Positions 1-64,000 of a stretch of 64,000 bases of DNA are shown piece after piece. Below the pieces are notes generated by a model. The model did not search any database and was not told the DNA's origin. It saw nothing but the letters and a program-made list of their open reading frames with translations. The DNA is from Solirubrobacteraceae bacterium. GTDB lineage: Bacteria; Actinomycetota; Thermoleophilia; Solirubrobacterales; Solirubrobacteraceae. The position numbers and the translations under genes were made by a program. The stretch lies in contig DATBZG010000080.1 of NCBI GenBank assembly GCA_036513335.1, positions 7,336 to 71,335 of the forward strand, read 5' to 3'. The first letter of the stretch is position 1. Every line of letters begins with the position of its first letter.

Positions 1-354
1 TCGCACCGAGCACCAGCAGCGACGACTTGACCGCGAACGGGGTTCTGGGCGAGGGCAACCTTTTGTCTTCTTGTCGCGGATCGAAGAGTCACTGACACGA
101 GCCTGCGGAGATCCGCAGGCTCGCTCAGGCGCGACAGTACGCCCGTCGCACGCACCTGCCTGTTACAAAAATGTGAGCGAGACATTCTGTTAACGGGAGG
201 TTCACAGCAGTCACAGAATTGCAACGGCTCGGTGACCGGCTGATGACAAGTCCACTCCATGCGCAGCGGCAGCATGGTGGCGCGCTTCGTCATGGGGGGC
301 AGGGGCGCGATGCGCCTCCAGAGCCGCCCGAACGAAGCCAAAGGAGAATCGGCC

Positions 355-2406
355 TTGCGTACCCGCAAGAAGGTCTTGGCGGCACTCGTCGCCGTGCTCG
401 CTCTTGGAGCGGCCACCCTCAGCATCTCGATGTCGAGTGCATCATCACCAGACGCAGGGCCGCTGCCCGCGGCGGCTACTCCGATTGAACACGTGGTCGT
501 GATCTTCCCTGAGAACATCTCGTTCGACCACTACTTCGGAACCTACCCCTACGCCTCGAACTCGGTTGGCGAGCCACAGTTCCATGCGCTCCCCGGGACC
601 CCGGGCGTGAACGGCCTGAGCAACGGGCTGCTGACGAACAACCCCAACGAGTACAACCCGAAACGGCTTGGTCCCGAAGAAGCGCTCACGTGCGACCAGA
701 ACCACAGCTACACGCCCGAGCAGGAAGCCTTTGACAACGGCTTGATGAACGACTTCGTCCAGAAGACGACGGGCAGCAGCTGCTCTGAAACAGGCGCGAT
801 CAACTCCTCGAAATACGGGCCCAAGGGCATCGTGATGGACTACTACGACGGCAACACCGTCACCGCGCTGTGGGACTATGCGCAGCACTACGCGCTGAAC
901 GACAACTCCTATGACAACCAGTTCGGTCCGTCATCGCCTGGCGCGATCAACCTCGTCAGCGGCGACACGGAAGGCGCGGAAACGCACGGCGGCACGAGCT
1001 CCTCGGTCGTCAACGGCGTCCTGCAGGGAGACGGCGAACCGTACTTCGACCAGTGCAGCAACGCCGGCAGCGCGCTCGGGGCAGAAGGTCTGCCGACGGG
1101 TGTGACGGTCTCGCTCACGGGCAAGAACATCGGCAACCTGATGAACGAAAAGGGCGTCACCTGGGGCTGGTTCCAGGGCGGCTTCACCCCGTCGGCCACG
1201 GAAAACTCAGCTCACGAAAAGCGAGCGGTGTGCGGCACGAGCCACAAGAACATCGGCGGCGCGAGCGTCACCGACTACGTGCAGCACCACGAGCCGTTCG
1301 AGTTCTACGAAAGCACCGCCAACCCCGATCACGTCTCGCCCAGCTCGGTGGAACAGGTCGGCTACAGCGACCCGGCGGGGACGAAACTGAACGAAGCAGT
1401 CAACCACCAGTACGACCTGTCGTGGTTCAACAAGGCGGTAGCGGAAGGCGACATGCCTCAGGTCTCTTTCCTGAAGCCGCCCGCGTATGAGAACGGGCAC
1501 GCCGGCAATTCCGACCCGCTCGACGAACAGCGTTTCCTGGTGGAAGAGATCAACGACATCGAGCAGTCGAAGTACTGGGCGAACACGGCGATCGTGATCG
1601 ACTACGACGACTCGGACGGATGGTATGACCACCAGCTGGGCCCGATCGTCGACCCATCGAACGACACCAGCGATCAGCTGAACGGCCCCGGCAAATGCGG
1701 GACGGTGACGGCTGAAGACCCCGAACACAAGGACCGTTGCGGCGTCGGACCGCGGCTGCCGCTGCTGGTGATCTCACCGTGGGCGCGTCGCAACTATGTC
1801 GACGGCACGTTCACCGTGCAGTCGTCGATTACGAAGTTCATCGAGGAAAACTGGAGCCTCGGCAAAATCGGCAGCGGCTCCGAGGACGCAGCGTCCGGCA
1901 CGCTGGACAACATGTTCGACTTCAACACAAGCGAACAGCGAGCGCCGGAGCTCCTGCTGAACGACGAAACGGGCGAGATCGAAAAGGAAATCCCCGCACC
2001 GGAAAAGGAAGGCAAAGAAGGGAAAGAAGGCAAGGAAGGACCGGCAGGCCCGGCGGGACCGGAAGGCAAAGCGGGACCGGCTGGACCGGAAGGAAAACCT
2101 GGCCCCGCGGGACCGGAAGGCAAAGAAGGGAAAGAAGGCCCGCAAGGACCTCCCGCGGAGCTGATCCTGTGCAAAGTGACCGGCAAAAACAAAAACGTCA
2201 AAGTCACCTGCACGGAGGAAGGCGTTTCAGCGAACACTGAGGCAGTCGTCTCGTTGGCGCGTGCCCACAAGGTGGTCGCGCACGGCCGCGGCAGGCTGGG
2301 GACGAAGATCGCCCTCAGGTACAAGGCCAACCTGAAGGGGCGCTACACGCTGTTCGTGGAGATCCCCGGTAAGAGCAGCATGTCGCGAGTGATACATCTG
2401 CCCTAG
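355..2406 (+). CDS. secreted phosphoesterase-family enzyme (phospholipase C / AcpA acid-phosphatase type) with C-terminal collagen-like tract and small beta-rich tail domain
   Basis: In ORF 259..2406. IEHVVVIFPENISFDHYFGTYPY, VSFLKPPAYENGHAGNSDPLDEQ and RLPLLVISPWAR are hallmarks of the phosphoesterase (PLC/AcpA) family. The start is placed at TTG 355, 8 nt after AAGGAG (341-346), giving the Sec-type signal MRTRKKVLAALVAVLALGAA. ATG 259 and ATG 310 are alternative starts. Confidence 0.85.
   Translation: MRTRKKVLAALVAVLALGAATLSISMSSASSPDAGPLPAAATPIEHVVVIFPENISFDHYFGTYPYASNSVGEPQFHALPGTPGVNGLSNGLLTNNPNEYNPKRLGPEEALTCDQNHSYTPEQEAFDNGLMNDFVQKTTGSSCSETGAINSSKYGPKGIVMDYYDGNTVTALWDYAQHYALNDNSYDNQFGPSSPGAINLVSGDTEGAETHGGTSSSVVNGVLQGDGEPYFDQCSNAGSALGAEGLPTGVTVSLTGKNIGNLMNEKGVTWGWFQGGFTPSATENSAHEKRAVCGTSHKNIGGASVTDYVQHHEPFEFYESTANPDHVSPSSVEQVGYSDPAGTKLNEAVNHQYDLSWFNKAVAEGDMPQVSFLKPPAYENGHAGNSDPLDEQRFLVEEINDIEQSKYWANTAIVIDYDDSDGWYDHQLGPIVDPSNDTSDQLNGPGKCGTVTAEDPEHKDRCGVGPRLPLLVISPWARRNYVDGTFTVQSSITKFIEENWSLGKIGSGSEDAASGTLDNMFDFNTSEQRAPELLLNDETGEIEKEIPAPEKEGKEGKEGKEGPAGPAGPEGKAGPAGPEGKPGPAGPEGKEGKEGPQGPPAELILCKVTGKNKNVKVTCTEEGVSANTEAVVSLARAHKVVAHGRGRLGTKIALRYKANLKGRYTLFVEIPGKSSMSRVIHLP
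2011..2154 (+). repeat. collagen-like Gly-X-Y repeat (16 consecutive triplets) inside the phosphoesterase gene
   Basis: The translation is GKE GKE GKE GPA GPA GPE GKA GPA GPE GKP GPA GPE GKE GKE GPQ GPP. The DNA is a degenerate 9-nt repeat (ggc aaa gaa / gga ccg gaa). Confidence 0.9.
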
Positions 2407-2446
2407 GAGCAGAGGAGCGGCGGCGAGTGGGACGCCGCACAAAGAC

Positions 2447-2480
2447 GCACCTCCCCGGGTATCGCGCCCCGGGGAGGTGC
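2447..2480. terminator. GC-rich hairpin between convergent genes (probable bidirectional intrinsic terminator)
   Basis: gcacctccccgg (2447-2458) pairs perfectly with ccggggaggtgc (2469-2480), giving a 12-bp stem and a 10-nt loop. It lies between the stops at 2406 (+) and 2506 (-). There is no clear U-tract. Confidence 0.55.
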
Positions 2481-2505
2481 AGTGCTCGTCGGTAAACCCT
2501 AAGTG

Positions 2506-3081
2506 CTAGACGGGCGAGCCGGCCGGCGGCGCGACGGGTGAGACCCGGCTAGCGGCTGAGCGCCGACGTTCGGGCCTGACACTCATCCACCAGTTGGCCA
2601 TCGGCAGGAGGAACAGCAGGCCTCCGAGCAGGATCAGCAGGATGCCAGCGAGGACCGCGATGCTCCCGATTTGCGCCCACCCCCAGGCGTTCAACAAAAG
2701 GCCCTTGAGCGTCTCGCCCATGAACAGGGTGGTGCGCTCACCGGCGAGCTTTTCGTTCTTCATGCCGCCGGCGATCCATTCGCCGCTCACCTGCGCGTAG
2801 GTCTTACCGCCTGAGATCTTGGTCATGTCGGGCCCGATCTGGTCTTCGGCGTAGGCCTTGGCCTGTGCGCCGGTGGTCACCTGCTGGCCCGCGTAGCGCT
2901 TCAGGTTCGGATACTCAGCGGGCTTGGGAAAGTAGATCTTCTGTGGCCCGAGCTGGTCGCGGACAACCTGATGGGAGTAACTGCCGCCCACGATCGCCAC
3001 GATCCCCAACGCGATCATCCCGGCGGCTGCGCCTGCGGCGATCGGAGTGAGGCTTGTGATTTTCTGCAGAAATGTGCGCAT
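2506..3081 (-). CDS. membrane protein of unknown function (N- and C-terminal TM helices around a soluble core)
   Basis: In ORF 2506..3180. ATG 3081 is preceded by GGAGG (complement of 3086-3090). Hydrophobic segments are IAAGAAAGMIALGIVAIVGG and IAVLAGILLILLGGLLFLL. No family recognised. Confidence 0.7.
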   Translation of the reverse strand: MRTFLQKITSLTPIAAGAAAGMIALGIVAIVGGSYSHQVVRDQLGPQKIYFPKPAEYPNLKRYAGQQVTTGAQAKAYAEDQIGPDMTKISGGKTYAQVSGEWIAGGMKNEKLAGERTTLFMGETLKGLLLNAWGWAQIGSIAVLAGILLILLGGLLFLLPMANWWMSVRPERRRSAASRVSPVAPPAGSPV

Positions 3082-3230
3082 GACGCCTCCCAGATGAAAG
3101 TTCCCTTGTCGCACACAGACTGATCTGAGACGGCCCTCGCACCATCCGCTCACGACCACACGCCTCTTGCGGGAAACCACTTAGAGAAGCGAGCCTCAGT
3201 CGCACGCCGGTCGGGACCGGCGAGGCCGCC

Positions 3231-3680
3231 TCACCCGGCGAGCGACCGGTCGCCGATCCAGTAGCGGGGCCCGGGGCCCAGGCGCTGAGCGCGGTCTTCC
3301 GGATTGGCAAGCTTGCAGCGGTCCAGCGACAGGCATCCGCAGCCAATGCAATCGGTCAGGCCTGCACGCAGGCGCTGCAGCTCGGCGATGCGCTCGTCGA
3401 TCCGCGCTGTCCATCCACTAGACAGTCGCGCCCAATCGCCGCGCGCGGGTGCGCGGTCCGGAGGCAGCTTGGCGAGCTCCGCGCCGATCTCCTCCAGCGT
3501 AAGGCCCACGCGCTGCGCGAACACAATGAAGGCGACCCGCCGCAGCACAGGACGGGCGAAGCGTCGATGGCCGGAGCCGGCGCGCTCGGAGGCGATCAGC
3601 CCGCGCTCCTCGTAGAAGCGCAGCGCGGACGTGGCAACCCCGCTGCGCCTCGCCACCTCGCCGATCGTCAGCGCATCCAC
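3231..3680 (-). CDS. soxR: SoxR, redox-sensing MerR-family [2Fe-2S] transcriptional activator
   Basis: MerR HTH (LTIGEVARRSGVATSALRFYEERGLI) plus the diagnostic C-terminal cluster CIGCGCLSLDRCKLANPED. The start is set at GTG 3680 so that the CDS does not run through the SoxR-box promoter. The ORF extends to ATG 3752. Confidence 0.9.
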   Translation of the reverse strand: MDALTIGEVARRSGVATSALRFYEERGLIASERAGSGHRRFARPVLRRVAFIVFAQRVGLTLEEIGAELAKLPPDRAPARGDWARLSSGWTARIDERIAELQRLRAGLTDCIGCGCLSLDRCKLANPEDRAQRLGPGPRYWIGDRSLAG

Positions 3681-3706
3681 ACCAGGAAGGAAAGCGCTTC
3701 CGGCCC

Positions 3707-3737
3707 TTGACTTCAAGTGCACTTGAAGTTGTAGCGT
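3707..3737 (+). promoter_or_regulatory. SoxR-box promoter: -35 TTGACT, 19-nt spacer carrying a perfect 20-bp palindrome, -10 TAGCGT
   Basis: ACTTCAAGTGCACTTGAAGT (3710-3729) is a perfect palindrome with the TCAAGT..ACTTGA core of the E. coli soxS SoxR site. The 19-nt spacing is the MerR-family signature. It is oriented toward the CDS at 3766. Confidence 0.75.
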
Positions 3738-3765
3738 CACTGGAAAGCGCAATCAGGAGGCGACG

Positions 3766-4140
3766 ATGACCAGCACGGACACGAAGACGGCGAGCGAGCG
3801 CATCACCGAGGAGGTGTGCTCGTGGCCGGGCGTCTCCGCGGGACCGGGCCGCCGCGGCGAGTTTGCGTTCAAGGTCGGCCACCGCGAGATCGGCCATCTG
3901 CACGGCGACCACGCAGCGCACTACTTCTTCCCGCAGGAGGAGTGGGCGGCGCTGAAAGAGGAAGGACGGATCGTGCCACACCCGGTGTTCCCCGATCGGC
4001 GCGGCCCCGCCGCGCGACGGATCGAGGACGAGGCCGACATCGCTGACGCGATCGCGCTCATGCGCATGAACTACGACCGCATCCTCGCCGGCCACGGTCT
4101 GCCCGCAGAGCCCAGCGCCGGTCCCCCGCTTCCGGCTTAG
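3766..4140 (+). CDS. small conserved protein of unknown function, predicted SoxR target (possibly the luciferase-like/DUF5519-type family; family recalled from memory)
   Basis: AGGAGG lies 6 nt upstream of the ATG. The 124-aa protein contains GHREIGHLHGDHAAHYFFP. It is the only gene downstream of the SoxR-box promoter. Confidence 0.7.
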   Translation: MTSTDTKTASERITEEVCSWPGVSAGPGRRGEFAFKVGHREIGHLHGDHAAHYFFPQEEWAALKEEGRIVPHPVFPDRRGPAARRIEDEADIADAIALMRMNYDRILAGHGLPAEPSAGPPLPA

Positions 4141-4877
4141 CGGTTCTTAGGCCCCTCGACGCGCCGCAGCCGCACGCCGCCCAACTCGATCGACTCTCCC
4201 CCACCCGGCAGCTCGTGCGGGAGCTCGACGGCGATCTCGACGATGCCTTCACCACTCTGCTCTGCGGCCGCCTCGAACCGCACCTCGCCGCCATCCAGGC
4301 GCAACACCGGCCCTGAGTCCACGGCAACACCCAACACCTCACCCCAGCGCGCAGCGACCGCCTCCGGGTCGCCCACCGCCACGGTGATCCCCACGAGTCG
4401 CCCCGCCGCGCCGGTGCCGGTGTGGCCGATCCACTCGGGGCCGCCCCAGCGCCAGCTGCCGTACGGTCGCGACTGGTCCAGCGAGACGATCGCGCCGCGC
4501 ATGTCCGCCGGGTGCAGATGCGTCCCCGAGATGTCCGGCAGATCGAGCTGCCAGACGACGCGGACGCCCAACCCGAGCGCGCGCGAGCGCGCTCCCTCGA
4601 GATCTTGCAGGTCGAAGATCGCCATGTAGCCGCCGTCGCCGCCATGGCGCTCCAGGTGACGGCTCGCGGCGGTGCCCGGCTGGTTCGGTGAGATGACCTC
4701 CAGGAAGCAGTCGCCCAGCGCGAACACAGTGTTCTGCAGGCCGAACTCCCCCACCCCCGGATCGCGGAACGGCTCGCCGAGCCCGAGTGCCGAGCGCAAC
4801 GCGTCCGCGACGGGCTCGAGCTCCTCGGCGACCAGCACCGCCTGACGCAGGCGCACGTGTGATCCCCCTGCACTCAT
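4137..4877 (-). CDS. VOC-superfamily protein (glyoxalase-like domain)
   Basis: 246-aa ORF. LRQAVLVAEELEPVADALRSALGLGEPFRDPGVGEFGLQNTVFALGDCFLEVISP is typical of glyoxalase-like domain proteins. Confidence 0.7.
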   Translation of the reverse strand: MSAGGSHVRLRQAVLVAEELEPVADALRSALGLGEPFRDPGVGEFGLQNTVFALGDCFLEVISPNQPGTAASRHLERHGGDGGYMAIFDLQDLEGARSRALGLGVRVVWQLDLPDISGTHLHPADMRGAIVSLDQSRPYGSWRWGGPEWIGHTGTGAAGRLVGITVAVGDPEAVAARWGEVLGVAVDSGPVLRLDGGEVRFEAAAEQSGEGIVEIAVELPHELPGGGESIELGGVRLRRVEGPKNR

Positions 4878-5036
4878 TCGAGCAGCCTACCCGGCCCTCC
4901 TACGTTCTTCCTACGAGGCTCTTATCGAATTGCTGCGCGCCTGCCCGATGCTCATGCGACCGACCAGAGCAACCAGAGCAGCCGCATCTGAGCGCCGCCG
5001 CGGCCCCCTCCGCGGCGGCGCTCACCTCCCGATCCG

Positions 5037-6218
5037 ATGCCCAAATACAGAGAGCGCCCCTCGCTGAACATCTTCCTCGGCCTGCTTGGCATCGGCGCGG
5101 TCGTCGTCGCGTACACGAGCGTCGGCAAGGCCTCCCAGACCGCCGCCTCGAGCCGACGGACCGCCACGGTCGCAAGGGGAGTGGTCCAGTCGACGGTGTC
5201 CGGCAGCGGCAACCTGGCGGCCTCCAGCGAACTGGACGTGGGATTCAAGACGGCGGGCGTCGTCACGCACGTCTACGTCAAGCAGGGCGAGCATGTGCTC
5301 AGTGGCCAGCTGCTGGCCACGCTTGACCCGGAGAGCGCCGAAGTGACCCTGGAACAGGCCAAGGCGAGCCTCGAGTCCGCGCAGGCGAGCCTCGTCCAGG
5401 AGGAGGAAGACGACGGTGAAGCCTCCACCTCCACCTCGAGCTCGAGCGAAGCCACGCGCGAAGCGAACGTCGCCTCTGCGAAAGCGACCGTGAGGAGCGA
5501 TGCGCTGACGGTGAAAGACGATGAGGAGGCCGTGCAGGACACGAAGCTGTACGCACCCGAGGACGGAACGATCGTGACGCTCTCGGGCGAGGTCGGTGAA
5601 ACCGTCTCTGCCACTTCTGGATCCTCCTTCGCGGTACTCAGCGACCTCTCCTCGATGAAGCTCGTCGTTTCCCTCAGCGAATCTGAAATCGGCGAGGTCA
5701 AAGACGGTCAACCGGCAACGGTCACCGTGGAAGCGCTCAGCGGAGCGAAGCTGGCTGCTCGCGTTTCGGAAGTCTCGATGCTCTCCACCAGCAGCAGCGA
5801 AGCCGTCAGCTACGACGTCACCTTCCTCCTCGAGCAGATGCGCCCGGGCCTGAAGGCCGGCATGAGCGCCGTGGCGGAAGTGGTGGTCGAACAGGCGGAA
5901 GGCGTCAACGTCCCGACGAGCGCGATCAGCGGCGAGACGGTGACGGTCTTGCGCGCCGGCAGAGATGTCAGTCAGGCGATCACGAAGGGACTAGCAGGCA
6001 ACACCACGACGATCGTCCTGAGCGGACTGAAAGCCGGAGAGACGGTCGTCCTGCCGGAAGCACAGTCGACCAGCTCATCGAGCGCCTCCTCCTCCTCCAA
6101 GTCGGCCGCTGCGACCAGTAGCGGCACGCTTGGCGGTAGCGCCGCGGGCGGCCTGGGCGCGGCTGCAGGCGGCGGACTGCCCACAGGCGCAGGCCCGGGC
6201 GGCGGAGGCCCGCCGTGA
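5037..6218 (+). CDS. efflux-transporter periplasmic adaptor (HlyD/MacA-type membrane fusion protein) with Ser/Gly/Ala/Pro-rich C-terminal tail
   Basis: N-terminal TM helix, lipoyl-like hairpin (GVVTHVYVKQGEHVLSGQLLATLDP), coiled-coil segment and beta-barrel (VSYDVTFLLEQ...GMSAVAEVVV). The tail is SSSSASSSSKSAAATSSG...GGGPP. Confidence 0.85.
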   Translation: MPKYRERPSLNIFLGLLGIGAVVVAYTSVGKASQTAASSRRTATVARGVVQSTVSGSGNLAASSELDVGFKTAGVVTHVYVKQGEHVLSGQLLATLDPESAEVTLEQAKASLESAQASLVQEEEDDGEASTSTSSSSEATREANVASAKATVRSDALTVKDDEEAVQDTKLYAPEDGTIVTLSGEVGETVSATSGSSFAVLSDLSSMKLVVSLSESEIGEVKDGQPATVTVEALSGAKLAARVSEVSMLSTSSSEAVSYDVTFLLEQMRPGLKAGMSAVAEVVVEQAEGVNVPTSAISGETVTVLRAGRDVSQAITKGLAGNTTTIVLSGLKAGETVVLPEAQSTSSSSASSSSKSAAATSSGTLGGSAAGGLGAAAGGGLPTGAGPGGGGPP

Positions 6219-6345
6219 CGTCGGTGGCGCCAGATGAGACCCACGGTCACCTCGCCGAGAGCGAGGGCGAGGCCCCGCCCGGCTTGGAGCTGGCCCCGCG
6301 CCCGCGCAGCCGCCTGATCGGGTGAAAGGCAGCGAGGGGAGCACC

Positions 6346-6528
6346 GTGAAGGTAGCCACCTCAGCGGCCACGACCGTCACGAAGACGGTGAAAGCAAAGG
6401 TGAAAGCGATTCACCCAGGCGAAACGGTGACGATCACGGGCAGCACCGGCTCGAAGGGATCGGTCACCGCTGAATCGATCAGCGTGGGGTCGGGCGCGGT
6501 CGGCGGCGGCTCGCTTGGCGTGGGGTAG
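6346..6528 (+). CDS. hypothetical small Thr/Val/Gly-rich protein
   Basis: GTG 6346 lies 6 nt after GAGGGGAG. The translation is VKVATSAATTVTKTVKAKVKAIHPGETVTITGSTGSKGSVTAESISVG. Coding status is uncertain. Confidence 0.3.
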   Translation: MKVATSAATTVTKTVKAKVKAIHPGETVTITGSTGSKGSVTAESISVGSGAVGGGSLGVG

Positions 6529-6539
6529 CGGTTTCGCCT

Positions 6540-7058
6540 TCAGCTGAGCGCAGCGTCGAGCCTCCGAGCGAATGCGACTGGTTCAATCGCCGGATATCGG
6601 TAGAGGTCGCCCTCGATTGCCGAGTACAACTCACGCAAGAGTGCTGCATCCACGAGTCCGGACTCGAGCATGCTCTGAACGTCCGCGAGGTCCTGCTCGA
6701 AGCCACGCTCGATCTTCGAAAGCGCCTGCGAGTAGAAGTCGAAGTGATGAACCGAGATCCGGCCCTCGCGAAATACCAGTGGGCTCCGCTCGCGCCATTC
6801 GGGAAGCTCGGGGATGAAATCGGGCGGCGACGCAAGCTCGACGTTGATGCCGAGGCGCTCCTTGAGCAGCGGAATCGCTCGCAGCAGCTCGTCGGATTCT
6901 GGTTCGAAGCGGAGATCGACGTCGATGGTCGTCTCGCGCCATCCCTCCATCACCGCACTCGAGCCTCCGGTCAGGTAGATCCGAACGGGTCCACTGGCTG
7001 CGTGAGCGAGCCCCGTTGCCAGGCTGCGTAGCCGCTGCTCGTCAACCGGCGGACGCAT
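6540..7058 (-). CDS. minimal nucleotidyltransferase-fold protein (DUF6036-like; family recalled from memory)
   Basis: The Pol-beta-type NTase signature is present: YLTGGSSAV (the G-S motif) followed by TIDVDL (DxD). ATG 7058 is the only in-frame start upstream of these motifs apart from ATG 7169. Confidence 0.65.
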   Translation of the reverse strand: MRPPVDEQRLRSLATGLAHAASGPVRIYLTGGSSAVMEGWRETTIDVDLRFEPESDELLRAIPLLKERLGINVELASPPDFIPELPEWRERSPLVFREGRISVHHFDFYSQALSKIERGFEQDLADVQSMLESGLVDAALLRELYSAIEGDLYRYPAIEPVAFARRLDAALS

Positions 7059-7353
7059 GCTCCGCCGCGCGCGCGAAGCTGACGATCCGGCCAACCAGTG
7101 CGTTGTAGCGGCTGTGCGCCCCTGGGTCCGCCTCGGTGAGCAGCTCGTAGAGGCGATGAGACGGAGCATCTCCCAGGTTGAGCGGTACCTCGACCCCCAC
7201 AGATCGCAGACGCGGAGCGGCCATGCTCACCACCAGCGATGCCTCGCTCTCGCGACCGGCAGATAGATCGTCCAGACCGGTGCTGACGAGCTCATATCCG
7301 GGCAGTCGACTCCACGCACGTGTCATGGCCTCAATGGTAGGCCGCAGTCGCAA
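7042..7353 (-). CDS. small hypothetical protein, partner of the nucleotidyltransferase-fold gene
   Basis: 103-aa ORF whose stop (7042-7044) overlaps the downstream start (7058) by 17 nt. No family recognised. An alternative start is ATG 7326. Confidence 0.5.
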   Translation of the reverse strand: MRLRPTIEAMTRAWSRLPGYELVSTGLDDLSAGRESEASLVVSMAAPRLRSVGVEVPLNLGDAPSHRLYELLTEADPGAHSRYNALVGRIVSFARAAEHASAG

Positions 7354-7389
7354 ACTGAGCCCCGACGGGGGCCGCGGAAGAGAGGCGCG

Positions 7390-9180
7390 CTAAGCAGCGG
7401 CGCGCGTCGGCAGGAGCGCGCGCTGCAGGAACTCGCTCGTTGCGGAAGCTTCGAGCGGCCTGGCGAACAGGAAGCCCTGGCCACTGTCGCAACTCTGGTC
7501 GCGCAGCTCAGACAGCTCCTGGTCCTGCTCGATCCCCTCCGCGAGGGTCTCGATGCACAGAGCGCGTCCGAGTGCGACGAGGCTCTGCAGGATCGTCTCG
7601 CTCTCGCGGCAGCTCGTCATTTTGGCGACGAACGAGCGGTCGATCTTCAGCGCGTCCACTGGGAAGTTCTGCAGGTGCGCCATCGATGAGTAGCCGGTGC
7701 CGAAGTCGTCGATCGCGATCTTCACGCCGAGGTTCTTGACGGCGCACAGCCGCGCAGCAGTTGCGTCGACATTGCGCATCAGCGCGGTCTCGGTGATCTC
7801 CAGCGTGAGCATCGAGGGCTCGAGGCCGGTGCGCGCGAGCGTCTGCTCGACGTGCGTGACGAACCCATCCTCGTCGAGCTGGCGAGCGGAGACGTTCACC
7901 GCCACCGCGGTGGGGTGTCCCTCCTCACGCCAGCGAACGGCTTCGCGGCAGGCCTCCCCCAGCACCCAGCAACCGACGTCGACGATCAGCCCCGTCTCCT
8001 CGAGCAGCCCGATGAACTCGTCCGGCTGCAGCACTTCCCCGCCCGCCCGGCGCCAGCGGATCAGGGCCTCCATGCCGGTCGGCGTCATGCTCTGGAGGCT
8101 GAAGGTGGGCTGGTAGACGAGGAAGAACTGGTCGTTGGCGATCGCGCTGCGCAGGTCGATCTCGAGCTCGGTCCTGCTCTGGATCGCGGCGTGCATCCCC
8201 GACTGGAAGACGGCATAGCCGTTGGAGCCGCGCTCCTTGGCGTGGTACATGGCGATGTCGGCGTCGCGCAGCAGCTCGCCGGCGCTCTCGCGCTCGCCGC
8301 AGGCGATGCCGACGCTGGCGGTCACCGTGAACGGCGTCTCGTCCTCGCCGAGGCGGATCGGCCGGCGCAGGCTCTCCAGCAAGCGCTCGGCGATCACCTC
8401 GGGGCCGTGCTCGAGCGCCTGGTCTCCTGCAATCACCACGAACTCGTCGCCGCCGAGCCTGCCCACCGCGTCGCTGCCCCTGAGCGTGGCGCTCAGCCGC
8501 GCGGCAACTCCGCGCAGGAGCTCGTCGCCGACCTCGTGGCCAAAGCTGTCGTTGACGCTCTTGAAGTTGTCGAGATCGATGAACAGTGCGGCGATCGCAG
8601 TGCTGTGGCGCTGGGCGCGGCGCAGCATCTGTTCGACCCGGTCGAGGATCAGCGCGCGATTGGGCAGTCCGGTGAGCGTGTCATGGGTGGCCAGGAACGC
8701 AAGCTCCTCCTGGCGGCTCTCGAGATCGTGCTCTGCGCTTTTGCGCTCCTGCTCGAAGGACTCGCACATGCGCACGAGCGTCACGTTCAAGCTCCGTCTG
8801 AGCATTGAGTAGCCCTGCTCGACGGTGCCCGCGGAGATCTGCATCTCGGCGGCGCAGTCGGCCATGACCTCACATGCGGAGTCACACCAGCGCAGGCAGC
8901 GCTTGGTCACCTCGTTGAGCGGTGCGGAGCGCTGCGCGGCGAGCTGGGCAAAGATCTGCCAGGACTCCTGGCCGACCTCTCGCGCGACGTCGGCGCCCTC
9001 ACCGGACATCCAGCGCGCGACGGCGGTGGTGGACACCGCGCCGACGCGGGCGAAGCGCTCTTCCACGCTCTCTCCCAGCAGTTGGCCCGATTCCCTGGAA
9101 CGGCGCATCATCGCCGCGACCACATCGTCCGTGCGCGCGCTCAGGGCTGCGCCTAGTTGGCTCAGCTCATCCGAGTTCAT
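7390..9180 (-). CDS. cytoplasmic GGDEF-EAL protein (diguanylate cyclase/phosphodiesterase) with helical Cys-rich N-terminal domain
   Basis: RGSD I-site plus RLGGDEFVVIA, then EAL (MEALIRW) and DDFGTGYSS. ATG 9180 lies downstream of a G6 run. The ORF extends to TTG 9204. Confidence 0.9.
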   Translation of the reverse strand: MNSDELSQLGAALSARTDDVVAAMMRRSRESGQLLGESVEERFARVGAVSTTAVARWMSGEGADVAREVGQESWQIFAQLAAQRSAPLNEVTKRCLRWCDSACEVMADCAAEMQISAGTVEQGYSMLRRSLNVTLVRMCESFEQERKSAEHDLESRQEELAFLATHDTLTGLPNRALILDRVEQMLRRAQRHSTAIAALFIDLDNFKSVNDSFGHEVGDELLRGVAARLSATLRGSDAVGRLGGDEFVVIAGDQALEHGPEVIAERLLESLRRPIRLGEDETPFTVTASVGIACGERESAGELLRDADIAMYHAKERGSNGYAVFQSGMHAAIQSRTELEIDLRSAIANDQFFLVYQPTFSLQSMTPTGMEALIRWRRAGGEVLQPDEFIGLLEETGLIVDVGCWVLGEACREAVRWREEGHPTAVAVNVSARQLDEDGFVTHVEQTLARTGLEPSMLTLEITETALMRNVDATAARLCAVKNLGVKIAIDDFGTGYSSMAHLQNFPVDALKIDRSFVAKMTSCRESETILQSLVALGRALCIETLAEGIEQDQELSELRDQSCDSGQGFLFARPLEASATSEFLQRALLPTRAAA

Positions 9181-9436
9181 GACCGGTTGCCCCCCGCATC
9201 GCAAGCTGGCATCGGCAACCCTCGACCCTCGCTTTATCGCTTAGCAGCTGTACACCGCGCGGTCTGCAATTGCCATCTCCGCCCGGCGAGACAGCAAAAG
9301 CCCGCAATCGCCTACTCCGCGGCGACGCGTTGGAAGATCCTCGGTATATCGTCGTCTTGACACGCTGGGCAGCGGGAAGCGGTCAGATCAGGGCTCGCCC
9401 GGCTGGCGGTGAGCAAAGGCGATGCGAAGGAGACCC

Positions 9437-10090
9437 ATGAGTGACTACGCAGTGACGCGCATCGATGAGGTCGAAGAGCTGGACGACGGACGCTGCCGGT
9501 GGCGCCCGATCCGCCACCATCTCGGCGTCACCGCGTTCGGCGTGAACTCCTGGACCGCCCGCGAGACCGGCGAACGGATCATCAACGAGCACAACGAGGA
9601 CGAGCCCGACTCCGATGAGGAGGTCTACCTCGTCACGGAGGGCTGCGCCGAGTTCCAGCTCGACGACGACCGGGTCACCGCGCCCACGGGGACCTTCGTC
9701 TTTGCCCGCCCAGGCGTCAAGCGCACCGCGTTCGCACTGGAGCCGATGACCACAATCGTCGTCATCGGCGGCACCCCAGGCAGGGCATACGAGCCCAGCG
9801 GATGGGAGATCTGGGCGCCTTTGAACCGGCTGTATGAGGCGGGTCGCTACGAGGAGGCCGCTGAGCGCGGGCGCGCGCTCGTCGCTGCCTATCCGGGCTA
9901 TCCCGCGATGCTCTACAACCTCGCGTGCTGTGAGAGCCTCGCCGGGCGCACGAGCGACGCGCTAGAGCACGTCAGCCGCGCGATCGAGATGTCAGAGCGC
10001 TTCCTCGCCTACGCGCAGGAGGACTCGGACCTGGATCCGATTCGCGAGCAACCCGCGTTCCAGGAGATCCTCAAGGCGCACGGCCTGTAG
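9437..10090 (+). CDS. cupin-domain protein with C-terminal TPR-like helical region
   Basis: AGGAG lies upstream of ATG 9437. The cupin core is VNSWTARETGERIINEHNED...VYLVTEGCAEFQLDD, and the TPR-like region is YEAGRYEEAAERGRALVAAYPGYPAMLYNLACC. Confidence 0.75.
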   Translation: MSDYAVTRIDEVEELDDGRCRWRPIRHHLGVTAFGVNSWTARETGERIINEHNEDEPDSDEEVYLVTEGCAEFQLDDDRVTAPTGTFVFARPGVKRTAFALEPMTTIVVIGGTPGRAYEPSGWEIWAPLNRLYEAGRYEEAAERGRALVAAYPGYPAMLYNLACCESLAGRTSDALEHVSRAIEMSERFLAYAQEDSDLDPIREQPAFQEILKAHGL

Positions 10091-10098
10091 CAACGCGA

Positions 10099-10569
10099 TC
10101 ACTCCGCAGCGTAGGGAAGCGCGCTGGGCGCCTTGAGCTCCTCGAGGTGGAGCAGCGTCACCACCCGCTGGGCGCCTCCCTTCAGCGAGAGCGCGAGAAT
10201 CACCGACTGCAGCTCGCCGATGTCGCGTGCGACGACGTGGAGGATCGCATCGGTCTCTCCGGCCACGAGCTCGCCGGAGATGATCTGCGGGGTCTCCCGC
10301 ACGAGCTTGCGAAAGCGGTTGTCCGCGGCGAGCGTGTGGGCGCCGAGCGTGACCTCGACGTGGACCTGGATTGGAAAGCCTGCGGCTGCCGGGTCGACCC
10401 GGGCATGAATGCCCGCGATGATGCCGTCGTCCTTCAGGCGCCTGACGCGGTGCAGCGTGGCGGCGGGAGAGAGCCCCACGACACGCGCAAGCTCGACGTT
10501 CGTGCGATCGGCGTTCGCCTGCAGCTCACGGATGAGCGCGCGGTCAATATCGTCAATTGAATCGGCCAT
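10099..10569 (-). CDS. Lrp/AsnC-family transcriptional regulator
   Basis: IDDIDRALIRELQANADRTNVELARVVGLSPAATLHRVRRLKDDGII is followed by an AsnC-type ligand-binding domain. It is divergent from a DMT exporter gene, the classical arrangement. Confidence 0.9.
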   Translation of the reverse strand: MADSIDDIDRALIRELQANADRTNVELARVVGLSPAATLHRVRRLKDDGIIAGIHARVDPAAAGFPIQVHVEVTLGAHTLAADNRFRKLVRETPQIISGELVAGETDAILHVVARDIGELQSVILALSLKGGAQRVVTLLHLEELKAPSALPYAAE

Positions 10570-10646
10570 TTGACGCAATTATATTGCAAGAAGTGCCCGT
10601 TCTATGAGATTAGATCTGGGATTGATGAACTTGCACAACACAATGT

Positions 10647-11552
10647 TTGTCCATGCAACGCATCAACTCGATCTCCGAGCGCCCACGCGCGCTCATCGCG
10701 CTCATGCTCGCCGGGAGCACCTGGGGCTTGACGCTGCCGCTGTCGGCGGTGGCGCTCCGCGGCGTCGCCCCGGCGGCGCTCGTGAGCATTCGCTTCGGAT
10801 GCGCGGCGAGCATTCTCGCCGTCATCGCCCGTCGTGGGAGCCTGCGGGCGGCACTCACGTGGCGTATCGCCTGGTGGGGGGTGCTCGGCTACGGCGCTGT
10901 CGTGCTCACCCAGTGCGAGGGTGTCGAGCGTACGAGCCTCAGCCACGCGGCGGTCCTCGGCGGGATCGTTCCGGTGCTCGTGGTGCTGATTGCGATCGCG
11001 CGCGGCTGCCGGCGCCCCTCCGCGCTCGGGACGCTCGGATTGCTGGGCGCGGTCGGCGGTGCGGGGCTCTTCACGAGCGGCGGCGGCCACGCAAGTCTCG
11101 CCGGCGACGCCCTGGTGCTACTCGCCGGGGTCTGCTTCTCCTTCTACATCGTTGCCCAGCCCGCCTTGCTCGCCGGGCGCGACGCTGTCGCGGTGACGGC
11201 GGTCCAGATGGGCGCGGCCTCGATCGTGCTCGCGCCGATCGCCCTCTTCGCCGAGCCGGCGCCCCACATCTCCGGCTCGATCGCACTCGCACTGCTCGGC
11301 CTCGTGGTGGTCGGCTCGCTGCTGCCCTTCGCGCTCTACGCGTGGGGCCAGACCCGTGTGCCCCATGAGCTCGCCGGCGCGTTCCTAAACGTCGAGGCGC
11401 TCGTGGGCGGGTTGATCGGCGTCGTGGCGTTCCACAACCAGATGGGACTCGCGCAGGTGCTCGCGGTCGCCTTGATCGCTGCCGGGCTCTTGCTCGTTGC
11501 CGCCAGCGCGCCCTCCACGCAGGGGTCCGGAAGAGATATTCCGTCCTGCTGA
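10647..11552 (+). CDS. DMT-superfamily (EamA-like) transporter
   Basis: 301 aa with about 10 TM segments and a duplicated EamA-type organisation. It is divergent from the Lrp regulator. Confidence 0.85.
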   Translation: MSMQRINSISERPRALIALMLAGSTWGLTLPLSAVALRGVAPAALVSIRFGCAASILAVIARRGSLRAALTWRIAWWGVLGYGAVVLTQCEGVERTSLSHAAVLGGIVPVLVVLIAIARGCRRPSALGTLGLLGAVGGAGLFTSGGGHASLAGDALVLLAGVCFSFYIVAQPALLAGRDAVAVTAVQMGAASIVLAPIALFAEPAPHISGSIALALLGLVVVGSLLPFALYAWGQTRVPHELAGAFLNVEALVGGLIGVVAFHNQMGLAQVLAVALIAAGLLLVAASAPSTQGSGRDIPSC

Positions 11553-11804
11553 GACGATCTCGGCCGCCCGGGTCGGAGACGTCCCGACGGATCTGGCGCC
11601 CCAAATCGATAGGCGATACGGGCCCGCCCGAACAGCGCCACTAGGACTATTTGCCTAGTAATAAAGCCAATATTACTTGGGTCATCAGTGCTTAGTGCTG
11701 AGCGCTGTCTAGCAATACACACCTCGACAAGGTTCCGATCGTGGGTTAGTCCTCCGGCGGCACGCACCGCCGTCAGACGACCCGTCCACCATAGGAAGAG
11801 ACCC

Positions 11805-13154
11805 ATGCAGCTATCGCAGCTTGACCGCGTCGACCTGCCCCTCGAGCGGATCCCAGAGCGTTGGTACAACCTCCTGCCCGATCTGCCGCGCAGGCCTGAG
11901 GACTATCGCGACGGCGACACCGACGAACCGCTGTCGGAAGAGCGGCTCAGACGGCTGCTCGTACCGGCGCTGGTCGCGCAGGAGCGCTCCGCGGAGCGCT
12001 GGGTGGAGATTCCAGAGCCGGTGCGAGATGCCTACCGGATGTGGCGCCCGACGCCGTTGTTTCGCGCCCTCGCGCTCGAGCGCCATCTGGGGACACCGGC
12101 CGAGATCTACTTCAAGTACGAGGGCGCCGGGCCCGCGGGCTCGCACAAGCTGAACTCCGCACTCGCGCAGGCCTACTACGCCAAGCGCGACGGGATCAAG
12201 CGGCTCGTCACCGACACCGGCGCGGGCCAGTGGGGTGCAGCGATCGCGCTGGCCTGCGCGCGCTTCGATCTGGACCTCCTCGTCTACATGATCAGGGCCA
12301 GCTTTGCCCAGAAGCCATATCGGCGAATCCTGATGGAAACCTACGGCGCACAGGTGCTTCCCAGCCCCGGGACGAGCAGCGAGTTTGGTCGCAGGCTCTT
12401 GCGGGAGCTCCCGGACCATCCCGGCAGCGAGGGCACCGCGGTCAGCGAATCGATGGAGACCGTCCTCGCCGACCCGAGCTCACGAATCGCCGTGGGGGCA
12501 TTCTCTAACTACTGCTTGATGCACCAAACGGTGATCGGTCTGGAGACGCGCGAGCAGCTGGAGCTGATCGATCGCGAGCCCGACTTCTTGGTCGCAGCGG
12601 TCGGCTGCGGATCGAACATCGGCGGGCTCATCAACCCGTGGGTCGCAGAAAAGCTGGCTGGACGGGAGATCACGTTCGTGGCGGCCGAGGCCGCAGCATG
12701 CCCGACCTTGACGCAAGGCGCATACGCGTGGGACCACGTCGACTCCGCGGCGTCCGGGCCGAAGGTTCTCAGCTATTCCCTCGGCCACGAGTTCATTCCC
12801 CCGGTGATCCACGCCGGTGGGCTGCGCTATCACGGGTGCGCACCGATCGTGGGCCTGCTGCGACGAGAACACTTGATCGACGCGGTCGCGCTGGCGCAGT
12901 CCGAGGTGTTCGCGGCGGCGAAGCTGATGATGAGACTGCACGGCTATCTGCCCGCGCCCGAGGCCGCGCATGCGATCAAGGCAACGATCGACGTCGCGCT
13001 GCGCTGCAAGCGGGAGCGTCGCAAGGCGGTGATCGTGTTCTGCTTCAGCGGGCACGGCCTGCTCGACCTTCCCGCCTATGGAGATTTCAACCGCGGCACG
13101 ATCGAGGACGTCGAACCGGACCTCTCGAGCGTGCCGGCGGGCGTACTGGCATGA
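11805..13154 (+). CDS. TrpB-like PLP-dependent enzyme (tryptophan synthase beta-like, TrpB2 type)
   Basis: PERWYNLLPDLP, TPLFRALALERHLGTPAEIYFKYEGAGPAGSHKLNSA (the PLP lysine in the SHK motif) and GCGSNIGG. The start is ATG 11805; the longer ORF begins at 11688. Confidence 0.85.
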   Translation: MQLSQLDRVDLPLERIPERWYNLLPDLPRRPEDYRDGDTDEPLSEERLRRLLVPALVAQERSAERWVEIPEPVRDAYRMWRPTPLFRALALERHLGTPAEIYFKYEGAGPAGSHKLNSALAQAYYAKRDGIKRLVTDTGAGQWGAAIALACARFDLDLLVYMIRASFAQKPYRRILMETYGAQVLPSPGTSSEFGRRLLRELPDHPGSEGTAVSESMETVLADPSSRIAVGAFSNYCLMHQTVIGLETREQLELIDREPDFLVAAVGCGSNIGGLINPWVAEKLAGREITFVAAEAAACPTLTQGAYAWDHVDSAASGPKVLSYSLGHEFIPPVIHAGGLRYHGCAPIVGLLRREHLIDAVALAQSEVFAAAKLMMRLHGYLPAPEAAHAIKATIDVALRCKRERRKAVIVFCFSGHGLLDLPAYGDFNRGTIEDVEPDLSSVPAGVLA

Positions 13155-14758
13155 AGAGCTACCCGATGCTGATCGACGGGCACGATGACCCCGGCCTGGG
13201 ATGGACCTACGCCCTGCGCGCCTCCGCGCTGATTGCCGATCCCGAGCGGGCGTTCAACCTCAAACGAGGCCTCGAGCTCGGCACGATCGAACCGGGGCGG
13301 GCGGACGATCAAGAGGACGTCGTCGCGCGATGCGCCTGGGGAGACGCGCGACACAACGAACAGGCACTGCAGGCTGCCGCCCGCGCCGGCGAGACTTTCG
13401 GTCGTTTCAGCTTGGGCCAGCTGCGCGCGATCGGAGCTGACTTCCATCGGGAGCTGCTCGCACACGCGGATGAGCTCGTTGAGATCCTGATCATCGAGGG
13501 TCATCCCCGGCGCGTGGCGCAGTGGGAGCTCAGCGGAGCCCTGCACTGCGTCGATGAGATCACGCGCGAGTGGTGCTTCGGACAGTTCCGCCAAAGCTTC
13601 ACGGTCGAGGGACGCGAGCTGCTGCTGGTCCGCAAGCCCGACGGCGTGGTCTGCGTCAACCCACCGCAGAACGCGGCAGCATCGAACGCCGCGATGGGAG
13701 CGCTCGCCCTGCTCGCGGGCAACACGCTGGTCGTGAAGGCGCCGCGCAGCACCCCCACCGGCGTGATGTTCGTCTATCGCGAGATCTTCCAGCCGGTGCT
13801 CGAACGCCATGGCGCTCCACCGGGGACGCTCAACCTGATCTCCGGCGATACGCAGCATGTCCTCAAGCAGTGGCTCGCGAGCCCGCACGTTGACGACGTG
13901 TTGTTCTACGGCTCGAGCAACGCCGGCCTGCGCTTCGGCAGCGACTGCTATGCAGCCGGCAAGAAGCCGATCCTCGAGCTGTCCGGCAACGACGGCTTCT
14001 TGGTGTGGCGCGACGCCGATCTCGATCGAGCCGCGCAGACGCTGACGGAGTGCTTCTTCGGCTCCAGCCAGATCTGCATGGTGCCCAAGTATGCGATCGC
14101 CCATCCCGAGATCGCCGAGCGTCTGATCGCGAAATTCACCGCGCTCGTGCGGTCGATCCGGCCCGGCTACCCGGAGGACCCGCGCGTGGTGCTGAGCCCG
14201 GTGCTCAAGCACGACCAGTTCTTCGACTTCCTCTCGGAGGCCCGCGAGGCTGGTTGTCAGATGCTCACCGGCGGCGAGCGCGTGGGCGTGGATGGGACGC
14301 CAGATCCGGGCGGCTTCTTCCTGCAGCCGACCGTGATTCGCGTCGACGGGCTGACGCACGCGCGCGAGCTCTCCTGCGTGCGCGATGAGACGTTCTTCCC
14401 GATGCTGGCGATCATCGTTCCCGACGAGGACGGCCCGGAGCTGCTCGAGCAGACGCTGAGCTTCATGAACTCGAACGCCTACGGGCTACGCAACTCGCTG
14501 TGGTCAACCGATGAGCACGTGATCGACACCTTCGTGCGGGGGCTCTCGAACGGTGGGCTGCTGAAGATCAACGACTCCCACCTCGATTGCCTCTCAATCC
14601 TCGCCACGCACGGCGGGACCGGCCGCACGGGTGGACCCACCGGCGAACTGAACTACGTGATCCTGAGAACCACTCACTTACAGGGCATCAGCCGCTCATA
14701 CGACGACAGCGGGCTCGAGCTTTCGGCTGGGCCCCGGGTCAGCCCTTCTGGCCCTTGA
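13151..14758 (+). CDS. aldehyde dehydrogenase family protein
   Basis: ATG 13151 overlaps the TrpB-like stop (ATGA). ALDH motifs are VVKAPRSTP, ILELSGND (catalytic Glu position) and GSSQICMVPK (catalytic Cys). Confidence 0.85.
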   Translation: MKSYPMLIDGHDDPGLGWTYALRASALIADPERAFNLKRGLELGTIEPGRADDQEDVVARCAWGDARHNEQALQAAARAGETFGRFSLGQLRAIGADFHRELLAHADELVEILIIEGHPRRVAQWELSGALHCVDEITREWCFGQFRQSFTVEGRELLLVRKPDGVVCVNPPQNAAASNAAMGALALLAGNTLVVKAPRSTPTGVMFVYREIFQPVLERHGAPPGTLNLISGDTQHVLKQWLASPHVDDVLFYGSSNAGLRFGSDCYAAGKKPILELSGNDGFLVWRDADLDRAAQTLTECFFGSSQICMVPKYAIAHPEIAERLIAKFTALVRSIRPGYPEDPRVVLSPVLKHDQFFDFLSEAREAGCQMLTGGERVGVDGTPDPGGFFLQPTVIRVDGLTHARELSCVRDETFFPMLAIIVPDEDGPELLEQTLSFMNSNAYGLRNSLWSTDEHVIDTFVRGLSNGGLLKINDSHLDCLSILATHGGTGRTGGPTGELNYVILRTTHLQGISRSYDDSGLELSAGPRVSPSGP

Positions 14759-15356
14759 CTGCCAGCCACGCCGCATCCGCCAACGCTGGTCCGACATCGC
14801 GAAACGCACCAGCGAGCTCCTCGGCGGCGAGTCGGCCGATCACCTCGCTCCCATACTGCTGTGCCGGCCCGAGGATGATGGACCCGTAGACGAGCACGGG
14901 AAGGCGGCGTATATGCCCGGATTCAACGTGCGGCTTGCGCCACGCGTTCGCGGCGCGTCCGAACTCCTCGTTCATGACTTCCAGGCGCTCGAGGTTCTCG
15001 GCCTCGAGCCAGCTCGCGTTGAAGTAACACATGTAGTGCGCAAGCCGCAGGTTACGAGCCATCCAGTCGAGGTGGAAGGTGACCATCGACTTCACGCCGG
15101 CTGCGGCCGAGCGATGACGCGCCAGCTCGGACAGTAAGTCCTGCTGATAGGAGCGGAGCGTGTCCAGATACAAGGCGTCCTCTAGGTCCGTGAGCCCTCC
15201 CGGGAAGTGGTGATAGACGCTTCCAACGCTGGCGTTGGCTTGTGCACAGACCTGGTTGATCGTCGGCGCACCGCGAGCCCCCTTCCCGTAGCAGACCGCC
15301 GCTGCGCCTATGAGTCGCTTCCGGGCTTCGCCGCGAACACCGCGCCTGCGTGGCAT
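14739..15356 (-). CDS. TetR-family transcriptional regulator
   Basis: The HTH is TINQVCAQANASVGSVYHHFPGG. GGAGGAGG lies upstream of ATG 15356. The 3' end overlaps the ALDH gene convergently by 20 nt. Confidence 0.85.
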   Translation of the reverse strand: MPRRRGVRGEARKRLIGAAAVCYGKGARGAPTINQVCAQANASVGSVYHHFPGGLTDLEDALYLDTLRSYQQDLLSELARHRSAAAGVKSMVTFHLDWMARNLRLAHYMCYFNASWLEAENLERLEVMNEEFGRAANAWRKPHVESGHIRRLPVLVYGSIILGPAQQYGSEVIGRLAAEELAGAFRDVGPALADAAWLAVKGQKG

Positions 15357-15548
15357 TGCCGACCTCCTCCAGTTCGGCCGTAACGTAGCAAAGCACTTCG
15401 GCCAGGGCGTTTGGCGGTCGCTGAACCGGGCGAATGCCGGAAGCTGAGATCGTCTCGACCTTCGAGGGTTTTTACGTTGGATGACCGCGGTGTCGCACTA
15501 TGATCTGGTTGCCAGATATGGAACTTCTGAGAGACGAGGGATGAAGCA

Positions 15549-16415
15549 ATGCCGACAAGAACAAAGCTCGAGAGGGTAACCACGGTCAAGGACGAGGAGC
15601 CGGCCTGGTCGATTCCAGGCCTGCGTGAGCCGCGCTACTCGCAGTCGCTGGAGCGGGGTCTTGCGATCCTTGCTTGCTTCACCCCCAAGCGCCCGGTGCT
15701 GGGCATCGCGGACATCGCCGACGAGCTCGGCATGAGCCGCTCGACCACGCACCGCTATGTGATCACGCTCGTTGCGCTCGGCTACCTGGAGCAGGGCGCC
15801 TCGCGCAAGTACCGCTTGGGCCTGCGCGTGACGGACCTCGGCATGTCGGCGCTGAACTCGACGGGCCTGCGCGAGCACGCGCGCCCTTATCTGGAGGAGC
15901 TGCGCCAGCGAACCTCCTACACCGCGAGCCTGGGCGTGCTCGACGGCACCGAAGTGCTCTACATCGACCGCATACGGAGCTTTAGACGCGAAGCGCGCAG
16001 CGCCGACCTGGACCTCCATGCCGGCTCGCGGCTGCCCGCCCACGCCACGGCGATGGGCAAGCTGCTGCTCGCGAACCTTCCGCAGACGGAGCAGCGCGAA
16101 CTGATCGGACAGATGAAGCTGACCAAACGCGGCCCCAACACGATCACGAGCAAGAAGGCGCTGCGCGAGGAGCTCGACGCGATCGTCAGTTCCGGCCTTG
16201 GCGTGGACGACCAAGAGCTCGCGTCGGGGGTCTACGCAATCTCGGCGCCGGTGCGCAACGAGGCACGCCAGGTCGTGGCCGCCGTCAACCTCGCAGCCCA
16301 GTCGACGATGATCTCGCTGGAGGAGTTCGTGGACGCGCTCAGCCCGCACCTGCTCTCCACCGCGGACCGCGTTTCCGCGCGTCTGGGCTACAGGCGCGAC
16401 GACGAGACGAACTGA
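15549..16415 (+). CDS. IclR-family transcriptional regulator
   Basis: SLERGLAILACFTPKRPVLGIADIADELGMSRSTTHRYVITLVALGYLEQ is followed by an IclR effector domain (GVDDQELASGVYAISAPV). Confidence 0.9.
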   Translation: MPTRTKLERVTTVKDEEPAWSIPGLREPRYSQSLERGLAILACFTPKRPVLGIADIADELGMSRSTTHRYVITLVALGYLEQGASRKYRLGLRVTDLGMSALNSTGLREHARPYLEELRQRTSYTASLGVLDGTEVLYIDRIRSFRREARSADLDLHAGSRLPAHATAMGKLLLANLPQTEQRELIGQMKLTKRGPNTITSKKALREELDAIVSSGLGVDDQELASGVYAISAPVRNEARQVVAAVNLAAQSTMISLEEFVDALSPHLLSTADRVSARLGYRRDDETN

Positions 16416-18004
16416 GCGCTGCCGTCACCGGTGTCCTGCGCGAGCATCGCTGCTCGCCGCGCGGCGTGCTCGGCCATGAATGCGTCGATCACGCGCGGGT
16501 CGAACTGACTGCCGGCGCAGCTCTGCAGCTCGCGCAAGGCGTCTGCTTCGGATTTGGCTTCGCCGAAGGGGTGCTGGGAGATCATCGCGTCGAAGGAGTC
16601 GCATACGAACACGATCCTGCTGGCCAACGGGATCTCGTGACCGGCGAGGCCGCGCGGATAGCCGGCGCCGTCGTGACGCTCGTGCGTCGCCCCGACGATC
16701 TTGGCCACGCGCGCGAGCGCGGGAGCGGCGCTGAGGATGCTGGCGCCGATGATTGGGTGGCGGCGCATCAGCTCCCACTCGTGTTTGTCCAGCGGCCCAG
16801 TTTTGTGCAACACGGAGTAGGGAATCGCGACCTTGCCGATGTCGTGAAGCTCGGCAGCTCGGATCGCGTCTGAAAGGTCGGTGCCTTTCATGCCCAGACG
16901 CCGTGCCACGCCCTCGGTGAGCTCGGCGACGTGTGAGGCGTGCGCGTGCAGCACCGGCTCGTGCGCAGCCAGCAGCTGCAGCGCTAGATCGCGCGTCTGG
17001 CGCCCGGCGCTCGCGCGCCCGGAGTCCTTATAGGCGTACATGCGCTCGTCCGCCAGCTGTAGTGCGAGCTCGGGGTCGGCGGCCTCGGCGGGCAGCATCA
17101 CCGAGCCGTAGGAGCTCGTGATCGCGAAGCCTTCACCCTCTGCGCTCAGCGCCTGCAGGCAGTCGCCGACCATGCTCTCGCCGCAGTCGGAGCGGAGCAG
17201 CGCGCAGAACTCATCGCCGCCGAGCCGGTAGGCACGCCCGCCGCTGCCGACCGCCTGCTTGAACGCGCGGGAGAGGCGGCTCAGCAGCAGGTCGCCACCG
17301 AGATGTCCGAAGTTGTCGTTGTATGCCTTGAAGCCGTCGAGGTCGAACAGCAGCAGCCGTACGGGGTGATCCTCGGTGGCTTCCTTGGAGACGTCGTGCA
17401 GGTCCTCGGCCAGCTGTCGGCGGTTGGCAAGGCCTGTGAGCGGGTCGATCGTGGCCTCGCCGCGCTGGTGCAGCTCGGCCGTCTCCAGCGCCCAAACGAT
17501 CGAAACGACCGCGGTCAGCAGCGCGAGCGTGGTCAGGACGGGCACGGGGTCGTGAAGCGTCGAGCGCGCATCCACGCCGAGCGTCACCCCGATGATCACA
17601 GCGACGGTCAGCGCCAGACCGGCGATTACGACCTGCGGGCGAAAGCGCGCGGCGACCATCCCTGCCGGAAGCACCAGCCACGGCAGTGCGGGGCTACGCG
17701 GGCCACCACTCAGTACCACGCCGGCTGCGAGCAGCGCGAGCGTGAACAGGATCGCGCTGACGCTCACCCGCTCGGGGTGTGAGCTGCGCGCCATGCGCCG
17801 ATCCACGCTCAACAGGTTCAGTGCGGAGAGCGCGAACAGGATCAGCGTCCACCACCCCAGCCAGGGCGCGGAGATCAGAAGCGTCACTCCCACGGCCCCC
17901 GACCCGACGGTCCGGATCATGCGCACGCGCGGGCTCGCCTCGGTTACCCGCCTGCGCTCCTCCTCTGTGGGACAAAGCCAGCTCGCTGACATTTCACCAG
18001 CCAT
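16388..18004 (-). CDS. membrane-bound GGDEF + HD-GYP protein (diguanylate cyclase / c-di-GMP phosphodiesterase)
   Basis: About 5 TM helices, then YRLGGDEFCALL with no RxxD I-site upstream. The HD-GYP domain shows AELHDIGKVAIP and THERHDGAGYPRGL. The 3' end overlaps the iclR-like gene convergently by 28 nt. Confidence 0.9.
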   Translation of the reverse strand: MAGEMSASWLCPTEEERRRVTEASPRVRMIRTVGSGAVGVTLLISAPWLGWWTLILFALSALNLLSVDRRMARSSHPERVSVSAILFTLALLAAGVVLSGGPRSPALPWLVLPAGMVAARFRPQVVIAGLALTVAVIIGVTLGVDARSTLHDPVPVLTTLALLTAVVSIVWALETAELHQRGEATIDPLTGLANRRQLAEDLHDVSKEATEDHPVRLLLFDLDGFKAYNDNFGHLGGDLLLSRLSRAFKQAVGSGGRAYRLGGDEFCALLRSDCGESMVGDCLQALSAEGEGFAITSSYGSVMLPAEAADPELALQLADERMYAYKDSGRASAGRQTRDLALQLLAAHEPVLHAHASHVAELTEGVARRLGMKGTDLSDAIRAAELHDIGKVAIPYSVLHKTGPLDKHEWELMRRHPIIGASILSAAPALARVAKIVGATHERHDGAGYPRGLAGHEIPLASRIVFVCDSFDAMISQHPFGEAKSEADALRELQSCAGSQFDPRVIDAFMAEHAARRAAMLAQDTGDGSAQFVSSSRL

Positions 18005-18301
18005 TTCGTCCAGCGCTCGGGCAGCCTTGAGCAGTGCACCCGCCCGTTGGCCACTAGAGCTCCACGTACGCCCGGCAAGCCATTTCTGCTAGCCGAATCG
18101 ACGGCATACTCACAGCTCACGTTCACAGATGGCAGCCGAAAACTACCGCTTACATCATTGACACCACGATGTTGATATGTGATAAGCAAACTCAACATAT
18201 TTTTATTGTCAATAATGTTACGGCCACGCCACACGAGCCGATAATGGTGAAAGCTCACCGCGCGGATCAAGCAAGCGAGGGGCGCATCCGATACTGCCGC
18301 C

Positions 18302-21300
18302 ATGGGCAACGGACTGCTACCTCTTGCCTCGCCCCTGCGAGCGGGCGAGCGACGGGCTCTGGGCGTGGCCACCGCTCTACTAGTAGCGCTCGTCGCGGCG
18401 ACCGGTGTGCACGCCGCGTTCGGCATCGGCGGTCGCGCTGTGGAACAGCCGATCCGCGACTGGGTCACCTCGGCGATCTACATCCTCGTGGGCGTGCTCG
18501 TGTGCTGGCGTGCGGTGCGCAGTACCGAGGCGCGGCGCTCGTGGATGATCTTCGCGTTCGGCATCTCCATCTACGGCCTGGGTAACGTGCTGTGGGCCGC
18601 GTGGGTGGAACACCTCCCCAACCCGCCCATCCCCTCGGTCTGCGATGGCATGTGGCTGACGCTCTACCCGTGCTGCTACGTCGGCATCCTGGGGCTGGCG
18701 CGCGTCAAAGAGCGCCACGTTCCGGCGCGGATCTGGCTCGACGGTGTGATCGCAGGGCTTGGGGTGGCGGCGATCGGTGCGGCGATCGTGCTGCGCCCGG
18801 TGCTCGCAAGCGTCTCCGGCAACACTGCCGCGGTGATCACCGAGATGGCCTACCCGATCTGCGACCTGCTGCTGGCGGCGCTAGTCGTCGGTGTGCTCGC
18901 GCTGCGCGGCTGGCGCCTGGATCGGATGTGGGCGCTGCTCGGAGCCGGCTTCCTCGCGCTCGCCACCGCCGACTGCTTGTACGCGCTGCAGGTGGCGGGC
19001 GGCGCATCGGCGCCGAGCGCTGCCACGAACCTCGCATACGACGTCGGCGTGCTGGCGCTCGCACTCGCGGCGTGGCAGCCTGCGGCGGAGATCGAGGCCG
19101 ACCGCGTTCCGGGCGGCGCGGTGCTGGGGATTCCAGCGGCCTTCACCGCGAGCGCGCTCGGGCTGCTCGTCTATGACCACTTCATCCGTCTCGACCCGTT
19201 GGCGTTGGCGCTCGCGCTCGCCACGCTGATCGCGGCCTTCGCCCGCACCGGCCTCGCCTTCCGTGACGTTCGCGTGCTCGCGGAAACGCGCAAGCAGGCG
19301 CTCACCGACGACCTCACCTCGATGCCCAACCGCCGTCATTTCCTGCGGCGCCTGCGCGATGCCATCTCCGCCAGTCGCGCCGGCGACACCAGCCTCGCGC
19401 TGCTGCTGTTCGACCTCGACCGCTTCAAGGAGCTCAACGACACGCTCGGCCACGACGCCGGCGATCAGCTGCTCTGTCAGGTGGGCGAGCGGCTGCGCAC
19501 GATTCTGCGCTCGACGGACACAGCCGCACGTCTTGGCGGCGACGAGTTCGGCGTGCTGCTGTGGGGTCCCTGCGACATTGCGCGCGCGGAGCTGGTGGCG
19601 GACAAGATCCTCGCGGTCATCAGCCAGCCTTTCCCGATCAAGGGAGTGAACCTGCGCGTCACCGCCAGTATCGGCATCGCGCTCTTCCCCGAGCACGCCA
19701 CCAGCGACGAACAGCTGATGCAGCACGCCGACGTGGCGATGTACGAGGCCAAGAGCACTCAGTCGGGGCGCGTCTGCTACGCCAGTGAGCGCGACCAGCA
19801 CTCGCTGGAGCGCCTCACGCTTGCAGGGGAGATCTCCCGTGCGCTCAACTCTGACGAGATCGAAGCACACTTCCAGCCGAAGGCCGACGCCAGCAGCGGC
19901 AAGATCGTCGGCGTCGAGGCGCTGGTGCGCTGGCGCCACCCGGAGCGTGGCCTGGTCGGGCCGGGCGAGTTCGTCGCGGTGGCTGAACAGGCGGGCCTCG
20001 GTCGGGCGCTGACGCGCAGGATGCTGGAGCTGGCACTGGACCAGGTGAAGGCCTGGCGCGAAACGGGCATCTTCCTGCACGTCGCCGTCAACACAACGGT
20101 CGCCGACCTCCTGGACACCGAGTTCCCAGCAGAAGTCGCGGCGGCCCTCGCCGAGCGCGATCTCTCGCCGGATGTGCTCGTCCTCGAGGTCACCGAGAAC
20201 ATGGTCCTGTCGGACCCGATGCGCATCGGCGACGTGCTCGCGCAGCTCGGCGAGCTCGGGCTGGGCCTGTCGCTGGATGACTTCGGTACCGGCTACTCCT
20301 CACTTACGCACCTGAAGTCGCTGCCCGTCGGCGAGGTGAAGATCGACCGCTCGTTCGTCGCGCGCATGACCTCAGACCCGGTCGATGCAGCGATTGTCGA
20401 GGCGACGATCCAGCTCGCGCACAGCATTGGCAGCCGCGTCGTGGCGGAGGGCATCGAGGACCACGTTACGTGGAGCTCGCTGGTGGCCAACCGCTGCGAG
20501 CTTGTGCAGGGTTATGCCCTCTCGCGGCCGCTCCCGGCGGCCGCCCTGGAGGAGCTGCTGCGCGCCGAGCCGATCCCCACGGCGCCCGCCCGCATCGAGG
20601 TGGGCGCCGACTCCGCTTTTGCCCGCGCCGGTGAAGTCTCCCGGGACATCCCGGAGACGCTGCGTGAGCTCAGCGCGCTGAAGCGCTCGCACCCGATGAT
20701 GGACGCGGTCATCGACGAGATCGACGGGCGCATGATCCGCGTGGGCTCCAAGTGGCTTGCGGACTTCGCCTCGTGCAACTACCTCGGCTTCGATCTCGAG
20801 CGAGAGATCATCGACGCGGTGCCCGCCTACCTGGATGCGTGGGGCACGCACCCGAGCTGGTCGCGACTGCTGGGAAGCCCAGCGCCTTACGAGCAGATCG
20901 AGGAGCGCCTGACATCGCTGCTGGGAAGCCCCGACTCACTGGTGCTGGCGACGATCACGCACATCCACATGTCGGTGATCCCCGCGCTCGCCGCCTGCGG
21001 CACGATCTTCCTGGACTCCCGCTCGCACAAGACGATCTATGACGGCTGTCAGATGGCCACGACGCGCGGGGCGCGCGTGCAGCGCTTTCGCTTCGAAGAC
21101 CCGCAGCACCTGGACGAGCTGCTGCGCGCCGCACCGGGCGGGCGGCGGCTGGTGTGCATGGACGGCGTCAACAGCATGACCGGAAACGCCCCTGACCTGC
21201 CCGCCTTCGCGGCGGTGGCGCGCGCGCACGGAGCGCTCCTCTACGTGGACGACGCGCACGGCTTCGGCGTGATCGGTGAGCGTGGCCCGGACGAGCGCAG

Positions 21301-21946
21301 CCCGTATGGCATGCGCGGCAACAGCATCGTGCGCCACTGTGGCGAGACCTACGAGAACCTGATCCTGGTGGGTGGCTTCTCGAAGGCCTACTCCTCTCTG
21401 TTGGCGTTCATCGCGTGCCCGACCGAGATCAAGGAGATGCTGAAGGTCGCAGCGGCGCCCTACCTGTACTCCGGTCCCTCTCCGGTCGCGTCGTTGGCAA
21501 CCACGCTCGCGGGCTTCGACGTCAACGAGCGCCGCGGCGAGGAGCTGCGCGAGACGATCCACCGCCACACACGCCGCGTGCTCGACTGCCTGGAGCGCCT
21601 GGATGTGTTCACACCCAACTGCTCGGGTCTGCCGATCGTGGAGATCCCGCTGCGCGAGCACACGCGCATCGCCGCCGTCGGCCAGCTGCTGTTCGACCGC
21701 GGCGTATACGTCACGCTCGCCGCATACCCGCTGGTGCCACGCGATGAGGTCGGATTCCGCGTGCAACTGACCGCGGCCAACACGGATGCTGAAGTGGACA
21801 CGCTGATCGCAGCGCTGGAGGAGCTCGCGCAAATGGGCGAGCTGCAGCCGGCGAAGCGCCGCGCCGATGACGGAGATGCAGCGGCCGTCTACGGTCGCGC
21901 GAGCGTCCGCGCCGCCGTGCACGCGACACGCGCACCCGCAGCGTGA
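18302..21946 (+). CDS. four-part fusion protein: polytopic membrane sensor + GGDEF + EAL + alpha-oxoamine synthase (class-II aminotransferase fold, PLP)
   Basis: Uninterrupted 1214-codon ORF. RSTD I-site and GGDEF at 19535-19549; EAL at 19916-19924; DDFGTGYSS. The C-terminal ~400 aa carry NYLGF, DGVNSMTG, VDDAHGFGVIGERG and GGFSKAY (Lys at 21383-21385). Confidence 0.8.
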   Translation: MGNGLLPLASPLRAGERRALGVATALLVALVAATGVHAAFGIGGRAVEQPIRDWVTSAIYILVGVLVCWRAVRSTEARRSWMIFAFGISIYGLGNVLWAAWVEHLPNPPIPSVCDGMWLTLYPCCYVGILGLARVKERHVPARIWLDGVIAGLGVAAIGAAIVLRPVLASVSGNTAAVITEMAYPICDLLLAALVVGVLALRGWRLDRMWALLGAGFLALATADCLYALQVAGGASAPSAATNLAYDVGVLALALAAWQPAAEIEADRVPGGAVLGIPAAFTASALGLLVYDHFIRLDPLALALALATLIAAFARTGLAFRDVRVLAETRKQALTDDLTSMPNRRHFLRRLRDAISASRAGDTSLALLLFDLDRFKELNDTLGHDAGDQLLCQVGERLRTILRSTDTAARLGGDEFGVLLWGPCDIARAELVADKILAVISQPFPIKGVNLRVTASIGIALFPEHATSDEQLMQHADVAMYEAKSTQSGRVCYASERDQHSLERLTLAGEISRALNSDEIEAHFQPKADASSGKIVGVEALVRWRHPERGLVGPGEFVAVAEQAGLGRALTRRMLELALDQVKAWRETGIFLHVAVNTTVADLLDTEFPAEVAAALAERDLSPDVLVLEVTENMVLSDPMRIGDVLAQLGELGLGLSLDDFGTGYSSLTHLKSLPVGEVKIDRSFVARMTSDPVDAAIVEATIQLAHSIGSRVVAEGIEDHVTWSSLVANRCELVQGYALSRPLPAAALEELLRAEPIPTAPARIEVGADSAFARAGEVSRDIPETLRELSALKRSHPMMDAVIDEIDGRMIRVGSKWLADFASCNYLGFDLEREIIDAVPAYLDAWGTHPSWSRLLGSPAPYEQIEERLTSLLGSPDSLVLATITHIHMSVIPALAACGTIFLDSRSHKTIYDGCQMATTRGARVQRFRFEDPQHLDELLRAAPGGRRLVCMDGVNSMTGNAPDLPAFAAVARAHGALLYVDDAHGFGVIGERGPDERSPYGMRGNSIVRHCGETYENLILVGGFSKAYSSLLAFIACPTEIKEMLKVAAAPYLYSGPSPVASLATTLAGFDVNERRGEELRETIHRHTRRVLDCLERLDVFTPNCSGLPIVEIPLREHTRIAAVGQLLFDRGVYVTLAAYPLVPRDEVGFRVQLTAANTDAEVDTLIAALEELAQMGELQPAKRRADDGDAAAVYGRASVRAAVHATRAPAA

Positions 21947-23169
21947 TCGCCCGTTACCGCGCGCTGTTCTCGGTGCCGGGGTTCACTCGGCTGCTGGTCA
22001 GCTCAGTGCTCGCGAGGCTTCCTTCGGGCATGTTCTCGCTCGCGATCCTGCTGCTCATGCGGGCGCGCAGCGGCTCGTTTTTAGCGGCCGGAGTGGCGGT
22101 CGGCGCGTTCGCTCTCGCTGGGGCGCTGGCTGGCCCGCTTCTGGGTGCGCTGGTCGACCGCGTGGGCCAGACACGCGTGCTGGTGCCGGCCGCGCTCGCC
22201 CAGGGTCTGCTGCTCGTTGCGCTGGCGCTCGCCGCGCAGGACGGCGCACCGGTGACGGCGGTCGTGTCGCTCGCCGCGCTGGCGGGCGCCGTGCAGCCGC
22301 CGGTGGCGGGATGCATCCGCGCGCTGTGGTCGCAGCTGGCTGCAGACGAGCAGGCGCTGGAGACGGCATACGCGCTGGACGCGACGACGCAGGAGGTCAT
22401 CTGGACGCTCGGGCCGCTGCTGGTGGGCTCGACGGCCGTGCTCATCTCACCGGCGGCGGCGGTGCTGGCGTGCGCTCTCTTCACCGTCTGCGGCACCGCG
22501 TTCTTCGCCGCCTCAGAGCTGTCCAGCGGCTGGCGTGCGCAAGCGCGGGAGCGCTCGCGGGGCGGTGCGCTGGCGAGCCCAGGGCTGCGCGCGCTGCTGG
22601 TCACGGTGACGCTCGCGGGCGTGGTGATCGGAGCAGTGGAGGTGGGCCTGACAGCGCTGGCGGTCACGCACGACGCGCGCTGGGCGGCCGGCCCGCTGTT
22701 GGCGCTGTTCAGCATCGGCAGCATGGCGGGAGGGCTGATTTACTCCGCTGCTCGTTGGCGGCGAGCGATCGGGCTTCGCTACGTGGCGGTGCTGCTGGCG
22801 ACGGCGGTCGCGGTCTCGCCGCTGGTCGCCGTGCACGCACTCGCAGGCGCCTACCCGCTGGCGCTGCTGGCGGGCATGGGTGTGGCGCCGCTGCTCTCCT
22901 GCCAGTTCTCGCTGGTGGGAGCGCTCGCGCTGGCGGGCGCCCAGACGGAGGCGTTCACGTGGCAGCGCGGCGCAACGATCGCGGGGATGTCCGTCGGCTC
23001 GACGCTCGGCGGATCTCTGATCGACATACACGGGCCCGCCGGCGCATTTGCGCTCGGGTGCGCGGGTGTCGCACTGGCGGGAGCCCTGGCGATCCTCTGG
23101 CGCGGGCGGATCGAACCAGCACCGCGCGAGCCGGAGACGACCGGCGCACTGGAACTGGCCCACAGCTGA
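21943..23169 (+). CDS. MFS transporter
   Basis: GTG 21943 overlaps the upstream stop (GTGA). 408 aa with about 12 TM segments and an MFS-type N-terminus (FTRLLVSSVLARLPSGMFSLAILLL). Confidence 0.85.
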   Translation: MIARYRALFSVPGFTRLLVSSVLARLPSGMFSLAILLLMRARSGSFLAAGVAVGAFALAGALAGPLLGALVDRVGQTRVLVPAALAQGLLLVALALAAQDGAPVTAVVSLAALAGAVQPPVAGCIRALWSQLAADEQALETAYALDATTQEVIWTLGPLLVGSTAVLISPAAAVLACALFTVCGTAFFAASELSSGWRAQARERSRGGALASPGLRALLVTVTLAGVVIGAVEVGLTALAVTHDARWAAGPLLALFSIGSMAGGLIYSAARWRRAIGLRYVAVLLATAVAVSPLVAVHALAGAYPLALLAGMGVAPLLSCQFSLVGALALAGAQTEAFTWQRGATIAGMSVGSTLGGSLIDIHGPAGAFALGCAGVALAGALAILWRGRIEPAPREPETTGALELAHS

Positions 23170-23266
23170 CTGCTGACGGATCCCAATGGACGCTGACAGC
23201 GTCCGAGCGTGCGTCCAGCGCTGCGTTCAATACTCAACCTCAATCGAGTTATTCCGATACGGACGA

Positions 23267-25645
23267 ATGTCCACAGTCGCGACCGCGGTCGGTTCTCGTG
23301 CGCCAATGCCCGGTGGTCGGCGCGTGGTTTGGGTCGTTTTCGGGTTGATCGGGCTTCTGCTGGCGGCCTATTGCGGGTTCCTGATCGACCAGCCCAACCA
23401 CCAATACTCGACCTGGCTTGACGGCTGGAGCGTCGACGCCGTCGAGCTGATCGCTGGAGGCCTGTGCGTCGCCCAGGGCTTCATGCGCACCCGCGGGCGC
23501 GCCGTGCCGCTGGTGCTGGGCGCCTCGCTGTTGGCGTGGGCGCTCGGCGACGTGGTGCTGACGATCGAGTCCTTCAATGGCGCCACGCCTGCGACCCCGT
23601 CGCTGGCCGACGCCTTCTACCTCACCTTCTTCCCGCTCGCGTATGTGGCAGTGGTGCTGTTCATGCGCGGAGAGGTTCGCCGCATCAACAGCCCCAGCTG
23701 GCTCGACAGCGCCGTTGCCGGGTTGGGTGCGGCGTCGGTATGCGCAGCTTTCGCGTTCAAAAGCGTCGTCTCGGCGACCGGCGGCAGCGGCCTGGAAGTC
23801 GCGACGAACCTCGCCTACCCGGTCGGTGACCTGCTGCTGCTGATCCTGGTCGTGGGAAGCACGGCGATGCTCTCCGGGCGCAAAAAGACGCCCTGGGTGT
23901 TGCTGGCTTCGGGTATGGCGCTGAACGTCGTCGGCGACACCTTCAACCTGCTGGGCTCCTCCTCGGGCGTCGCGCACGTGGGCGCGGTCGTGAACGGCGT
24001 CGCCTGGCCGGTCTCGATCCTGGTGATGTCGATGGCGATGTGGGTGCCGAGCGGCCATGCCAACCCCTTCTCGCTGCCCAAGCCCCCCGGCTTCCTGCTG
24101 CCGGGCCTCGCGGCACTGGCGGGACTGATCGTGCTTGTGGTGGGTGCGCTCGACCACGACCAGGCCAACAGCGTGTCGGTGGGTCTCGCGACGGCGACGC
24201 TGGCGGTGGTCGGCGTGCGCCTGGCGATGTCGGTGCGCAGCCTGCGCACGCTCACCCACCGCCACGAGCACCATTCGCTGACCGATTACCTGACGGGCCT
24301 GGGTAACCGGCGTTATCTGTTTCACATCCTGAACGCGTTCTTCGCGGAGGCCGAGAGCTCGACGGCACAGGGGCGCCTGGCGTTCCTGTTCATCGACCTG
24401 AACCGCTTCAAGGAGATCAACGACTCCTTCGGCCACGGCGCGGGGGACGAAGTCCTGCGCCACATGGGTGAGCGCCTGAGCGGCGCACTGCGCCCGAGCG
24501 ACGCGCTCGTGCGCCTCGGCGGCGACGAGTTCGCGGCGGTGCTGCTGGAGGCGGATGCGCAGACGGCGGAGGCGATCGCCGCCCGCCTGTCGCAGAGCCT
24601 GAAGGACCCGTTCGCCCTGGATACGGTGAGCGTGAAGGTCGATGCGAGCATCGGCATCGCGCTGGCGCCGGAGCACGCGACCGGCACCCGGGCGCTTGTC
24701 TCGTGCGCTGATCTGGCGATGTACAAGGCCAAGTCCAGCGGCGCGCCGTTCGCCATGTATGAGGAGTCCCTCGCCGACGGCGGCGACCTGCTGCGCCTGG
24801 CAGAGGAGCTGAGCGAGGCGCTGGAGCAGGGCAATCTGCGCCTGCACTACCAGCCGCAGCTGAACCTGCGTACGGGCGAGGCGCTGGCCAGCGAGGTGCT
24901 GATTCGCTGGGAACACCCGACGCTCGGGTCGATCCCGCCGCTTAAGTTCCTGCCGCTGGCAGAGCAGGCGGGGCTGATGGGCAGCCTCACGAACTGGGTG
25001 CTGGAAGAGGCGCTTGCGCAGTGCGCCAAGTGGCGTACGGAGGGCAGCCAGCAGGCGGTGTCTGTGAACGTGTCACCGTCGAACCTGCTGGAACCGGGCT
25101 TCACAGAGATGGTCAAAGACCAGCTGGCGCTGAACTCCCTGCCGGCGGCGGCGCTCGTGCTGGAGATCACCGAGACGAGCATCATCACGGATTTCGAGCG
25201 CGCGAAGGTGGTGATCGACGAGCTCTCGGAGTTCGGCGTGGTCGTCTCGGTGGATGACTTCGGCACGGGCTTCACCTCGCTTGCCTACCTGAGCAGCCTG
25301 GCTGTGCGCGAGCTGAAGCTGGACCAGACGTTCACCACTCACGTGGCGCACCGCGACAAGCAGCTGGTGCGCTCCACAATCGAGCTGGGGCACGCGCTCG
25401 GGCTTCGCGTGGTGGCAGAGGGCGTCGAGGACGCGGAGACGCTGGCGCTCTTGACAGAGCTCGGCTGCGACGTCGGCCAGGGCTTCTTCATCGGCGTTCC
25501 CGAGCCCCCGCTGGCGCCGCCGTCGAGCGATCTCGCGACCGCGACTCCGAATGTGAGAACCCCCGCGCCCGTGGATGAGCGCCTCGATCCCACGCGCTCG
25601 GTGGGGCTCCTCGCAACACCGCGTAAGCGCACGATCAAAGCCTGA
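23267..25645 (+). CDS. membrane sensor GGDEF-EAL protein, paralogue of the N-terminal three-quarters of 18302..21946
   Basis: RPSD I-site plus RLGGDEFAAVL. The EAL motif is present as EVL (24893-24901), followed by DDFGTGFTS. The membrane domain aligns by eye with that of 18302 (WLD..AGLG, LAYP.GDLLL). The start is ATG 23267; the ORF begins at 23186. Confidence 0.85.
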   Translation: MSTVATAVGSRAPMPGGRRVVWVVFGLIGLLLAAYCGFLIDQPNHQYSTWLDGWSVDAVELIAGGLCVAQGFMRTRGRAVPLVLGASLLAWALGDVVLTIESFNGATPATPSLADAFYLTFFPLAYVAVVLFMRGEVRRINSPSWLDSAVAGLGAASVCAAFAFKSVVSATGGSGLEVATNLAYPVGDLLLLILVVGSTAMLSGRKKTPWVLLASGMALNVVGDTFNLLGSSSGVAHVGAVVNGVAWPVSILVMSMAMWVPSGHANPFSLPKPPGFLLPGLAALAGLIVLVVGALDHDQANSVSVGLATATLAVVGVRLAMSVRSLRTLTHRHEHHSLTDYLTGLGNRRYLFHILNAFFAEAESSTAQGRLAFLFIDLNRFKEINDSFGHGAGDEVLRHMGERLSGALRPSDALVRLGGDEFAAVLLEADAQTAEAIAARLSQSLKDPFALDTVSVKVDASIGIALAPEHATGTRALVSCADLAMYKAKSSGAPFAMYEESLADGGDLLRLAEELSEALEQGNLRLHYQPQLNLRTGEALASEVLIRWEHPTLGSIPPLKFLPLAEQAGLMGSLTNWVLEEALAQCAKWRTEGSQQAVSVNVSPSNLLEPGFTEMVKDQLALNSLPAAALVLEITETSIITDFERAKVVIDELSEFGVVVSVDDFGTGFTSLAYLSSLAVRELKLDQTFTTHVAHRDKQLVRSTIELGHALGLRVVAEGVEDAETLALLTELGCDVGQGFFIGVPEPPLAPPSSDLATATPNVRTPAPVDERLDPTRSVGLLATPRKRTIKA

Positions 25646-25689
25646 CGTTGGCGGCCGGCTGCCGGCCCGTAGTATCCGGGCGGTGAGCG

Positions 25690-26925
25690 GTGAGCGGTGA
25701 GCGAGAACTCGACGTGGTCCTGTTCGGCGCCACCAGCTTCGTCGGGCGCCTGACCGCTGAATATCTCGCCCGCGCGGCGCCGCCGCAGACGCGCATCGGC
25801 TTGGCGGGCCGCTCGCAGCAGCGTCTGCAGGATTTGCAGGCGTCGATCGGCGAGCCCGCCACGCACTGGCCGCTGTTCGTCGCCGACTCAGGCGATGCGC
25901 AGGCGCTCGAGAAGCTCGCGCTGAGCACGCGTGTTCTGGCCACCACCGTCGGCCCCTACCGCCGATACGGGCTGGAGGTAGCCGGCGCGTGCGCGAGCGC
26001 CGGCACGCACTACGCGGACCTCACGGGGGAGGTGCTGTTCATGCGCGAGACGATCGACCGCTTCGACGCGATCGCCAAGGAGAGCGGCGCGCGGATCGTG
26101 CACAGCTGCGGCTTTGACTCGATCCCCTCGGACCTGGGCGTGCTGGCACTGCACGAGGCGGCGGCGGCGGACGGCACGGGCGAGCTGGAGGACACCACGC
26201 TGGTCGTGCGTGCGATGAAGGGCGGCGCGAGCGGCGGCACGGTCGCATCGCTGAAGGACACGATCGACGACGCCCGCGGCGACCGCCGGCTGGCGCGGAC
26301 GCTGCTGGACCCCTACGCGCTCAGCCCGGACCGCGAGGCCGAGCCGAGCCTCGGCGCGGAGGGCGACATGCGCACGATCTCCAATGACCGAACCCTCGGG
26401 ATGTGGATCGCCCCATTCATCATGGGCACGATCAACACGCGCGTGGTGCGCCGCAGCAACGCGCTTCAGGACTGGGCGTACGGACGGCGCTTTCGCTATC
26501 GCGAGGTGATGGGCTTCGGCTCGGGCCCACTGGCCGCCGCACGGGCTGGTGCGGTCGCGGGCGGCGTCCTCGCGCTCGCGGCGGGCCTTGCCATCCCGCC
26601 CTCGCGCATGGTTCTGGACCGAGCTCTGCCCTCCCCCGGCGAGGGTCCCAGCGAGAGCCAACGCCGCAGCGGCTTCTTCCGCATCGAGCTCCACACGCGC
26701 ACCTCCAGCGGCGCGCGCTACCTGTGTCGCGTGGCCCAGCAGGGCGACCCTGGCTATCTGGCGACATCGGTGATGTTCGGCGAGAGCAGCCTGTGCCTGG
26801 CGCACGACGGTGAGAGCCTGCCGGCGCGTGCGGGGGTGCTGACGCCGGCCACGGCGATGGGCGACGCGCTGATCGAGCGCCTGCGCGCGGCGGGGCAGAC
26901 GCTCGAGGTCGAGCGGGTCTCCTGA
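25690..26925 (+). CDS. saccharopine dehydrogenase-like NAD(P)-binding oxidoreductase (enoyl-reductase-like)
   Basis: Rossmann motif VVLFGATSFVGRLTAEYL with the family-typical HSCGFDSIPSDLG. The start is GTG. Confidence 0.8.
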   Translation: MSGERELDVVLFGATSFVGRLTAEYLARAAPPQTRIGLAGRSQQRLQDLQASIGEPATHWPLFVADSGDAQALEKLALSTRVLATTVGPYRRYGLEVAGACASAGTHYADLTGEVLFMRETIDRFDAIAKESGARIVHSCGFDSIPSDLGVLALHEAAAADGTGELEDTTLVVRAMKGGASGGTVASLKDTIDDARGDRRLARTLLDPYALSPDREAEPSLGAEGDMRTISNDRTLGMWIAPFIMGTINTRVVRRSNALQDWAYGRRFRYREVMGFGSGPLAAARAGAVAGGVLALAAGLAIPPSRMVLDRALPSPGEGPSESQRRSGFFRIELHTRTSSGARYLCRVAQQGDPGYLATSVMFGESSLCLAHDGESLPARAGVLTPATAMGDALIERLRAAGQTLEVERVS

Positions 26926-27824
26926 TGAGCGAGGGCCTCGTGAAGGTGAACGGCATCGAGCTGAACGTCCTCGACAAAGGCGAGGGCCCACTGGTCGTTC
27001 TCTGCCACGGCTTCCCCGAGCTGGCGTTCTCATGGCGCAGACAGATCCCAGCCCTCGTCCAGGCGGGCTACCGCGTGCTCGCCCCCGACATGCGCGGCTA
27101 TGGCGCGAGCTCGGCGCCGGCGGCGATCGAGGACTACGACATCGTCTCGCTGTGCGGCGACATGAGCGGTCTGCTGGACGCTTTGGACGAGCCCTCGGCG
27201 GTGTTCGTGGGGCACGACTGGGGCGCGAACGTCGTCTGGCAGATGGCGGTCCTTCACCCTGAGCGCGTGCGTGCGGTGGCAGGCTTGAGCGTGCCCTTCA
27301 CTCCCCGCGCGCCTGCGCATCCGCTGCCGATCATGCGCCGCCACCTGGGCGAGGACTTCTACATCATCCGCTTCCAGGAGCCGGGCGTGGCCGAGGCAGC
27401 GCTATCGCGTGATGTGCGACGCACGTTCCTGCGCATGTTCGGACCACCGGCGCCGCTCGACCTCGAGGGACGGATGAGCCAGGGTGCGACCGAGCGCCCT
27501 GAGTGGATCACCGAGGATGAGCTGTCGGTGTACGTGGAGACGTTCACGCGCACGGGCTTCGCCGGCGGACTGAACTGGTATCGCAACATCGACCGCAACT
27601 GGGAGCTCACCGAGCCGGTGGGCGAGCGCCGTGTCGAGCAGCCGTCGCTGTTCCTCACGGGCGAGGTGGACGTCGTGCGCCAGTTCATGCCGGCGCAGGT
27701 GATGGACGGCTGGGTCACGGACATGCGTGCGAGCGTGGTCGTGCCCGATGCTGGTCACTGGGTACAGCAGGAGCAGCCTGATGCGGTGAACGCGGCACTG
27801 CTGAGCTTTCTGGGCGAAGTGTGA
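26925..27824 (+). CDS. alpha/beta hydrolase, epoxide-hydrolase type
   Basis: The ATG overlaps the upstream stop (ATGA). HGFPELAFSWRRQ (HGXP oxyanion motif) and GHDWGA (Asp nucleophile). Confidence 0.85.
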   Translation: MSEGLVKVNGIELNVLDKGEGPLVVLCHGFPELAFSWRRQIPALVQAGYRVLAPDMRGYGASSAPAAIEDYDIVSLCGDMSGLLDALDEPSAVFVGHDWGANVVWQMAVLHPERVRAVAGLSVPFTPRAPAHPLPIMRRHLGEDFYIIRFQEPGVAEAALSRDVRRTFLRMFGPPAPLDLEGRMSQGATERPEWITEDELSVYVETFTRTGFAGGLNWYRNIDRNWELTEPVGERRVEQPSLFLTGEVDVVRQFMPAQVMDGWVTDMRASVVVPDAGHWVQQEQPDAVNAALLSFLGEV

Positions 27825-27866
27825 GAGCGTAAGCTCCGCCGCTCACCGCGAACCCAGGAGCGCCAC

Positions 27867-28145
27867 ATGGCTGATGCCCCCACGCTGTTTGTCTGTCATG
27901 GCGATGAAGGCGGACCGAAGATGCACCCCTGTCGCCGCGCCCAGGAGGCGCTGCACGCGGCGGGCATCGACTACGAGAAGGTGATCGCCGCGCATGGCTC
28001 TCCGATCCCCTTCCTGCGCAAAGGCTCGCGCGAGGAGCTCGAGAAGGCGACCGGCGAGAAGAAGCTCCCGGCGATGAAACTCGCAGACGGGACTGTCCTC
28101 ACCCACTCAGGCGCGATCCTCGCTTGGGTCGCAGAGCAGGGGTAG
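27867..28145 (+). CDS. glutaredoxin/GST-N-terminal-like thioredoxin-fold protein
   Basis: 92 aa with LFVCHGDEGGPKMHPCRRAQEALHAAGIDYEKV and KLPAMKLADGTVL, the pattern of a small thioredoxin fold. Confidence 0.6.
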   Translation: MADAPTLFVCHGDEGGPKMHPCRRAQEALHAAGIDYEKVIAAHGSPIPFLRKGSREELEKATGEKKLPAMKLADGTVLTHSGAILAWVAEQG

Positions 28146-28186
28146 GACGTAGCGTCGGCCAGACCACGCGGCTCGCCGGCGGCAAC

Positions 28187-29188
28187 TCAGACCACCCCCA
28201 CCCCCTGCGCTCCTACCCGCGGCCCCTGCACGACAGACGGCTCCTCGGACTCGGCGCTGTGGCTCGCGGCCACGAACTGCCGCACCGGGAACAGCGCGAG
28301 CGCAAGCAGTACGAACAGCGGCCCGGCGTTGAAGTCGGTCGCGCCTTCGCTCCAGAACGGCCCGCCGAGATCCTGCCCGTAGAGCCAGTAGGCGAGCGAC
28401 AGCACGATCCCGATTGCCAGCGCCGGCCAGCGAAGCGGCGTCCAGACGCCAATTGCGACAGCCAAGGAGACGACCGCCAGCACGACCGCGATCGTCGTCC
28501 CGTGGCCGACCGTGTGCCTGGCGAGGGAGTCCTGGACGCTGGCCAGCCAGTGCGGCGAGGCTCCGGCCATTTCGACGATCATCCCGTGCGTCGCTTCCTT
28601 TGCGCGGTTGACGTTCGCCAGCCACAGCCCCGCGGAGAGCACCCACAGGCCCGACCAGAACCACAGCCCGCCGCTGTCGCCGAGCGGGCCGAGCGCGGAG
28701 GGCGAGCGCCCCTCGCGCTTGTCTGTCGGCCATACGAGCAGGCCGATGATCGCGTAGATGATCACCGCTCCGGGAGCGCCCATCAACGGCGAGGGCATCG
28801 TGTTCGAGGTCAGCCCGCCGAAGCCCTCGCCGAACCACCACACGTAGATCGCCCAGGCGAAGGACACCGTCAGCGCCGGCTTGACGAGCCTCTTGCTGGA
28901 CATCAGCGCGAGGCCCACCGCGATCTGGATCTCGCCGGACAGCGAGTTCCACAGCGTGAGGTCGCGACCGTAGAAGTCATCCAGCGTGCGCATCGGGTCG
29001 CCGACGATCGCCGGCTGCCCGTGCATCGCCGGTTCGAAGACTTCCGTGACGATGTTGTGCGTGAACATGAAGCTCTTGAACTGGAACAGCCCGTCGAGCA
29101 ACCACACCAATCCAAGTGCGATCTGGATCCCGCGTGCCGTGACGAGCGGGCCGCGGATCTTGCGTTCTGCTTCCACGACGGCGCTCAT
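28187..29188 (-). CDS. polytopic membrane protein of unknown function
   Basis: 333 aa with about 7 hydrophobic segments. ATG 29188 overlaps the stop of the upstream gene (ATGA), so the two are co-translated. Confidence 0.7.
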   Translation of the reverse strand: MSAVVEAERKIRGPLVTARGIQIALGLVWLLDGLFQFKSFMFTHNIVTEVFEPAMHGQPAIVGDPMRTLDDFYGRDLTLWNSLSGEIQIAVGLALMSSKRLVKPALTVSFAWAIYVWWFGEGFGGLTSNTMPSPLMGAPGAVIIYAIIGLLVWPTDKREGRSPSALGPLGDSGGLWFWSGLWVLSAGLWLANVNRAKEATHGMIVEMAGASPHWLASVQDSLARHTVGHGTTIAVVLAVVSLAVAIGVWTPLRWPALAIGIVLSLAYWLYGQDLGGPFWSEGATDFNAGPLFVLLALALFPVRQFVAASHSAESEEPSVVQGPRVGAQGVGVV

Positions 29189-30000
29189 GACAGCACCAGC
29201 TGCATCGCGGCGAACATGTAGGCCATGCCTAGCGTCATCGCAGCCATCGACGCGCGCAGGTCCTTGAAGCAGATCAAAGGCTCAGCGACGCTCGCTGCAA
29301 GCGCACCGTCGGGCGTCACCGAAACACCGCCGCCGAAGATCGTGTGCTCGTCGAAGTTGCGCATCCGATCGGTGGCCCACAGCACCGCCTGCGCGGCGAA
29401 GTAAGCGACCAGTAGCCACGTGATCGGCGCCTGGAAGCCGCTCGGCGACCACATGTATGCCATCGCGCCGAGATCGAACGCCATCACCAGCCACAGCATG
29501 TTCGCCCCACGTCCTGCGAACGCCTGCACAAGCAGCCACAGCAGGATCGCGACGGCTGCGTTCGCAAAGGCCAGCGACCAGAAGCCGGTGGGGATGTTGA
29601 GCGAGTCGATCGACGCGGGCGCGTACATGAACGCCATGCCGATCGCCATGAACACATGCCCCGAGTGCCACCAGCGGCGCTGACCCTCGCTCTGCAGCAC
29701 GTGACGGGCGTGCACGGCGATGATCACGAAGAACACCAGCGTCCAGAGCACCGCCAGCCAGCTGGGCAGGATGTTCGTCGAGCCACCGCCCGCGCTCATC
29801 GACATCGAGCCCATCGACATCAAGTGCATCGCGGCGGTGTGGCTGGACCCCGTGTGGGCCATGGACGAGCCGCTGCCCCCCATGCTCATGCCACCGCCGG
29901 CTTCCGCGGCGGCGCTGCCGGCAAGCACCAGCGCGCTGGCGAGCAGCCCGCCCGCCAGCGTGAACGCTCGCCTGCCGCAGCGATTGAGTGTTGAAACCAT
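29185..30000 (-). CDS. polytopic membrane protein with signal-anchor and Met/His-rich exoplasmic segment (DUF5134-like; family recalled from memory)
   Basis: ATG 30000 is preceded by GGAGGAAG. MSMGGSGSSMAHTGSSHTAAMHLMSMGSMSMS (29797-29889) is followed by about 6 TM helices that include HSGHVFMAIGMAFMYAP. The ORF extension up to 30636 is Arg/Ala-rich and judged non-coding. Confidence 0.75.
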   Translation of the reverse strand: MVSTLNRCGRRAFTLAGGLLASALVLAGSAAAEAGGGMSMGGSGSSMAHTGSSHTAAMHLMSMGSMSMSAGGGSTNILPSWLAVLWTLVFFVIIAVHARHVLQSEGQRRWWHSGHVFMAIGMAFMYAPASIDSLNIPTGFWSLAFANAAVAILLWLLVQAFAGRGANMLWLVMAFDLGAMAYMWSPSGFQAPITWLLVAYFAAQAVLWATDRMRNFDEHTIFGGGVSVTPDGALAASVAEPLICFKDLRASMAAMTLGMAYMFAAMQLVLS

Positions 30001-30173
30001 CGACTTCCTCCGTTGGCTGTGTGCGTCCGCGGTGAGTCCGCGGACACGAGGTGGGCGCCCCGGCGGGGCGCTGGCCTGTATTCGGGCGCTGCCTCGGCTG
30101 CGTAACGTGTGCCGCGACGCGCCCCGCTCAGCTGTCCAGCCACGCGCGCGACTGACGCCGCCGAGCGAGGCCG

Positions 30174-30500
30174 TCAGACGAGGGCGGGACCCGGAGGCGC
30201 CCGGCCCGAGCCGGGTACAGCGAGCGGTGCGAGGCGAGTGCCAAGCAACCGCGGCGCGCGGGGAAGGACGTGCGCGCGCGGGGGGCGCAATCCGGTCGGC
30301 CGCCGCGACAGCCGATGAATCACGCGCTCGCCCACATAGCGCTTGAAGAGCAGTGGCAACGCCAGCAACAGGGCAGGCGCAAGAATCAGCGCCACGCGCA
30401 TGCCTTCCACGCCGACGAGGGCGACCGCGACGAGCGCGATCACAAGCAGACTCAATGCGAGGCGCAGACGTGCACCTTGAGCAGGCATGAGCGGCAACAT
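30174..30500 (-). CDS. possible small two-TM membrane protein
   Basis: ATG 30500 lies 9 nt after GGAGG. The translation is MLPLMPAQGARLRLALSLLVIALVAVALVGVEGMRVALILAPALLLALPLLF followed by a basic, Pro-rich tail. No family recognised. Confidence 0.35.
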   Translation of the reverse strand: MLPLMPAQGARLRLALSLLVIALVAVALVGVEGMRVALILAPALLLALPLLFKRYVGERVIHRLSRRPTGLRPPRAHVLPRAPRLLGTRLAPLAVPGSGRAPPGPALV

Positions 30501-30625
30501 ACACCCGCGCCTCCGGCAAGTCCAGAACGCTCTGAACGCCGCGCCGAGCAACACCACAGAACTGTGGCGCTGGGGTAGTCTCTGCGGAGGAGAGGGGTAG
30601 GCAGCGCTCAACCTGGAGGCCAGAT

Positions 30626-31879
30626 ATGAGCAGCACGAGCCAGGATCAGCAGTCACTCGAGCAGTTGCGCGTCGGCGACCGGGAGCAGTTCCTGGAGGGG
30701 CCGCCGCACGAGCTCTTCCGCAGGCTGCGCTCGGAGTGTCCGGTGCACTGGTCAGACGGGATCACCGAGTACCCGGACGAGGACGGCTTCTGGTCGGTCA
30801 CGAAGGCAGATGACGTCCACGAGGTGAGCCGCGACTGGCAGACCTTCTCCTCGGAACTCGGTGGCTTCACCGCCACCAAGAACGCCGGCCTGTCGCTGGA
30901 GATGCAGCAGGCGATGTTCATCGGCATGGACCCGCCCAAGCACGACCGCTTGAAGTCTCTCTTCCAGCGCGGCTTCACGCCAAAGCGGATCGCCGAGCAC
31001 GAGGATGAGATCCGCGCGATCACGGTCGGCGTGCTCGAGCGGTTGCAGGGGCCGCCCGCCCGCAAGACGTGCGATCTGGTCAACGACGTGGCGCAGCCGG
31101 TGGTGGCGCGCGTGATCGGCAGCTTCATGGGCCTGGATGCCGAGGACGACGCGGCGTGGGCGCGACTGATGAACACGATCGTCGGCGCCGGGGACCCCGA
31201 CAACACGCCCGATGGCGCGGACAGCGTCATGGAAAACGAGGTCCCGGAAGTGTTCGCGCGCTGTGGGCGCCTGATCGCCGAACGGCGCGAGACGCCGACG
31301 GACGATCTCACGAGCGTGCTCGTGCACGCTGAGCTCGACGGCGAGCGCCTGGAGGACCATGAGATCGTGATGGGCTTCCTGCTGCTGATGGCTGCGGGCA
31401 ACGACAGCACGAAGGCGACCTACTGCAGCGGCATGCGCGCGCTGATGGAAGATCGCCGGCAGCTGCGGATGGTCGCGGAGGATCCCTCACTCGTCCCGGG
31501 GGTGGTGGAGGAGTCGCTGCGCATGTTCCCCGCGTTCGCCCACTTCGCCCGCACAGCCACCCGCGACACGGAGCTCGGCGGCCAGAAGATCAGCGAGGGC
31601 GAGAAGCTGGTCATGTGGTACCCGTCGGCGAACCGCGACGAGGCCTGTTTCGAGGACCCGGACCGCTTCGACGTCACGCGCAATGCCGAGCATCAGGCGT
31701 TTGGAGCCGGCGGCCGCCACTTCTGCCTGGGCACCGCGCTCGCGCGTTTGGAGCTGCGGATCCTGATCGAGGAGACGCTCGCGCGCTTCCCCGACATCGA
31801 GATCGCGGGCCCCCCCACGTACGTTGAGTCGGCGTTCGCCAACCAGCTGAAGACGTTGCCGGTTCGACTCTCCTCGTAG
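30626..31879 (+). CDS. cytochrome P450
   Basis: Heme-binding loop FGAGGRHFCLGTALARLE, I-helix LLLMAAGNDST and ExxR (EESLR). GGAGG lies upstream of the ATG. Confidence 0.95.
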   Translation: MSSTSQDQQSLEQLRVGDREQFLEGPPHELFRRLRSECPVHWSDGITEYPDEDGFWSVTKADDVHEVSRDWQTFSSELGGFTATKNAGLSLEMQQAMFIGMDPPKHDRLKSLFQRGFTPKRIAEHEDEIRAITVGVLERLQGPPARKTCDLVNDVAQPVVARVIGSFMGLDAEDDAAWARLMNTIVGAGDPDNTPDGADSVMENEVPEVFARCGRLIAERRETPTDDLTSVLVHAELDGERLEDHEIVMGFLLLMAAGNDSTKATYCSGMRALMEDRRQLRMVAEDPSLVPGVVEESLRMFPAFAHFARTATRDTELGGQKISEGEKLVMWYPSANRDEACFEDPDRFDVTRNAEHQAFGAGGRHFCLGTALARLELRILIEETLARFPDIEIAGPPTYVESAFANQLKTLPVRLSS

Positions 31880-31903
31880 TCTCCAGCAGCGACACTGCCC
31901 GGC

Positions 31904-34900
31904 CTACGCCCTCGCGCCGAGCTGCTCGAGCAGTGCAGCGGCTTGGCGGGCACCTACGATCGCGCCCTTCGCCTCGAAAGCCTCGAGCGATCGGCGCGCC
32001 TCGGCGCTGGCCTCGTGCTGACTGCCCTGCTCGCAGAGCACGCGCGCGAGCTCGAGCAGCGCTTCTCCTCGGATAACGAGGAAGTCGGTCTTCAACGCCT
32101 GCTCGACGCCACTGCGGGCCCAGCGCTCGGCGGCGGCGCGATCTCCGTCCGCGAGGGCCAGCCGCGCGCGGACGGGGTGCGTGATTGCGTAGTTGACGAT
32201 GTCGTCCGGCGCGCTCAGTTGCTCCGCGAGCTCGACTGCGGCTCTCGCGTTCTTGCCGTCTCCCAACTGCTCGTGAGCTCTGGCCAGGACGGCGACGTGC
32301 GTGGAGCGAAAGGAGCGCTCGCCCATCTCCGCGAGGAGCCGCTCGCCTTGCTGCAGGATCGCGACCGCCGCCCCCGGATTGCCGCTCTTGAGCTCGATGC
32401 CCGCGCGCTGCTGGTCGGTGCCGAGCGCCATCCTGCGCAAGCCGAGTTCGCTGAACGTCTCCGCCGCCCGGTCGACCAGCCGGCGGGCCTCCTCAAAGCG
32501 CCCCTCGAGTTCCGCGACGGTCGCGCGACCAACTTGTGTGAAGGCGGTGAGATACGGCCCCGCCTGCTCGTGCTCGAGCCCGTCCAGCGCTCGCGCGATC
32601 TCCTGCGCGTGCGTGTCGCCCATCGCCAGCGCGGCGATGCACAGGCCGAGCGCCCGTGAACGCAGCACCTCGTTGTGCACCTTGCGTGCGTGCTCGGCTG
32701 CGAGACGGCCCTCCACCGCGGCGGGCGTCGCGCAGCTGCGCAGCCAATGACCGGCGCCTGCTGCCAGATGAGCCCGCGCCAGGCCACGCTCGTCACCGGC
32801 GCGCGTGAGCTTCTCGAGGATCCCGGGGAGCATCGACTCGATCGTCTCGGTCGCATCCTGCGGCCGCACGCGTATAAGCCATTCCAAGCGGCTGGGTGCA
32901 GCGAGCGCGGCAGTCTCCGGCAGCTGCTCGGCGACGGCGAGCAGCTCCTGCATCCGGACGAGATCGCCGGAGTCGAGCAGCTCCTCGGCGAGCTCGGCGG
33001 CCACCGCCGCCTCAATCGCGGGCTCGTCCCTCGCCAGTGCCAGCGCGCGCTCGAGCAGGCTTCTTGCGGCGACCGGGTCGCTTCGCTCGCTCGCTCGCCG
33101 TCCAGCGGCATACAGGCGAACGGCTGCGCGCCGCGCGAGCAGCGGGTCGACCTCGAGACCCAGCTCCGCGCGGTAGCGCACCGCCTGCTCCAGATGCCAG
33201 CCTGCGATCTCGTCGAGCTCCACCAGGTCGCCCGCCGTGCTCTCCAGCCAGTCGGCGAAGCGCTCATGCAGCTCGGCGCGACTGGCCTTCGGCAGCCCCT
33301 CATAGGCCGCATCGCGGATCAGCAGGTGGCGGAAGCGGAAGGCCTCGTCGCCACTCAGGGTGGCGGGATGCGGGTGGATCAGGTCCTTGCGCACGAGTCC
33401 CGCCAGGCGCGAGCGGACCTCGCCCGCCGCGTGCTCGCCTGCGAGCGCGCTCACGGCGAGACGGTGGAAGACCTCGCCCTCCACGGCGCCGCGCTCCAGC
33501 AGGTCGCGCTCATCGAGCGCGAGCCGCTCCAGGCGCGCGGCCAGCAGCGCCTGGATGCTCGGCGGGACGAGCGTGGTCTCGCCGTCGCGAGCGAGCGCGA
33601 CCATCTCCTCCAGGAACAGCGGGTTGCCCTCGCTGGCGGCCACGACCCGCTGGCGCGCCTCGGCGTCGAGCCCGGCGCCGAGCTGGTCGAGCAGCGCCTC
33701 GCACTCCTCGCCGGCGAGCGGATCGAGCAGCACGGTGCTCGCGTTGAACTTGCCCCCACCCCAGCCGGGACGCTCCTCCAGCAGCTCCGGACGACCGGTG
33801 CACAGGAGCAAGATGGGAGCGCCCCGGGATAGATCGGCGACGTGGTCGAGAAGATCGAACAGCATCTGCTCGGCCCACTGCAGATCGTCTATGTGCAAGA
33901 TCACGGGGCGCTCGCGCGCAAGCTCCTCCAGCAGCCTTCGCACCTCCAGGAAAAGCTCCTCGGGCGTGGCTGTGCCGACGCTACCGAGGCGCTCCAGTAC
34001 CTGCTCGGCCGGCTTGCCCACCCCTCCGAGCGCCTCCAGCAGCGGCCAGAACGTGATCCCCTCGCCGTAGGGCAGGCAGCGCCCGCGCAGCACGGTTGCG
34101 CGATCGCCGAGCGCGCTGGTGAGCTCCGCCACCAAGCGCGACTTGCCGACCCCTGCCACGCCCAGCACGGTGAACAGGTGACAGCGCGATCCCCGCACAG
34201 AGGAGTCCCACGCCTCGCGCAGGACGCTCAGCTCGCGCGCGCGCCCGACCAGCGCCACATCCAGATGGCGGGCGACACCGCTGGCGTCGGGATCGATGGC
34301 CAGCAGCCGGAACGCCGCGACCTGCTCGGACTTGCCCTTCAGCGCGAGGCTGTCCAGCGCTTCGACCGTCACGGCGTCGCGCACGAGCTGCAGCGTCTGC
34401 GCTCCCAGCAGTATCTCTCCGGGCGCCGCCGCCTGCTCCAGGCGCGCCGCGACGTTCACAGCATCACCGATCGCGACGTTCTCCCCCTCGCCGCTGAATA
34501 CCGGTCCGGTGTTCACCCCCGTGCGAAAGCGCAGCGCGACGCCGATCTCCTGCGCCAGCGCCGGCAGGCGCTCGCGGATCTCCGCCGCTGCGCGAACCGC
34601 CCGAAGCGCGTCGTCCTCGTGTACCTGCGGGATCCCGAACACCGCCATCACCGCGTCGCCGATGAACTTCTCCACCGTCCCGCCGTGACGCTCGATCGTC
34701 GCGCGCATGTCCGCGAAGTAGCGATTCATGACGCTACGCAACGTCTCCGGATCGAGCTCCTCCCCGAGCGCGGTGGAGCCCGTCACGTCGCAGAACAGCG
34801 CTGTGACGACCTTTCGCCGCTCCTGGCCGATGCGCTCGCGTACGAGCTGCGCGCCGCAGGCGCCGCAGAAGCTGAAGTCCTCCGGACTCTCAAATCCGCA

Positions 34901-34930
34901 GCGACCGCAGATTGCCATACCGCGGAGCAT
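31904..34930 (-). CDS. zinc-ribbon + class III adenylate/guanylate cyclase + STAND/AAA ATPase + TPR-like repeat protein
   Basis: N-terminal CGRCGFESPEDFSFCGACG. Cyclase domain (VTALFCDVTGSTALGE, KFIGDAVMAVFG, GVNTGPV, GDAVNVAARLE). Walker A GVAGVGKSRL. The C-terminal half is long and helical. Confidence 0.9.
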   Translation of the reverse strand: MLRGMAICGRCGFESPEDFSFCGACGAQLVRERIGQERRKVVTALFCDVTGSTALGEELDPETLRSVMNRYFADMRATIERHGGTVEKFIGDAVMAVFGIPQVHEDDALRAVRAAAEIRERLPALAQEIGVALRFRTGVNTGPVFSGEGENVAIGDAVNVAARLEQAAAPGEILLGAQTLQLVRDAVTVEALDSLALKGKSEQVAAFRLLAIDPDASGVARHLDVALVGRARELSVLREAWDSSVRGSRCHLFTVLGVAGVGKSRLVAELTSALGDRATVLRGRCLPYGEGITFWPLLEALGGVGKPAEQVLERLGSVGTATPEELFLEVRRLLEELARERPVILHIDDLQWAEQMLFDLLDHVADLSRGAPILLLCTGRPELLEERPGWGGGKFNASTVLLDPLAGEECEALLDQLGAGLDAEARQRVVAASEGNPLFLEEMVALARDGETTLVPPSIQALLAARLERLALDERDLLERGAVEGEVFHRLAVSALAGEHAAGEVRSRLAGLVRKDLIHPHPATLSGDEAFRFRHLLIRDAAYEGLPKASRAELHERFADWLESTAGDLVELDEIAGWHLEQAVRYRAELGLEVDPLLARRAAVRLYAAGRRASERSDPVAARSLLERALALARDEPAIEAAVAAELAEELLDSGDLVRMQELLAVAEQLPETAALAAPSRLEWLIRVRPQDATETIESMLPGILEKLTRAGDERGLARAHLAAGAGHWLRSCATPAAVEGRLAAEHARKVHNEVLRSRALGLCIAALAMGDTHAQEIARALDGLEHEQAGPYLTAFTQVGRATVAELEGRFEEARRLVDRAAETFSELGLRRMALGTDQQRAGIELKSGNPGAAVAILQQGERLLAEMGERSFRSTHVAVLARAHEQLGDGKNARAAVELAEQLSAPDDIVNYAITHPVRARLALADGDRAAAERWARSGVEQALKTDFLVIRGEALLELARVLCEQGSQHEASAEARRSLEAFEAKGAIVGARQAAALLEQLGARA

Positions 34931-34952
34931 GCCACCCCTCGGACTCGGGTGC

Positions 34953-36371
34953 TCACGGCTCGGCGAACGCGCTGCCCTCCGTGGCGCCGGCGCCAGGGTG
35001 TTGGCGCACGATCACGAAAGCGACCGCACTGGCAACGGCAACGATTGCGAGCGCCAGGTAGGGAAACACGCTGTACGGAGACGGCTGTCCCGGCTTGCAC
35101 AGCTCTACGAACGGGACGATCAGCGTCAGGGCTCCCAGCACCGGCACCACGATGTGCCTGAGCGCGGAGAAGGACTGCCGGTGGCGGCGCCACATGAACA
35201 ACGGCAGCGCGAGCGTCGTCAGGAAGTAGACGAACAGGATCACGATCGTGCCCATCGTGGAGCACTCCGCATACAGGCCGACGGGATCGGTCGATCCGTT
35301 GTCCAGGCCGATGAGGTGAACGGCCCACCAGACGACGACGATCCCAAGGCCGCCGCAGGTCATCATCAGCAGCGCGTTCACTGGCGCGTCTGAAGGCTGA
35401 CGTAGCTGACCGAGCCACGCCGGCAGCAGTCCGGAGCGCCCGCCGTCGAAGAGCATGCGGGCCTGGGAATTGACCGCCGCCACCAACGTGGCTAGCACGG
35501 AGACGATCCCCGCGAGCCACGCGAGGATGGCGGCTGAGCCGAGGTAGCGGTCGGCCACGGACAGGAACGGGACCGACGAGCGCCCAATCGAGGAGACGTC
35601 GTAGTGAAAGCCCGTGACGGTGGCGTAGGCGAAGAGGACGAACAGGGCGGCGCCGATCGCGATCGAGATGTAGAGGGCTCGTGGAATCGTGCGTCGCGGA
35701 TTGCGGCTCTCCTCGGCCAGTGCGGGACCGTTTTCCCAGCCGATGAACATGTAGAGCGCGAGCGGGAAGCCCGCGGACAGGCCTGCCAGTCCTCCGTGGA
35801 GATGCGACCAGGAGAACGGCACACCCGAGAGGTGCGACCGCCGGTCCACGAGCGTGACGACGCAGACCAGGAGCATGATCGCCACCTGCACGACGACGGC
35901 GAGCCCCACGGCGGAGGTGGACAGCCGCACGCCACGCGCCGTCAGCCAGATGGCAGCGACCGTCAGCACGAGACTGAACGGCTCCCACGGTGGACGCCAC
36001 GACGTGTAGTGCGCGAGCGTCAACGCCACCATGCCGCCGGACATAGTGAATACACCGGCAATCGCCACGGTGAACCCGACGGCGACCAGGAGGGCGGTGA
36101 GCACGCCTGCCTTCGGCCCCAGAGACGTCTCGACGTAGGTGATGAAGCTCCCCGCCGAGGGCTCGGCCTTGGTGAATTCGGCAACGATGAATGCCAGCAG
36201 CACGACGGCGACGGCGCCCGCGAGGATCGTGAGCGGCGCGGCGACGCCGGCGGTTAGCGCAATCACGCCGAAGGCGAAGTAGAAGTCGATGCCCGGCCCG
36301 ATGTTCGCGACCGTGGACGCTGTCACGTCGAGCGTGCCCAGCTGCCCCGCCTTGAGCTCCTCGCCGCTCAT
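34953..36371 (-). CDS. APC-family amino acid/polyamine permease
   Basis: The start is ATG 36371 within ORF 34953..36725. 472 aa with about 12 TM segments and TVANIGPGIDFYFAFG, typical of the APC family. Confidence 0.85.
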   Translation of the reverse strand: MSGEELKAGQLGTLDVTASTVANIGPGIDFYFAFGVIALTAGVAAPLTILAGAVAVVLLAFIVAEFTKAEPSAGSFITYVETSLGPKAGVLTALLVAVGFTVAIAGVFTMSGGMVALTLAHYTSWRPPWEPFSLVLTVAAIWLTARGVRLSTSAVGLAVVVQVAIMLLVCVVTLVDRRSHLSGVPFSWSHLHGGLAGLSAGFPLALYMFIGWENGPALAEESRNPRRTIPRALYISIAIGAALFVLFAYATVTGFHYDVSSIGRSSVPFLSVADRYLGSAAILAWLAGIVSVLATLVAAVNSQARMLFDGGRSGLLPAWLGQLRQPSDAPVNALLMMTCGGLGIVVVWWAVHLIGLDNGSTDPVGLYAECSTMGTIVILFVYFLTTLALPLFMWRRHRQSFSALRHIVVPVLGALTLIVPFVELCKPGQPSPYSVFPYLALAIVAVASAVAFVIVRQHPGAGATEGSAFAEP

Positions 36372-36452
36372 GTCGACCTCAAGCCCACGCGGCGGACCAT
36401 ATTCCGCGGAAGGGGACCGAGGTAGCCAAAGCGCCCGTGCGATGATCCGCGG

Positions 36453-36749
36453 ATGATCCTGGAGCTTGCCGTCCTGCCTGTGAAGCCCGGGCAGGAGCCC
36501 GAGTTCGAGGCGGCCTTCGAGCAGGCAAAGGCGATCATCTCTGCGATGCCGGGCTTTCGCTCGCTCACGCTCTCGCGCTGCATCGAGCGCCCGGAGACAT
36601 ATCTGCTGCTCGTCGAGTGGGAGCGCCTGGAGGATCACACGGAGGGCTTTCGCGGCTCGGCCGAGTATCAACAGTGGCGCGCGCTGCTGCACCACTTCTA
36701 CGAGCCGTTCCCGGCCGTGGAGCACTTCCGCCCGGTCAACCGGGCGTAA
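36453..36749 (+). CDS. antibiotic-biosynthesis-monooxygenase (ABM/Dabb) domain protein
   Basis: 98 aa with the ferredoxin-like ABM pattern: ILELAVLPVKPGQEPEFEAAF...YLLLVEWERLEDHTEGFRGSAEYQQWR. Confidence 0.8.
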   Translation: MILELAVLPVKPGQEPEFEAAFEQAKAIISAMPGFRSLTLSRCIERPETYLLLVEWERLEDHTEGFRGSAEYQQWRALLHHFYEPFPAVEHFRPVNRA

Positions 36750-36796
36750 CAGCAGGCATCGGTCTCCGCACGCGAGCGACGCGCCGCGAGCCGGGG

Positions 36797-37957
36797 TCAG
36801 TAGACGCGCGGGTCGGGCTCATGCGCGCCCACGGACGGCGATCGCACCCCGATCAGTGAAAGCACCGCCATGCAGGCGATCGCGACGATGATGAACGGCG
36901 CTCGCTCGCCGATGGCGCCGGCGATCGCCCCACCGGCGGCCGGACCGGCCATCGCGCCCAGCGCCCAGGCGGCGTTCATCATCCCGAAAGCCATGCCCTG
37001 CGCGAGACGCGCTTGGTCGGCGCCGTTGGCGATCAACGCGAACGCAGGCGTGAAAAGGACGCCGTAGGCGACAGAGGCCACGACCACGAGCAGCGCATAG
37101 GGCACGGCGCCGAGAGCAACGGTCAGGACCAGCGACACAGCCGCTCCGGCGATCAGTGCCCAGCGCACGGGCACGAGCGCGCCCCGACGGTCGCTCAGCC
37201 GTCCGATCACGCGAGACTGGGTCGCCTCGATCGCCGCGCCGATCAGCCAGACGGCGCCGATCGCCGTCGGCCCCCATCCGGCGGCCGCGAGATGCAGCGG
37301 CGCCAGCACCGACAGCACGCCTGCGAGCAGCGATGCAAACGCCAGCAGTGCCAGGCCGCCCCTGAAGGCGGGGCTCACCAGAGCCCTGCGCAGCGCGACG
37401 GCAGAGGGAACTTCGGGTGGGCGCGTCTCGATCATCGTCGTGAGGGCGGCGAGCGCCAGCGCGAGAGCGGCGACGGCCGAGAAAACGGCGGCCCGGCCGA
37501 CGGCCGCTGCGAGCGCACCAACGACTGGACCGAAGAGCGCACCGAACACCGCGGCGCCCATCGCCGTGCCGATCAACTCGCCGCGACGCTCGCGGGGCGC
37601 CGCCGCCAGCAGCCACGAAAATGCCCCCGCCCACGTGAACGCGCTGCCGGCGCCCTGGACGAAGCGCGCGGCTGCGAGCGACCAGAAGCTCTCCGACCAA
37701 GCGAAGCCGAGACTCGACAGGCCCATCAGGGTCAGGCCGGCGAGCACCGCCCGGCGCGGACCCAGCCGGGAGGAGGCGACACCTCCGGGGAGTCCGCCGA
37801 TCAGCGCGCCGGCGGCATAGACCGCGACCAGCAAACCCGCTGTTGCGCTCGAGAGGTGCAGCTGATGGGCGAAGCGTCCGAGCAGCGGCGTCAGCGCCGC
37901 ATAGAGCATCGTGTCAACGAGGACCAGAGCACAGACGAGCGACAGCAGACGACGCAC
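36797..37957 (-). CDS. MFS transporter
   Basis: 386 aa with 12 predicted TM segments and the MFS loop motif GRLSDRRG. Confidence 0.85.
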   Translation of the reverse strand: MRRLLSLVCALVLVDTMLYAALTPLLGRFAHQLHLSSATAGLLVAVYAAGALIGGLPGGVASSRLGPRRAVLAGLTLMGLSSLGFAWSESFWSLAAARFVQGAGSAFTWAGAFSWLLAAAPRERRGELIGTAMGAAVFGALFGPVVGALAAAVGRAAVFSAVAALALALAALTTMIETRPPEVPSAVALRRALVSPAFRGGLALLAFASLLAGVLSVLAPLHLAAAGWGPTAIGAVWLIGAAIEATQSRVIGRLSDRRGALVPVRWALIAGAAVSLVLTVALGAVPYALLVVVASVAYGVLFTPAFALIANGADQARLAQGMAFGMMNAAWALGAMAGPAAGGAIAGAIGERAPFIIVAIACMAVLSLIGVRSPSVGAHEPDPRVY

Positions 37958-38040
37958 CGGTCCACGCTACCAGCGGGCACGTGAGCGCTGAGTGCATCAG
38001 GCGCGCCAGGCCGCGGAGGGTTTTGGATGGGGTGACAGGA

Positions 38041-38874
38041 TCAGTGGGCGACGAGCACGGCCTGCAAGAGCATCGCTCGGTCCTCGCGAAGGTTCTCCGT
38101 GAGGTTTGCCGCCTTGACCACCAGGTCTGGCACGAACACCTGCAGGCCGAGAGGGCTGGGGGGCGCCGCTAGCAGCGCATCCATGGCAGCGATGCCAAGC
38201 GTGGTCAGATCGTTCCACGCCCGCACTTCGAAGCCGGCGTCCGTGGTCACGGCGCGTAGCTCATCGGCGGTGACGAGGTGGCTGAGCTCCGGCTCGACGG
38301 CCCACGGCACAGGGAAGCGAATCGGCTGCTCGGGTCCCGCGAGCACGTCCCACAGCGCCAGCCGGCCACCGCGCGCGAGGACCCGTCTGGCCTCGCCGTA
38401 AAGGCCGCCCTTGTCAGCGACGTTCATCTGCACGTGCTGGCTCAGGAGGAGATCGAAGCTCGCGTCCTCGAACGGGAGGTCGAGCACGTCCGCCTGTCGA
38501 ACGTCGATCGAGGCGTCGAGTCCGACGCTCCTGTTGAGCCAGCTCGCGGTCTCGCAGTACTCCTTCGTGAGGTCAACGGCGGTGACCCGGCAGCCGACGT
38601 GGCCCGCGATGAACCTCGCGGCGCCGCCGATCCCGGTGCCGGCGTCCAAGACACGGTCCTCGGGCGCTACGCCCGCGAGATCCGCCAGCGCGGCGGTCGC
38701 GAGACGACCCATCGTGTGGAAGTCCTCGAGCATGGCGAGCTCGGCGGATCCGAGCCGCGCAGGGTCCTTGCCGGCGGCGATCAGCGCGCGTTCGATGTTG
38801 GCCCGCGTCAGGCCTGTCGCATAGTGCTGCTGCACCGCATCCAATGGGCTCATGCTGTCTCCATCGACCGTCAT
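38041..38874 (-). CDS. class I SAM-dependent methyltransferase
   Basis: Motif I VLDAGTGIGGAARFIA, then post-I VTAVDL and FDLLLSQHV. The start lies 1 nt after the stop of the upstream MFS gene. Confidence 0.85.
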   Translation of the reverse strand: MTVDGDSMSPLDAVQQHYATGLTRANIERALIAAGKDPARLGSAELAMLEDFHTMGRLATAALADLAGVAPEDRVLDAGTGIGGAARFIAGHVGCRVTAVDLTKEYCETASWLNRSVGLDASIDVRQADVLDLPFEDASFDLLLSQHVQMNVADKGGLYGEARRVLARGGRLALWDVLAGPEQPIRFPVPWAVEPELSHLVTADELRAVTTDAGFEVRAWNDLTTLGIAAMDALLAAPPSPLGLQVFVPDLVVKAANLTENLREDRAMLLQAVLVAH

Positions 38875-38875
38875 C

Positions 38876-40438
38876 TCAGCCGACCGCGGTGCGGACGGCA
38901 GGCTCAGCGCTATCCACGTCCCCGTCGAGGGCCGGGCTGGGCTGTGCGGGCAGCAGTGCTGCTGCCGCTACGGCGCCTACGGCCGCGACACCCGCCGCCA
39001 CCAGGCACCCTGCGCTGAGGCCTTTGATGAACGAGGCCGAGGCTGCGTGTTCGACAGCGGCGCCGAGCGAAGCGTGTCCCGCCTCGCTCAGGTGCTCGGC
39101 AACGCCGAGCGCGGCGCCGACGGACGAGTGCGCGAGTGTCCCGAGCGCCTGTGGAAGGCGGCCCGGGAGCGCCGCGGTCAAGCGGCTGGTGTAGATCGAG
39201 GCGTAGACGCTTCCGATCACCGCCACGCCAAGTGTGCCGCCGAGCAGCCGCGTCGCGTCGTTCACGGCCGACCCGACCCCGGCCTTCGCCCGCGGGACGA
39301 CCCCCATGATCGCCTCGGTCGCGGGGGCGCTCGTCAGGCCCATGCCTGTGCCGTAAAGCACCATCTGAGCCGCGATCGTGGAGTAGGGGGTGCCGGGCGT
39401 CACGATCGCGGCGACCCACACGTAGAAGGCTGTGACCATGAGCAGCCCGGTCGCGACCACGAGCTTGGTGCCGAACCTGACCGCCAGCTTCGTCCCGAGT
39501 ACCGAGGAGACACCGACGGCCGCCGCGACGGGAAGCAGGTGGACGCCGGCTGAGAGTGCGTCGTAGCGCTTGATGAACTGGAAGTACTGGGTCATCACGA
39601 AGATGAACCCGAGCAGCGTGAAGAACGAGACCGTGACCGCGGCGCAGGCCGCCGTGAAGCGCGGGTTTCCGAACAGGCCGACGTCGAGCATGGGCTCGCC
39701 GGCGCGCCGCTCCCATGCGATGAACGCGGCCAGCAGGCCGACGCCCAGCGCGAAGCAGCCGATGCTTCGGGGACTGCCCCAACCGTAGTCCGGAGCCTCG
39801 ATGATCGTGTAGACGATCAGCCCCATCGCCGAGGTGGACAGAGCGAAGCCAAGGCGGTCTACTGGGCTCGCGTTGGGGTCGCGAGACCGCGGCACGTAGC
39901 GTGCGACGAGCGCGGCCGCGATCGCCGCAACGGGCGCGAGAGCGAAGAAGATGCTGGCCCACGAGAAGCGGCCAAGCAGCCATCCACCCACGATCGGCCC
40001 GAGTGCGATCGCGACGCCGGCGGTCGCGCCCCAAAGGCCGATCGCCCGCGCGCGCTCGGTGCGCTCGGTAAAGACGTTGGAGATCAGCGAGAGCGTGGAG
40101 GGGAACACCATTGCCGCACCGAGGCCCATGAAGCACCTGGCGGCGATCAGCTGTCCCGAGCTCGTGGCGAGACCTCCGAGGGCGCTCGAGAGCCCGAAGA
40201 GGCCCAGGCCCGCGAGGAGCAGGCCCTTGCGCCCGAGACGGTCGGACAGGCTTCCCGCGACGAGCAGCAGGGCTGCGAAGACCAGGTTGTATGCATCGAC
40301 GATCCACTGCAGCTGGCTGTTCGTCGCGTGCAGTTCCCGCACGAGCGTGGGGAGCGCGACGTTGACGATCGTCGTGTCGAGGTTGATTACGAAGGCCGCG
40401 AGCAGCAGGGACGCGAGGACCAGCGATCTGTTGAGCAT
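38876..40438 (-). CDS. MFS transporter, DHA2 (EmrB/QacA, 14-TM) type
   Basis: 520 aa with FVINLDTTIVNVALPTL, GSLSDRLGRK and a 14-TM layout. Confidence 0.9.
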   Translation of the reverse strand: MLNRSLVLASLLLAAFVINLDTTIVNVALPTLVRELHATNSQLQWIVDAYNLVFAALLLVAGSLSDRLGRKGLLLAGLGLFGLSSALGGLATSSGQLIAARCFMGLGAAMVFPSTLSLISNVFTERTERARAIGLWGATAGVAIALGPIVGGWLLGRFSWASIFFALAPVAAIAAALVARYVPRSRDPNASPVDRLGFALSTSAMGLIVYTIIEAPDYGWGSPRSIGCFALGVGLLAAFIAWERRAGEPMLDVGLFGNPRFTAACAAVTVSFFTLLGFIFVMTQYFQFIKRYDALSAGVHLLPVAAAVGVSSVLGTKLAVRFGTKLVVATGLLMVTAFYVWVAAIVTPGTPYSTIAAQMVLYGTGMGLTSAPATEAIMGVVPRAKAGVGSAVNDATRLLGGTLGVAVIGSVYASIYTSRLTAALPGRLPQALGTLAHSSVGAALGVAEHLSEAGHASLGAAVEHAASASFIKGLSAGCLVAAGVAAVGAVAAAALLPAQPSPALDGDVDSAEPAVRTAVG

Positions 40439-40480
40439 GCGACAACTATATAAAGCATCACAACGGAAAAAACAAGCATC

Positions 40481-40511
40481 TTGACAATTCTGCCAAGCGA
40501 GTCGCTAAAAT
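40481..40511 (+). promoter_or_regulatory. candidate promoter giving a leaderless hxlR-like mRNA (-35 TTGACA, -10 TAAAAT)
   Basis: TTGACA at 40481-40486 and TAAAAT at 40506-40511, with a 19-nt spacer that is long. The -10 ends 6 nt before ATG 40518. No SD is present. The intergenic patch is AT-rich. Confidence 0.35.
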
Positions 40512-40517
40512 GAGCGC

Positions 40518-41165
40518 ATGCGCACCTATGGGCAGTACTGCGCCGTCGCGAAGGCGCTGGACGTGATCGGAGACCGCTGGACGCTGCTGATCGTCCGGGA
40601 GATCCTGCTCAGAGGCCCGTGCCGCTACACCGACCTGCGCAACGGCCTGCCGGGTATCGCGACGGACCTGCTGGCCGACCGACTTCGGGACCTCGCCAAA
40701 GCGGGCATCGTGAGCCGCGAAGATGCACCACCGCCGGTGGCCACGACGCTCTACAGGCTCACCCCACGCGGAGAGGAGCTCGCTCCGCTCCTGCGCGAGC
40801 TTCTGCGCTGGGGAACACCCCTGATGCAGGAGGGGCCGGCCAGCGGCGACGTCTTCCGCGGCCAGTGGCTCGTGTGGCCGGCCGAGATGAGCCTCACCGA
40901 TCGCGAGCCGGCCGCTCCGCCGGTGACGATTCAGGTCCTTGCCGACGACGAGCCCGCCGTGCTGGAGACCTCGGGTGGAGGCGTGCATGTGACACCAGGC
41001 CGAGCCGAGGACCCCGACGCTGTCCTGCGCGGTCCCGCCCATACCATCCTCGGGCTGTTCGGCGGCTTCATCGATCTCGATCGCGCCGGCGCCATGGGAG
41101 CCGAATGCGACGGCGACCGCGGCGCCCTCGAGCGGGTGCTGCCGGACGCCGCGACTGGCCAATAA
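40518..41165 (+). CDS. HxlR-family winged-helix transcriptional regulator with C-terminal extension
   Basis: YCAVAKALDVIGDRWTLLIVREILLRGPCRYTDLRNGLPGIATDLLADRLRDLAKAGIV. It is divergent from the MFS-methyltransferase operon. Confidence 0.9.
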   Translation: MRTYGQYCAVAKALDVIGDRWTLLIVREILLRGPCRYTDLRNGLPGIATDLLADRLRDLAKAGIVSREDAPPPVATTLYRLTPRGEELAPLLRELLRWGTPLMQEGPASGDVFRGQWLVWPAEMSLTDREPAAPPVTIQVLADDEPAVLETSGGGVHVTPGRAEDPDAVLRGPAHTILGLFGGFIDLDRAGAMGAECDGDRGALERVLPDAATGQ

Positions 41166-41184
41166 GCGCGTCCCGCACTCCCGG

Positions 41185-42345
41185 CTAGGCAATCACCACC
41201 GACTCGAGGCTCTTCGAATACACGTTCGTGACCAGCACAGTCCGATCGTCCGGCAGCGCCACAACCTCGCGCGGCCACGCGCCGGCCGGGATCGTTCCCA
41301 GCAGCGCGGAGGAGCGATGTCGAAGCGCCGCCTCGACATCGACGACCGCGAGCGTCTGGGGCTGATCGGCGCCGCCGTACCGGTTCGAGTTCGCCGCCAC
41401 CACACGCGAGCCACCGGCCAACACGGCAAGCCCGGTCGGCGCGATCCCCACGCCGACCACCGCCCGCAGCGCCCGCGCGCGACCTGCGACGAGGCGCTCG
41501 CGGTCGAACGCCAGTAGTGAGTTGCTGCCTCGAGCGGTCACCCAGACGAGCTCCGGATCGGACGCCGACACGGCCACGCGCACGGGAGTGTGCCCCGCCG
41601 GCAGGGACACGACCGCGACACGCTCCGGAGCTTCGACGAGGTCGGCGACGACGAGCACGGACAACACCCCCGGCTGGCGTCCGCGTCGGTCGCGCTGGCT
41701 TGTCACGAACAGATGCTGACCATCGGCGGAGCAGACGGCGCCGACCGGGCCCGGGGGCAGCGCGGTCTGACCGACCAGCGCAGCGCGCGGGCTGTCCGAG
41801 CCGAGCGAGCCACCGAAGTCGAAGACCGACAACGTGGCGCTGTCCTCGTCTGTGACAAACGCGAAGCGCCCCGCGGGCTCCAGCGCGATCTGCACCGAGC
41901 CGCGGGCGGGCGCAGAGACGACAGCGTGGAATGGCTCATCGGTAGCGGCCCTCAGCGCCTGCGCGTCGGCGACCAGGAGCCCTCCGGCGCCGTTGGCGAT
42001 CAGCACATGACGACCGGTGCGCTCGACAGCGATGCCCCGCGGGATCAGCTCGTCCCCAAGCCAAACCACGCCGTCCACGCGCCACGGGGACCCGGCGGAC
42101 AGCGAGACCAGTCCGCGGTGCCCGGCCCGCGGCATCGACACGAACGCACGCTCGCCGCCCGGCGAGACAGCGACCGAGAACGGCCACGCGGGAAGCTCCG
42201 TGAACTGCGGGGTGACTCCTGGGATCTCGGGTGCGCTGCGCGGACGGCGCCGTCCGCCGGGCGACAGTGGAGATCGGAGAGCGCGCACGGGCGTCTGGAA
42301 TGTACCGGTGTGTGGCCGCGCCACGGCCCATGCGAAGGCCTGCAT
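41185..42345 (-). CDS. beta-propeller repeat protein (YncE/lactonase-like, YVTN-type repeats)
   Basis: The C-terminal 386 codons of ORF 41185..43533 show a repeated pattern: GPVGAVCSADGQHLFVTSQ, HTPVRVAVSASDPELVWVTARGSNSLLAFD, GIAPTGLAVLAGGSRVVAANSN. The start (ATG 42345) is uncertain. Confidence 0.65.
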   Translation of the reverse strand: MQAFAWAVARPHTGTFQTPVRALRSPLSPGGRRRPRSAPEIPGVTPQFTELPAWPFSVAVSPGGERAFVSMPRAGHRGLVSLSAGSPWRVDGVVWLGDELIPRGIAVERTGRHVLIANGAGGLLVADAQALRAATDEPFHAVVSAPARGSVQIALEPAGRFAFVTDEDSATLSVFDFGGSLGSDSPRAALVGQTALPPGPVGAVCSADGQHLFVTSQRDRRGRQPGVLSVLVVADLVEAPERVAVVSLPAGHTPVRVAVSASDPELVWVTARGSNSLLAFDRERLVAGRARALRAVVGVGIAPTGLAVLAGGSRVVAANSNRYGGADQPQTLAVVDVEAALRHRSSALLGTIPAGAWPREVVALPDDRTVLVTNVYSKSLESVVIA

Positions 42346-42465
42346 TGGGCTTCTCGAACGCTTTACCAGCACACGATTGGCTGGTATAAGTTCCGGACGC
42401 CGTTCGGGATGGGCAGGATGCTCACCGCGGTGAAAAGGACAGCGACCGAGATCGGGGGGCGACGG

Positions 42466-42708
42466 ATGGCGACCACAGACCGCGTGCGCGACTTCATCAT
42501 GGATGAGCTTCGATGGCGAGGCAACCGCGCCGATCTCACCGACGACTACCCCCTGCTCGAGAACGGGGTGATCGACTCGCTGGGCCTGTTGCGGATCGTG
42601 GAGTTCCTGGAGTCGCAATGCGGCGCGGAGATCGACGATCGCGAACTGGTGCCGACGAACTTCGCCACGCTCGCCGCGATCGCGCGGCTCGCGGAACCCT
42701 CGCAGTAG
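42466..42708 (+). CDS. acyl/peptidyl carrier protein (DltC-like size)
   Basis: 80 aa with the phosphopantetheine attachment motif GVIDSLGLLRIVEFLE. ATG 42466 follows a G-rich SD-like run. Confidence 0.85.
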   Translation: MATTDRVRDFIMDELRWRGNRADLTDDYPLLENGVIDSLGLLRIVEFLESQCGAEIDDRELVPTNFATLAAIARLAEPSQ

Positions 42709-42711
42709 ACG

Positions 42712-43602
42712 ATGCGCGACGCCGGGGCGAACGTGGCCACGCGCATCGACGAGGAGCTCGGATTCGTCGAGGAGGCAGGCTTCTTTGAGGGAGGGCTGTT
42801 CGGGGTCTCCTACAAGCCGACAGCTCGCACGCACGGGGCGGTCGTGATCTGCCCGGCGATCCTGTCGGAGTACGACCACACCTACAGCATCGATGTATCG
42901 CTCGCGCGTGCGCTGGCCGCTCGCGGCATCGCCGTTCACCGACTTCACTACCGCGGCAGCGGCCACAGCGACGGGGAGCCCTCGGACATGACCTTCGAGA
43001 GGATGCTCGAGGACGCGCTGGCCGCGACCGTCCGATTCGCCGCGGAGGTCGGCGTCGAGCAGCCGCTGATCCTGGGGGTGCGCTTCGGGTCGCTCGTGGC
43101 GGCCGCCGTCGCAGCCGGCAGCGGCGGCTCGCCGCTCGTGCTCTGGGACCCGGCGCTGAGCGGACGCGCGTACTTCCGCGATGCATGGCGCGCCGACATG
43201 ATGTTCCAGATCAACGAGGGCGCGAAGCCGGCCACGCGCGACGCGTTCCCGGCGCTGCTCGAGCGCGACAACCAGGTCGACGTGCTGGGCTATCCGATCG
43301 GCAAGGCCCTGTACGACAGTGCTCTGGAGCGCAGCCTCGTGGACGAAGTCGGCGATCGTGCGCGGAGGATCCTGATCCTCCGCGGTGGCCCGCCGGCGTC
43401 TGCCCGGCCAAAGCTCGACGAGGCCGTCGAGGAGCTTCGCGGCCGGGGCTGCAAGGTCGACGTGGAGGTACTCGACGACGCGTTGATCCTGTGGTTCCAG
43501 GGACCTGAAATGCGCCGCAACGCGAGACCGCACGTCGCTGAGCTGATCGCGCGCACGGTCGACTGGATCAAGCGCGAGTTGGTGAAGGACGCCGTCGCAT
43601 GA
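42712..43602 (+). CDS. alpha/beta-hydrolase-fold protein with Arg at the nucleophile-elbow position
   Basis: Starts 4 nt after the carrier-protein stop. GAVVICPAILSEYDH, HYRGSGHSDGE and the elbow LILGVRFGSLVAAAVA (G-V-R-F-G at 43075-43089). Confidence 0.8.
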   Translation: MRDAGANVATRIDEELGFVEEAGFFEGGLFGVSYKPTARTHGAVVICPAILSEYDHTYSIDVSLARALAARGIAVHRLHYRGSGHSDGEPSDMTFERMLEDALAATVRFAAEVGVEQPLILGVRFGSLVAAAVAAGSGGSPLVLWDPALSGRAYFRDAWRADMMFQINEGAKPATRDAFPALLERDNQVDVLGYPIGKALYDSALERSLVDEVGDRARRILILRGGPPASARPKLDEAVEELRGRGCKVDVEVLDDALILWFQGPEMRRNARPHVAELIARTVDWIKRELVKDAVA

Positions 43603-44525
43603 GCCGTCTCGCGACCACGCGTGAGGAGACGCCCTTCTTCGTCCACGCGGGCGGCGAGGACATCTTCGGCGTGCTCACCGCGCCCACGGTCGAGCCGAGA
43701 GGTATCGCCGCACTGGTCCTCACCGGCGGCGCCTTCGTGGGCGCCACTAACCGCAATCGCGTGTCCGTGCGGATCGCTCGCGACCTCGCGGCGATGGGCT
43801 TCCACGCTGTGCGGATGGACTACCACGGCGTCGGTGACAGCACCGGCGACATCGACACCTATCCGCTCGACCGCCCGTTCGTGGAGGACATCCTGCCCGC
43901 CGTGCAGGTGATGCAGGAGCGCGGCGTCGATCGCTGCGTGTTTGTCGGCACGACATGCTTCGGTGCGCGCACCGCGCTCTCGACGGCGGCCAAGGTCCCC
44001 AACGTAAGCGGCGTCGTGCTGCTGGCGGCGCCGATCCGCGACTACCCGAACTCGGTCAACCCAGACGCCACGCCTACACAGCACTACGTCAGGCGAGCGC
44101 TCTCTCCGCGGACGCTCGCGACCCTGCGCGATCCCGCTAAGCGGCGTCAGTACGCCACCACGGCGCGTTGGAAGGCCGGCTCGGCGGCCGGCAAGGTACG
44201 CAGCCGTCTGCTTCCTGGCGAGGCAGCGCCGGTCGCCGACGGGATGAGCTCCAGCTTCTACGAGCCGTTGGCCGAGCTCGCCGAGCGCAGGGTCCCGGTG
44301 CTGATCGGCTACGGCGTGGAAGACAGGTTCTACTCCGAGTTCCTCCAGGCGCGAGCGAAGCCGCGCCTCGGCCGCCTGCTCGACGCACCCGGGTCGCGGA
44401 TCGAGCTGCGCACGGTCGAGGGGAGCATCCACGCGCTCAGAAGGATCAGCGCCCAGGATGCGATGGTGGCGCTGACGACCGACTGGCTCGCGGAGATCCA
44501 CGAGGGCGTCTCGAGGGCAGCATGA
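43599..44525 (+). CDS. alpha/beta-hydrolase-fold protein with Cys at the nucleophile-elbow position
   Basis: ATGA overlap with the upstream gene. ALVLTGGAFVGATNR, DYHGVGDSTGD and the elbow VFVGTTCFGARTA (Cys codon at 43956-43958). Confidence 0.8.
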   Translation: MSRLATTREETPFFVHAGGEDIFGVLTAPTVEPRGIAALVLTGGAFVGATNRNRVSVRIARDLAAMGFHAVRMDYHGVGDSTGDIDTYPLDRPFVEDILPAVQVMQERGVDRCVFVGTTCFGARTALSTAAKVPNVSGVVLLAAPIRDYPNSVNPDATPTQHYVRRALSPRTLATLRDPAKRRQYATTARWKAGSAAGKVRSRLLPGEAAPVADGMSSSFYEPLAELAERRVPVLIGYGVEDRFYSEFLQARAKPRLGRLLDAPGSRIELRTVEGSIHALRRISAQDAMVALTTDWLAEIHEGVSRAA

Positions 44526-44529
44526 AGCC

Positions 44530-46110
44530 TTGCGATACCTAGTCAGTCACCTGCTCGAGGAGTCGGCGCGCAACACGCCGGACGCTCCGGCGGTACTCGA
44601 CGGCGAGCGCGAGATCACCTACGTCGAACTCGAGCGACAGTCCAACCGGCTCGCGAACCTGCTCGTCGAGCTCGGCGTCGAGCGCGGCGAGAGGGTCGGC
44701 ATCTACCTGGACAAGTCGATCGAGTCGGTGGTGGCGATCTACGGGACACTCAAGGCCGGCGGCGCATACGTGCCGCTGGATCCCCAGGCGCCGCCCGCGC
44801 GGCTCGGCTACATCGCCCGCGACGCGAGTGTGCGCGTGCTCCTCAGCGGATGCGAGAAGCAAGAGGCCTGGCAGGCGCTGATGGCGGACGGTCCTGCGCT
44901 GCAGTCGCTCGTGGCGCTCAACGGAGCGCCTGGCGCGGGGCCGGAGGGGGTGCGGACGCTCGCCTCCAGCGACGTTGCCGGCGCATCCGACTCCCCGCCT
45001 GCGGTGCGCGTCGTCGATTGCGACCTCGCCTACATCCTCTACACGTCGGGGTCGACCGGTACCCCCAAGGGCGTGATGCTCACGCATCGCAACTGCCTCG
45101 CGTTCGTGGAGTGGGCCGTCGAGCAGTTCGCCGTGTGCGCGGAGGATCGACTCTCGAGCCACGCCCCGCTGCACTTCGACCTCTCCACATTCGATCTGTT
45201 CGCGGCCGCGGCTGCGGGGGCAGCGGTGGTGCTGGTACCGGCGCAGGCGTCCGTCTTCCCCAGCGAGATCCGCCGGTTCATCGAGAGCACAGAGATCACG
45301 GTCTGGTACTCCGTCCCGTCGATCCTCGCGATGCTCGTGATCCGCGGGGGTCTGGAGATCGGCGCCCTACCCACTCTGCGCAAGGTCCTGTTCGCCGGCG
45401 AGGTGTTCCCCACGGGCTACCTGAAGCGTCTGGTCGAGCTCCTGCCCCACGTCAGCTTCGCCAACCTATACGGCCCGACGGAGACCAACGTCTGCACCTG
45501 GTGGGAGGTGGGCGAGCTTCCTGAGGATTCCAGCGAGACGATCCCGATCGGCCGCGCGATCGCCAACGTAGACACGTTCGTCGTCACCGACGACGGCCGG
45601 GCCGCCGAAGCGGGCGAGGTCGGCGAGCTGTACGTCCGCGGCCCCACCGTCATGCAGGGCTACCTCGGCGATCCTGAGAAGACCGCCTCGAGACTGGTCG
45701 CGAACCCGTTCGGCGATGTCCTCGATCAGCGCGTCTACCGCACCGGGGATCTCGTCCAGGAGACGGTGCGCGGCGACTACCGCTTCCTCGGCCGACGCGA
45801 TAACCAGGTTAAGAGCCGCGGCTACCGGATCGAGCTGGGCGACGTGGAGGCGGCGATCCAGGCTCATCCGGCTGTCACGGAGTGCGCGGTGGTCGCGGTC
45901 CCGGACGACCTCGTGGGCAACCGCCTGTACGCGTTCGTGGCCGCCGGCGAGGAGACGCTCGACCCCCCTCTAGGCGCGTTCTGCGCCGAGCGAGTTCCCG
46001 GCTACATGATCCCGGAGCGCTTCGAGGTCAGCGATGCGCTGCCGCGGACCTCCACTGGCAAGATCGACCGCCCGGCATTGGCTGCCCGACTGAGCGCCAC
46101 TCAAGCCTGA
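44530..46110 (+). CDS. stand-alone amino-acid adenylation enzyme (ANL superfamily, DltA/NRPS A-domain-like)
   Basis: A-domain cores: LAYILYTSGSTGTPKGVMLTHRN, FDLSTFDLF, NLYGPTETN, YRTGDLV, GRRDNQVKSRGYRIELGDVE and PRTSTGKIDR. The start is TTG 44530, 4 nt after the upstream stop. Confidence 0.9.
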   Translation: MRYLVSHLLEESARNTPDAPAVLDGEREITYVELERQSNRLANLLVELGVERGERVGIYLDKSIESVVAIYGTLKAGGAYVPLDPQAPPARLGYIARDASVRVLLSGCEKQEAWQALMADGPALQSLVALNGAPGAGPEGVRTLASSDVAGASDSPPAVRVVDCDLAYILYTSGSTGTPKGVMLTHRNCLAFVEWAVEQFAVCAEDRLSSHAPLHFDLSTFDLFAAAAAGAAVVLVPAQASVFPSEIRRFIESTEITVWYSVPSILAMLVIRGGLEIGALPTLRKVLFAGEVFPTGYLKRLVELLPHVSFANLYGPTETNVCTWWEVGELPEDSSETIPIGRAIANVDTFVVTDDGRAAEAGEVGELYVRGPTVMQGYLGDPEKTASRLVANPFGDVLDQRVYRTGDLVQETVRGDYRFLGRRDNQVKSRGYRIELGDVEAAIQAHPAVTECAVVAVPDDLVGNRLYAFVAAGEETLDPPLGAFCAERVPGYMIPERFEVSDALPRTSTGKIDRPALAARLSATQA

Positions 46111-46160
46111 CCGTCCTGGACGTGGCGGAGCCGCGGCGATTCCGTTCGAGGCGCGGACAC

Positions 46161-46204
46161 GCAACCGATGGTTGCGCCTGGTAGCATTCGCAACCATGGG
46201 TTGC
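46161..46204. promoter_or_regulatory. two 15-bp palindromes GCAACC-N3-GGTTGC, candidate ArsR-family operators
   Basis: GCAACCGATGGTTGC (46161-46175) and GCAACCATGGGTTGC (46190-46204), 29 bp centre to centre. They sit immediately upstream of the SRPBCC-ArsR-DUF899 operon. Confidence 0.5.
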
Positions 46205-46225
46205 ACATCGACGAAAGGGACGCGC

Positions 46226-46708
46226 GTGGCCGCTGACAGAATCGAGCGAGAGATCGTGATCCAGGCGCCGGCGGAGGTCGTATGGGGCGTGATCACCGAG
46301 CCGAGCCAGATCAGCCGCTGGTTCAGCGACGAGGCCGAGGTGCAGGCGCGCGCCGGCGCGGACGGAACGCTTACGTGGAAGCCGGGAGGGCGCGGCGGTG
46401 ACAGGGAGGCGGACATGACCGTGGCGATCCGGGTCGTGGAGTCCGAGCCCTACAGCCGCTTCTCCTTCCGCTGGAACCACCCGGAGGGCACCACACCGGA
46501 TGAGAGCAACTCGGCGCTGGTCGAGTTCAGCCTCGCTGAGGAGGCGCGCGGCACCAGACTGCGGGTCGCCGAGAGCGCGATCGCCGCCGTCACGCACGAC
46601 GAGGACAGCATGGCTGCCTACCGCGAAAGCCATGAACACGGCTGGGGCAAGCATCTCGGGGAACTACTCGACTACGTCGCATCCGAGATACCGAGCGAGG
46701 CGCTTTGA
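46226..46708 (+). CDS. SRPBCC-superfamily protein (AHSA1/START-like)
   Basis: IEREIVIQAPAEVVWGVITEPSQISRWF is the typical N-terminus. The start is set at GTG 46226, after AAAGGGA. The ORF opens at 46172, inside the palindromes. Confidence 0.8.
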   Translation: MAADRIEREIVIQAPAEVVWGVITEPSQISRWFSDEAEVQARAGADGTLTWKPGGRGGDREADMTVAIRVVESEPYSRFSFRWNHPEGTTPDESNSALVEFSLAEEARGTRLRVAESAIAAVTHDEDSMAAYRESHEHGWGKHLGELLDYVASEIPSEAL

Positions 46709-47058
46709 AGGCCGGCGCGCTCGCCGAGGAGGACGCGCTGTGGGCGGCGGTTGCCGACCCGACGCGCCGGCGCGTGCTGGACGCGCTGCTCGAGCGAGGC
46801 GAGGCGACCACCACGACGCTCGCCGAGGAATTGCCGGTCACCCGGCAGGCCGTGGCCAAGCACCTCGTCGTGCTCGACCGCGTCGGCCTGGTGACCAGCG
46901 AACGGCACGGCCGCGAAGTCCGCTACGCCGTGCGCCCCGAACGGCTCGATGCCGCCAGCGAGGCGATGGCGCGCGTGGCGGCGCAGTGGGACAGGCGCCT
47001 GGCTCGGATCAAGCAGCTCGCCGAGTCAGTGCAGGCACAGACCGAGCTCCATTCCTAA
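46705..47058 (+). CDS. ArsR/SmtB-family transcriptional regulator
   Basis: VADPTRRRVLDALLERGEATTTTLAEELPVTRQAVAKHLVVLDRVGLV. The TTG start overlaps the upstream stop (TTGA). Confidence 0.85.
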   Translation: MKAGALAEEDALWAAVADPTRRRVLDALLERGEATTTTLAEELPVTRQAVAKHLVVLDRVGLVTSERHGREVRYAVRPERLDAASEAMARVAAQWDRRLARIKQLAESVQAQTELHS

Positions 47059-47078
47059 TGCCCAAGAAGGAGGCAACA

Positions 47079-47837
47079 ATGATTCACCACAAGACAGGCT
47101 CGCGCGAGGAGTGGCTGAAGGCGCGGCTCGAGCTGCTCGATGTCGAGAAGGACCTCACGCGCCGTAGCGACGAGGTGGCGCGCCTGCGGCGCGAGCTGCC
47201 GTGGGTTCCGATCGAGAAGGAGTACGTCTTCGAGACGGACGAGGGCCCGGCATCCCTTACGGATCTCTTTCGGGGACGCTCGCAGCTGCTCGTCTACCAC
47301 TTCATGTTCGGGCCGGATTTCACGGCGGGCTGCCCGTCTTGCTCGTCGATCGCCGACGGCTTCTCCGGCTCGGTGGTGCACCTCGCCAATCACGACGTCG
47401 CGTTCACCGCCATCTCGCGCGCACCGCTCGGCAAGCTTCAGGCATACAAGCAACGGATGGGCTGGAGCTTTCCCTGGGCCTCCTCATCGCCGAGCGACTT
47501 CAACCACGACTTTCACGTCACACACACCGACGAGGAATGGCAGTCGGGGGCCGTCGAGTACAACTTCTCCACCTCCGACTACCGGCCCGCGGAGAAGAGT
47601 CCGACGCTGATCGAGATCGCGGCGGGCGCTGGAACGGACCCGATGACGTACAGACAGGAGGGGCCGGGCATGAGCGCGTTCGCGCTGATTGACGGCGTCG
47701 TGTTCCACACATACTCGGCCTACGCACGAGGAGTCGACGGGCTCTGGGGGATGTACGCCTGGCTCGACCGCGCGCCGCTGGGTCGCAACGAGACCGGCGC
47801 CTGGTGGCGACGCCACGACGAATACGAGGAGGATTGA
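47079..47837 (+). CDS. DUF899-family thioredoxin-like protein
   Basis: AAGGAGG lies upstream of ATG 47079. EEWLKARLELLDVEKDLTRRSDEVARLRRELPWV, LLVYHFMFGPDFTAGCPSCS and VFHTYSAY are DUF899 hallmarks. Confidence 0.85.
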   Translation: MIHHKTGSREEWLKARLELLDVEKDLTRRSDEVARLRRELPWVPIEKEYVFETDEGPASLTDLFRGRSQLLVYHFMFGPDFTAGCPSCSSIADGFSGSVVHLANHDVAFTAISRAPLGKLQAYKQRMGWSFPWASSSPSDFNHDFHVTHTDEEWQSGAVEYNFSTSDYRPAEKSPTLIEIAAGAGTDPMTYRQEGPGMSAFALIDGVVFHTYSAYARGVDGLWGMYAWLDRAPLGRNETGAWWRRHDEYEED

Positions 47838-47888
47838 CCGCTCCAGCCTGACCTCTAAAGGCACAGGGCGCGTCGTGCCGGCCTTGAT

Positions 47889-48884
47889 CTACGGGCCGCG
47901 CACGGCGGGGCCGGCGCTCGCGGGCGCCATGCTGCTGATTGCCGGGCTCCTTGCAAGCATGAGCACGCCGAGCACCATCGAGGCGAGACCCAGAATCTGG
48001 CCGCTGACCTGCAGCGCACTCGTTCCGACGTGCTCGTGAAACAGCGTCTGGCCAATGAGGATCGCCACGAGCGGCTCGAGCACGGTGATCGCGGGGAGCG
48101 ACCACTTCAGGTCACCGGCCTGAAACGCACTCTGGTTGAGCACGAGGCCACCGACGCTCAGGACAACCAATACGTAGGGCGACCAATCGCCGAGCGCATG
48201 CCCTACGGAGATGCCCAGCCGGTGGCTTGTCCGCTCGGTGATCGCCGAGGTCGTCCCGAGAACGATGCCGGTGGCTGCGCCAAGCGCAAGCGACCGACGC
48301 TGTGGCGAGCCACGGCTGAAAGCGATCAGCGCTACCACCGCCGTTGTCGAGATGGCGGCGAGAAGGATCCAGCCCACGGTCGAGCCGCGCGGGTTGCCTG
48401 GCCCGGGCTGTGCGGCCGCGATGTACAACGCGATACCACCTAGGATCTGCGCGTTCGCCAGCCAGTCGCGTCGTGAGAACCTCCGATGCTGGGCTAGCGC
48501 GCTCGCACCGAGCGCCATCACCAGACCGGTCACAAAGATTGGCTGCACAAGCGCGAGCGAGCCTTTGCGCAACGCAATGAACTGCATCACATAGCCGGCT
48601 CCCCCGGCCACCATGCCCAGCAGCCACGTACGCCGTCGGGCCAGCACCACGAGCAGGTCGATCCGTAGCGAGTGCTCGGCGGCCTCTTTGCTGGCTGCCC
48701 GCTGCTCGAGTACCGAGGAGAGCGCGAAGAACGCAGCCCCCACGAGGGACTCCACGATCACGATCGCCGGGATGTAGGCGCGACCGAGTCTCTCGCGCAG
48801 ACGTTCGACGAAGCGTCCAGGGAGGCCCAGTGCGTGTGCGAGCCCGTGCACGTGGTGCGCGGTCGCGACCAATGTGTAACTCAC
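47889..48884 (-). CDS. DMT-like polytopic membrane transporter
   Basis: 331 aa with about 9-10 TM segments and a two-repeat layout. The family assignment is approximate. Confidence 0.65.
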   Translation of the reverse strand: MSYTLVATAHHVHGLAHALGLPGRFVERLRERLGRAYIPAIVIVESLVGAAFFALSSVLEQRAASKEAAEHSLRIDLLVVLARRRTWLLGMVAGGAGYVMQFIALRKGSLALVQPIFVTGLVMALGASALAQHRRFSRRDWLANAQILGGIALYIAAAQPGPGNPRGSTVGWILLAAISTTAVVALIAFSRGSPQRRSLALGAATGIVLGTTSAITERTSHRLGISVGHALGDWSPYVLVVLSVGGLVLNQSAFQAGDLKWSLPAITVLEPLVAILIGQTLFHEHVGTSALQVSGQILGLASMVLGVLMLARSPAISSMAPASAGPAVRGP

Positions 48885-49026
48885 GGGTCGAACCGGCTAA
48901 TGAGAACGTTGCGGCGCGGTGCGCAAGAAGCGCTGCAACACCTGATAGAGAGCGAAGAGGACCACCGTTGCCAACACTACCCAGACGATCTCACTTCGAT
49001 CGAGAAGGCGATCTCATTGGCTCACC

Positions 49027-49626
49027 GTGGCAGGTTATGATGCTCGCGTGACCCAGCCAACGCTGGCGACGCGCCGTCTGGCCGTTCCGGGTCGGCCGGC
49101 AACGCTTCGCCGGCTCACCGCCGCTGACGCTGTCCCGTTCGCTGCCCACATCGCCGGCGATCTGTCTCGGCTCGGAGAGCATCTTCCTTGGCCGGCGGCC
49201 ACATCCTCGGTCGACGGAGCTCGTGTCTGGCTGGAGAACCATGAGCTCGCCCGCGACGGGCGCGTGATCGCCGTTGGCGTCTGGGACGAGACCAGGCTGG
49301 TGGGCGGCGCCGTCCTCTTCCATCACGAGCCCGCCGCCGCGACGGTCGAGCTCGGATGTTGGGTGGTGGCGGAGGCCGAGGGGCGCGGCATCGCGGCGGC
49401 ATCCTGCCTGGCGCTACTGGAACTGGCGCGGGGCGGGCTGCGCGCTGAGCGCGTCGAGTGGCGCACGACGCCGGCGAACACACGCTCGCGGCGGCTCGCC
49501 GAACGTCTCGGCTTTCGCTACGAGGGCCGCCTGCGCTCGCGCTACGTCCTGCGTGACAAACGGCTCGACATCGACGTCCTCTCCCTTGTCGGCGAGGAGA
49601 TCGACGAGGCTCTCGTACTAGGCTGA
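49027..49626 (+). CDS. GNAT-family N-acetyltransferase (RimJ/RimL-like)
   Basis: VELGCWVVAEAEGRGIAAASCLALLE...ANTRSRRLAERLGFRYEGRLRS. The start is GTG 49027; GTG 49048 is an alternative. Confidence 0.8.
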   Translation: MAGYDARVTQPTLATRRLAVPGRPATLRRLTAADAVPFAAHIAGDLSRLGEHLPWPAATSSVDGARVWLENHELARDGRVIAVGVWDETRLVGGAVLFHHEPAAATVELGCWVVAEAEGRGIAAASCLALLELARGGLRAERVEWRTTPANTRSRRLAERLGFRYEGRLRSRYVLRDKRLDIDVLSLVGEEIDEALVLG

Positions 49627-49695
49627 GCGCTCGGGCGCGGGTGACGCTCCCGGGTGCTCGGTAGGAACTATGTCCTGGGGCCGGAGAGGAGACAC

Positions 49696-50436
49696 ATGAG
49701 CGCAGAGCACGTCGAGATCAAGACCGAGGACGGCGTCGCCGACGGTTACCTGGCGCGACCCGCCGACGACGACGGCCGGCGGCCCGGGGTGCTGTTCCTC
49801 GTCGATGCCTTCGGGTTGCGCCCCCAGATCGAGCAGATGGCCGACCGGATCGCGGAGCACGGTTTCGTGGTGCTCGCTCCGAACGTCTTCTACCGGCACG
49901 GCCGGGCGCCGGTGCTGGCGATGCCCGATCTCGAGGACCCCGAGTCGCGCGGGCCGTTCATGGAGAAGATCAGGCCGATGATGCAAGAGCTCACGCCCGA
50001 ACTGATCGCGAGCGACAGCCGTGGCTACCTGGACTTCCTCGCCGACGTGGCCCGGGGACCCTTCGCAATAACGGGGTACTGCATGGGAGCACGGCTGGGT
50101 TGGCGCATCGCGACTGCCCATCCTGACCGCGTGCTGGCGCTCGCCGGCTTCCACGGCGGCGGCCTCGTGACCGACGACGAGGACAGCCCGCACCGGAGCG
50201 CCGACGAGCTGACCGTCGAGGCTTACTTCGGCTACGCAGACAACGACCCGAGCATGACCCCCGAGAACATCGCCACGCTCGAGCAGGCCCTCGACGACGC
50301 CGACGTGACATACCGCTCGGAGGTGTACGAGGGCGCTGCCCACGGGTACACGATGGCCGACACTGCGATGTACAACAAGGGCGCGGCCGAGCGCCACTAC
50401 GAGGCGCTGTTCGCGCTCTTGGATCGCACCATCTGA
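49696..50436 (+). CDS. dienelactone hydrolase family protein
   Basis: GGAGAGGAG lies upstream of ATG 49696. PGVLFLVDAFGLRPQ, the Cys-nucleophile elbow ITGYCMGARLG and YEGAAHGY. Confidence 0.85.
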   Translation: MSAEHVEIKTEDGVADGYLARPADDDGRRPGVLFLVDAFGLRPQIEQMADRIAEHGFVVLAPNVFYRHGRAPVLAMPDLEDPESRGPFMEKIRPMMQELTPELIASDSRGYLDFLADVARGPFAITGYCMGARLGWRIATAHPDRVLALAGFHGGGLVTDDEDSPHRSADELTVEAYFGYADNDPSMTPENIATLEQALDDADVTYRSEVYEGAAHGYTMADTAMYNKGAAERHYEALFALLDRTI

Positions 50437-50469
50437 ACGCGCGAGGGCAGACCGCGCCCTCACCGCGTG

Positions 50470-51003
50470 CTACAGCGGCGGGACCTGGTTGTTGACCTGC
50501 GTGCCGTGATACAGGTGGTCCTGGTCCCGGCACGCGGCGGGGAAGAAGAACTGCACGCTGTCGCTGCGAACGCCGTTGTAGCTGGCGAACAGGGTCGCTC
50601 GTCCGACGGTTCCCACTTCACACTTGGGGTCGTTGCTCGCAACCACGCGGAGGACGATCTTCATGATGTTCCCGGGGTAGCCCCACATCGTCGCGTAGTG
50701 CGAGTGGTAGACGAGGTGATGCTCGACCGTCATCGTGATCTCACCCCTGTGGTCTTCCTGGCACATGATCCCGGAGACGGTGTTCGCTTCCAGATTGATT
50801 TCGCCATGGCCGCGGGCGTAGCCGCCCGCTTCCCCCGGGGAGCCGGTGTGAAAGCCCCATGGCGGAATCCCGTAGACAATCGGAACCTGGCCGCAGCCGG
50901 GTGTATACGCGGAGGCTTGGCCGGCCGTGCCGAGCAGAGCGAGCAGCGACGTGAATGCCAGGGCCGCGAGCCCGATTCGCGGCTTGATGTGGTGGCTCCG
51001 CAT
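50470..51003 (-). CDS. secreted hypothetical protein
   Basis: Signal peptide MRSHHIKPRIGLAALAFTSLLALLGTAGQASA. The mature part has 4 Cys and is His/Tyr-rich. No family recognised. Confidence 0.65.
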   Translation of the reverse strand: MRSHHIKPRIGLAALAFTSLLALLGTAGQASAYTPGCGQVPIVYGIPPWGFHTGSPGEAGGYARGHGEINLEANTVSGIMCQEDHRGEITMTVEHHLVYHSHYATMWGYPGNIMKIVLRVVASNDPKCEVGTVGRATLFASYNGVRSDSVQFFFPAACRDQDHLYHGTQVNNQVPPL

Positions 51004-51337
51004 CCGAAAGCGGACGATAGACGCTCACCAGGACGATCCGGGCCGAGCCGGACACAAGTTCGACCACCTCAAGCTGTTGCAGCGGGCCTCAGGCGCTTGC
51101 GTAGAAACTCTCGCACGTGCGCCTCCGCGCCGAGCGGCTTTGGCGCGGTTTCGGGCAAGAGGACTAAGCGCGTGGGCGACCGGAGTGTCGTCCTGGCGTC
51201 CACCGGGTAGGGACGCTTCCATGCCGTCAAAGCTGCTTGCGATCTATCAACGTGCGGCCGGCGAGGCGAACGCCAGAGCGTTCGAGTGCCGGGCCATCTC
51301 GAGAGCTTCTCAGTGACAAGAGCGAGGAGATAGAGCA

Positions 51338-52627
51338 ATGGACCTCGTTGCCCCGGTGAAGGCGTTCGATCGCTTTCAGCGACGCCACGCGCCCGTCGCG
51401 GTAGCAATCGCCGTGCTGCGTAACTTCTCAGACCAGGAAGCCGGCAACGCCTCCGCTTTGATCGCCTACTGGGGATTCTTCTCACTCTTCCCGCTGCTGC
51501 TCGTATTCGTGACGATCCTCGGCTTCGTCCTGCAGGGCGACCCTTCGGCACAGAGCTCGGTGGTGCATTCGGCGCTCTCCCAGTTCCCGATCGTCGGCGC
51601 ACATCCGGGAGCCCTTGCCGGCAACGGCGTCGCGCTGGCGGTTGGCTTGATCGGCGCGCTGCTCTCCGGTCTCGGAGTGACGCTGGCCACCGAGAACGCG
51701 TTCAACCGGGTCTATGCGGTCCCGCGCCGCCGACAGCCCAATTTCCTGGTCGCGCGCTGGCGCGGACTGAAGCTGCTGATCGTCGTCGGGCTGCTGCAGA
51801 TCCTCTCGACCATCGCATCGGGCGGCGTCAGCGGCGGTCTCGGCGGAGTGCTCGTCGTGATCGCCGGGATCGTGGTCTCGCTGTTGCTGAACCTGGTCCT
51901 GTTCTTTGTCGTCTTCCGGTTCCTCGTCTCCGACACGATCCCCACGCGCGAGCTGTGGCCGGGAATTATCCTGGCAAGCATCGGTTGGGAGGTCCTGCAG
52001 GCCGTCGGTGGCCTCTACATTCGCCACGTCGTAAAGGGGGCGAGTGAGACCTACGGGACCTTCGCCACCGTCATCGGGCTGCTCACCTGGCTCTATCTCG
52101 GTGCACGGATCGTCGTCTACGCCGCCGAGATCAACGTCGTCCTCACGCGCCGGCTGTGGCCGCGAAGCATCATGGAACCGCCGGAGCCGGCTGATCGCAA
52201 GGCTCGCGCGGCACTGGCGAAGATGGAGGAGCGCGACGACAAGGAGACCGTTCAGGTCGACTTTCATCCGCCGACCGATGAGAACGGCCCCAACCGGGGC
52301 GAGCCGGTCTACGCCGTCGCTCCGGCTCCGCATCCACATGAGCGAGCCCAGACGACGAGTCCCGAGATCGCGGGACCGGATCTGCATACGGTCACGATCG
52401 CCCAACTGCTCGATGCCATTGGGCGGAGCATCGAGGAGGTAGCCGCGGACAGCTCGGATAAGCAATTGGCGCAGCAGTGGATTACGAGCGGGCGGCAAGC
52501 TTCCCCAACCTCAGGCGAGCGAGAGAGTCGAGCGCCGGGCGACGGCGCTGCCCGCGTCCTTGCCGAGGCCACGACACGCACGCTGGGCCTCGCGCCCGAC
52601 AACGACGATGAAACTCGGCCCCCGTGA
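51338..52627 (+). CDS. YihY/BrkB-family membrane protein with ~130-aa hydrophilic C-terminal extension
   Basis: ALIAYWGFFSLFPLLLV, FNRVYAVPRRRQPNF and YGTFATVIGLLTWLYLGARIVVYAAEINVV are family hallmarks. Confidence 0.85.
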   Translation: MDLVAPVKAFDRFQRRHAPVAVAIAVLRNFSDQEAGNASALIAYWGFFSLFPLLLVFVTILGFVLQGDPSAQSSVVHSALSQFPIVGAHPGALAGNGVALAVGLIGALLSGLGVTLATENAFNRVYAVPRRRQPNFLVARWRGLKLLIVVGLLQILSTIASGGVSGGLGGVLVVIAGIVVSLLLNLVLFFVVFRFLVSDTIPTRELWPGIILASIGWEVLQAVGGLYIRHVVKGASETYGTFATVIGLLTWLYLGARIVVYAAEINVVLTRRLWPRSIMEPPEPADRKARAALAKMEERDDKETVQVDFHPPTDENGPNRGEPVYAVAPAPHPHERAQTTSPEIAGPDLHTVTIAQLLDAIGRSIEEVAADSSDKQLAQQWITSGRQASPTSGERESRAPGDGAARVLAEATTRTLGLAPDNDDETRPP

Positions 52628-52708
52628 TTTGGCGGGCTTCTGTCGCAGGAGCTTTAGGACTGAACCGGAAGAACCCGGGCGTTCTCGACTGCGATAAGTT
52701 GTCGGGCG

Positions 52709-54298
52709 GTGCGCCGACGCGGGGGCAGAGCTCTATGCGCTTTTAGCTCGAAGCTCGACAGCTTCGCGCGAGCCCGCGCGCTCTGGATGACCCTGGCCGT
52801 CGCGACAGCGGCCTGCTTGGCGGCGGGGTGTGCATCGGCGCTGGCGGCGGAAGAACCCCCGCCGCTGGCCAGCGCTTTCCAAGGCTCGCTGGCCACCACG
52901 TACACGTACAACACCGGGGAAGGCCAGTCCGGCAAAGAGGAAGCCAACCTCACCTGGTCGGCGACGGGGAGCTTCGACGCCGAAGACCACGGCGCGCTGC
53001 AACCGCTGAGCTTCTCGAGCATCTCGGGCAAGAAGACCGCGGAAGGCAGCCGCATCTATTGCCCCGGCCCGACCACCGATCACAGGGAACTCACCGCCTC
53101 GATTCTCGAAAGCCCGCGACCGGAAGATTGGGAAATAAGCGAGACGCTCAACTATCCGATGCCGGGATGGAAATACGAAGTGGCTGACTCCGCCCTCTTC
53201 CTGCCGGTCACGTGGACAGGGAAGGCGTACATCGGCACGTCGTGCGAAGAAGCGCTGTCTGAACCGGAACAGCTGCAGGTCAACGAGCTCACCAACGGCT
53301 ATCAGGGAGCCGGCTGTCCCGTCAACGAAGCCGAACGCACGCAGCTGCTCGCATCGCTGCTGGTCGAACCCAACGGCAGCGCCGGCCAGACACGCACATA
53401 TCACCAGCCCTGCAGCGGCACATTTGAAGGCAAAGGGAGCTGGAGCGCGTCGATCACGATCACCCTCACCGTCACAGCGACGAGCCCTGGGGCCAACAAC
53501 ACGAAAAATGGGCCTAGTTCCCCTCCCCCCTCCGTCATCTCGCCGCCCGCCCCGGCGACGAAGCCGACGAGCGAAGCCCGCCGCGCCCAGCTGAAGGACC
53601 AGGCCAGAGCAGACCTCCCGCCCGCGCTGGACTCATCCTGGCAGGCGCACGGGCTGGTGGGCGCGCTCTCGCTGGCGCACGCCTACGGGATATCTCAGGT
53701 GGCCGACTCGCTCGGCGGCGCCGCCACGCTGCTCGGCGGCGACGACGATGTCGTCAGAGCGATCAACGACTACCGCATCGTCAAAGATCCACCTCAGCCG
53801 GGATACGAACTGCTCGCCACGCCCGTGGCGTCCAAGCCGCCGTCGCTCCCATCCTGCGCGCGCTGGCGCGCACGCCGGCTGTCCAGCTACTGCCGCAGAT
53901 TGCGCGCAGCGGCGAGCGCCATGGTGCGTGAAGCCGACACCGCAGCGGCCCTCGACGCAGCGCTGGCCACGACGATTGATCGCGACACCTCGGCGATCGC
54001 CGCTGGCTCCTACGCGGCGGCCGAACGACAGGCAAGCCACTTCGAGGAACTTCAGTCGAGCTTCCAAGCCGCCCTCGTGGCGCAGGGGTCTGCGGGCGCC
54101 AAAGTCGCAGCGCTGCTGAAAAGCGCTCACGTGCGTGGTGCAGCGACCAAGGCACAGGCGGCGCGCGCCATCAAGTGGCTCGAGCTGCAGTTGGCCAAGA
54201 GCGGTATCACCAAGAGCGAGATCACGCCGCTGGCAGGGTCTGCGCTGCGCCCCAGCCGTGTCGACCTCCTCAGCGCGCTCGCTCACCCCGGCGGCTGA
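52709..54298 (+). CDS. secreted (possibly lipid-anchored) hypothetical protein
   Basis: Signal-like MTLAVATAACLAAGCASALAAEE, then a Pro/Ser linker (GPSSPPPSVISPPAPATKP) and an Ala-rich helical C-terminal half. The start is GTG 52709 or ATG 52787. Confidence 0.65.
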   Translation: MRRRGGRALCAFSSKLDSFARARALWMTLAVATAACLAAGCASALAAEEPPPLASAFQGSLATTYTYNTGEGQSGKEEANLTWSATGSFDAEDHGALQPLSFSSISGKKTAEGSRIYCPGPTTDHRELTASILESPRPEDWEISETLNYPMPGWKYEVADSALFLPVTWTGKAYIGTSCEEALSEPEQLQVNELTNGYQGAGCPVNEAERTQLLASLLVEPNGSAGQTRTYHQPCSGTFEGKGSWSASITITLTVTATSPGANNTKNGPSSPPPSVISPPAPATKPTSEARRAQLKDQARADLPPALDSSWQAHGLVGALSLAHAYGISQVADSLGGAATLLGGDDDVVRAINDYRIVKDPPQPGYELLATPVASKPPSLPSCARWRARRLSSYCRRLRAAASAMVREADTAAALDAALATTIDRDTSAIAAGSYAAAERQASHFEELQSSFQAALVAQGSAGAKVAALLKSAHVRGAATKAQAARAIKWLELQLAKSGITKSEITPLAGSALRPSRVDLLSALAHPGG

Positions 54299-54446
54299 AC
54301 GATGCTTTCGGCGACGCCGTACGGCGTCTAGCGCATCCGTAACAACGCCGCCGGCAGCCCGGTTGGCCTCCAATGAGGCGGTGTTACGCTGAGAACTTCG
54401 GGCGTTTCCGAACGTCAACGGTGAGCAGACTGGGAGGAAGGCGCGC

Positions 54447-55271
54447 ATGGGCACGATCGTTACCACCGACGGCACGGAGATCTTCTACAAGGACTGGGGC
54501 TCGGGGCAGCCGCTCGTCTTCAGTCACGGCTGGCCGCTTTCCGCAGACGACTGGGACACGCAGATGCTGTTCTTCCTACAGCACGGCTACCGCGTGATCG
54601 CGCATGACCGCCGCGGACACGGACGCTCCACGCAGACCAGCGACGGCCACGACATGGACCATTACGCCGATGACATGGCGGCGGTGACGGCCTATCTCGA
54701 TCTCGAGGGCGCCGTGCACATAGGGCACTCCACCGGCGGCGGCGAGGTCGTGCGCTACATCGCAAGGCACGGCGAGAGTCGCGTGGCGAAGGCAGTGCTG
54801 ATCAGCTCCGTGCCGCCGCTCATGTTGCAGACGGACGCCAACCCGGGCGGGCTGCCCAAGAGCGTGTTCGACGGCTTCCAGGCTGAAGTCGCCGCGCATC
54901 GCTCCGACTTCTACCGTGGCCTGGCGGCGGGACCCTTCTACGGCTTCAACCGACCGGGCGTCGAGTCATCTGAGGCGATCATCGAGAACTGGTGGCGCCA
55001 GGGCATGATGGGCGGAGCAAAGGCGCACTACGACGGCATCGTCGCCTTCTCCCAGACCGACTTCACAGAGGATCTCAAGAAGATCACCGTGCCGGTGCTG
55101 GTGATGCATGGCGAAGATGATCAGATCGTTCCCTACGCCGACGCCGGGCCGCTGTCCGCGAAGCTCGTGCAGAACGGGACCCTGAAGTCCTACAAGGGCT
55201 TCCCGCACGGCATGCCCACGACCGAGGCTGAGACGATCAACGCTGACCTGCTGGCCTTCTTGCAGTCTTGA
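54447..55271 (+). CDS. alpha/beta hydrolase, non-heme haloperoxidase/arylesterase type
   Basis: [29 protein letters not shown], the nucleophile elbow [10 protein letters not shown] and GFPHGM. Confidence 0.9.
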
Positions 55272-55283
55272 CCAACCGCACGG

Positions 55284-55994
55284 CTACGGCGCCGTAGAGG
55301 CGCCACCGAGCAGCGCGAGCGCCGCGGTGACGAGCTCGGCGTTGTCCGTGGCGATGTGGCCGTCGGGCAGCGCCAGCACGTCCTCCAAGCCAACGCGCGC
55401 GTCAAATCCTGTCCCGCGACAGGCAGCGAGGACCTCCCATGTCCGCTCGCCGTATCCGTGCCATAGCTGCGGGAGCCCGTCTGGGATCAGCTGAGAGATA
55501 GCGCGGGCATCCTCCGCGCCGCCGTCGACCTCCACGAGCACGCGCACGATCTGATGCGTGATAGAGCTGCGCGCGAGCTCGACGGCGTCCTGCGGCGTGG
55601 CGAGGCCGGCCTCCACCCCAATGCCCGCATGCGCTGCCGCGCGCACGATCCCCACCCAGCCGGACTCCGACAGGTTCACCGAGACGAAGTCCGGCGGCTC
55701 GCGCCAGGATCTCACCGCGGCAGCACGAGCGAATGGGTCGGGGTCGATCGCGGCAGACGTGGAGAGCCCGATCGGCAGGCCGGGGGCGCCGGCGCGAATC
55801 GCCGCAACCGCTGCATCGCATGCGCGCGCATCGAGGGTCTGGACGCCGTGCGCGTCGCGCGGATGCACGTGCACGGCAAATGCGCCTGCCCTGCGGGCAG
55901 CGATTGCATCTGCGGCAAGCTCCGCCGGTGAGAGTGGCACGGCGGGGTGCTGCGCCCGCGTACGGCCCCCGTTCAGGCACGCCTTCAGTGCCAT
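55284..55994 (-). CDS. 3-keto-5-aminohexanoate cleavage enzyme family (BKACE/DUF849) protein
   Basis: MALKACLNGGRTRAQHPAVPLSPAELAADAIAARRAGAFAVHVHPRD. The start is ATG 55994 within ORF 55284..56087. Confidence 0.8.
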   Translation of the reverse strand: MALKACLNGGRTRAQHPAVPLSPAELAADAIAARRAGAFAVHVHPRDAHGVQTLDARACDAAVAAIRAGAPGLPIGLSTSAAIDPDPFARAAAVRSWREPPDFVSVNLSESGWVGIVRAAAHAGIGVEAGLATPQDAVELARSSITHQIVRVLVEVDGGAEDARAISQLIPDGLPQLWHGYGERTWEVLAACRGTGFDARVGLEDVLALPDGHIATDNAELVTAALALLGGASTAP

Positions 55995-56115
55995 GGGATG
56001 CGCGTGCTCGCAGTGATCACCACCTGCAGTGTGGCGACTGGGAGGCGTCCCGCCCGCTGCCGTCCGAACCGGACCGTCTACACACATTGTAAGTTTTGTA
56101 CGCTACGCTCTGATT

Positions 56116-56556
56116 ATGCAAGCGGGAGTAGGCAAGAAAGCATCGAAGGGCGAACCGTTCAGCGTTCGCTTCACGAGGCCCACCGACCGCGTGGTCGAGG
56201 AGGAGGCGCGGCGCACACGTCGCTCCAAGAGCTCCGTCGTCGAGGCTCTGACCGACGAAGCGATCCGTGCGCGGCGCTTCGCCGGTATTGGCTTTCGTGG
56301 CGACGACGCGGCTAGACGACCCTGGGTGATCGGCTCCGGCCTGGACGTCTGGGAGATCATCCAGATGCTCGATGATCTCGGCTCGATCGAGCGATTGATC
56401 CAAGACACTCAGCTGACAGAGCGCCAGGTGCGCGTGGCGATCGCCTACCGCGACAGCTACCCCGAGGAGATCGCGCAAGCGCTCGGACAGAACCGTCGCA
56501 CGGTCGCGGAATGGCGCGAGCTCTATCCCTTCATCGAGTTCTCCCCCCCGACCTAG
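56116..56556 (+). CDS. DUF433-domain antitoxin-like protein with N-terminal ribbon-helix-helix-like segment
   Basis: FSVRFTRPTDRVVEEEARRTRRSKSSVVEALTDEAI is RHH-like. PWVIGSGLDVWEIIQMLDDLGSIERLIQDTQLTERQVRVAIAY is DUF433. Confidence 0.75.
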   Translation: MQAGVGKKASKGEPFSVRFTRPTDRVVEEEARRTRRSKSSVVEALTDEAIRARRFAGIGFRGDDAARRPWVIGSGLDVWEIIQMLDDLGSIERLIQDTQLTERQVRVAIAYRDSYPEEIAQALGQNRRTVAEWRELYPFIEFSPPT

Positions 56557-56562
56557 CGCCGC

Positions 56563-56913
56563 TTGCGCCTGCTGCTCGACGCAAACCTCTCGCCGCGCCG
56601 AGTCGCGTCGCCGTTGCGCGAGATCGGCCACGACGTGCTCGCCCTCGCCGAAGACGCGGCCTACGAGGGCCTTTCCGACCCACAGGTGCTCGAACTGGCG
56701 AGCACCGAGAAGCGCATTCTGATCACGCGCAACAGCCGCGACTTCGCGCCGATCGCGCGGGAGTGGGCCGAAGCCCAACGTCCGCACTCCGGCGTGATCC
56801 TCATTTGGACGCTCGACCACAGTCAATTCGCCGCGATCGTCACCGGCATCCAACGCCAGCTCGACCTCTGGCCGTCGCAAGAGCAATGGACCGACCTCAC
56901 CGTCGCGTTCTAA
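56563..56913 (+). CDS. DUF5615-family PIN-like putative toxin
   Basis: RLLLDANLSPRRVASPLREIGHDVL...ILITRNSRDF. The TTG start lies 7 nt after the upstream stop. This is the classical partner of DUF433. Confidence 0.7.
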   Translation: MRLLLDANLSPRRVASPLREIGHDVLALAEDAAYEGLSDPQVLELASTEKRILITRNSRDFAPIAREWAEAQRPHSGVILIWTLDHSQFAAIVTGIQRQLDLWPSQEQWTDLTVAF

Positions 56914-57045
56914 TCGCCTTTCGGATAACGCCGCACGTTTCGATTCCGACCCGCGTTGGTAGTTAGTGACAACATGTCCGTCGTACGGGCGTCTCCGTGA
57001 CGCCCCGTAAGCGGTGCGCTGGTCAGGCGATCAAAAGGAGAAGCC

Positions 57046-58731
57046 GTGTTCGGATGGAGCCGTCGGTCCCTTATCGGTCTTGGCGTAGCCGCGGCCCTCG
57101 TGGGTCCCGGCGCGGTGATGGCTGCAGGCTCGGCCTCCGCCGCGACGAGCGAACCTGCCGTGGAGCCCGCCCCCCAGGGCCTCGTGAACAGACACCCGGT
57201 GGTCGGCCCGCCGCTCAGGCACGCCAAGTCGTCAGCCCTCGCGCCGGCGCTCGTTCCGGCGACACCATCGCCTTGGGAGCCGCTGACCAACCAGCCAACG
57301 TTCGCGCCCGGGACGATGCTTCTGGAGAGCGACGGAAGCGTGCTCGTCCATGAAGAACAGGAATATGGAGCCACGACCGCTTGGTACAAGCTCACGCCTG
57401 ACGCCAACGGCAACTACGCCGACGGCACGTGGAGCAAAATCGCCTCGATGCCGAAGGGCTACGCCCCCGAGTACTTCGCGTCGGCAATCCTCCCGGACGG
57501 GGAAATGATCGTCGAGGGCGGTGAGTACAACGGCTTCAGCCCGGAAGGCGTGTGGACGAACCAGGGAGCGATCTACAACCCGGTGAAGAACAAGTGGCAG
57601 CGTGTCTCGCCTCCCCCCGGCTGGGAAAGCATCGGCGACGCCCAGAGCGACGTGCTCGCCAACGGCACGTTCATGCTGGCGCAGCCCTGCCAGGACTGCA
57701 CGTCTGCGAGCGGCACGCTTACGACCGACGACGCGCTCTTCAACGCCAGCGGTCTGAGCTGGCTGACAATCCCAGGTCAGGGCAAGAACGATCCCAACGA
57801 CGAGGAGGGCTGGACGCTCGAGCCGAGTGGGCAGCTGCTGACGATCGACACATGGCTGACGCCGACGACGGAGCTGTTCACTCCGACGAACCTCACCTGG
57901 GGCTCCGCGGGCAACACCGTCGCCTCACCGGTCGACAGCCCGGAGGCGGAGATCGGCCCGCAGGTTGAGATGCCGGGCGGCAACACGTTCGTCGTCGGCG
58001 CGGGCTCGAGCAGCGAGATAGCTCCTGAAGCGTGCACCGCGCACAAGCCGGCGGCGACCGCCCTTTATGACTACGCGGAGGGTCGGTGGGTGAAGAGCCC
58101 CTCGATCCCGACGATCGAAGGCGAGCAGTACGACAGCGCCGATGGGCCCGGCTCGATCCTTCCCGATGGCAACGTGCTGTTCGATGTGAGCCCGTGCGTA
58201 TACAGCGCGCCGCTCGCGTTCGACCTGTACAACGCGTCCTCCAACACGATCAGCGCCGTACCGGATGTCCCCAATGCGGCGAACGACTCCACCTACTACA
58301 CACGCATGCTCGCGTTGCCCAACGGACAGGTGCTGTTCAACGACGGCAGCAACGAAATGGAGCTCTACACGGCGGGCGGCACGCCCAACCCGGCGTGGGC
58401 TCCGTCGATCAGCTCGCTCAGCTCGGGCACCCTGAAGCCGGGCAAGACGGCCAGCCTGTCGGGCACGCAGCTGGCGGGCCTCGACCAGGGCGCGGCCTAC
58501 GGGGATGACGTCCAGGACAACACCAACTTCCCGCTCGTGCGCATCACCAACTCGCAGTCCGGCGTTGTGACCTACGCGCGGACGAGCGGCTGGAGCTCGG
58601 TGTCGGTGGCTCCGGGCACCGCGTCCTCGACCAACTTCACCGTGCCGAAGGGCACCCCCGCCGGAGAAAGCACGCTCGAGGTCGTCGCCAACGGGATTGC
58701 CTCGGAACCGGTGGAAGTGACGATCCGCTGA
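57046..58731 (+). CDS. secreted Kelch-type beta-propeller protein with C-terminal Ig-like (E-set) domain (galactose/glyoxal-oxidase-like architecture)
   Basis: AAGGAG lies upstream of GTG 57046. Signal peptide LIGLGVAAALVGPGAVMAAGSASA. Repeated propeller-blade patterns (e.g. ILPDGEMIVEGGEYNG). The tail is STNFTVPKGTPAGESTLEVVANGIASEPVEVTI. Active-site residues were not verified. Confidence 0.7.
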   Translation: MFGWSRRSLIGLGVAAALVGPGAVMAAGSASAATSEPAVEPAPQGLVNRHPVVGPPLRHAKSSALAPALVPATPSPWEPLTNQPTFAPGTMLLESDGSVLVHEEQEYGATTAWYKLTPDANGNYADGTWSKIASMPKGYAPEYFASAILPDGEMIVEGGEYNGFSPEGVWTNQGAIYNPVKNKWQRVSPPPGWESIGDAQSDVLANGTFMLAQPCQDCTSASGTLTTDDALFNASGLSWLTIPGQGKNDPNDEEGWTLEPSGQLLTIDTWLTPTTELFTPTNLTWGSAGNTVASPVDSPEAEIGPQVEMPGGNTFVVGAGSSSEIAPEACTAHKPAATALYDYAEGRWVKSPSIPTIEGEQYDSADGPGSILPDGNVLFDVSPCVYSAPLAFDLYNASSNTISAVPDVPNAANDSTYYTRMLALPNGQVLFNDGSNEMELYTAGGTPNPAWAPSISSLSSGTLKPGKTASLSGTQLAGLDQGAAYGDDVQDNTNFPLVRITNSQSGVVTYARTSGWSSVSVAPGTASSTNFTVPKGTPAGESTLEVVANGIASEPVEVTIR

Positions 58732-58802
58732 GCTGAGCGTGACGAGCCATCGGCTGGGTATTCGCCCGCCGGCTTGACCTCTGAGGTGAGGAAGCCTCGC
58801 CC

Positions 58803-58982
58803 CATCTCGTCACGAAAGCCCTCGACAGCGGTGCCGACGAGCTGCTCGTTGGAGCCCGTCCCCCCTCCGTAGAGCTCGGCCGTGTCGATCATCGTCACGC
58901 CGAGCTCGTGCGCACGGCGGATCGTCGCGATCCCGCCAAAGCCACCGTAGCGCTCACCGAATATCGTTCTCTGCGTGAGCTC
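58803..58982 (-). pseudogene. remnant of an aldo/keto reductase gene (about 60 N-terminal codons only)
   Basis: Within ORF 58572..59153, QRTIFGERYGGFGGIATIRRAHELGVTMIDTAELYGGGTGSNEQLVGTAVEGFRDEM matches the AKR N-terminal pattern (iDTAe.YG.G.sE..vG.a..g.RDe). The remaining ~250 aa of the fold are absent. Confidence 0.5.
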
Positions 58983-59817
58983 CACCGACTGGCTCAACGC
59001 CTCGGCACGCGCCGGCGCGGGCAATCTACGACCGCGAGGCCAGCTGCCCCTCCTCGGAAGCGTCTTCCCCGCGCCTGTTACGGCAAAGGTCCCGGAGATC
59101 ATCTTCCTCTTCTGGGTGGTGAAGATCCTCACCACGGCGGGCGGAGAGGCCACCTCTGACTACCTGAAGACGTACGGTAACTTCGGCGGTGGCGGCACCG
59201 AGGTCGTGCTGTTCGTGGCCGCGCTCGTGCTGCAGTTCGCGACGCGCCGCTACCGCGCTTTCGCGTACTGGTTCCTGGCTTATGCGATCGCGATCGCTGG
59301 CACGGGCTTCGCTGATTTTCTGCACCTCGACGTACACATCCCGTACGCGGGCACGACGATCCTGTGGGCGGTGATCCTGGCGGCGGTGTTCTGGGCCTGG
59401 CAGCGCAGCGAGGGGACACTGTCGATCCACAGCATCACCACGCAGCGACGGGAGGCGTTCTACTGGGCGACGGTGTTCGCGACCTTTGCGCTGGGCACGG
59501 CGCTGGGCGACTTCACGGCGACCTCGCTGGGCATGGGCTACCTGGACTCCGGGCTGTTCTTCTTCGCTCTGATTCTCCTCCCGGCGCTGGCCTGGTGGCG
59601 TTTCGGCCTGAACAGCATCGCCGCGTTCTGGATGGCCTATGTCCTGACGCGGCCGCTTGGAGCCTCGTTTGCCGACTACATCAGCAAGCCGCGCAACATC
59701 AGCGGCATCGGCTTCGGCGACGGCCAGACCGCAGCGGTGTTCGCGGTGGCCGTCTTCCTCCTGGTTTGCTACCTGGCGCTGGCTCGGCCCGATATCCAAC
59801 GCTCGCGTCTCGCCTGA
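58975..59817 (+). CDS. polytopic membrane protein (COG4705-like uncharacterised membrane-anchored family; recalled from memory)
   Basis: KVPEIIFLFWVVKILTTAGGEATSDYL is followed by about 7 TM segments. GTG 58975 is the only in-frame start. Confidence 0.7.
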   Translation: MSSTDWLNASARAGAGNLRPRGQLPLLGSVFPAPVTAKVPEIIFLFWVVKILTTAGGEATSDYLKTYGNFGGGGTEVVLFVAALVLQFATRRYRAFAYWFLAYAIAIAGTGFADFLHLDVHIPYAGTTILWAVILAAVFWAWQRSEGTLSIHSITTQRREAFYWATVFATFALGTALGDFTATSLGMGYLDSGLFFFALILLPALAWWRFGLNSIAAFWMAYVLTRPLGASFADYISKPRNISGIGFGDGQTAAVFAVAVFLLVCYLALARPDIQRSRLA

Positions 59818-59830
59818 GCGCCGCCGCGGC

Positions 59831-62800
59831 TCAGGGACCGACGTAGCTGAAGCGCGCCTGCGAAGCCGCATCCCCGGTGCCGGTGAAGTAGCTCTCCCAG
59901 GTGGTGACGGTCACGGGGACGCTCTTGCCGGGCTTGCCGCGCGGAGAGACCGCGTGCAGCGCGGTGGTGGAGCCGCAGGCGAAAAGCGCGGGGATCACGG
60001 TTACGGACTTGGACGCTTTGCCGGCGAAGTGCACGGCCAGCGGACAGCCGAGGTTCTGCCCGCTGATCTTCACGGTCGTGCCCCCCGCGGCGGGGCCGCT
60101 GCTGGGAGACAGCGAGTCGACGGCAGGCTGGCCGGGCGGGTACAGGTAGATCTGATCGGAGGCAGAGGTGACACTGCACCCGGTGACGGTGCACGCCCGC
60201 ACGTGGACGAGACCGGGGTTCTCAGAGACGGTCTCGGTGCTCAGGCGCGTTTCGCCTTCCGGCGCGAGCGTGTACTGGGTGCCCTGCGAGAGTTCTTCGG
60301 GTTCTTCGATGAACTGCACGCGCGTCAGCTGCCCCGCGAATCCGTCTCCCTGCAGCAAGATCGGCGTGCCGCCCGTGTCAGCGGCGCCGCTGCGGCCTTT
60401 CAGGCGCACACCGCTGGCGGTGCTTTCCACGCCGGTGACGGTCGGCAGGCCCGCATACTCGACGCTCGACTCGGGCGAGGAGCCGGCGAGGGTGCGCACG
60501 GACAGGGGGATGCTCTCGGGACCGGCGGTGGGGGTTTCTTCTTCGCCCACCAGCGCGGGGGCTTCGATCTGGATCTCCGTGCCGGTGATGTAGGACGGGG
60601 TCTGCCAGTACGGCGCCGGGCCCCCTTCAAGCGAGGCTTCTTCGGTCGGATTGCCGAAGTCGGTGTAGAGGAAGCTGAAGCGGTCCAGGCCGACGCCGTG
60701 GATCGTGACGAGCGTCCCGCCCGTCTCGCTGGCGAGGCTGCTCGGCCCGGCTGAGGTGGAGACGGAGGTGATCTTCGGCGCTGGCGCGTAGTCGTACTCG
60801 CTCGGGGCGGGATACACCTCGCAGCCGCATTCGGGCGGGGTCTGGAGCGCCCCGTTTTGCGCGAAGCTCGCGCTCCCCTGGACCGGCGGCAGGATCGTCG
60901 AGGGGGCGCTCTCCCCGGCCGCGCCGTGCACGACGACCTGCACCTGGCAGATGTCGTTGCCGGCGTTCTCACCCGAGTAGACGCCAGTGTCGGGCAGCGG
61001 CGTGCAGACGGTCTTCTTGGCCGAGTACGCGGGCGGCGTGACGAGGATCTGCGAGTCGCTGAGGACTTGAAAGCTTGCGGCCTTCACGCCTCCGAAGCTG
61101 ACGCTGCTCGCGCCGTCGAAGTCCGAGCCGAGGATCGTCACGGGGGCAGGAGCGGTCTCACTGCCGCCGGTCGGCACGAGCCCGGTGACGCCCGGTACGG
61201 GCGTCGAGCCGACGGCGTCGACGTACTGGAACCGCCCGTCGGGCCCGACCGCGCTGGACTGCCCGTCCTGGAGGCTGATGATGATGTTGGCTGGCCCGGC
61301 GCCGTTTTGCGGCGCGGGCGAGTTCGCCGGCAGCGTGTCGCTGGCGGGCGGCATGGTGAGCGTCAGCGAGCCTGCTCCGGTGACGTCGATCGAGCTGGCG
61401 GGCACCTGCCATGTCCCCACGAGCACCCCGGCCACGTCGGGCTTGCCCGCGCTCTCGAAGCCCGCGCCGCTCACCTTTACCGTCTCTCCTCCGGCGGTGC
61501 TGCCAAAGCTCGGCGAGAGCGCCGTCACGGCTGGTCTGTTCGTGGGTGCGGCGAAGCTGCACAGGTAGTAGGCGAGGCCGGCCGCGCCTTCGGCGTCGGT
61601 CATGCGCGGCGAGCCGAGCCCCGAGGCGAGGTCGAACCCGGCACGCGCGGGGAACACCTTGCCGTTGTCGAGGCCGTACTGGTCGTTGTTGCCTTCGGTG
61701 ATGTCGTTGAACGAGGCGGCGTAGTCGGCGGGGCTGGACGCGATCGCGTAGAGCAGCGGCGTCACGAAGCCGACGCCCGCGGCGGTGGCCGGGTTCGAGC
61801 GGCACGTGGGCGAGGCGTCTGCGAGCGCGAGCATGCCTGCCCAGATGGGTGTCGCTGAGGAGGTTCCGCCGGAGGTGATCCAGCCGCTGGGAGACGCTTC
61901 TTCGCCTTCGCCGACGTACTCTTCGCTGTAGACGGTGACGGCGCCTGTGTACTCGTCCGCCTGCGCGGAGACGTCGGGGTCAAGGCGACAGGGCGTGCTC
62001 GCGCTGGCGCCGGGGAGGGCTTCGTCGCAGAAGCCGGTCGGGTAGCCGAAGCTCCGCTCGACGCTGGCCGCGTTTTCGTAGTCGGCGCTCCCGGGTCGGT
62101 CGATTCCGGGGACGCTCGAGGCGCGCTGCCAGCTGGGCATGGCGAACGCGAGCGAGATCCCACCGCCGCCCGCTCCGCCTTCGTCGCCGTCGTTCCAGAC
62201 GTGCTCTTGCGCGGGCTGGCTCGCGTCGGTGATCGTCGTGCCGCCGACGGCCAGCACGTAGGGCTGGCTCGCGATTTCGCCGCCGGAGAGCGGGTTCTGG
62301 TCGTGCTTGATGATCGTTTCCCGGTGCACTTCTTCGCAGTTGTCACTGCCGCTGTCTCCGGCCGCTCCGAGGAATGTCTGGCCCTGCGCGGCGCCCTGTT
62401 GGAAGAGGAAGTTGAGCGCCTCCTGCGTGCCCGGCTGGCCTTCCTCCTCCTCTTCCTCGCACGGCTGCCCGTAGCTGGAGGTGACGATCTGGTCGCGGTC
62501 TTCGTCGACCATGGCGGCGATCTCAGAGACTTCTCCGGCGGGCGATTCCGGGTTCTCGTAGACGTCGATTTCAGCGCCGGGAGCCATCGCGGATACGTCC
62601 TCGACGTCCAGCAGCGCCTCGCCGTCCAGACCCGGGCCTTCCGCGATGCCGCCTTCGAGGGAGATGACGTGCAGTCGTTCCATCATCCCGGCCGCTCCCG
62701 CGGCGCCGAAGTAGCAGGTGTCGAACTGCTGCATGTCCGAACGTGAGAATGATTCCTCCTCGAACACGCCAATGTGCACCCCGGCGCCGGTGTCGCCGAC

Positions 62801-63628
62801 GCCGTAGAGCCCGAACGCGCCGTAGGCGTAGGCGATCTGATCGTCGGTGAGACCGCCAAGCTGCGTGGCGGCGGCGCGCGCCTTGGTGCACGCGTCGGGC
62901 GAGCCCGCCGGGTGCTTGAAGGCGGCGGACTTGGCCGCGGGGAACTCGCTGGCGAGCGCGGCGCGTCGGTGCACCCGCAGCGGCTGTGTCTGCTGGAGAT
63001 CGTCGAGCCCCTCGACCGCGACCACCGAGTCGGCGAGCGTTGCGGGCAGCGCCGGGGCGCTGGTGCTCGCGTGCACTACACGGCCGCTGCGTAGTCGGTA
63101 GCGGTGCAGCGTCGTGGCGAACGCCGCCGACACGTGCTCAGTGGTCCCGGAGAAGCCGAGGAGCAGATCGTTCCCGGTGGCAGGGTTGACCTGCAGGCCG
63201 TCGGCGCGCAGCCGCGAGCTCACGGCTTCGACGGTCGCCTGTTCGGGCCCGAAGCGCGCGGCGAACTGACCTTTCTGCAGGTAGTGCCCGAACTCGGGCG
63301 AGCCCTTGGTGGTGGCGCCGGCTATGAAGCTTTCGAGCGCCTGCTCGTTGCGGGGGCGCAACACGACCGTCCCGCTCACGCTGGCGCCGGCGGGCGCCGT
63401 GCCGAGGTCGACCGCGCCGCCGGGGATGCTCGGCGCGGCGCCGATCCGCACGAGGCCGCCCTGTCCGCTGGCCGCGCCCGCGCCGGTCACGGCCGCCGCC
63501 ACCAGCGCGAGCAGCGCCGTCAGGCTCAGCGCAATCCGACGGTGTCGCGCGACGCGCCCTCGCCCATGGCGGAAGATCGCGGCGAGTCCTTCGCCATTCG
63601 TGCTGTCGCGGCGCTCTGCTTCATCCAT
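59831..63628 (-). CDS. secreted sedolisin (S53) peptidase with pro-kumamolisin activation domain and at least 5 C-terminal IPT/TIG Ig-like repeats
   Basis: GGAGG lies upstream of ATG 63628. Signal anchor ALSLTALLALVAAAVTGAGAASG. Propeptide (RPRNEQALESFIAGATTKGSPEFGHYL). Catalytic Ser motif SGGTSSATPIWAGMLALA. IPT-like units begin PAVTALSPSFGSTAGGETVKVSG, GVTGLVPTGG, PKITSVSTS, PTVTGVES and PAVDSLSPSSGPAAGGTTVKISG. Confidence 0.85.
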   Translation of the reverse strand: MDEAERRDSTNGEGLAAIFRHGRGRVARHRRIALSLTALLALVAAAVTGAGAASGQGGLVRIGAAPSIPGGAVDLGTAPAGASVSGTVVLRPRNEQALESFIAGATTKGSPEFGHYLQKGQFAARFGPEQATVEAVSSRLRADGLQVNPATGNDLLLGFSGTTEHVSAAFATTLHRYRLRSGRVVHASTSAPALPATLADSVVAVEGLDDLQQTQPLRVHRRAALASEFPAAKSAAFKHPAGSPDACTKARAAATQLGGLTDDQIAYAYGAFGLYGVGDTGAGVHIGVFEEESFSRSDMQQFDTCYFGAAGAAGMMERLHVISLEGGIAEGPGLDGEALLDVEDVSAMAPGAEIDVYENPESPAGEVSEIAAMVDEDRDQIVTSSYGQPCEEEEEEGQPGTQEALNFLFQQGAAQGQTFLGAAGDSGSDNCEEVHRETIIKHDQNPLSGGEIASQPYVLAVGGTTITDASQPAQEHVWNDGDEGGAGGGGISLAFAMPSWQRASSVPGIDRPGSADYENAASVERSFGYPTGFCDEALPGASASTPCRLDPDVSAQADEYTGAVTVYSEEYVGEGEEASPSGWITSGGTSSATPIWAGMLALADASPTCRSNPATAAGVGFVTPLLYAIASSPADYAASFNDITEGNNDQYGLDNGKVFPARAGFDLASGLGSPRMTDAEGAAGLAYYLCSFAAPTNRPAVTALSPSFGSTAGGETVKVSGAGFESAGKPDVAGVLVGTWQVPASSIDVTGAGSLTLTMPPASDTLPANSPAPQNGAGPANIIISLQDGQSSAVGPDGRFQYVDAVGSTPVPGVTGLVPTGGSETAPAPVTILGSDFDGASSVSFGGVKAASFQVLSDSQILVTPPAYSAKKTVCTPLPDTGVYSGENAGNDICQVQVVVHGAAGESAPSTILPPVQGSASFAQNGALQTPPECGCEVYPAPSEYDYAPAPKITSVSTSAGPSSLASETGGTLVTIHGVGLDRFSFLYTDFGNPTEEASLEGGPAPYWQTPSYITGTEIQIEAPALVGEEETPTAGPESIPLSVRTLAGSSPESSVEYAGLPTVTGVESTASGVRLKGRSGAADTGGTPILLQGDGFAGQLTRVQFIEEPEELSQGTQYTLAPEGETRLSTETVSENPGLVHVRACTVTGCSVTSASDQIYLYPPGQPAVDSLSPSSGPAAGGTTVKISGQNLGCPLAVHFAGKASKSVTVIPALFACGSTTALHAVSPRGKPGKSVPVTVTTWESYFTGTGDAASQARFSYVGP

Positions 63629-63831
63629 GACCTTGGCCTCCAGCGATGTCTGCCCTGCAGCCGCTTCGCGGTGCAGCGAACGATAGACGTGTGCGTTCCT
63701 TGCTGCAGTGTCACGCGGCTCGGGCCGTTCTTCGCGGAGCTTCATCGGCGATTATTGACGAGTGCCAATAGAAGGCGATAGAGACGGACGTGGCTCTCTC
63801 CTACGGCGAGCTTCGTTTACAGGGCGCCACA

Positions 63832-64000
63832 ATGACGCACATGGAGCTCGTTGGTATCCGCGAGATGCGCCAGAACCTGAGCCGCTACGCCCAGCGGGCG
63901 CGGCATGGAGAGTCGTTTCTGATCACTGATCGCGGTCAGGAGATCGCGCAGCTCACGCCGGCGCCAGGACGCGGCACAGCGATAGACAGGGTCGTGGCGG
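63832..64000 (+). CDS. Phd/YefM-family type II antitoxin (3' end runs off the window)
   Basis: Own translation from ATG 63832: MTHMELVGIREMRQNLSRYAQRARHGESFLITDRGQEIAQLTPAPG. This is the typical Phd/YefM N-terminal pattern. No stop occurs before 64000, and it is absent from the ORF track. Confidence 0.65.
   Translation, partial: MTHMELVGIREMRQNLSRYAQRARHGESFLITDRGQEIAQLTPAPGRGTAIDRVVA

Follow-up and report, generated by a model that had tools for sequence, protein, structure and literature searches.

In Vibrio and Legionella, the gene for a PLP enzyme of the alpha-oxoamine synthase (AOS) fold, CqsA or LqsA, adjoins the gene for a polytopic-membrane receptor, CqsS or LqsS, and the lipophilic product of the enzyme is the ligand of the receptor (PMC3376566, PMC3285556). 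When grafted onto a nucleotide cyclase, the membrane receptor of CqsS can drive that enzyme (PMC4821796). The inputs of the membrane-bound Streptomyces proteins CdgC and CdgF are explicitly stated to be unknown (PMC6205966, PMC13232838). CdgF of S. venezuelae (vnz02140) is a membrane-bound 10TM-PAS-PAC-GGDEF-EAL protein of undefined function (PMC6205966; PMC13232838).

The window analyzed here is a 64,000-nucleotide stretch of a contig from a soil actinobacterium (Solirubrobacteraceae), and one of its genes joins a membrane sensor, GGDEF and EAL domains, and an AOS domain. The loci examined resemble the CqsA and LqsA systems in that an AOS gene adjoins a gene for a polytopic-membrane sensor. 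However, the sensor output is GGDEF/EAL rather than a histidine kinase, the ~10-helix membrane domain is from an unrelated family, and a single polypeptide can contain both synthase and sensor. The AOS is also distant from CqsA (50 bits by PDB profile; PRK07179 82 bits, cut-off 428). In Streptomyces, Kitasatospora, and Dactylosporangium, the AOS-linked sensors are CdgF-like by architecture alone, with both motifs intact, whereas the window protein lacks the PAS region of CdgF and carries an AOS on the same chain. The usual fusion partners of c-di-GMP turnover enzymes are sensor domains and not biosynthetic enzymes, and few membrane-bound GGDEF/EAL proteins have a known input. The preliminary description did not recognize this architecture. 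We likewise found no description of c-di-GMP turnover domains combined with an AOS in full-text searches, including those on Streptomyces c-di-GMP enzymes and CqsA, but other genomes have this architecture too. The domains and motifs of the fused gene, the motifs being located in the translation, are as follows.

18302..21946, + strand: fused TM sensor-GGDEF-EAL-linker-AOS gene, an ATG ORF of 1214 codons (ORF listing, translation)
18302..19291, + strand: N-terminal polytopic membrane domain, aa 1-330 (AlphaFold model, hydropathy)
19298..19765, + strand: GGDEF diguanylate cyclase domain, aa 333-488 (Pfam E 1e-44)
19508-19519, + strand: RSTD (I-site)
19535-19549, + strand: GGDEF motif
19829..20530, + strand: EAL phosphodiesterase domain, aa 510-743 (Pfam E 5e-65)
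19916-19924, + strand: EAL motif
20276-20302, + strand: DDFGTGYSS
20507-20536, + strand: QGYALSRPLP
20537..20647, + strand: inter-domain linker, aa 746-782 (orthologue comparison)
20648..21859, + strand: AOS domain, aa 783-1186 (Pfam Aminotran_1_2, PDB match, AlphaFold model)
20696, + strand: MM
20777-20791, + strand: NYLGF
21161-21184, + strand: DGVNSMTG
21245-21286, + strand: AOS motif VDDAHGFGVIGERG
21371-21391, + strand: GGFSKAY
21383-21385, + strand: AAG codon of the predicted PLP Schiff-base lysine, Lys1028 (counterpart of the SK(A/W) lysine of Thermus AOS by alignment)

The only stop codon in 18302-21946 is the terminal one (translation of 1214 aa), so the uninterrupted ORF of the preliminary description was reproduced, and every motif coordinate in it was recovered exactly. 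Its domain assignments were upheld by Pfam (E 1e-44 for GGDEF, 5e-65 for EAL, and 4.5e-27 for Aminotran_1_2, which matches residues 864-1172). Hydropathy peaks and the AlphaFold model agree that residues ~1-330 are polytopic.

The GGDEF domain scored 152 bits with PF00990 (gathering cut-off 23.8), and its GGDEF motif and RxxD I-site are intact. Among fused orthologues, R..D-GGDEF is conserved in 31/31, and the substrate motifs D.D.FK..ND and GH..GD are each conserved in 30/31. By profile and by active-site, metal/substrate, and I-site motifs, this domain is a predicted diguanylate cyclase. The EAL domain scored 220 bits with PF00563 (cut-off 31.3), and EAL, VAVN, EVTE, DDFGTG[YF]SS, KIDRSF, EGIE, and QGY are present in 31/31 fused orthologues; profile and the full set of catalytic motifs predict a c-di-GMP phosphodiesterase. 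Tandem GGDEF-EAL proteins often use only one of the two activities.

The membrane domain was modeled with about 10 helices (AlphaFold, pLDDT 88, pTM 0.84). It had no Pfam match at E<=10 and no fold match in the PDB (best E 0.3). Conserved motifs are PPIPSxCDxxWLxLYP and AYPxxDLLL, and P111, S112, D115, P185, D188, G216, D224, and Y227 are invariant. Other proteins combine this domain with HisKA/HATPase or with GGDEF-HD-GYP; it is a modular input domain that histidine kinases and HD-GYP proteins also carry, and its family is undescribed.

The AOS domain (PF00155, 95.6 bits) includes a conserved N-terminal helix, IPETLRELSALKRSHPMMDAV, and its best PDB match is Thermus AOS (ThAOS, 7poa/8s1y; about 29% identity). 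Its model (AlphaFold, pLDDT 80) shares the full AOS fold with ThAOS, KBL, BioF, and bacterial serine palmitoyltransferase (SPT) at TM 0.80-0.84 and about 24-29% identity. Shared as well are the PLP lysine, stacking histidine, Asp-His pair, and carboxylate-binding arginine, found by alignment and motifs as K1028, H909 (SRSHKTI), D984/H986 (DDAHG), and R1153 (GFRVQ). Compared with these enzymes, the domain carries an insertion, ERSPYGMRGNSIVRHCGETYEN, and Gly replaces the phosphate-binding Thr three residues before the lysine (GFSK instead of T-x-S-K). The His, DGVNSMTG, DDAHGFG, and GFSK motifs occur in 31/31 fused orthologues, and the carboxylate-binding motif GFR[VI]Q in 28/31; no PLP Lys, His, or Asp residue was missing from the alignment. 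As modeled, the domain is a complete enzyme fold with catalytic Lys, His, Asp-His, and carboxylate Arg, which agrees with its earlier reading as a complete AOS and makes it catalytically plausible. We know of no characterized member of the ThAOS, KBL, BioF, or SPT type that is fused to signaling domains.

The AOS domain missed all NCBIfam equivalog cut-offs. The best model was bioF TIGR00858 (193-197 bits against 426.45), SPT equivalogs gave 181, 155, and 136 bits against cut-offs of 500-670, and the CqsA/LqsA model PRK07179 gave 82 against 428. By these curated models, it is not BioF, SPT, or CqsA. A profile search of the PDB with the clade profile gave 166 bits for ThAOS, 144-154 for bacterial SPTs, which were among the best matches, and 50 for CqsA. 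Outside the clade, the nearest AOS domains are C-terminal in FAAL-ACP-AOS and PKS-AOS proteins (38-43% identity, 300-340 bits), a relationship consistent with an acyl-thioester, probably longer-chain, substrate. The window protein likewise places its AOS at the C-terminus of a large multidomain protein; however, the N-terminal partners in those proteins supply the acyl substrate (adenylation, ACP, KS-AT), whereas here they are a membrane sensor and c-di-GMP enzymes, with no carrier protein. The same AOS subfamily also occurs as a standalone protein of ~416-443 aa in many genera, and some sources name relatives 8-amino-7-oxononanoate synthase.

A protein identical to the fused one is present on three public contigs, two of which (a k141_728135 record and a METAG scaffold) come from two ENA samples, and nine further proteins of 1212-1214 aa, encoded on other contigs, belong to its 90% cluster. 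Of the 42 related loci compared (clade A), most are from species-representative Solirubrobacterales genomes. In 35/42, EAL and AOS are in the same frame without a stop, and the complete fused ORFs (n=32) encode 1196-1428 aa. The distance between QGYALSRP and HPMMD ranges over 23 different lengths (171-396 nt), each a multiple of 3. The linker in fused orthologues (49-124 aa) is hypervariable, low-complexity, and disordered, with pairwise identity of 0.34, whereas the four domains each have 0.83-0.88. The fused architecture occurs in many species and is common in one Solirubrobacterales clade, and the fused state spans a deep clade of the AOS tree. The in-frame state in 35/42 loci with 23 spacings, together with a variable linker between conserved domains and motifs, argues that selection maintains the fusion; judged by sequence comparison, the ORF is a genuine single polypeptide that is evolutionarily maintained.

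Gene order around AOS genes indicates that the fusion is the extreme form of an Actinomycetota-wide module, in which a polytopic-membrane GGDEF-EAL protein is paired with this AOS subfamily, in many cases together with an MFS transporter. The GGDEF-EAL and AOS genes are fused, overlapping (ATGA or TGATG), or in reverse order. A sister subclade has them separate with an ATGA overlap, and more distant Solirubrobacterales have AOS, then TM-PAS-GGDEF-EAL, then MFS_3. In cultured Streptomyces sp. NBC_01220, Kitasatospora cinereorecta, and Dactylosporangium fulvum, TM-PAS-GGDEF-EAL lies directly upstream of AOS, with a TGATG overlap in the first two. A separate fused TM-PAS-GGDEF-EAL-AOS form of ~1500 aa occurs in cultured Streptomyces, and this PAS-containing version carries a generic name in RefSeq genomes of Streptomyces. 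Locus L051 is the only informative locus without an adjacent GGDEF-EAL gene. MFS_3, a different MFS family from that in the window, lies 3' of the module in B-type loci and Dactylosporangium, and Streptomyces loci have no adjacent MFS gene. By Rosetta-stone logic, fused, overlapping, and reverse-order pairs across lineages argue that the GGDEF-EAL and AOS genes are functionally linked; these comparative data give linkage, not direction.

The genes and site flanking the fused gene in the window are listed below.

16388..18004, - strand: GGDEF-HD-GYP gene, divergently transcribed (Pfam, locus comparison)
18172..18201, + strand: sigma-70-like promoter match about 100 nt upstream of the start codon (motif scan, weak evidence)
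21943..23169, + strand: MFS_1 transporter gene, with a GTG start overlapping the TGA stop of the fused gene (GTGA)
23186..25645, + strand: paralogous TM-GGDEF-EAL gene without AOS (Pfam)

Nearly every clade-A locus with sufficient downstream sequence has an MFS gene 3' of AOS. The membrane domain of the paralogue is of the same family as that of the fused protein (27% identity, E 8e-31), and this gene was found only in the closest relatives, L004 and L005. The GGDEF-HD-GYP gene recurs beside the module in the window's subclade (79-96% identity), upstream and divergent in L004, L006, L008, L010, L015, L016, and L018 and downstream in L011. The promoter match was the only one in 17900-28200 (1 found against 0.5 expected), and no terminator-like sites were detected through 28200. 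As described previously, biotin, heme, and sphingolipid genes were absent from the window ORFs scanned, and the conserved module has no bio genes.

Dimerization is obligatory for AOS enzymes, and the activity of GGDEF and EAL domains is dependent on dimer geometry. We propose, with a probability of about 0.4, an autocrine or quorum-type loop in which a dimer anchored in the membrane links the turnover of c-di-GMP to production of an aminoketone-type molecule for export. The fused protein would be a homodimer, since its AOS, GGDEF, and EAL activities all require dimers. From an amino acid and an acyl thioester, its AOS would form by condensation a small, probably lipophilic molecule of the alpha-aminoketone type, and the translationally coupled MFS protein would export it, a step suggested by two unrelated MFS families that each overlap the module. 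The membrane domain would sense this product, or a membrane state created by it, and switch the GGDEF/EAL pair between c-di-GMP synthesis and degradation; the exported molecule would probably be a signal. The logic would be analogous to CqsA/CqsS and LqsA/LqsS, with c-di-GMP as output and with synthase and receptor in one chain in this clade. Counting against such a loop are the distance of the AOS from CqsA/LqsA by sequence, the Streptomyces loci without an adjoining MFS gene, the Gly for Thr three residues before the PLP lysine, and the frequent use of a single activity by tandem GGDEF-EAL proteins. It is unusual in quorum sensing for a signal synthase to be on its own receptor. Possible, but doubtful, is the wider proposal of an unrecognized Actinomycetota-wide signaling system (cell-cell or autocrine), in which AOS-made, MFS-exported alpha-aminoketone-derived molecules would act through new 10-helix receptors with c-di-GMP output, receptor and synthase having fused at least twice independently, in several lineages.

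Control could run in reverse. The membrane domain might sense an unrelated cue, with the c-di-GMP state (I-site occupancy, EAL dimer conformation) gating the tethered AOS; the second-messenger level would then decide when an aminoketone metabolite is synthesized and exported. The I-site conserved in 31/31 orthologues, the constant position of AOS C-terminal to EAL in fused forms, and the occurrence of the membrane domain on proteins without AOS nearby (the window paralogue, histidine kinases) fit this arrangement. However, the long, variable, low-complexity linker (49-124 aa) is a poor conduit for allosteric coupling, and no covalent link is needed where the genes are unfused or in reverse order. 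We regard this direction of control as unlikely.

Synthesis of a membrane-lipid building block (a sphingoid-like long-chain base or aminolipid precursor) by the AOS, with the membrane domain monitoring the bilayer, is quite unlikely. The protein would then serve envelope homeostasis, and flipping or export of lipid would be the role of the MFS protein. The SPT scores in both the PDB and NCBIfam searches, the fit of a lipophilic product to membrane tethering, and the ACP-bound acyl chains used by the nearest outside relatives agree with a lipid role, but all SPT cut-offs were missed widely (181 against 500), and the conserved module has no ceramide synthase, reductase, or ACP genes.

It is improbable that the AOS was recruited as a cytoplasmic sensor or dimerization module that reads amino-acid or acyl-CoA pools and tunes GGDEF/EAL, its product being irrelevant. 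Its obligate dimerization would suit the dependence of GGDEF and EAL on dimer geometry, but the catalytic Lys, His, and Asp-His are strictly conserved, the subfamily also exists as standalone enzymes, and co-transcribed exporters imply a product. That the AOS is a housekeeping BioF or KBL joined by chance to a neighboring signaling gene is highly improbable: bioF is the top NCBIfam model and some annotations of relatives agree, but the score is far under the cut-off, bio genes are absent from the module, and linkage to GGDEF-EAL is conserved across classes. Finally, the suggestion in the preliminary description of an assembly artefact or a recent stop-codon loss, here also taken as a sequencing artefact or a very recent, functionally neutral loss between adjacent genes, is rejected and effectively refuted by the identical ORF in independent assemblies and by in-frame fusion across a deep clade despite hypervariable linkers, although relatives with separate, overlapping genes exist and some long-read MAG loci have frameshifts here (L001, L002, L033, L034, L039).

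Two lineages have the c-di-GMP enzyme covalently coupled to a PLP enzyme that forms carbon-carbon bonds, and the GGDEF-EAL and AOS genes are directly adjacent in the other lineages examined (L051 is the informative exception). Fusion and adjacency imply that turnover of the second messenger is directly tied to the making of a specific small molecule. Should the ligand be the AOS product, the module would provide a family of receptors together with a class of ligand. Genetic and chemical testing is possible because the module is present in culturable Streptomyces, Kitasatospora, and Dactylosporangium. The fusion points to an undescribed link between c-di-GMP signaling and small-molecule synthesis and, if the proposed loop is true, it would be a c-di-GMP-coupled counterpart to CqsA/LqsA signaling in Gram-positive soil bacteria.

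Positions 18302-21946 (+) form one ATG-initiated open reading frame of 1214 aa, with zero internal stops in the ORF listing and in the translation, as the preliminary description had proposed. Its assignment of GGDEF, EAL and alpha-oxoamine synthase (AOS) parts is borne out by three Pfam domains, with Aminotran_1_2 representing the AOS part, and a motif check of the fused ORF reproduced each of its motif coordinates exactly. DDFGTGYSS, QGYALSRPLP, NYLGF, DGVNSMTG, VDDAHGFGVIGERG, and GGFSKAY were all found.

Features of the fused gene
aa 333-488 (+), GGDEF domain (Pfam, E 1e-44)
aa 510-743 (+), EAL domain (Pfam, E 5e-65)
aa 864-1172 (+), Aminotran_1_2 domain (Pfam, E 4.5e-27)
19508-19549 (+), RSTD and GGDEF motifs (motif check)
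19916-19924 (+), EAL motif (motif check)
20696 (+), MM (motif check)
21383-21385 (+), AAG codon of Lys1028, the candidate PLP lysine (motif check)

G+C content is even over the fused ORF, including the junction (0.67-0.71), except in the first ~200 nt. The downstream MFS_1 transporter gene starts with a GTG that shares bases with the fused gene's TGA stop (GTGA, 21943-21946). No c-di-GMP riboswitch was detected, as Rfam gave no match at all over the whole window, and a scan of 17900-28200 yielded zero terminators and one weak promoter-like site that was not above chance.

A scan with the AOS part over one genome per GTDB species gave 485 confirmed relatives, and the best 80 of these were examined; all are from uncultured Solirubrobacterales, Solirubrobacteraceae or Thermoleophilaceae MAGs, or from MAGs labelled at higher rank, and the top AOS relative is 93% identical. 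In the window's clade, 35 of 42 loci have the end of the EAL domain (QGYALSRP) and the start of the AOS domain (HPMMDAV) in a single stop-free frame, and the spacing between them takes 23 distinct values from 171 to 396 nt, all multiples of three. Complete fused ORFs (n=32, 1196-1428 aa) were recovered from SPRUCE, SMAG k141 and NODE assemblies as well as from MFD MAG assemblies, whose contigs are megabase-scale. The EAL-AOS linkers of the fused orthologues have a mean identity of only 34%, compared with 83-88% for the membrane, GGDEF, EAL and AOS domains. They are of low complexity, with expanded NG, NGH and NGHS repeats of up to 124 aa (e.g., related loci L013, L022 and L026), and this segment (equivalent to window 20537-20647) varies even between closely related species. 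In a linker that is otherwise unconstrained, indels that repeatedly preserve the frame are the signature of selection to keep the reading frame open.

Three contigs in public data encode the identical 1214-aa protein; two of them, when read back, come from two different ENA samples (record k141_728135 and a METAG scaffold), and nine more proteins of 1212-1214 aa, encoded on other contigs, fall into its 90%-identity cluster. In a neighbor-joining tree of AOS domains the fused state spans a deep monophyletic clade, indicating that it is old. Cleanly unfused members are confined to one nested subclade (L003=L025, L020, L032), in which the gene pair overlaps by ATGA. Isolated frame breaks (L033, L034, and parts of L001, L002 and L039) fall within the GGDEF-EAL part or the linker, the EAL-AOS junction is still in frame wherever readable, and these breaks look like sequencing (indel) errors or local decay. 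Gene calls at such frame-broken MAG loci yield misleading EAL+AOS proteins of 549-571 aa. The identical public ORFs, the in-frame junctions and the deep clade thus rule against the preliminary caution that the fusion was a recent stop loss or an assembly artefact. The fused ORF is a real, selected single chain that joins a sensor-like membrane domain, both c-di-GMP enzymes and a complete AOS. An internal start giving a separate AOS product was rejected, as neither a conserved Met/Val nor a Shine-Dalgarno sequence lies ahead of the conserved N-terminal helix of the AOS in the fused orthologues; unfused AOS proteins also conserve the MM at 20696 internally.

Motif conservation was scored across 31 fused orthologues. 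All 31 have the RxxD I-site, placed five residues before GGDEF, and D.D.FK..ND and GH..GD are each found in 30/31. EAL, VAVN, EVTE, DDFGTG[YF]SS, KIDRSF, EGIE and QGY of the EAL domain are present in all 31, as are the stacking His ([SA]R[SA]HKTI), DGVNSMTG, DDAHGFG and the Schiff-base GFSK of the AOS domain. Over its full length the AOS domain can be aligned to Thermus thermophilus AOS (ThAOS; 7poa/8s1y) at ~29% identity, and its model, built from 25 homologues (pLDDT 80), has TM scores of 0.80-0.84 to ThAOS, KBL, BioF and SPT. Motifs, alignment and predicted fold all support the earlier claim of a complete AOS domain. The residue at Lys-3 is Gly; most AOS enzymes carry a phosphate-binding Thr at this position. 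With GGDEF, EAL and AOS motifs intact, all three catalytic activities are plausible.

Curated NCBIfam models place the AOS domain below every equivalog cut-off: bioF (197 bits; cut-off 426), three SPT models (181, 155 and 136 bits; cut-offs 500-670), KBL (149 bits; cut-off 460), ALAS (103 bits; cut-off 339) and CqsA-type (82 bits; cut-off 428). Identity as a BioF, SPT or CqsA equivalog was rejected because these scores are far under the cut-offs. Against PDB, the subfamily profile scored ThAOS 166 > SPT 154 > KBL 144 > BioF 121 > ALAS 105 >> CqsA 50 bits. When residues 505-1190 were searched against 1.84 billion representative proteins, the nearest AOS outside the clade had 38-43% identity (300-340 bits) and were C-terminal domains of FAAL-ACP-AOS (~1090 aa) and PKS-AOS proteins, which carried generic names only in a cluster look-up. 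Since no curated model was reached and outside relatives stand at 38-43%, the AOS is assigned by homology to a distinct subfamily, whose closest relatives are predicted to take carrier-bound acyl chains.

Residues ~1-330 form a polytopic membrane domain, as first read from the sequence; hydropathy and an AlphaFold model agree on this (~10 helices, pLDDT 88, pTM 0.84). The domain matched no Pfam family at E<=10, and a Foldseek search of its model against PDB gave no significant match (best E 0.3; rhodopsin-like TM only ~0.4). Its invariant intramembrane Pro/Ser/Asp residues are P111, S112, D115, P185, D188 and D224. The same domain is joined elsewhere to HisKA/HATPase and GGDEF-HD-GYP outputs, and is found in the window's own TM-GGDEF-EAL paralogue, so it appears to behave as a modular signal-input domain.

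Gene neighborhoods were compared using tblastn maps of all loci with Pfam checks, and two arrangements were found in Solirubrobacterales. In arrangement A, that of the window, TM-GGDEF-EAL is fused to or overlaps AOS and is followed by MFS_1. In arrangement B, an AOS gene (443 aa) is followed after 2 bases by TM-PAS-GGDEF-EAL (~1050 aa) and an overlapping MFS_3 gene; the B-type membrane domain is 25-30% identical to the window's. Orthology of the window MFS gene to the B-type MFS_3 was rejected (E 0.01). Gene order indicates translational coupling of the sensor-AOS pair to exporter genes, which come from two unrelated MFS families. One B-type locus, L051, is the only adequately flanked locus without an adjoining GGDEF-EAL. 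At 7247-11453 of this locus, AOS is followed by a 649-aa ORF with no Pfam match and then by an ORF with receiver, CHASE3, HAMP and HisKA/HATPase domains, which may be an alternative sensor partner.

The same AOS subfamily is a widespread ~416-aa protein (~60-67% identical to the window's) in Streptomyces, Kitasatospora, Dactylosporangium, Paractinoplanes, Actinospica and Nocardioidaceae. A TM-PAS-GGDEF-EAL gene (998-1060 aa) lies immediately upstream of AOS in Streptomyces sp. NBC_01220, Kitasatospora cinereorecta and Dactylosporangium fulvum. These three sensors share the membrane motifs PFPSxxDxxYLxxYP and AYPLGDV and have intact EAL motifs; GGDEF and the I-site were matched in the Streptomyces and Dactylosporangium sensors, and the search pattern was unmatched in the Kitasatospora protein. 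The sensor stop overlaps the AOS start (TGATG) in the first two species, and an MFS_3 gene follows AOS in D. fulvum. A cluster of cultured Streptomyces (including WP_338059894.1 and WP_055516048.1) encodes a fused TM-PAS-GGDEF-EAL-AOS protein of ~1500 aa, annotated only as "aminotransferase class I/II-fold PLP-dependent enzyme" and sharing 47% identity with the window protein across 909 residues. It was the only other EAL+AOS protein in the best 150 representatives, a set in which weaker double matches would be missed. The PAS region is kept in this fusion, as in unfused Streptomyces neighbors, and is absent from the window's clade, so domain content makes two or more separate fusion events the most likely history. 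The c-di-GMP protein and AOS are encoded by linked genes in two Actinomycetota classes, in three topologies, and these genes have been fused more than once.

In Streptomyces and Kitasatospora, the sensor-AOS pair or fused gene is directly downstream of an exopolysaccharide-like cluster (L084 806-7764; L088 1-3755; L089 1-3720). In L084 and L085 this cluster comprises genes for GT2 glycosyltransferase, epimerase, UDP-glucose dehydrogenase, second epimerase and Beta_helix proteins; L088 and L089 both start inside the UDP-glucose dehydrogenase gene. Exopolysaccharide-type clusters are typical targets of c-di-GMP control. A 246-aa protein is encoded after AOS in Streptomyces sp. NBC_01220 and Kitasatospora (L088 8271-9011; L089 8262-9008), and only a 19-aa remnant of it follows the fused Streptomyces gene. 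Its match to the NNMT/PNMT/TEMT amine N-methyltransferase family is weak and below threshold (E 1e-3, 18.9 bits, cut-off 25); it may act in the tailoring of an amine product.

Besides the fused gene, the window carries an unusually large number of nucleotide-second-messenger genes.

Other genes of the window
259-2406 (+), phospholipase-C-type phosphoesterase with C-terminal collagen triple-helix repeat (domain scan)
7390-9204 (-), GGDEF-EAL gene (Pfam)
16388-18004 (-), GGDEF-HD-GYP gene (Pfam)
23186-25645 (+), TM-GGDEF-EAL paralogue (Pfam)
25690-27824 (+), saccharopine-dehydrogenase-like and alpha/beta-hydrolase genes, downstream of the paralogue, same strand, terminator-like site absent
31904-34930 (-), class III cyclase fused to AAA_16 (Pfam)

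The saccharopine-dehydrogenase-like gene is common to both closest relatives (L004 and L005), and the alpha/beta-hydrolase gene was seen in L004 only, the L005 locus ending before that position. As the 25690-27824 genes are shared only with the closest relatives, they are outside the conserved module. Near the Streptomyces fused gene there is likewise a phosphoesterase, with a PLipase_C_C domain (L084 15245-17314); the presence of phosphoesterases near both is probably coincidence.

Recurrent fusion of adjacent genes indicates that their products act together (Rosetta-stone logic). AOS enzymes are obligate dimers that form an alpha-aminoketone from an amino acid and an acyl thioester, and GGDEF and EAL activities depend on dimer geometry. 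We suggest that the fused protein would be a membrane-anchored dimer, that its AOS would make an aminoketone-type, probably lipophilic, molecule, that the MFS pump would export it, and that the membrane domain would sense it and set the DGC/PDE balance. We give this model as a whole a tentative probability of about 40%. Gating of AOS by c-di-GMP state is an unlikely alternative, as the long, variable linker speaks against tight allostery. The variable linker and the reverse-order arrangement lead us to favor co-localization and stoichiometry as the selected benefit of linkage. Synthesis of a membrane-lipid precursor within an envelope-homeostasis loop is somewhat less probable than gating, and a role for AOS as metabolic sensor or dimerizer is improbable. 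A housekeeping BioF fused by chance is highly improbable, and an artefact or neutral recent stop loss is hardly credible.

The AOS of Vibrio (CqsA) and Legionella (LqsA) produces a lipophilic signal, which an adjoining polytopic-membrane receptor reads (PMC3376566, PMC3285556), and that receptor can regulate a nucleotide cyclase onto which it is grafted (PMC4821796). The module described here resembles CqsA/CqsS in layout only. Streptomyces CdgF is a 10TM-PAS-PAC-GGDEF-EAL protein with both motifs intact, whose function "still needs to be defined" (PMC6205966, PMC13232838); AOS-linked Streptomyces sensors share its architecture. In the full-text literature searched, including work on CqsA and on Streptomyces c-di-GMP enzymes, neither a GGDEF/EAL-AOS protein nor such a gene pair was found described. 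The preliminary impression of an unrecognized architecture therefore stands for the literature searched, although the architecture recurs in many genomes, including cultured Streptomyces. By homology, the individual parts of the fused protein belong to known families; what is new is that a multidomain c-di-GMP enzyme has a biosynthetic partner without precedent, in a conserved undescribed module. The GGDEF-EAL-AOS architecture would be surprising to a c-di-GMP specialist, and because the module occurs in culturable actinomycetes, it is directly testable there.

Follow-up and report, generated by a model that had tools for sequence, protein, structure and literature searches.

What is the task of an amino acid-activating enzyme and a carrier protein that are packed together with two alpha/beta-fold proteins, in a stretch of DNA without any NRPS, PKS, exosortase or Dlt genes? 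The stretch in question, referred to here as the window, is the whole 64-kb segment that was analysed, and its host is a soil actinobacterium of the Solirubrobacteraceae. Four packed genes lie on its + strand at 42466-46110 and form, with a divergent neighbor, a five-gene block with the following features:

41185-42288, - strand: prop, 367 aa, divergent, with a GTG start at 42288; a cytoplasmic beta-propeller of the YVTN/YncE type.
42355-42465, + strand: promoter and 5′ leader of the operon, with TTTACC-N17-TATAAG and an inverted repeat, ACCAGC-N9-GCTGGT.
42466-42708, + strand: carrier gene, 80 aa, with the phosphopantetheine Ser in an IDSLGLL motif (DSLG).
42712-43602, + strand: abhA, an alpha/beta-fold protein of 296 aa lacking the canonical triad.
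43599-44525, + strand: abhB, an alpha/beta-fold enzyme of 308 aa with a Cys120-Asp242-His278 triad.
44530-46110, + strand: adenylation (A) enzyme gene, 526 aa, TTG start; stand-alone, NRPS-type and PltF-like.

The spacings read off the sequence are, in operon order, +3 nt, a 4-nt ATGA overlap of the abhA stop and abhB start, and +4 nt. The open reading frames and spacings were re-read, and the four genes, with the sizes, coordinates and spacings that an earlier sequence-only reading had reported, are as described there, as are the A-domain core motifs that it quoted, including FDLS, NLYGPTE and PRTSTGKIDR, all present in the translation of the A enzyme. A GC3 scan gives values of 0.85-0.88 for abhA, abhB and the A enzyme in a window of 68% GC, and these are therefore real coding frames; the 80-aa carrier gene is shorter than the ORF length cutoff of the scan. 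The arrangement is not a chance one, since several independent metagenome-assembled genomes contain the same block, with identities of 35-89%. The reported absence of condensation, thioesterase, MBOAT/DltB, DltD and PKS/NRPS functions is also upheld over the 64 kb: Pfam searches of about 44 GC3-supported ORFs across the entire window found no Condensation, Thioesterase, PKS, MBOAT, DltD or exosortase domains, and tblastn with queries from related loci (NRPS modules, a stand-alone C domain, a prolyl-carrier dehydrogenase and a sulfotransferase) gave no window match except the A gene itself. Neither an exosortase (XrtA/EpsH) nor PEP-CTERM proteins are encoded in these 64 kb.

The A enzyme is the most readily interpreted component. 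It matches AMP-binding (309 bits), passes the amino-acid adenylation domain model TIGR01733 (404.2 bits, cut-off 317.4), and has core motifs A3-A10 with Asp235 and Lys517 at the ends of the specificity code. Its best single-domain PDB match is PltF (6o6e; 351 bits, with 125 bits in the pocket region), and a residue-by-residue alignment to this structure gives the ten-residue code DLFYLALVCK, compared with DLLYLALVC in PltF. The positions follow GrsA numbering, based on the PheA sequence. All nine positions that can be compared match except 239, which is F rather than L as in PltF, and F is also found there in 7thn, a second solved prolyl ligase. The code thus describes a proline-type, PltF-like pocket, and because of this resemblance L-proline is the predicted substrate, although the enzyme may instead take a proline analogue, for example pipecolate or methylproline. 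The related loci L001, L010, L003 and L004 share this code without change. The carrier itself passes the PP-binding model (PF00550, 22.4 bits, cut-off 20.8) and has weak NCBIfam matches to stand-alone biosynthetic ACPs; it is 98.8% identical to its L001 counterpart, with a dN/dS of 0.05, and a carrier adjoining abhA is conserved in L003, L004 and L005. The cassette orthologues of L004 and L005 have acyl-CoA-dehydrogenase genes as neighbors, with scores of 455-479 bits against PigA and of 441 bits against the prolyl-PCP dehydrogenase RedW, and L017 holds a copy of the L004 gene at 83% identity. No prolyl-carrier dehydrogenase of the PltE/RedW/PigA type was found in the window by tblastn.

The two alpha/beta-fold proteins both match Hydrolase_4, and appear to have different roles. 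The best NCBIfam model for abhB is TIGR03100 (hydrolase 1; 57.8 bits, cut-off 168.45), and it has a complete triad of C120, D242 and H278 with an elbow of T-T-C-F-G-A-R. Among its relatives the Cys is kept in 24 of 25 and the His in 21 of 25, the acid is conserved, and an AF2 model (pLDDT 83.7) places the triad residues at canonical topological positions; abhB is thus predicted to be the catalytic acyl-transfer subunit. The best model for abhA is TIGR03101 (hydrolase 2, exosortase A-associated; 73.3 bits, cut-off 202.75), which is matched by all of its 140 closest representatives, though with a best E-value of only 7e-30. Its nucleophile elbow has Arg124 (G-V-R-F-G), located between strand 119-123 and helix 126-136 of an AF2 model with a pLDDT of 90.8, and Arg is present in 136 of the 140 relatives. 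It is therefore probably a non-catalytic or substrate-binding partner of abhB, but Cys47, at the oxyanion-loop position and kept in 135 of the 140, may give abhA a chemistry of its own rather than leave it inert. Foldseek searches with either protein retrieve generic esterases (TM 0.5-0.66), and with abhA nothing else, so the fold is silent on transfer as opposed to hydrolysis. We found no biochemical data in the literature for any member of the abhA/abhB family or for TIGR03100/03101.

The two genes are always adjacent, and since natural fusions occur in other organisms, and in both orders, we infer from these and the gene overlap that the products form a heterodimer or complex. In the window, in L001, L003, L004, L005, L010 and L017, and in the exosortase-type locus L021, the pair is found together with an ACP and an adenylating enzyme, whereas L007/L011 have the pair but neither the ACP nor the Pro A enzyme; the pair therefore does not strictly need this carrier.

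Upstream of the operon, prop matches beta-propeller families and 1l0q weakly and has a dN/dS of 0.16-0.18; an alternative ATG start is present at 42345. It is found beside the cassette in L001, L009 and L010 (81-86%), L007/L011 (51%) and L003/L012 (45%), and also in L018, a related NRPS cluster from which the cassette is absent. The segment between prop and the operon (42355-42465) is nearly invariant among the window, L001 and L010, while synonymous sites in the genes differ (dS 0.1-0.6). It has no Rfam match and no significant fold (z -1.05), and the promoter was not flagged by a simple promoter scan.

The settings of the relatives suggest where the block came from. The sequence-only reading had named membership in a larger NRPS cluster just outside the window as grounds for its own refutation, and this applies by half: no NRPS adjoins the window operon, but L010, 81-86% identical, has the exact block, including the beta-propeller gene, inside a five-unit NRPS cluster. 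Collinearity of the window and L010 at the DNA level spans exactly 41188-46091 and ends at the edges of the five-gene block. In L010 and L003 the cassette is flanked by a stand-alone C domain on one side and by C-A-T modules on the other; L018 is a cluster of the same type. The NRPS-embedded arrangement is likely to be ancestral, because it is present in three deeper-branching relatives (L010, L003/L012 and L007/L011), and with the exact block lying inside such a cluster in L010, the window copy is a stand-alone derivative from a natural-product cluster and not from an envelope pathway. More distant members, L005, L014 and L017, are in glycan loci, which also encode flippases, initiating glycosyl-phosphate transferases and ABC-2 exporters. 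Codon comparisons indicate that the window cassette is under purifying selection, with dN/dS values for the five-gene block of 0.05-0.21 overall and of 0.05-0.19 against L001 (dS 0.1-0.46), which is also without an NRPS. A block kept by selection should have a function of its own, or work with partners encoded elsewhere.

We see about an even chance that the locus is a type II (stand-alone) NRPS-style cassette, in which the carrier is charged with proline and the resulting prolyl-S-carrier is taken over by a Cys-dependent acyl-transfer heterodimer. The A enzyme would activate L-proline with ATP and load it as a thioester onto the phosphopantetheine of the 80-aa carrier, a step that is strongly suggested. 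Cys120 of abhB, complexed with abhA, would then attack the carrier thioester to give a prolyl-S-enzyme intermediate, and abhA, whose nucleophile is replaced by a conserved Arg, probably for this reason holds the carrier, its phosphopantetheine, or the acceptor. Finally, the prolyl group would pass to a nucleophile, which could be the thiol of another carrier or else a hydroxyl or amine group on a peptide, a glycan or a small molecule. The cassette would be a portable module: in close relatives it would supply a five-unit NRPS with its starter or a side unit, in distant ones it would operate in glycan loci with a prolyl-carrier dehydrogenase that would yield pyrrole-2-carboxyl-S-carrier, and in the window genome only the cassette and its beta-propeller neighbor would be left. 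A point against this reading is that the window has no dehydrogenase, condensation domain or obvious acceptor gene.

An unlikely but credible alternative is that the cassette is a trans-acting loading module for an NRPS elsewhere in the genome, with a stand-alone C domain or module at a distant site drawing on the prolyl-S-carrier, and abhA/abhB acting as a shuttle or an editing type II thioesterase. This is precisely how the block is used in L010, the closest relative containing an NRPS, and in L003; the stand-alone C domains of these two clusters are 70% identical, and the cluster type is common in the Solirubrobacteraceae (at least 120 C-domain protein clusters at 62% identity or more). The 42 kb upstream and the 18 kb downstream, however, contain no NRPS, and, as indirect evidence, the complete 3.85-Mb chromosome of the syntenic L001/L009 carries none of the 120 best C-domain clusters (identity at least 62%). 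It is highly improbable that the block is simply the remnant of a decaying NRPS cluster with no present function. The likely ancestry within NRPS clusters and the abrupt end of L010 homology at the block edges would fit decay, yet all five genes are intact, the four longer ones have a GC3 of 0.85-0.88, the low dN/dS between the window and L001 was found with neither having an NRPS, and the promoter and leader have changed less than synonymous sites have.

The sequence-only reading had itself proposed an exosortase-independent, Dlt-analogous aminoacylation of the envelope or exopolysaccharide, with proline esterified onto a surface polymer. A cell-envelope link is just one possibility among several, and we rate this proposal as quite unlikely: the window block is not flanked by genes for glycans, membrane transferases or export, the nearest relatives are in NRPS rather than envelope loci, and inspection of the translations of the five proteins found neither a signal peptide nor a membrane segment, the thioester chemistry being cytoplasmic. 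In its favor are the sister relationship of the hydrolase pair to that associated with exosortase A and EPS, and the distant cassette members in glycan loci. Still more doubtful is a self-contained synthase of a small product, in which the Cys enzyme might join at least two prolyl thioesters into a product such as cyclo(Pro-Pro) or oligoproline, purely by analogy with the way PHA synthases polymerise their thioester monomers. Class III/IV PHA synthases are formally alike, with a Cys-His-Asp alpha/beta fold and a second subunit, which here would be the non-catalytic one, and the block does persist without acceptor-making genes; but the PDB matches show no sequence or fold similarity to PhaC, and in other loci the pair belongs to pathways whose external acceptors are obvious.

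Returning to the prolyl-transfer cassette, its relationship to known systems is clearest for the exosortase A cassette (TIGR03098/03099/03100/03101 plus an ACP), whose "same four parts" the window had been suggested to contain. Kinship is borne out to the extent that TIGR03101 and TIGR03100 are the best matches of abhA and abhB and that the ligase also matches TIGR03098, but this last score is likewise below its cut-off (337.8 bits, cut-off 592.35), and since all three scores are so far below the curated cut-offs, abhA, abhB and the ligase are, on profile evidence, members of an unnamed sister family, related but distant. Identity of the parts is not sustained, the ligase being a PltF-like NRPS A domain and not of the TIGR03098 type. 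The PLP decarboxylase included in that cassette is also missing: there is no TIGR03099-type enzyme beside the operon, and the only two fold-type PLP enzymes in the window, a PALP protein (11688-13154) and an aminotransferase fusion (18302-21946), are both more than 20 kb away. L021, a genuine exosortase-A-type cassette, scores 245 bits for hydrolase 2 (TIGR03101), 342.7 for hydrolase 1 (TIGR03100) and 784 for the ligase (TIGR03098). It shares with the window the order of carrier, hydrolase-2-like and hydrolase-1-like genes, which overlap, together with an adenylate-forming enzyme, an Arg elbow of the G-x-R-x-G type in hydrolase 2 (GMRTG, and GVRFG in the window) and a Cys-His-Asp triad in hydrolase 1, where the Cys of L021 and of P0123 is in the same column as that of abhB and the His and Asp align. 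The ligase of L021 differs in its pocket and scores below the TIGR01733 cut-off (259 vs 317), while that of the window is of the NRPS A-domain kind and has a proline code; the window differs further in its Actinomycetota host, and in that its nearest relatives are in an NRPS setting and not in an EPS/exosortase locus. The four-gene unit is compact, maintained by selection, and a distant, simpler cousin of the uncharacterised exosortase-adjacent gene set.

In the DltA/DltC system, too, the A enzyme is stand-alone, has an A4 motif of the FDLS type and is combined with a small carrier, and DltA is among the better matches of the A enzyme (295 bits; PDB 3fcc/3dhv). Identity with DltA was rejected, with 295 and 290 bits against cut-offs of 476 and 559.85 and no MBOAT or DltD domain in the window; the pocket is proline-like rather than D-Ala-like, and DltB (MBOAT), DltD and DltX are absent from the window. 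CmaE, SyrC, and CouN7/CloN7 with CloN2 are similar by logic only, as free-standing enzymes that take an aminoacyl or pyrrolyl group off a carrier thioester and hand it on. CmaE and SyrC work through a Cys in the active site, and two proteins of this kind, CloN7 with CloN2, are required for clorobiocin. We know of no counterpart in these systems of an abhA-type partner, with Arg at the nucleophile site, or of the abhA-abhB fusions. As precedents for the proposed transfer, CmaE and SyrC shuttle aminoacyl groups from carrier to carrier, and CouN7 delivers carrier-bound pyrrolyl-2-carboxyl to a sugar (PMC8748450).

The type II NRPS prolyl-loading systems PltF/PltL/PltE, RedM/RedO/RedW, PigI/PigG/PigA and CloN4/CloN5/CloN3 pair a stand-alone A enzyme with a stand-alone carrier, as does the window. 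To our knowledge, none of these pathways has a Cys/Arg hydrolase pair of the abhA/abhB family. The window differs in that its carrier is not a recognised member of a PltL-type family and in having no dehydrogenase, such that the prolyl group would remain unoxidised. Nonetheless, its A enzyme is closest to PltF among solved structures, with a nearly identical code, and distant members of the cassette (L004, L005 and L017) are accompanied by a PigA/RedW-like dehydrogenase.

The cassette at 42466-46110 comprises four plus-strand genes and, with the beta-propeller gene (prop) that diverges from it, makes up a five-gene block. At about 68% GC, the window yields raw ORF lists full of spurious frames, and filtering by third-position GC left a single coherent plus-strand gene series. 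The sequence-only reading had listed a carrier, two alpha/beta-fold proteins and an adenylation enzyme, all of which are confirmed by Pfam and NCBIfam, and its junctions (an ATGA overlap between gaps of 3 nt and 4 nt) are also correct.

41185-42288, minus strand: prop, cytoplasmic YVTN/YncE-like beta-propeller protein without a Pfam match
42466-42708, plus strand: carrier, PP-binding domain with the DSLG serine (Pfam/NCBIfam)
42712-43602, plus strand: abhA, Hydrolase_4-type alpha/beta-fold protein (Pfam/NCBIfam)
43599-44525, plus strand: abhB, Hydrolase_4-type alpha/beta-fold protein (Pfam/NCBIfam)
44530-46110, plus strand: A enzyme with a TTG start, AMP-binding; NRPS amino-acid adenylation model TIGR01733 at 404 bits (curated cut-off 317)

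The neighbors of the cassette are housekeeping, transport and regulatory genes unrelated to it, with an amino-acid permease, MFS transporters, a methyltransferase and an HxlR regulator upstream, and AHSA1/SRPBCC, ArsR, DUF899 and EamA transporter genes downstream. The AHSA1/SRPBCC-ArsR-DUF899 trio lies directly 3′ of the cassette (46172-47837, plus strand), and is taken to be unrelated because it is kept in the syntenic complete chromosome (L001, also L009) but missing from a second related locus, L010. A Pfam scan of about 44 further ORFs spanning the 64-kb window found no exosortase, MBOAT or DltD, and tblastn with queries from related loci found no NRPS modules, stand-alone C domain, prolyl-carrier dehydrogenase or sulfotransferase in it; the earlier statement that the window lacks NRPS, MBOAT and DltD genes thus holds. 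NRPS pseudogene relics were sought on both flanks of the five-gene block and none were found. Elsewhere in the window, a phosphoesterase-family protein with a C-terminal collagen triple-helix repeat (259-2406, plus strand) and a 1,304-aa pro-kumamolisin/subtilase with TIG domains (59831-63745, minus strand) are probably secreted. Four c-di-GMP turnover proteins (GGDEF/EAL/HD-GYP types) are present in the window within a stretch of 18 kb, and one of them, at 1,214 aa, has an unusual architecture in which GGDEF-EAL is fused to a class I/II aminotransferase domain:

7390-9204, minus strand: c-di-GMP turnover protein
16388-18004, minus strand: c-di-GMP turnover protein
18302-21946, plus strand: c-di-GMP turnover protein
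23186-25645, plus strand: c-di-GMP turnover protein

The substrate of the A enzyme is confidently predictable as proline. Among single domains in the PDB it matches PltF best, at 351 bits for the whole length and 125 bits for the pocket region; PltF is the stand-alone L-proline ligase from the pyoluteorin pathway. LgrA, with its glycine prediction, appeared closer at 480 bits, but this is a sum over two A domains and the single-domain score is only 246 bits, so glycine was rejected. Specificity positions were read by aligning the enzyme to 6o6e and, separately, with MAFFT, in a reconstructed GrsA-PheA numbering that reproduces the known code DAWTIAAICK. The code prediction proposed with the sequence-only reading gives DLFYLALVCK, and hence proline; the PltF code is DLLYLALVC, and 7thn, another prolyl ligase of solved structure, likewise has Phe at position 239. 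The A enzyme orthologues of four related loci (L001, L010, L003 and L004) have exactly the window's code. Independent support for proline comes from an acyl-CoA-dehydrogenase-type gene located inside or beside three distant versions of the cassette (L004, L005 and L017), the best families for the L004 and L005 copies being PigA (455-479 bits) and the L-prolyl-PCP dehydrogenase RedW (441 bits), with the L017 gene 83% identical to that of L004. By this gene content these three versions should make pyrrole-2-carboxyl-S-carrier, and the prolyl group would stay unoxidized in the window, L001, L010 and L003 since they have no dehydrogenase gene. Lasso-peptide-like genes (PqqD, Transglut_core3, Asn_synthase and NTP_transf_5) adjoin dehydrogenase-containing cassettes in loci of glycan type (L017 13133-16909; L005 16183-17590).

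The two alpha/beta-fold proteins are paralogues that match each other at about 30% identity in their N-terminal halves. Of 25 aligned relatives of abhB, 24 retain Cys120 and 21 retain His278, and an acidic residue at 242 is conserved; the AlphaFold model (pLDDT 83.7) places Cys120 between strand 112-118 and helix 119-132, and the acid and His after the final two strands, matching the topology of a canonical triad. The residue at the same elbow in abhA is position 124 (model pLDDT 90.8), an Arg in 136 of 140 relatives, and there is no conserved His or Asp after the late strands. We do not adopt outright the view that abhA is a simple dead enzyme: Cys47 (window about 42850), at the oxyanion-loop position, is kept in 135 of the 140 relatives, and Arg59, Arg77 and Arg160 are likewise nearly invariant. 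Because of the retained Cys47, abhA may have a chemistry of its own. When the AF2 models were compared with the PDB, all matches were to feruloyl esterases, lipases and dehalogenases of a generic kind, which gave no functional lead, and the abhA and abhB profiles found only generic Hydrolase_4 relatives among PDB sequences.

There is good evidence, in gene arrangement, that abhA and abhB act as a complex: they are strictly adjacent, they overlap by ATGA in the window, and single-chain fusions occur in both orders. Ten such natural fusions are present among the top 150 profile matches, eight in A-B and two in B-A order (P0126, P0129, P0130, P0147, P0187, P0188, P0190, P0254, P0261 and P0262). 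The fusions come from diverse and low-GC organisms, and in locus L014 the fusion comes after genes for a Wzx-type flippase and a polysaccharide deacetylase. A word-indexed search had made the family seem very rare (42 clusters), which was overturned by an exhaustive profile search yielding 2,765 family representatives at E<=1e-30. All 140 of the closest representatives score well short of the cut-off of TIGR03101 (exosortase-A hydrolase 2), and abhA and abhB are therefore regarded as an unnamed sister family.

The close clade is narrowly distributed. A genome scan using the closer alignment (A3) found a close abhA relative in only five of 185,579 species genomes, all of uncultured Actinomycetota (Solirubrobacteraceae, Solirubrobacterales and Acidimicrobiaceae), which indicates a Solirubrobacteraceae-like source for the window. 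The complete 3.85-Mb chromosome is 86% identical to the window in DNA and collinear from the beta-propeller gene through DUF899, and L010 is 82% identical and collinear only over 41188-46091, exactly prop and the four cassette genes. In L010 the five-gene block is flanked by NRPS genes (a stand-alone C domain and two C-A-T modules, then C-A-T and C-A-T-TE), and in L003 (also L012) a stand-alone C domain 70% identical to that of L010 directly follows the cassette, with modules and three sulfotransferases beyond. L018 is a cluster of the same type without the cassette, retaining the propeller, sulfotransferases and stand-alone C domain, and L019 has an FkbH/ACP starter system ahead of the same C domain. 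This NRPS family, with a stand-alone C domain, four to five C-A-T modules and sulfotransferases, is very common in Solirubrobacteraceae metagenomes (at least 120 C-domain protein clusters at 62% identity or more), and we know of no product for it. Its starter cassettes are Pro A/ACP, FkbH/ACP or none, and these arrangements point to the cassette acting as one of several interchangeable suppliers of starter units. On parsimony, the NRPS-embedded state would be ancestral in the clade, with the lineage of the window and L001 having kept only the five-gene block.

Other settings vary. The hydrolase pair and propeller are kept in L007 (also L011) without the carrier and Pro A enzyme, an LVIVD-repeat protein being in their place; L005, L014 and L017 are glycan loci, L015 and L016 lie near S-layer-homology proteins, and L021 is an exosortase-type EPS locus. 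Sulfotransferases recur beside the hydrolase pair and its NRPS clusters (L003 4913-8115, L007 6897-10004, L016 14101-14691, L018 and L019), and P0127 is a sulfotransferase-abhA fusion; this recurrence suggests sulfated products or a functional link to the pair. Every close relative has the propeller gene beside the cassette in divergent orientation, as seen in L001, L003, L007 and L010, and the gene is also present in the cassette-free cluster L018. The propeller is the sole candidate partner within the block. The 110 nt located 5′ of the carrier gene (42355-42465) are nearly invariant across the window, L001 and L010, whereas synonymous sites of the block genes differ by dS 0.1-0.6. This segment contains TTTACC-N17-TATAAG and the inverted repeat ACCAGC-N9-GCTGGT, and is possibly a promoter plus an operator or leader. 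A riboswitch or leader RNA was considered and rejected, with no Rfam match and no significant fold, and a promoter and terminator scan gave nothing useful.

What might the pair do? In the mechanism we find best supported, the A enzyme would form prolyl-AMP and then charge the carrier, a step that is strongly inferred. The prolyl group would next be taken as a thioester by Cys120 of abhB, in complex with abhA; a plausible task for Arg124 and the other conserved arginines of abhA is to hold the phosphate of phosphopantetheine or an acceptor that is anionic. The acyl group would finally be handed to an acceptor, these later steps being inferred. Transfer is favored over hydrolysis because hydrolyzing prolyl-S-carrier would be a futile ATP cycle. 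Free-standing transferases such as CmaE, SyrC and CouN7 are known (PMC8748450). A nucleophilic Cys is well suited to moving an acyl group from a thioester to another thioester or to an ester. The proposed abhA/abhB transferase would have CmaE, SyrC and CouN7 as functional analogues.

Several alternatives compete with this model. The cassette could be an in-trans loading module serving a distant NRPS, much as its relatives sit beside NRPS genes, but none of the 120 best partner C-domain clusters (at least 62% identity) is on the 3,853,943-bp L001 chromosome, which is indirect evidence against the cassette simply serving the same NRPS in trans, and we think this unlikely. Prolylation of the envelope or EPS, as put forward in the sequence-only reading, is distinctly unlikely, and a self-contained condensing or polymerizing enzyme making a proline di- or oligopeptide is quite improbable. 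That the stand-alone block is a functionless relic is very improbable indeed. Both the window and L001 lack the NRPS, so all of the divergence between them (dS 0.1-0.46) accrued without it, and over this divergence dN/dS is 0.05 for the carrier, 0.10 for abhB, 0.16 for the propeller and 0.19 for both the A enzyme and abhA. These low ratios and the near-invariant upstream 110 nt indicate a block maintained by selection and not a decaying relic.

The reading that we tentatively put forward, as a possibility still open to considerable doubt, is that abhA and abhB represent a widespread, uncharacterized two-subunit transferase, in which a catalytic alpha/beta-fold subunit with Cys-His-Asp and an Arg-elbow paralogue move carrier-bound aminoacyl or heteroaroyl groups to peptides and glycans, with thousands of members including the hydrolase 1/hydrolase 2 pair of the exosortase A system, and that the proline version in the window is the simplest setting for elucidating the chemistry. 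If so, it would offer a first way into the function of the exosortase-A accessory cassette. A carrier-to-acceptor acyltransferase would be a new class of tailoring or loading enzyme for natural-product and polysaccharide biosynthesis, and would suggest that uncultured Actinomycetota have glycans decorated with prolyl or pyrrolyl groups; if all that the copy in the window does is feed an NRPS in trans, the finding is an ordinary one. The window version is the most tractable for in vitro reconstitution, because proline is predictable and there is no decarboxylase, oxidase or megasynthase. Each part belongs to a kind already known, one being a prolyl-loading pair of the type II NRPS sort and the other a hydrolase pair that is named but uncharacterized, and we found no description in the literature of the two in combination or of the Cys/Arg heterodimer signature. 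The cassette is thus a simple, testable entry into an old unknown, and not a startling one.

To our knowledge, the role of the exosortase-A accessory cassette has gone unexplained since the first description of that system in the mid-2000s; its hydrolase pair has a long-standing family name for which we found no assigned reaction. Literature searches found no characterizing paper for TIGR03100/03101 or for the sister family in the window, and nothing relevant under exosortase cassette, TIGR03100 or the specificity-code strings. Homology to this cassette had been guessed from the sequence, and the kinship stands while the membership does not: the best NCBIfam matches are TIGR03101 for abhA (73 bits, cut-off 203) and TIGR03100 (hydrolase 1) for abhB (58 bits, cut-off 168), both below the cut-offs. 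The A enzyme likewise falls short of the TIGR03098 ligase cut-off (338 bits against 592), so the parts are not the same as those of that cassette. L021 served as a genuine cassette for comparison, with hydrolase 2 (245 bits), hydrolase 1 (343), PLP decarboxylase (591) and ligase (784) all above the cut-offs. The L021 ligase, unlike the window A enzyme, scores below the NRPS A-domain cut-off, and the pockets of the two enzymes differ; L021 also includes the PLP decarboxylase missing from the window. The order carrier, hydrolase 2, hydrolase 1 is the same in both, with overlapping genes; the hydrolase-2 type has an elbow Arg at the nucleophile site (GMRTG in L021, GVRFG in abhA), and the hydrolase-1 type has a Cys (LCDAA in L021, TTCFGA in abhB) with aligned Asp and His. 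The active-site pattern of the pair, Cys in one protein and Arg in the other, is fixed; the pair is part of a far larger family that has no name, and whether the setting is NRPS, glycan or stand-alone, it recurs in company with a carrier and an adenylating enzyme. The common gene order and active-site pattern argue that the window and the exosortase-A cassette share a homologous two-protein core.
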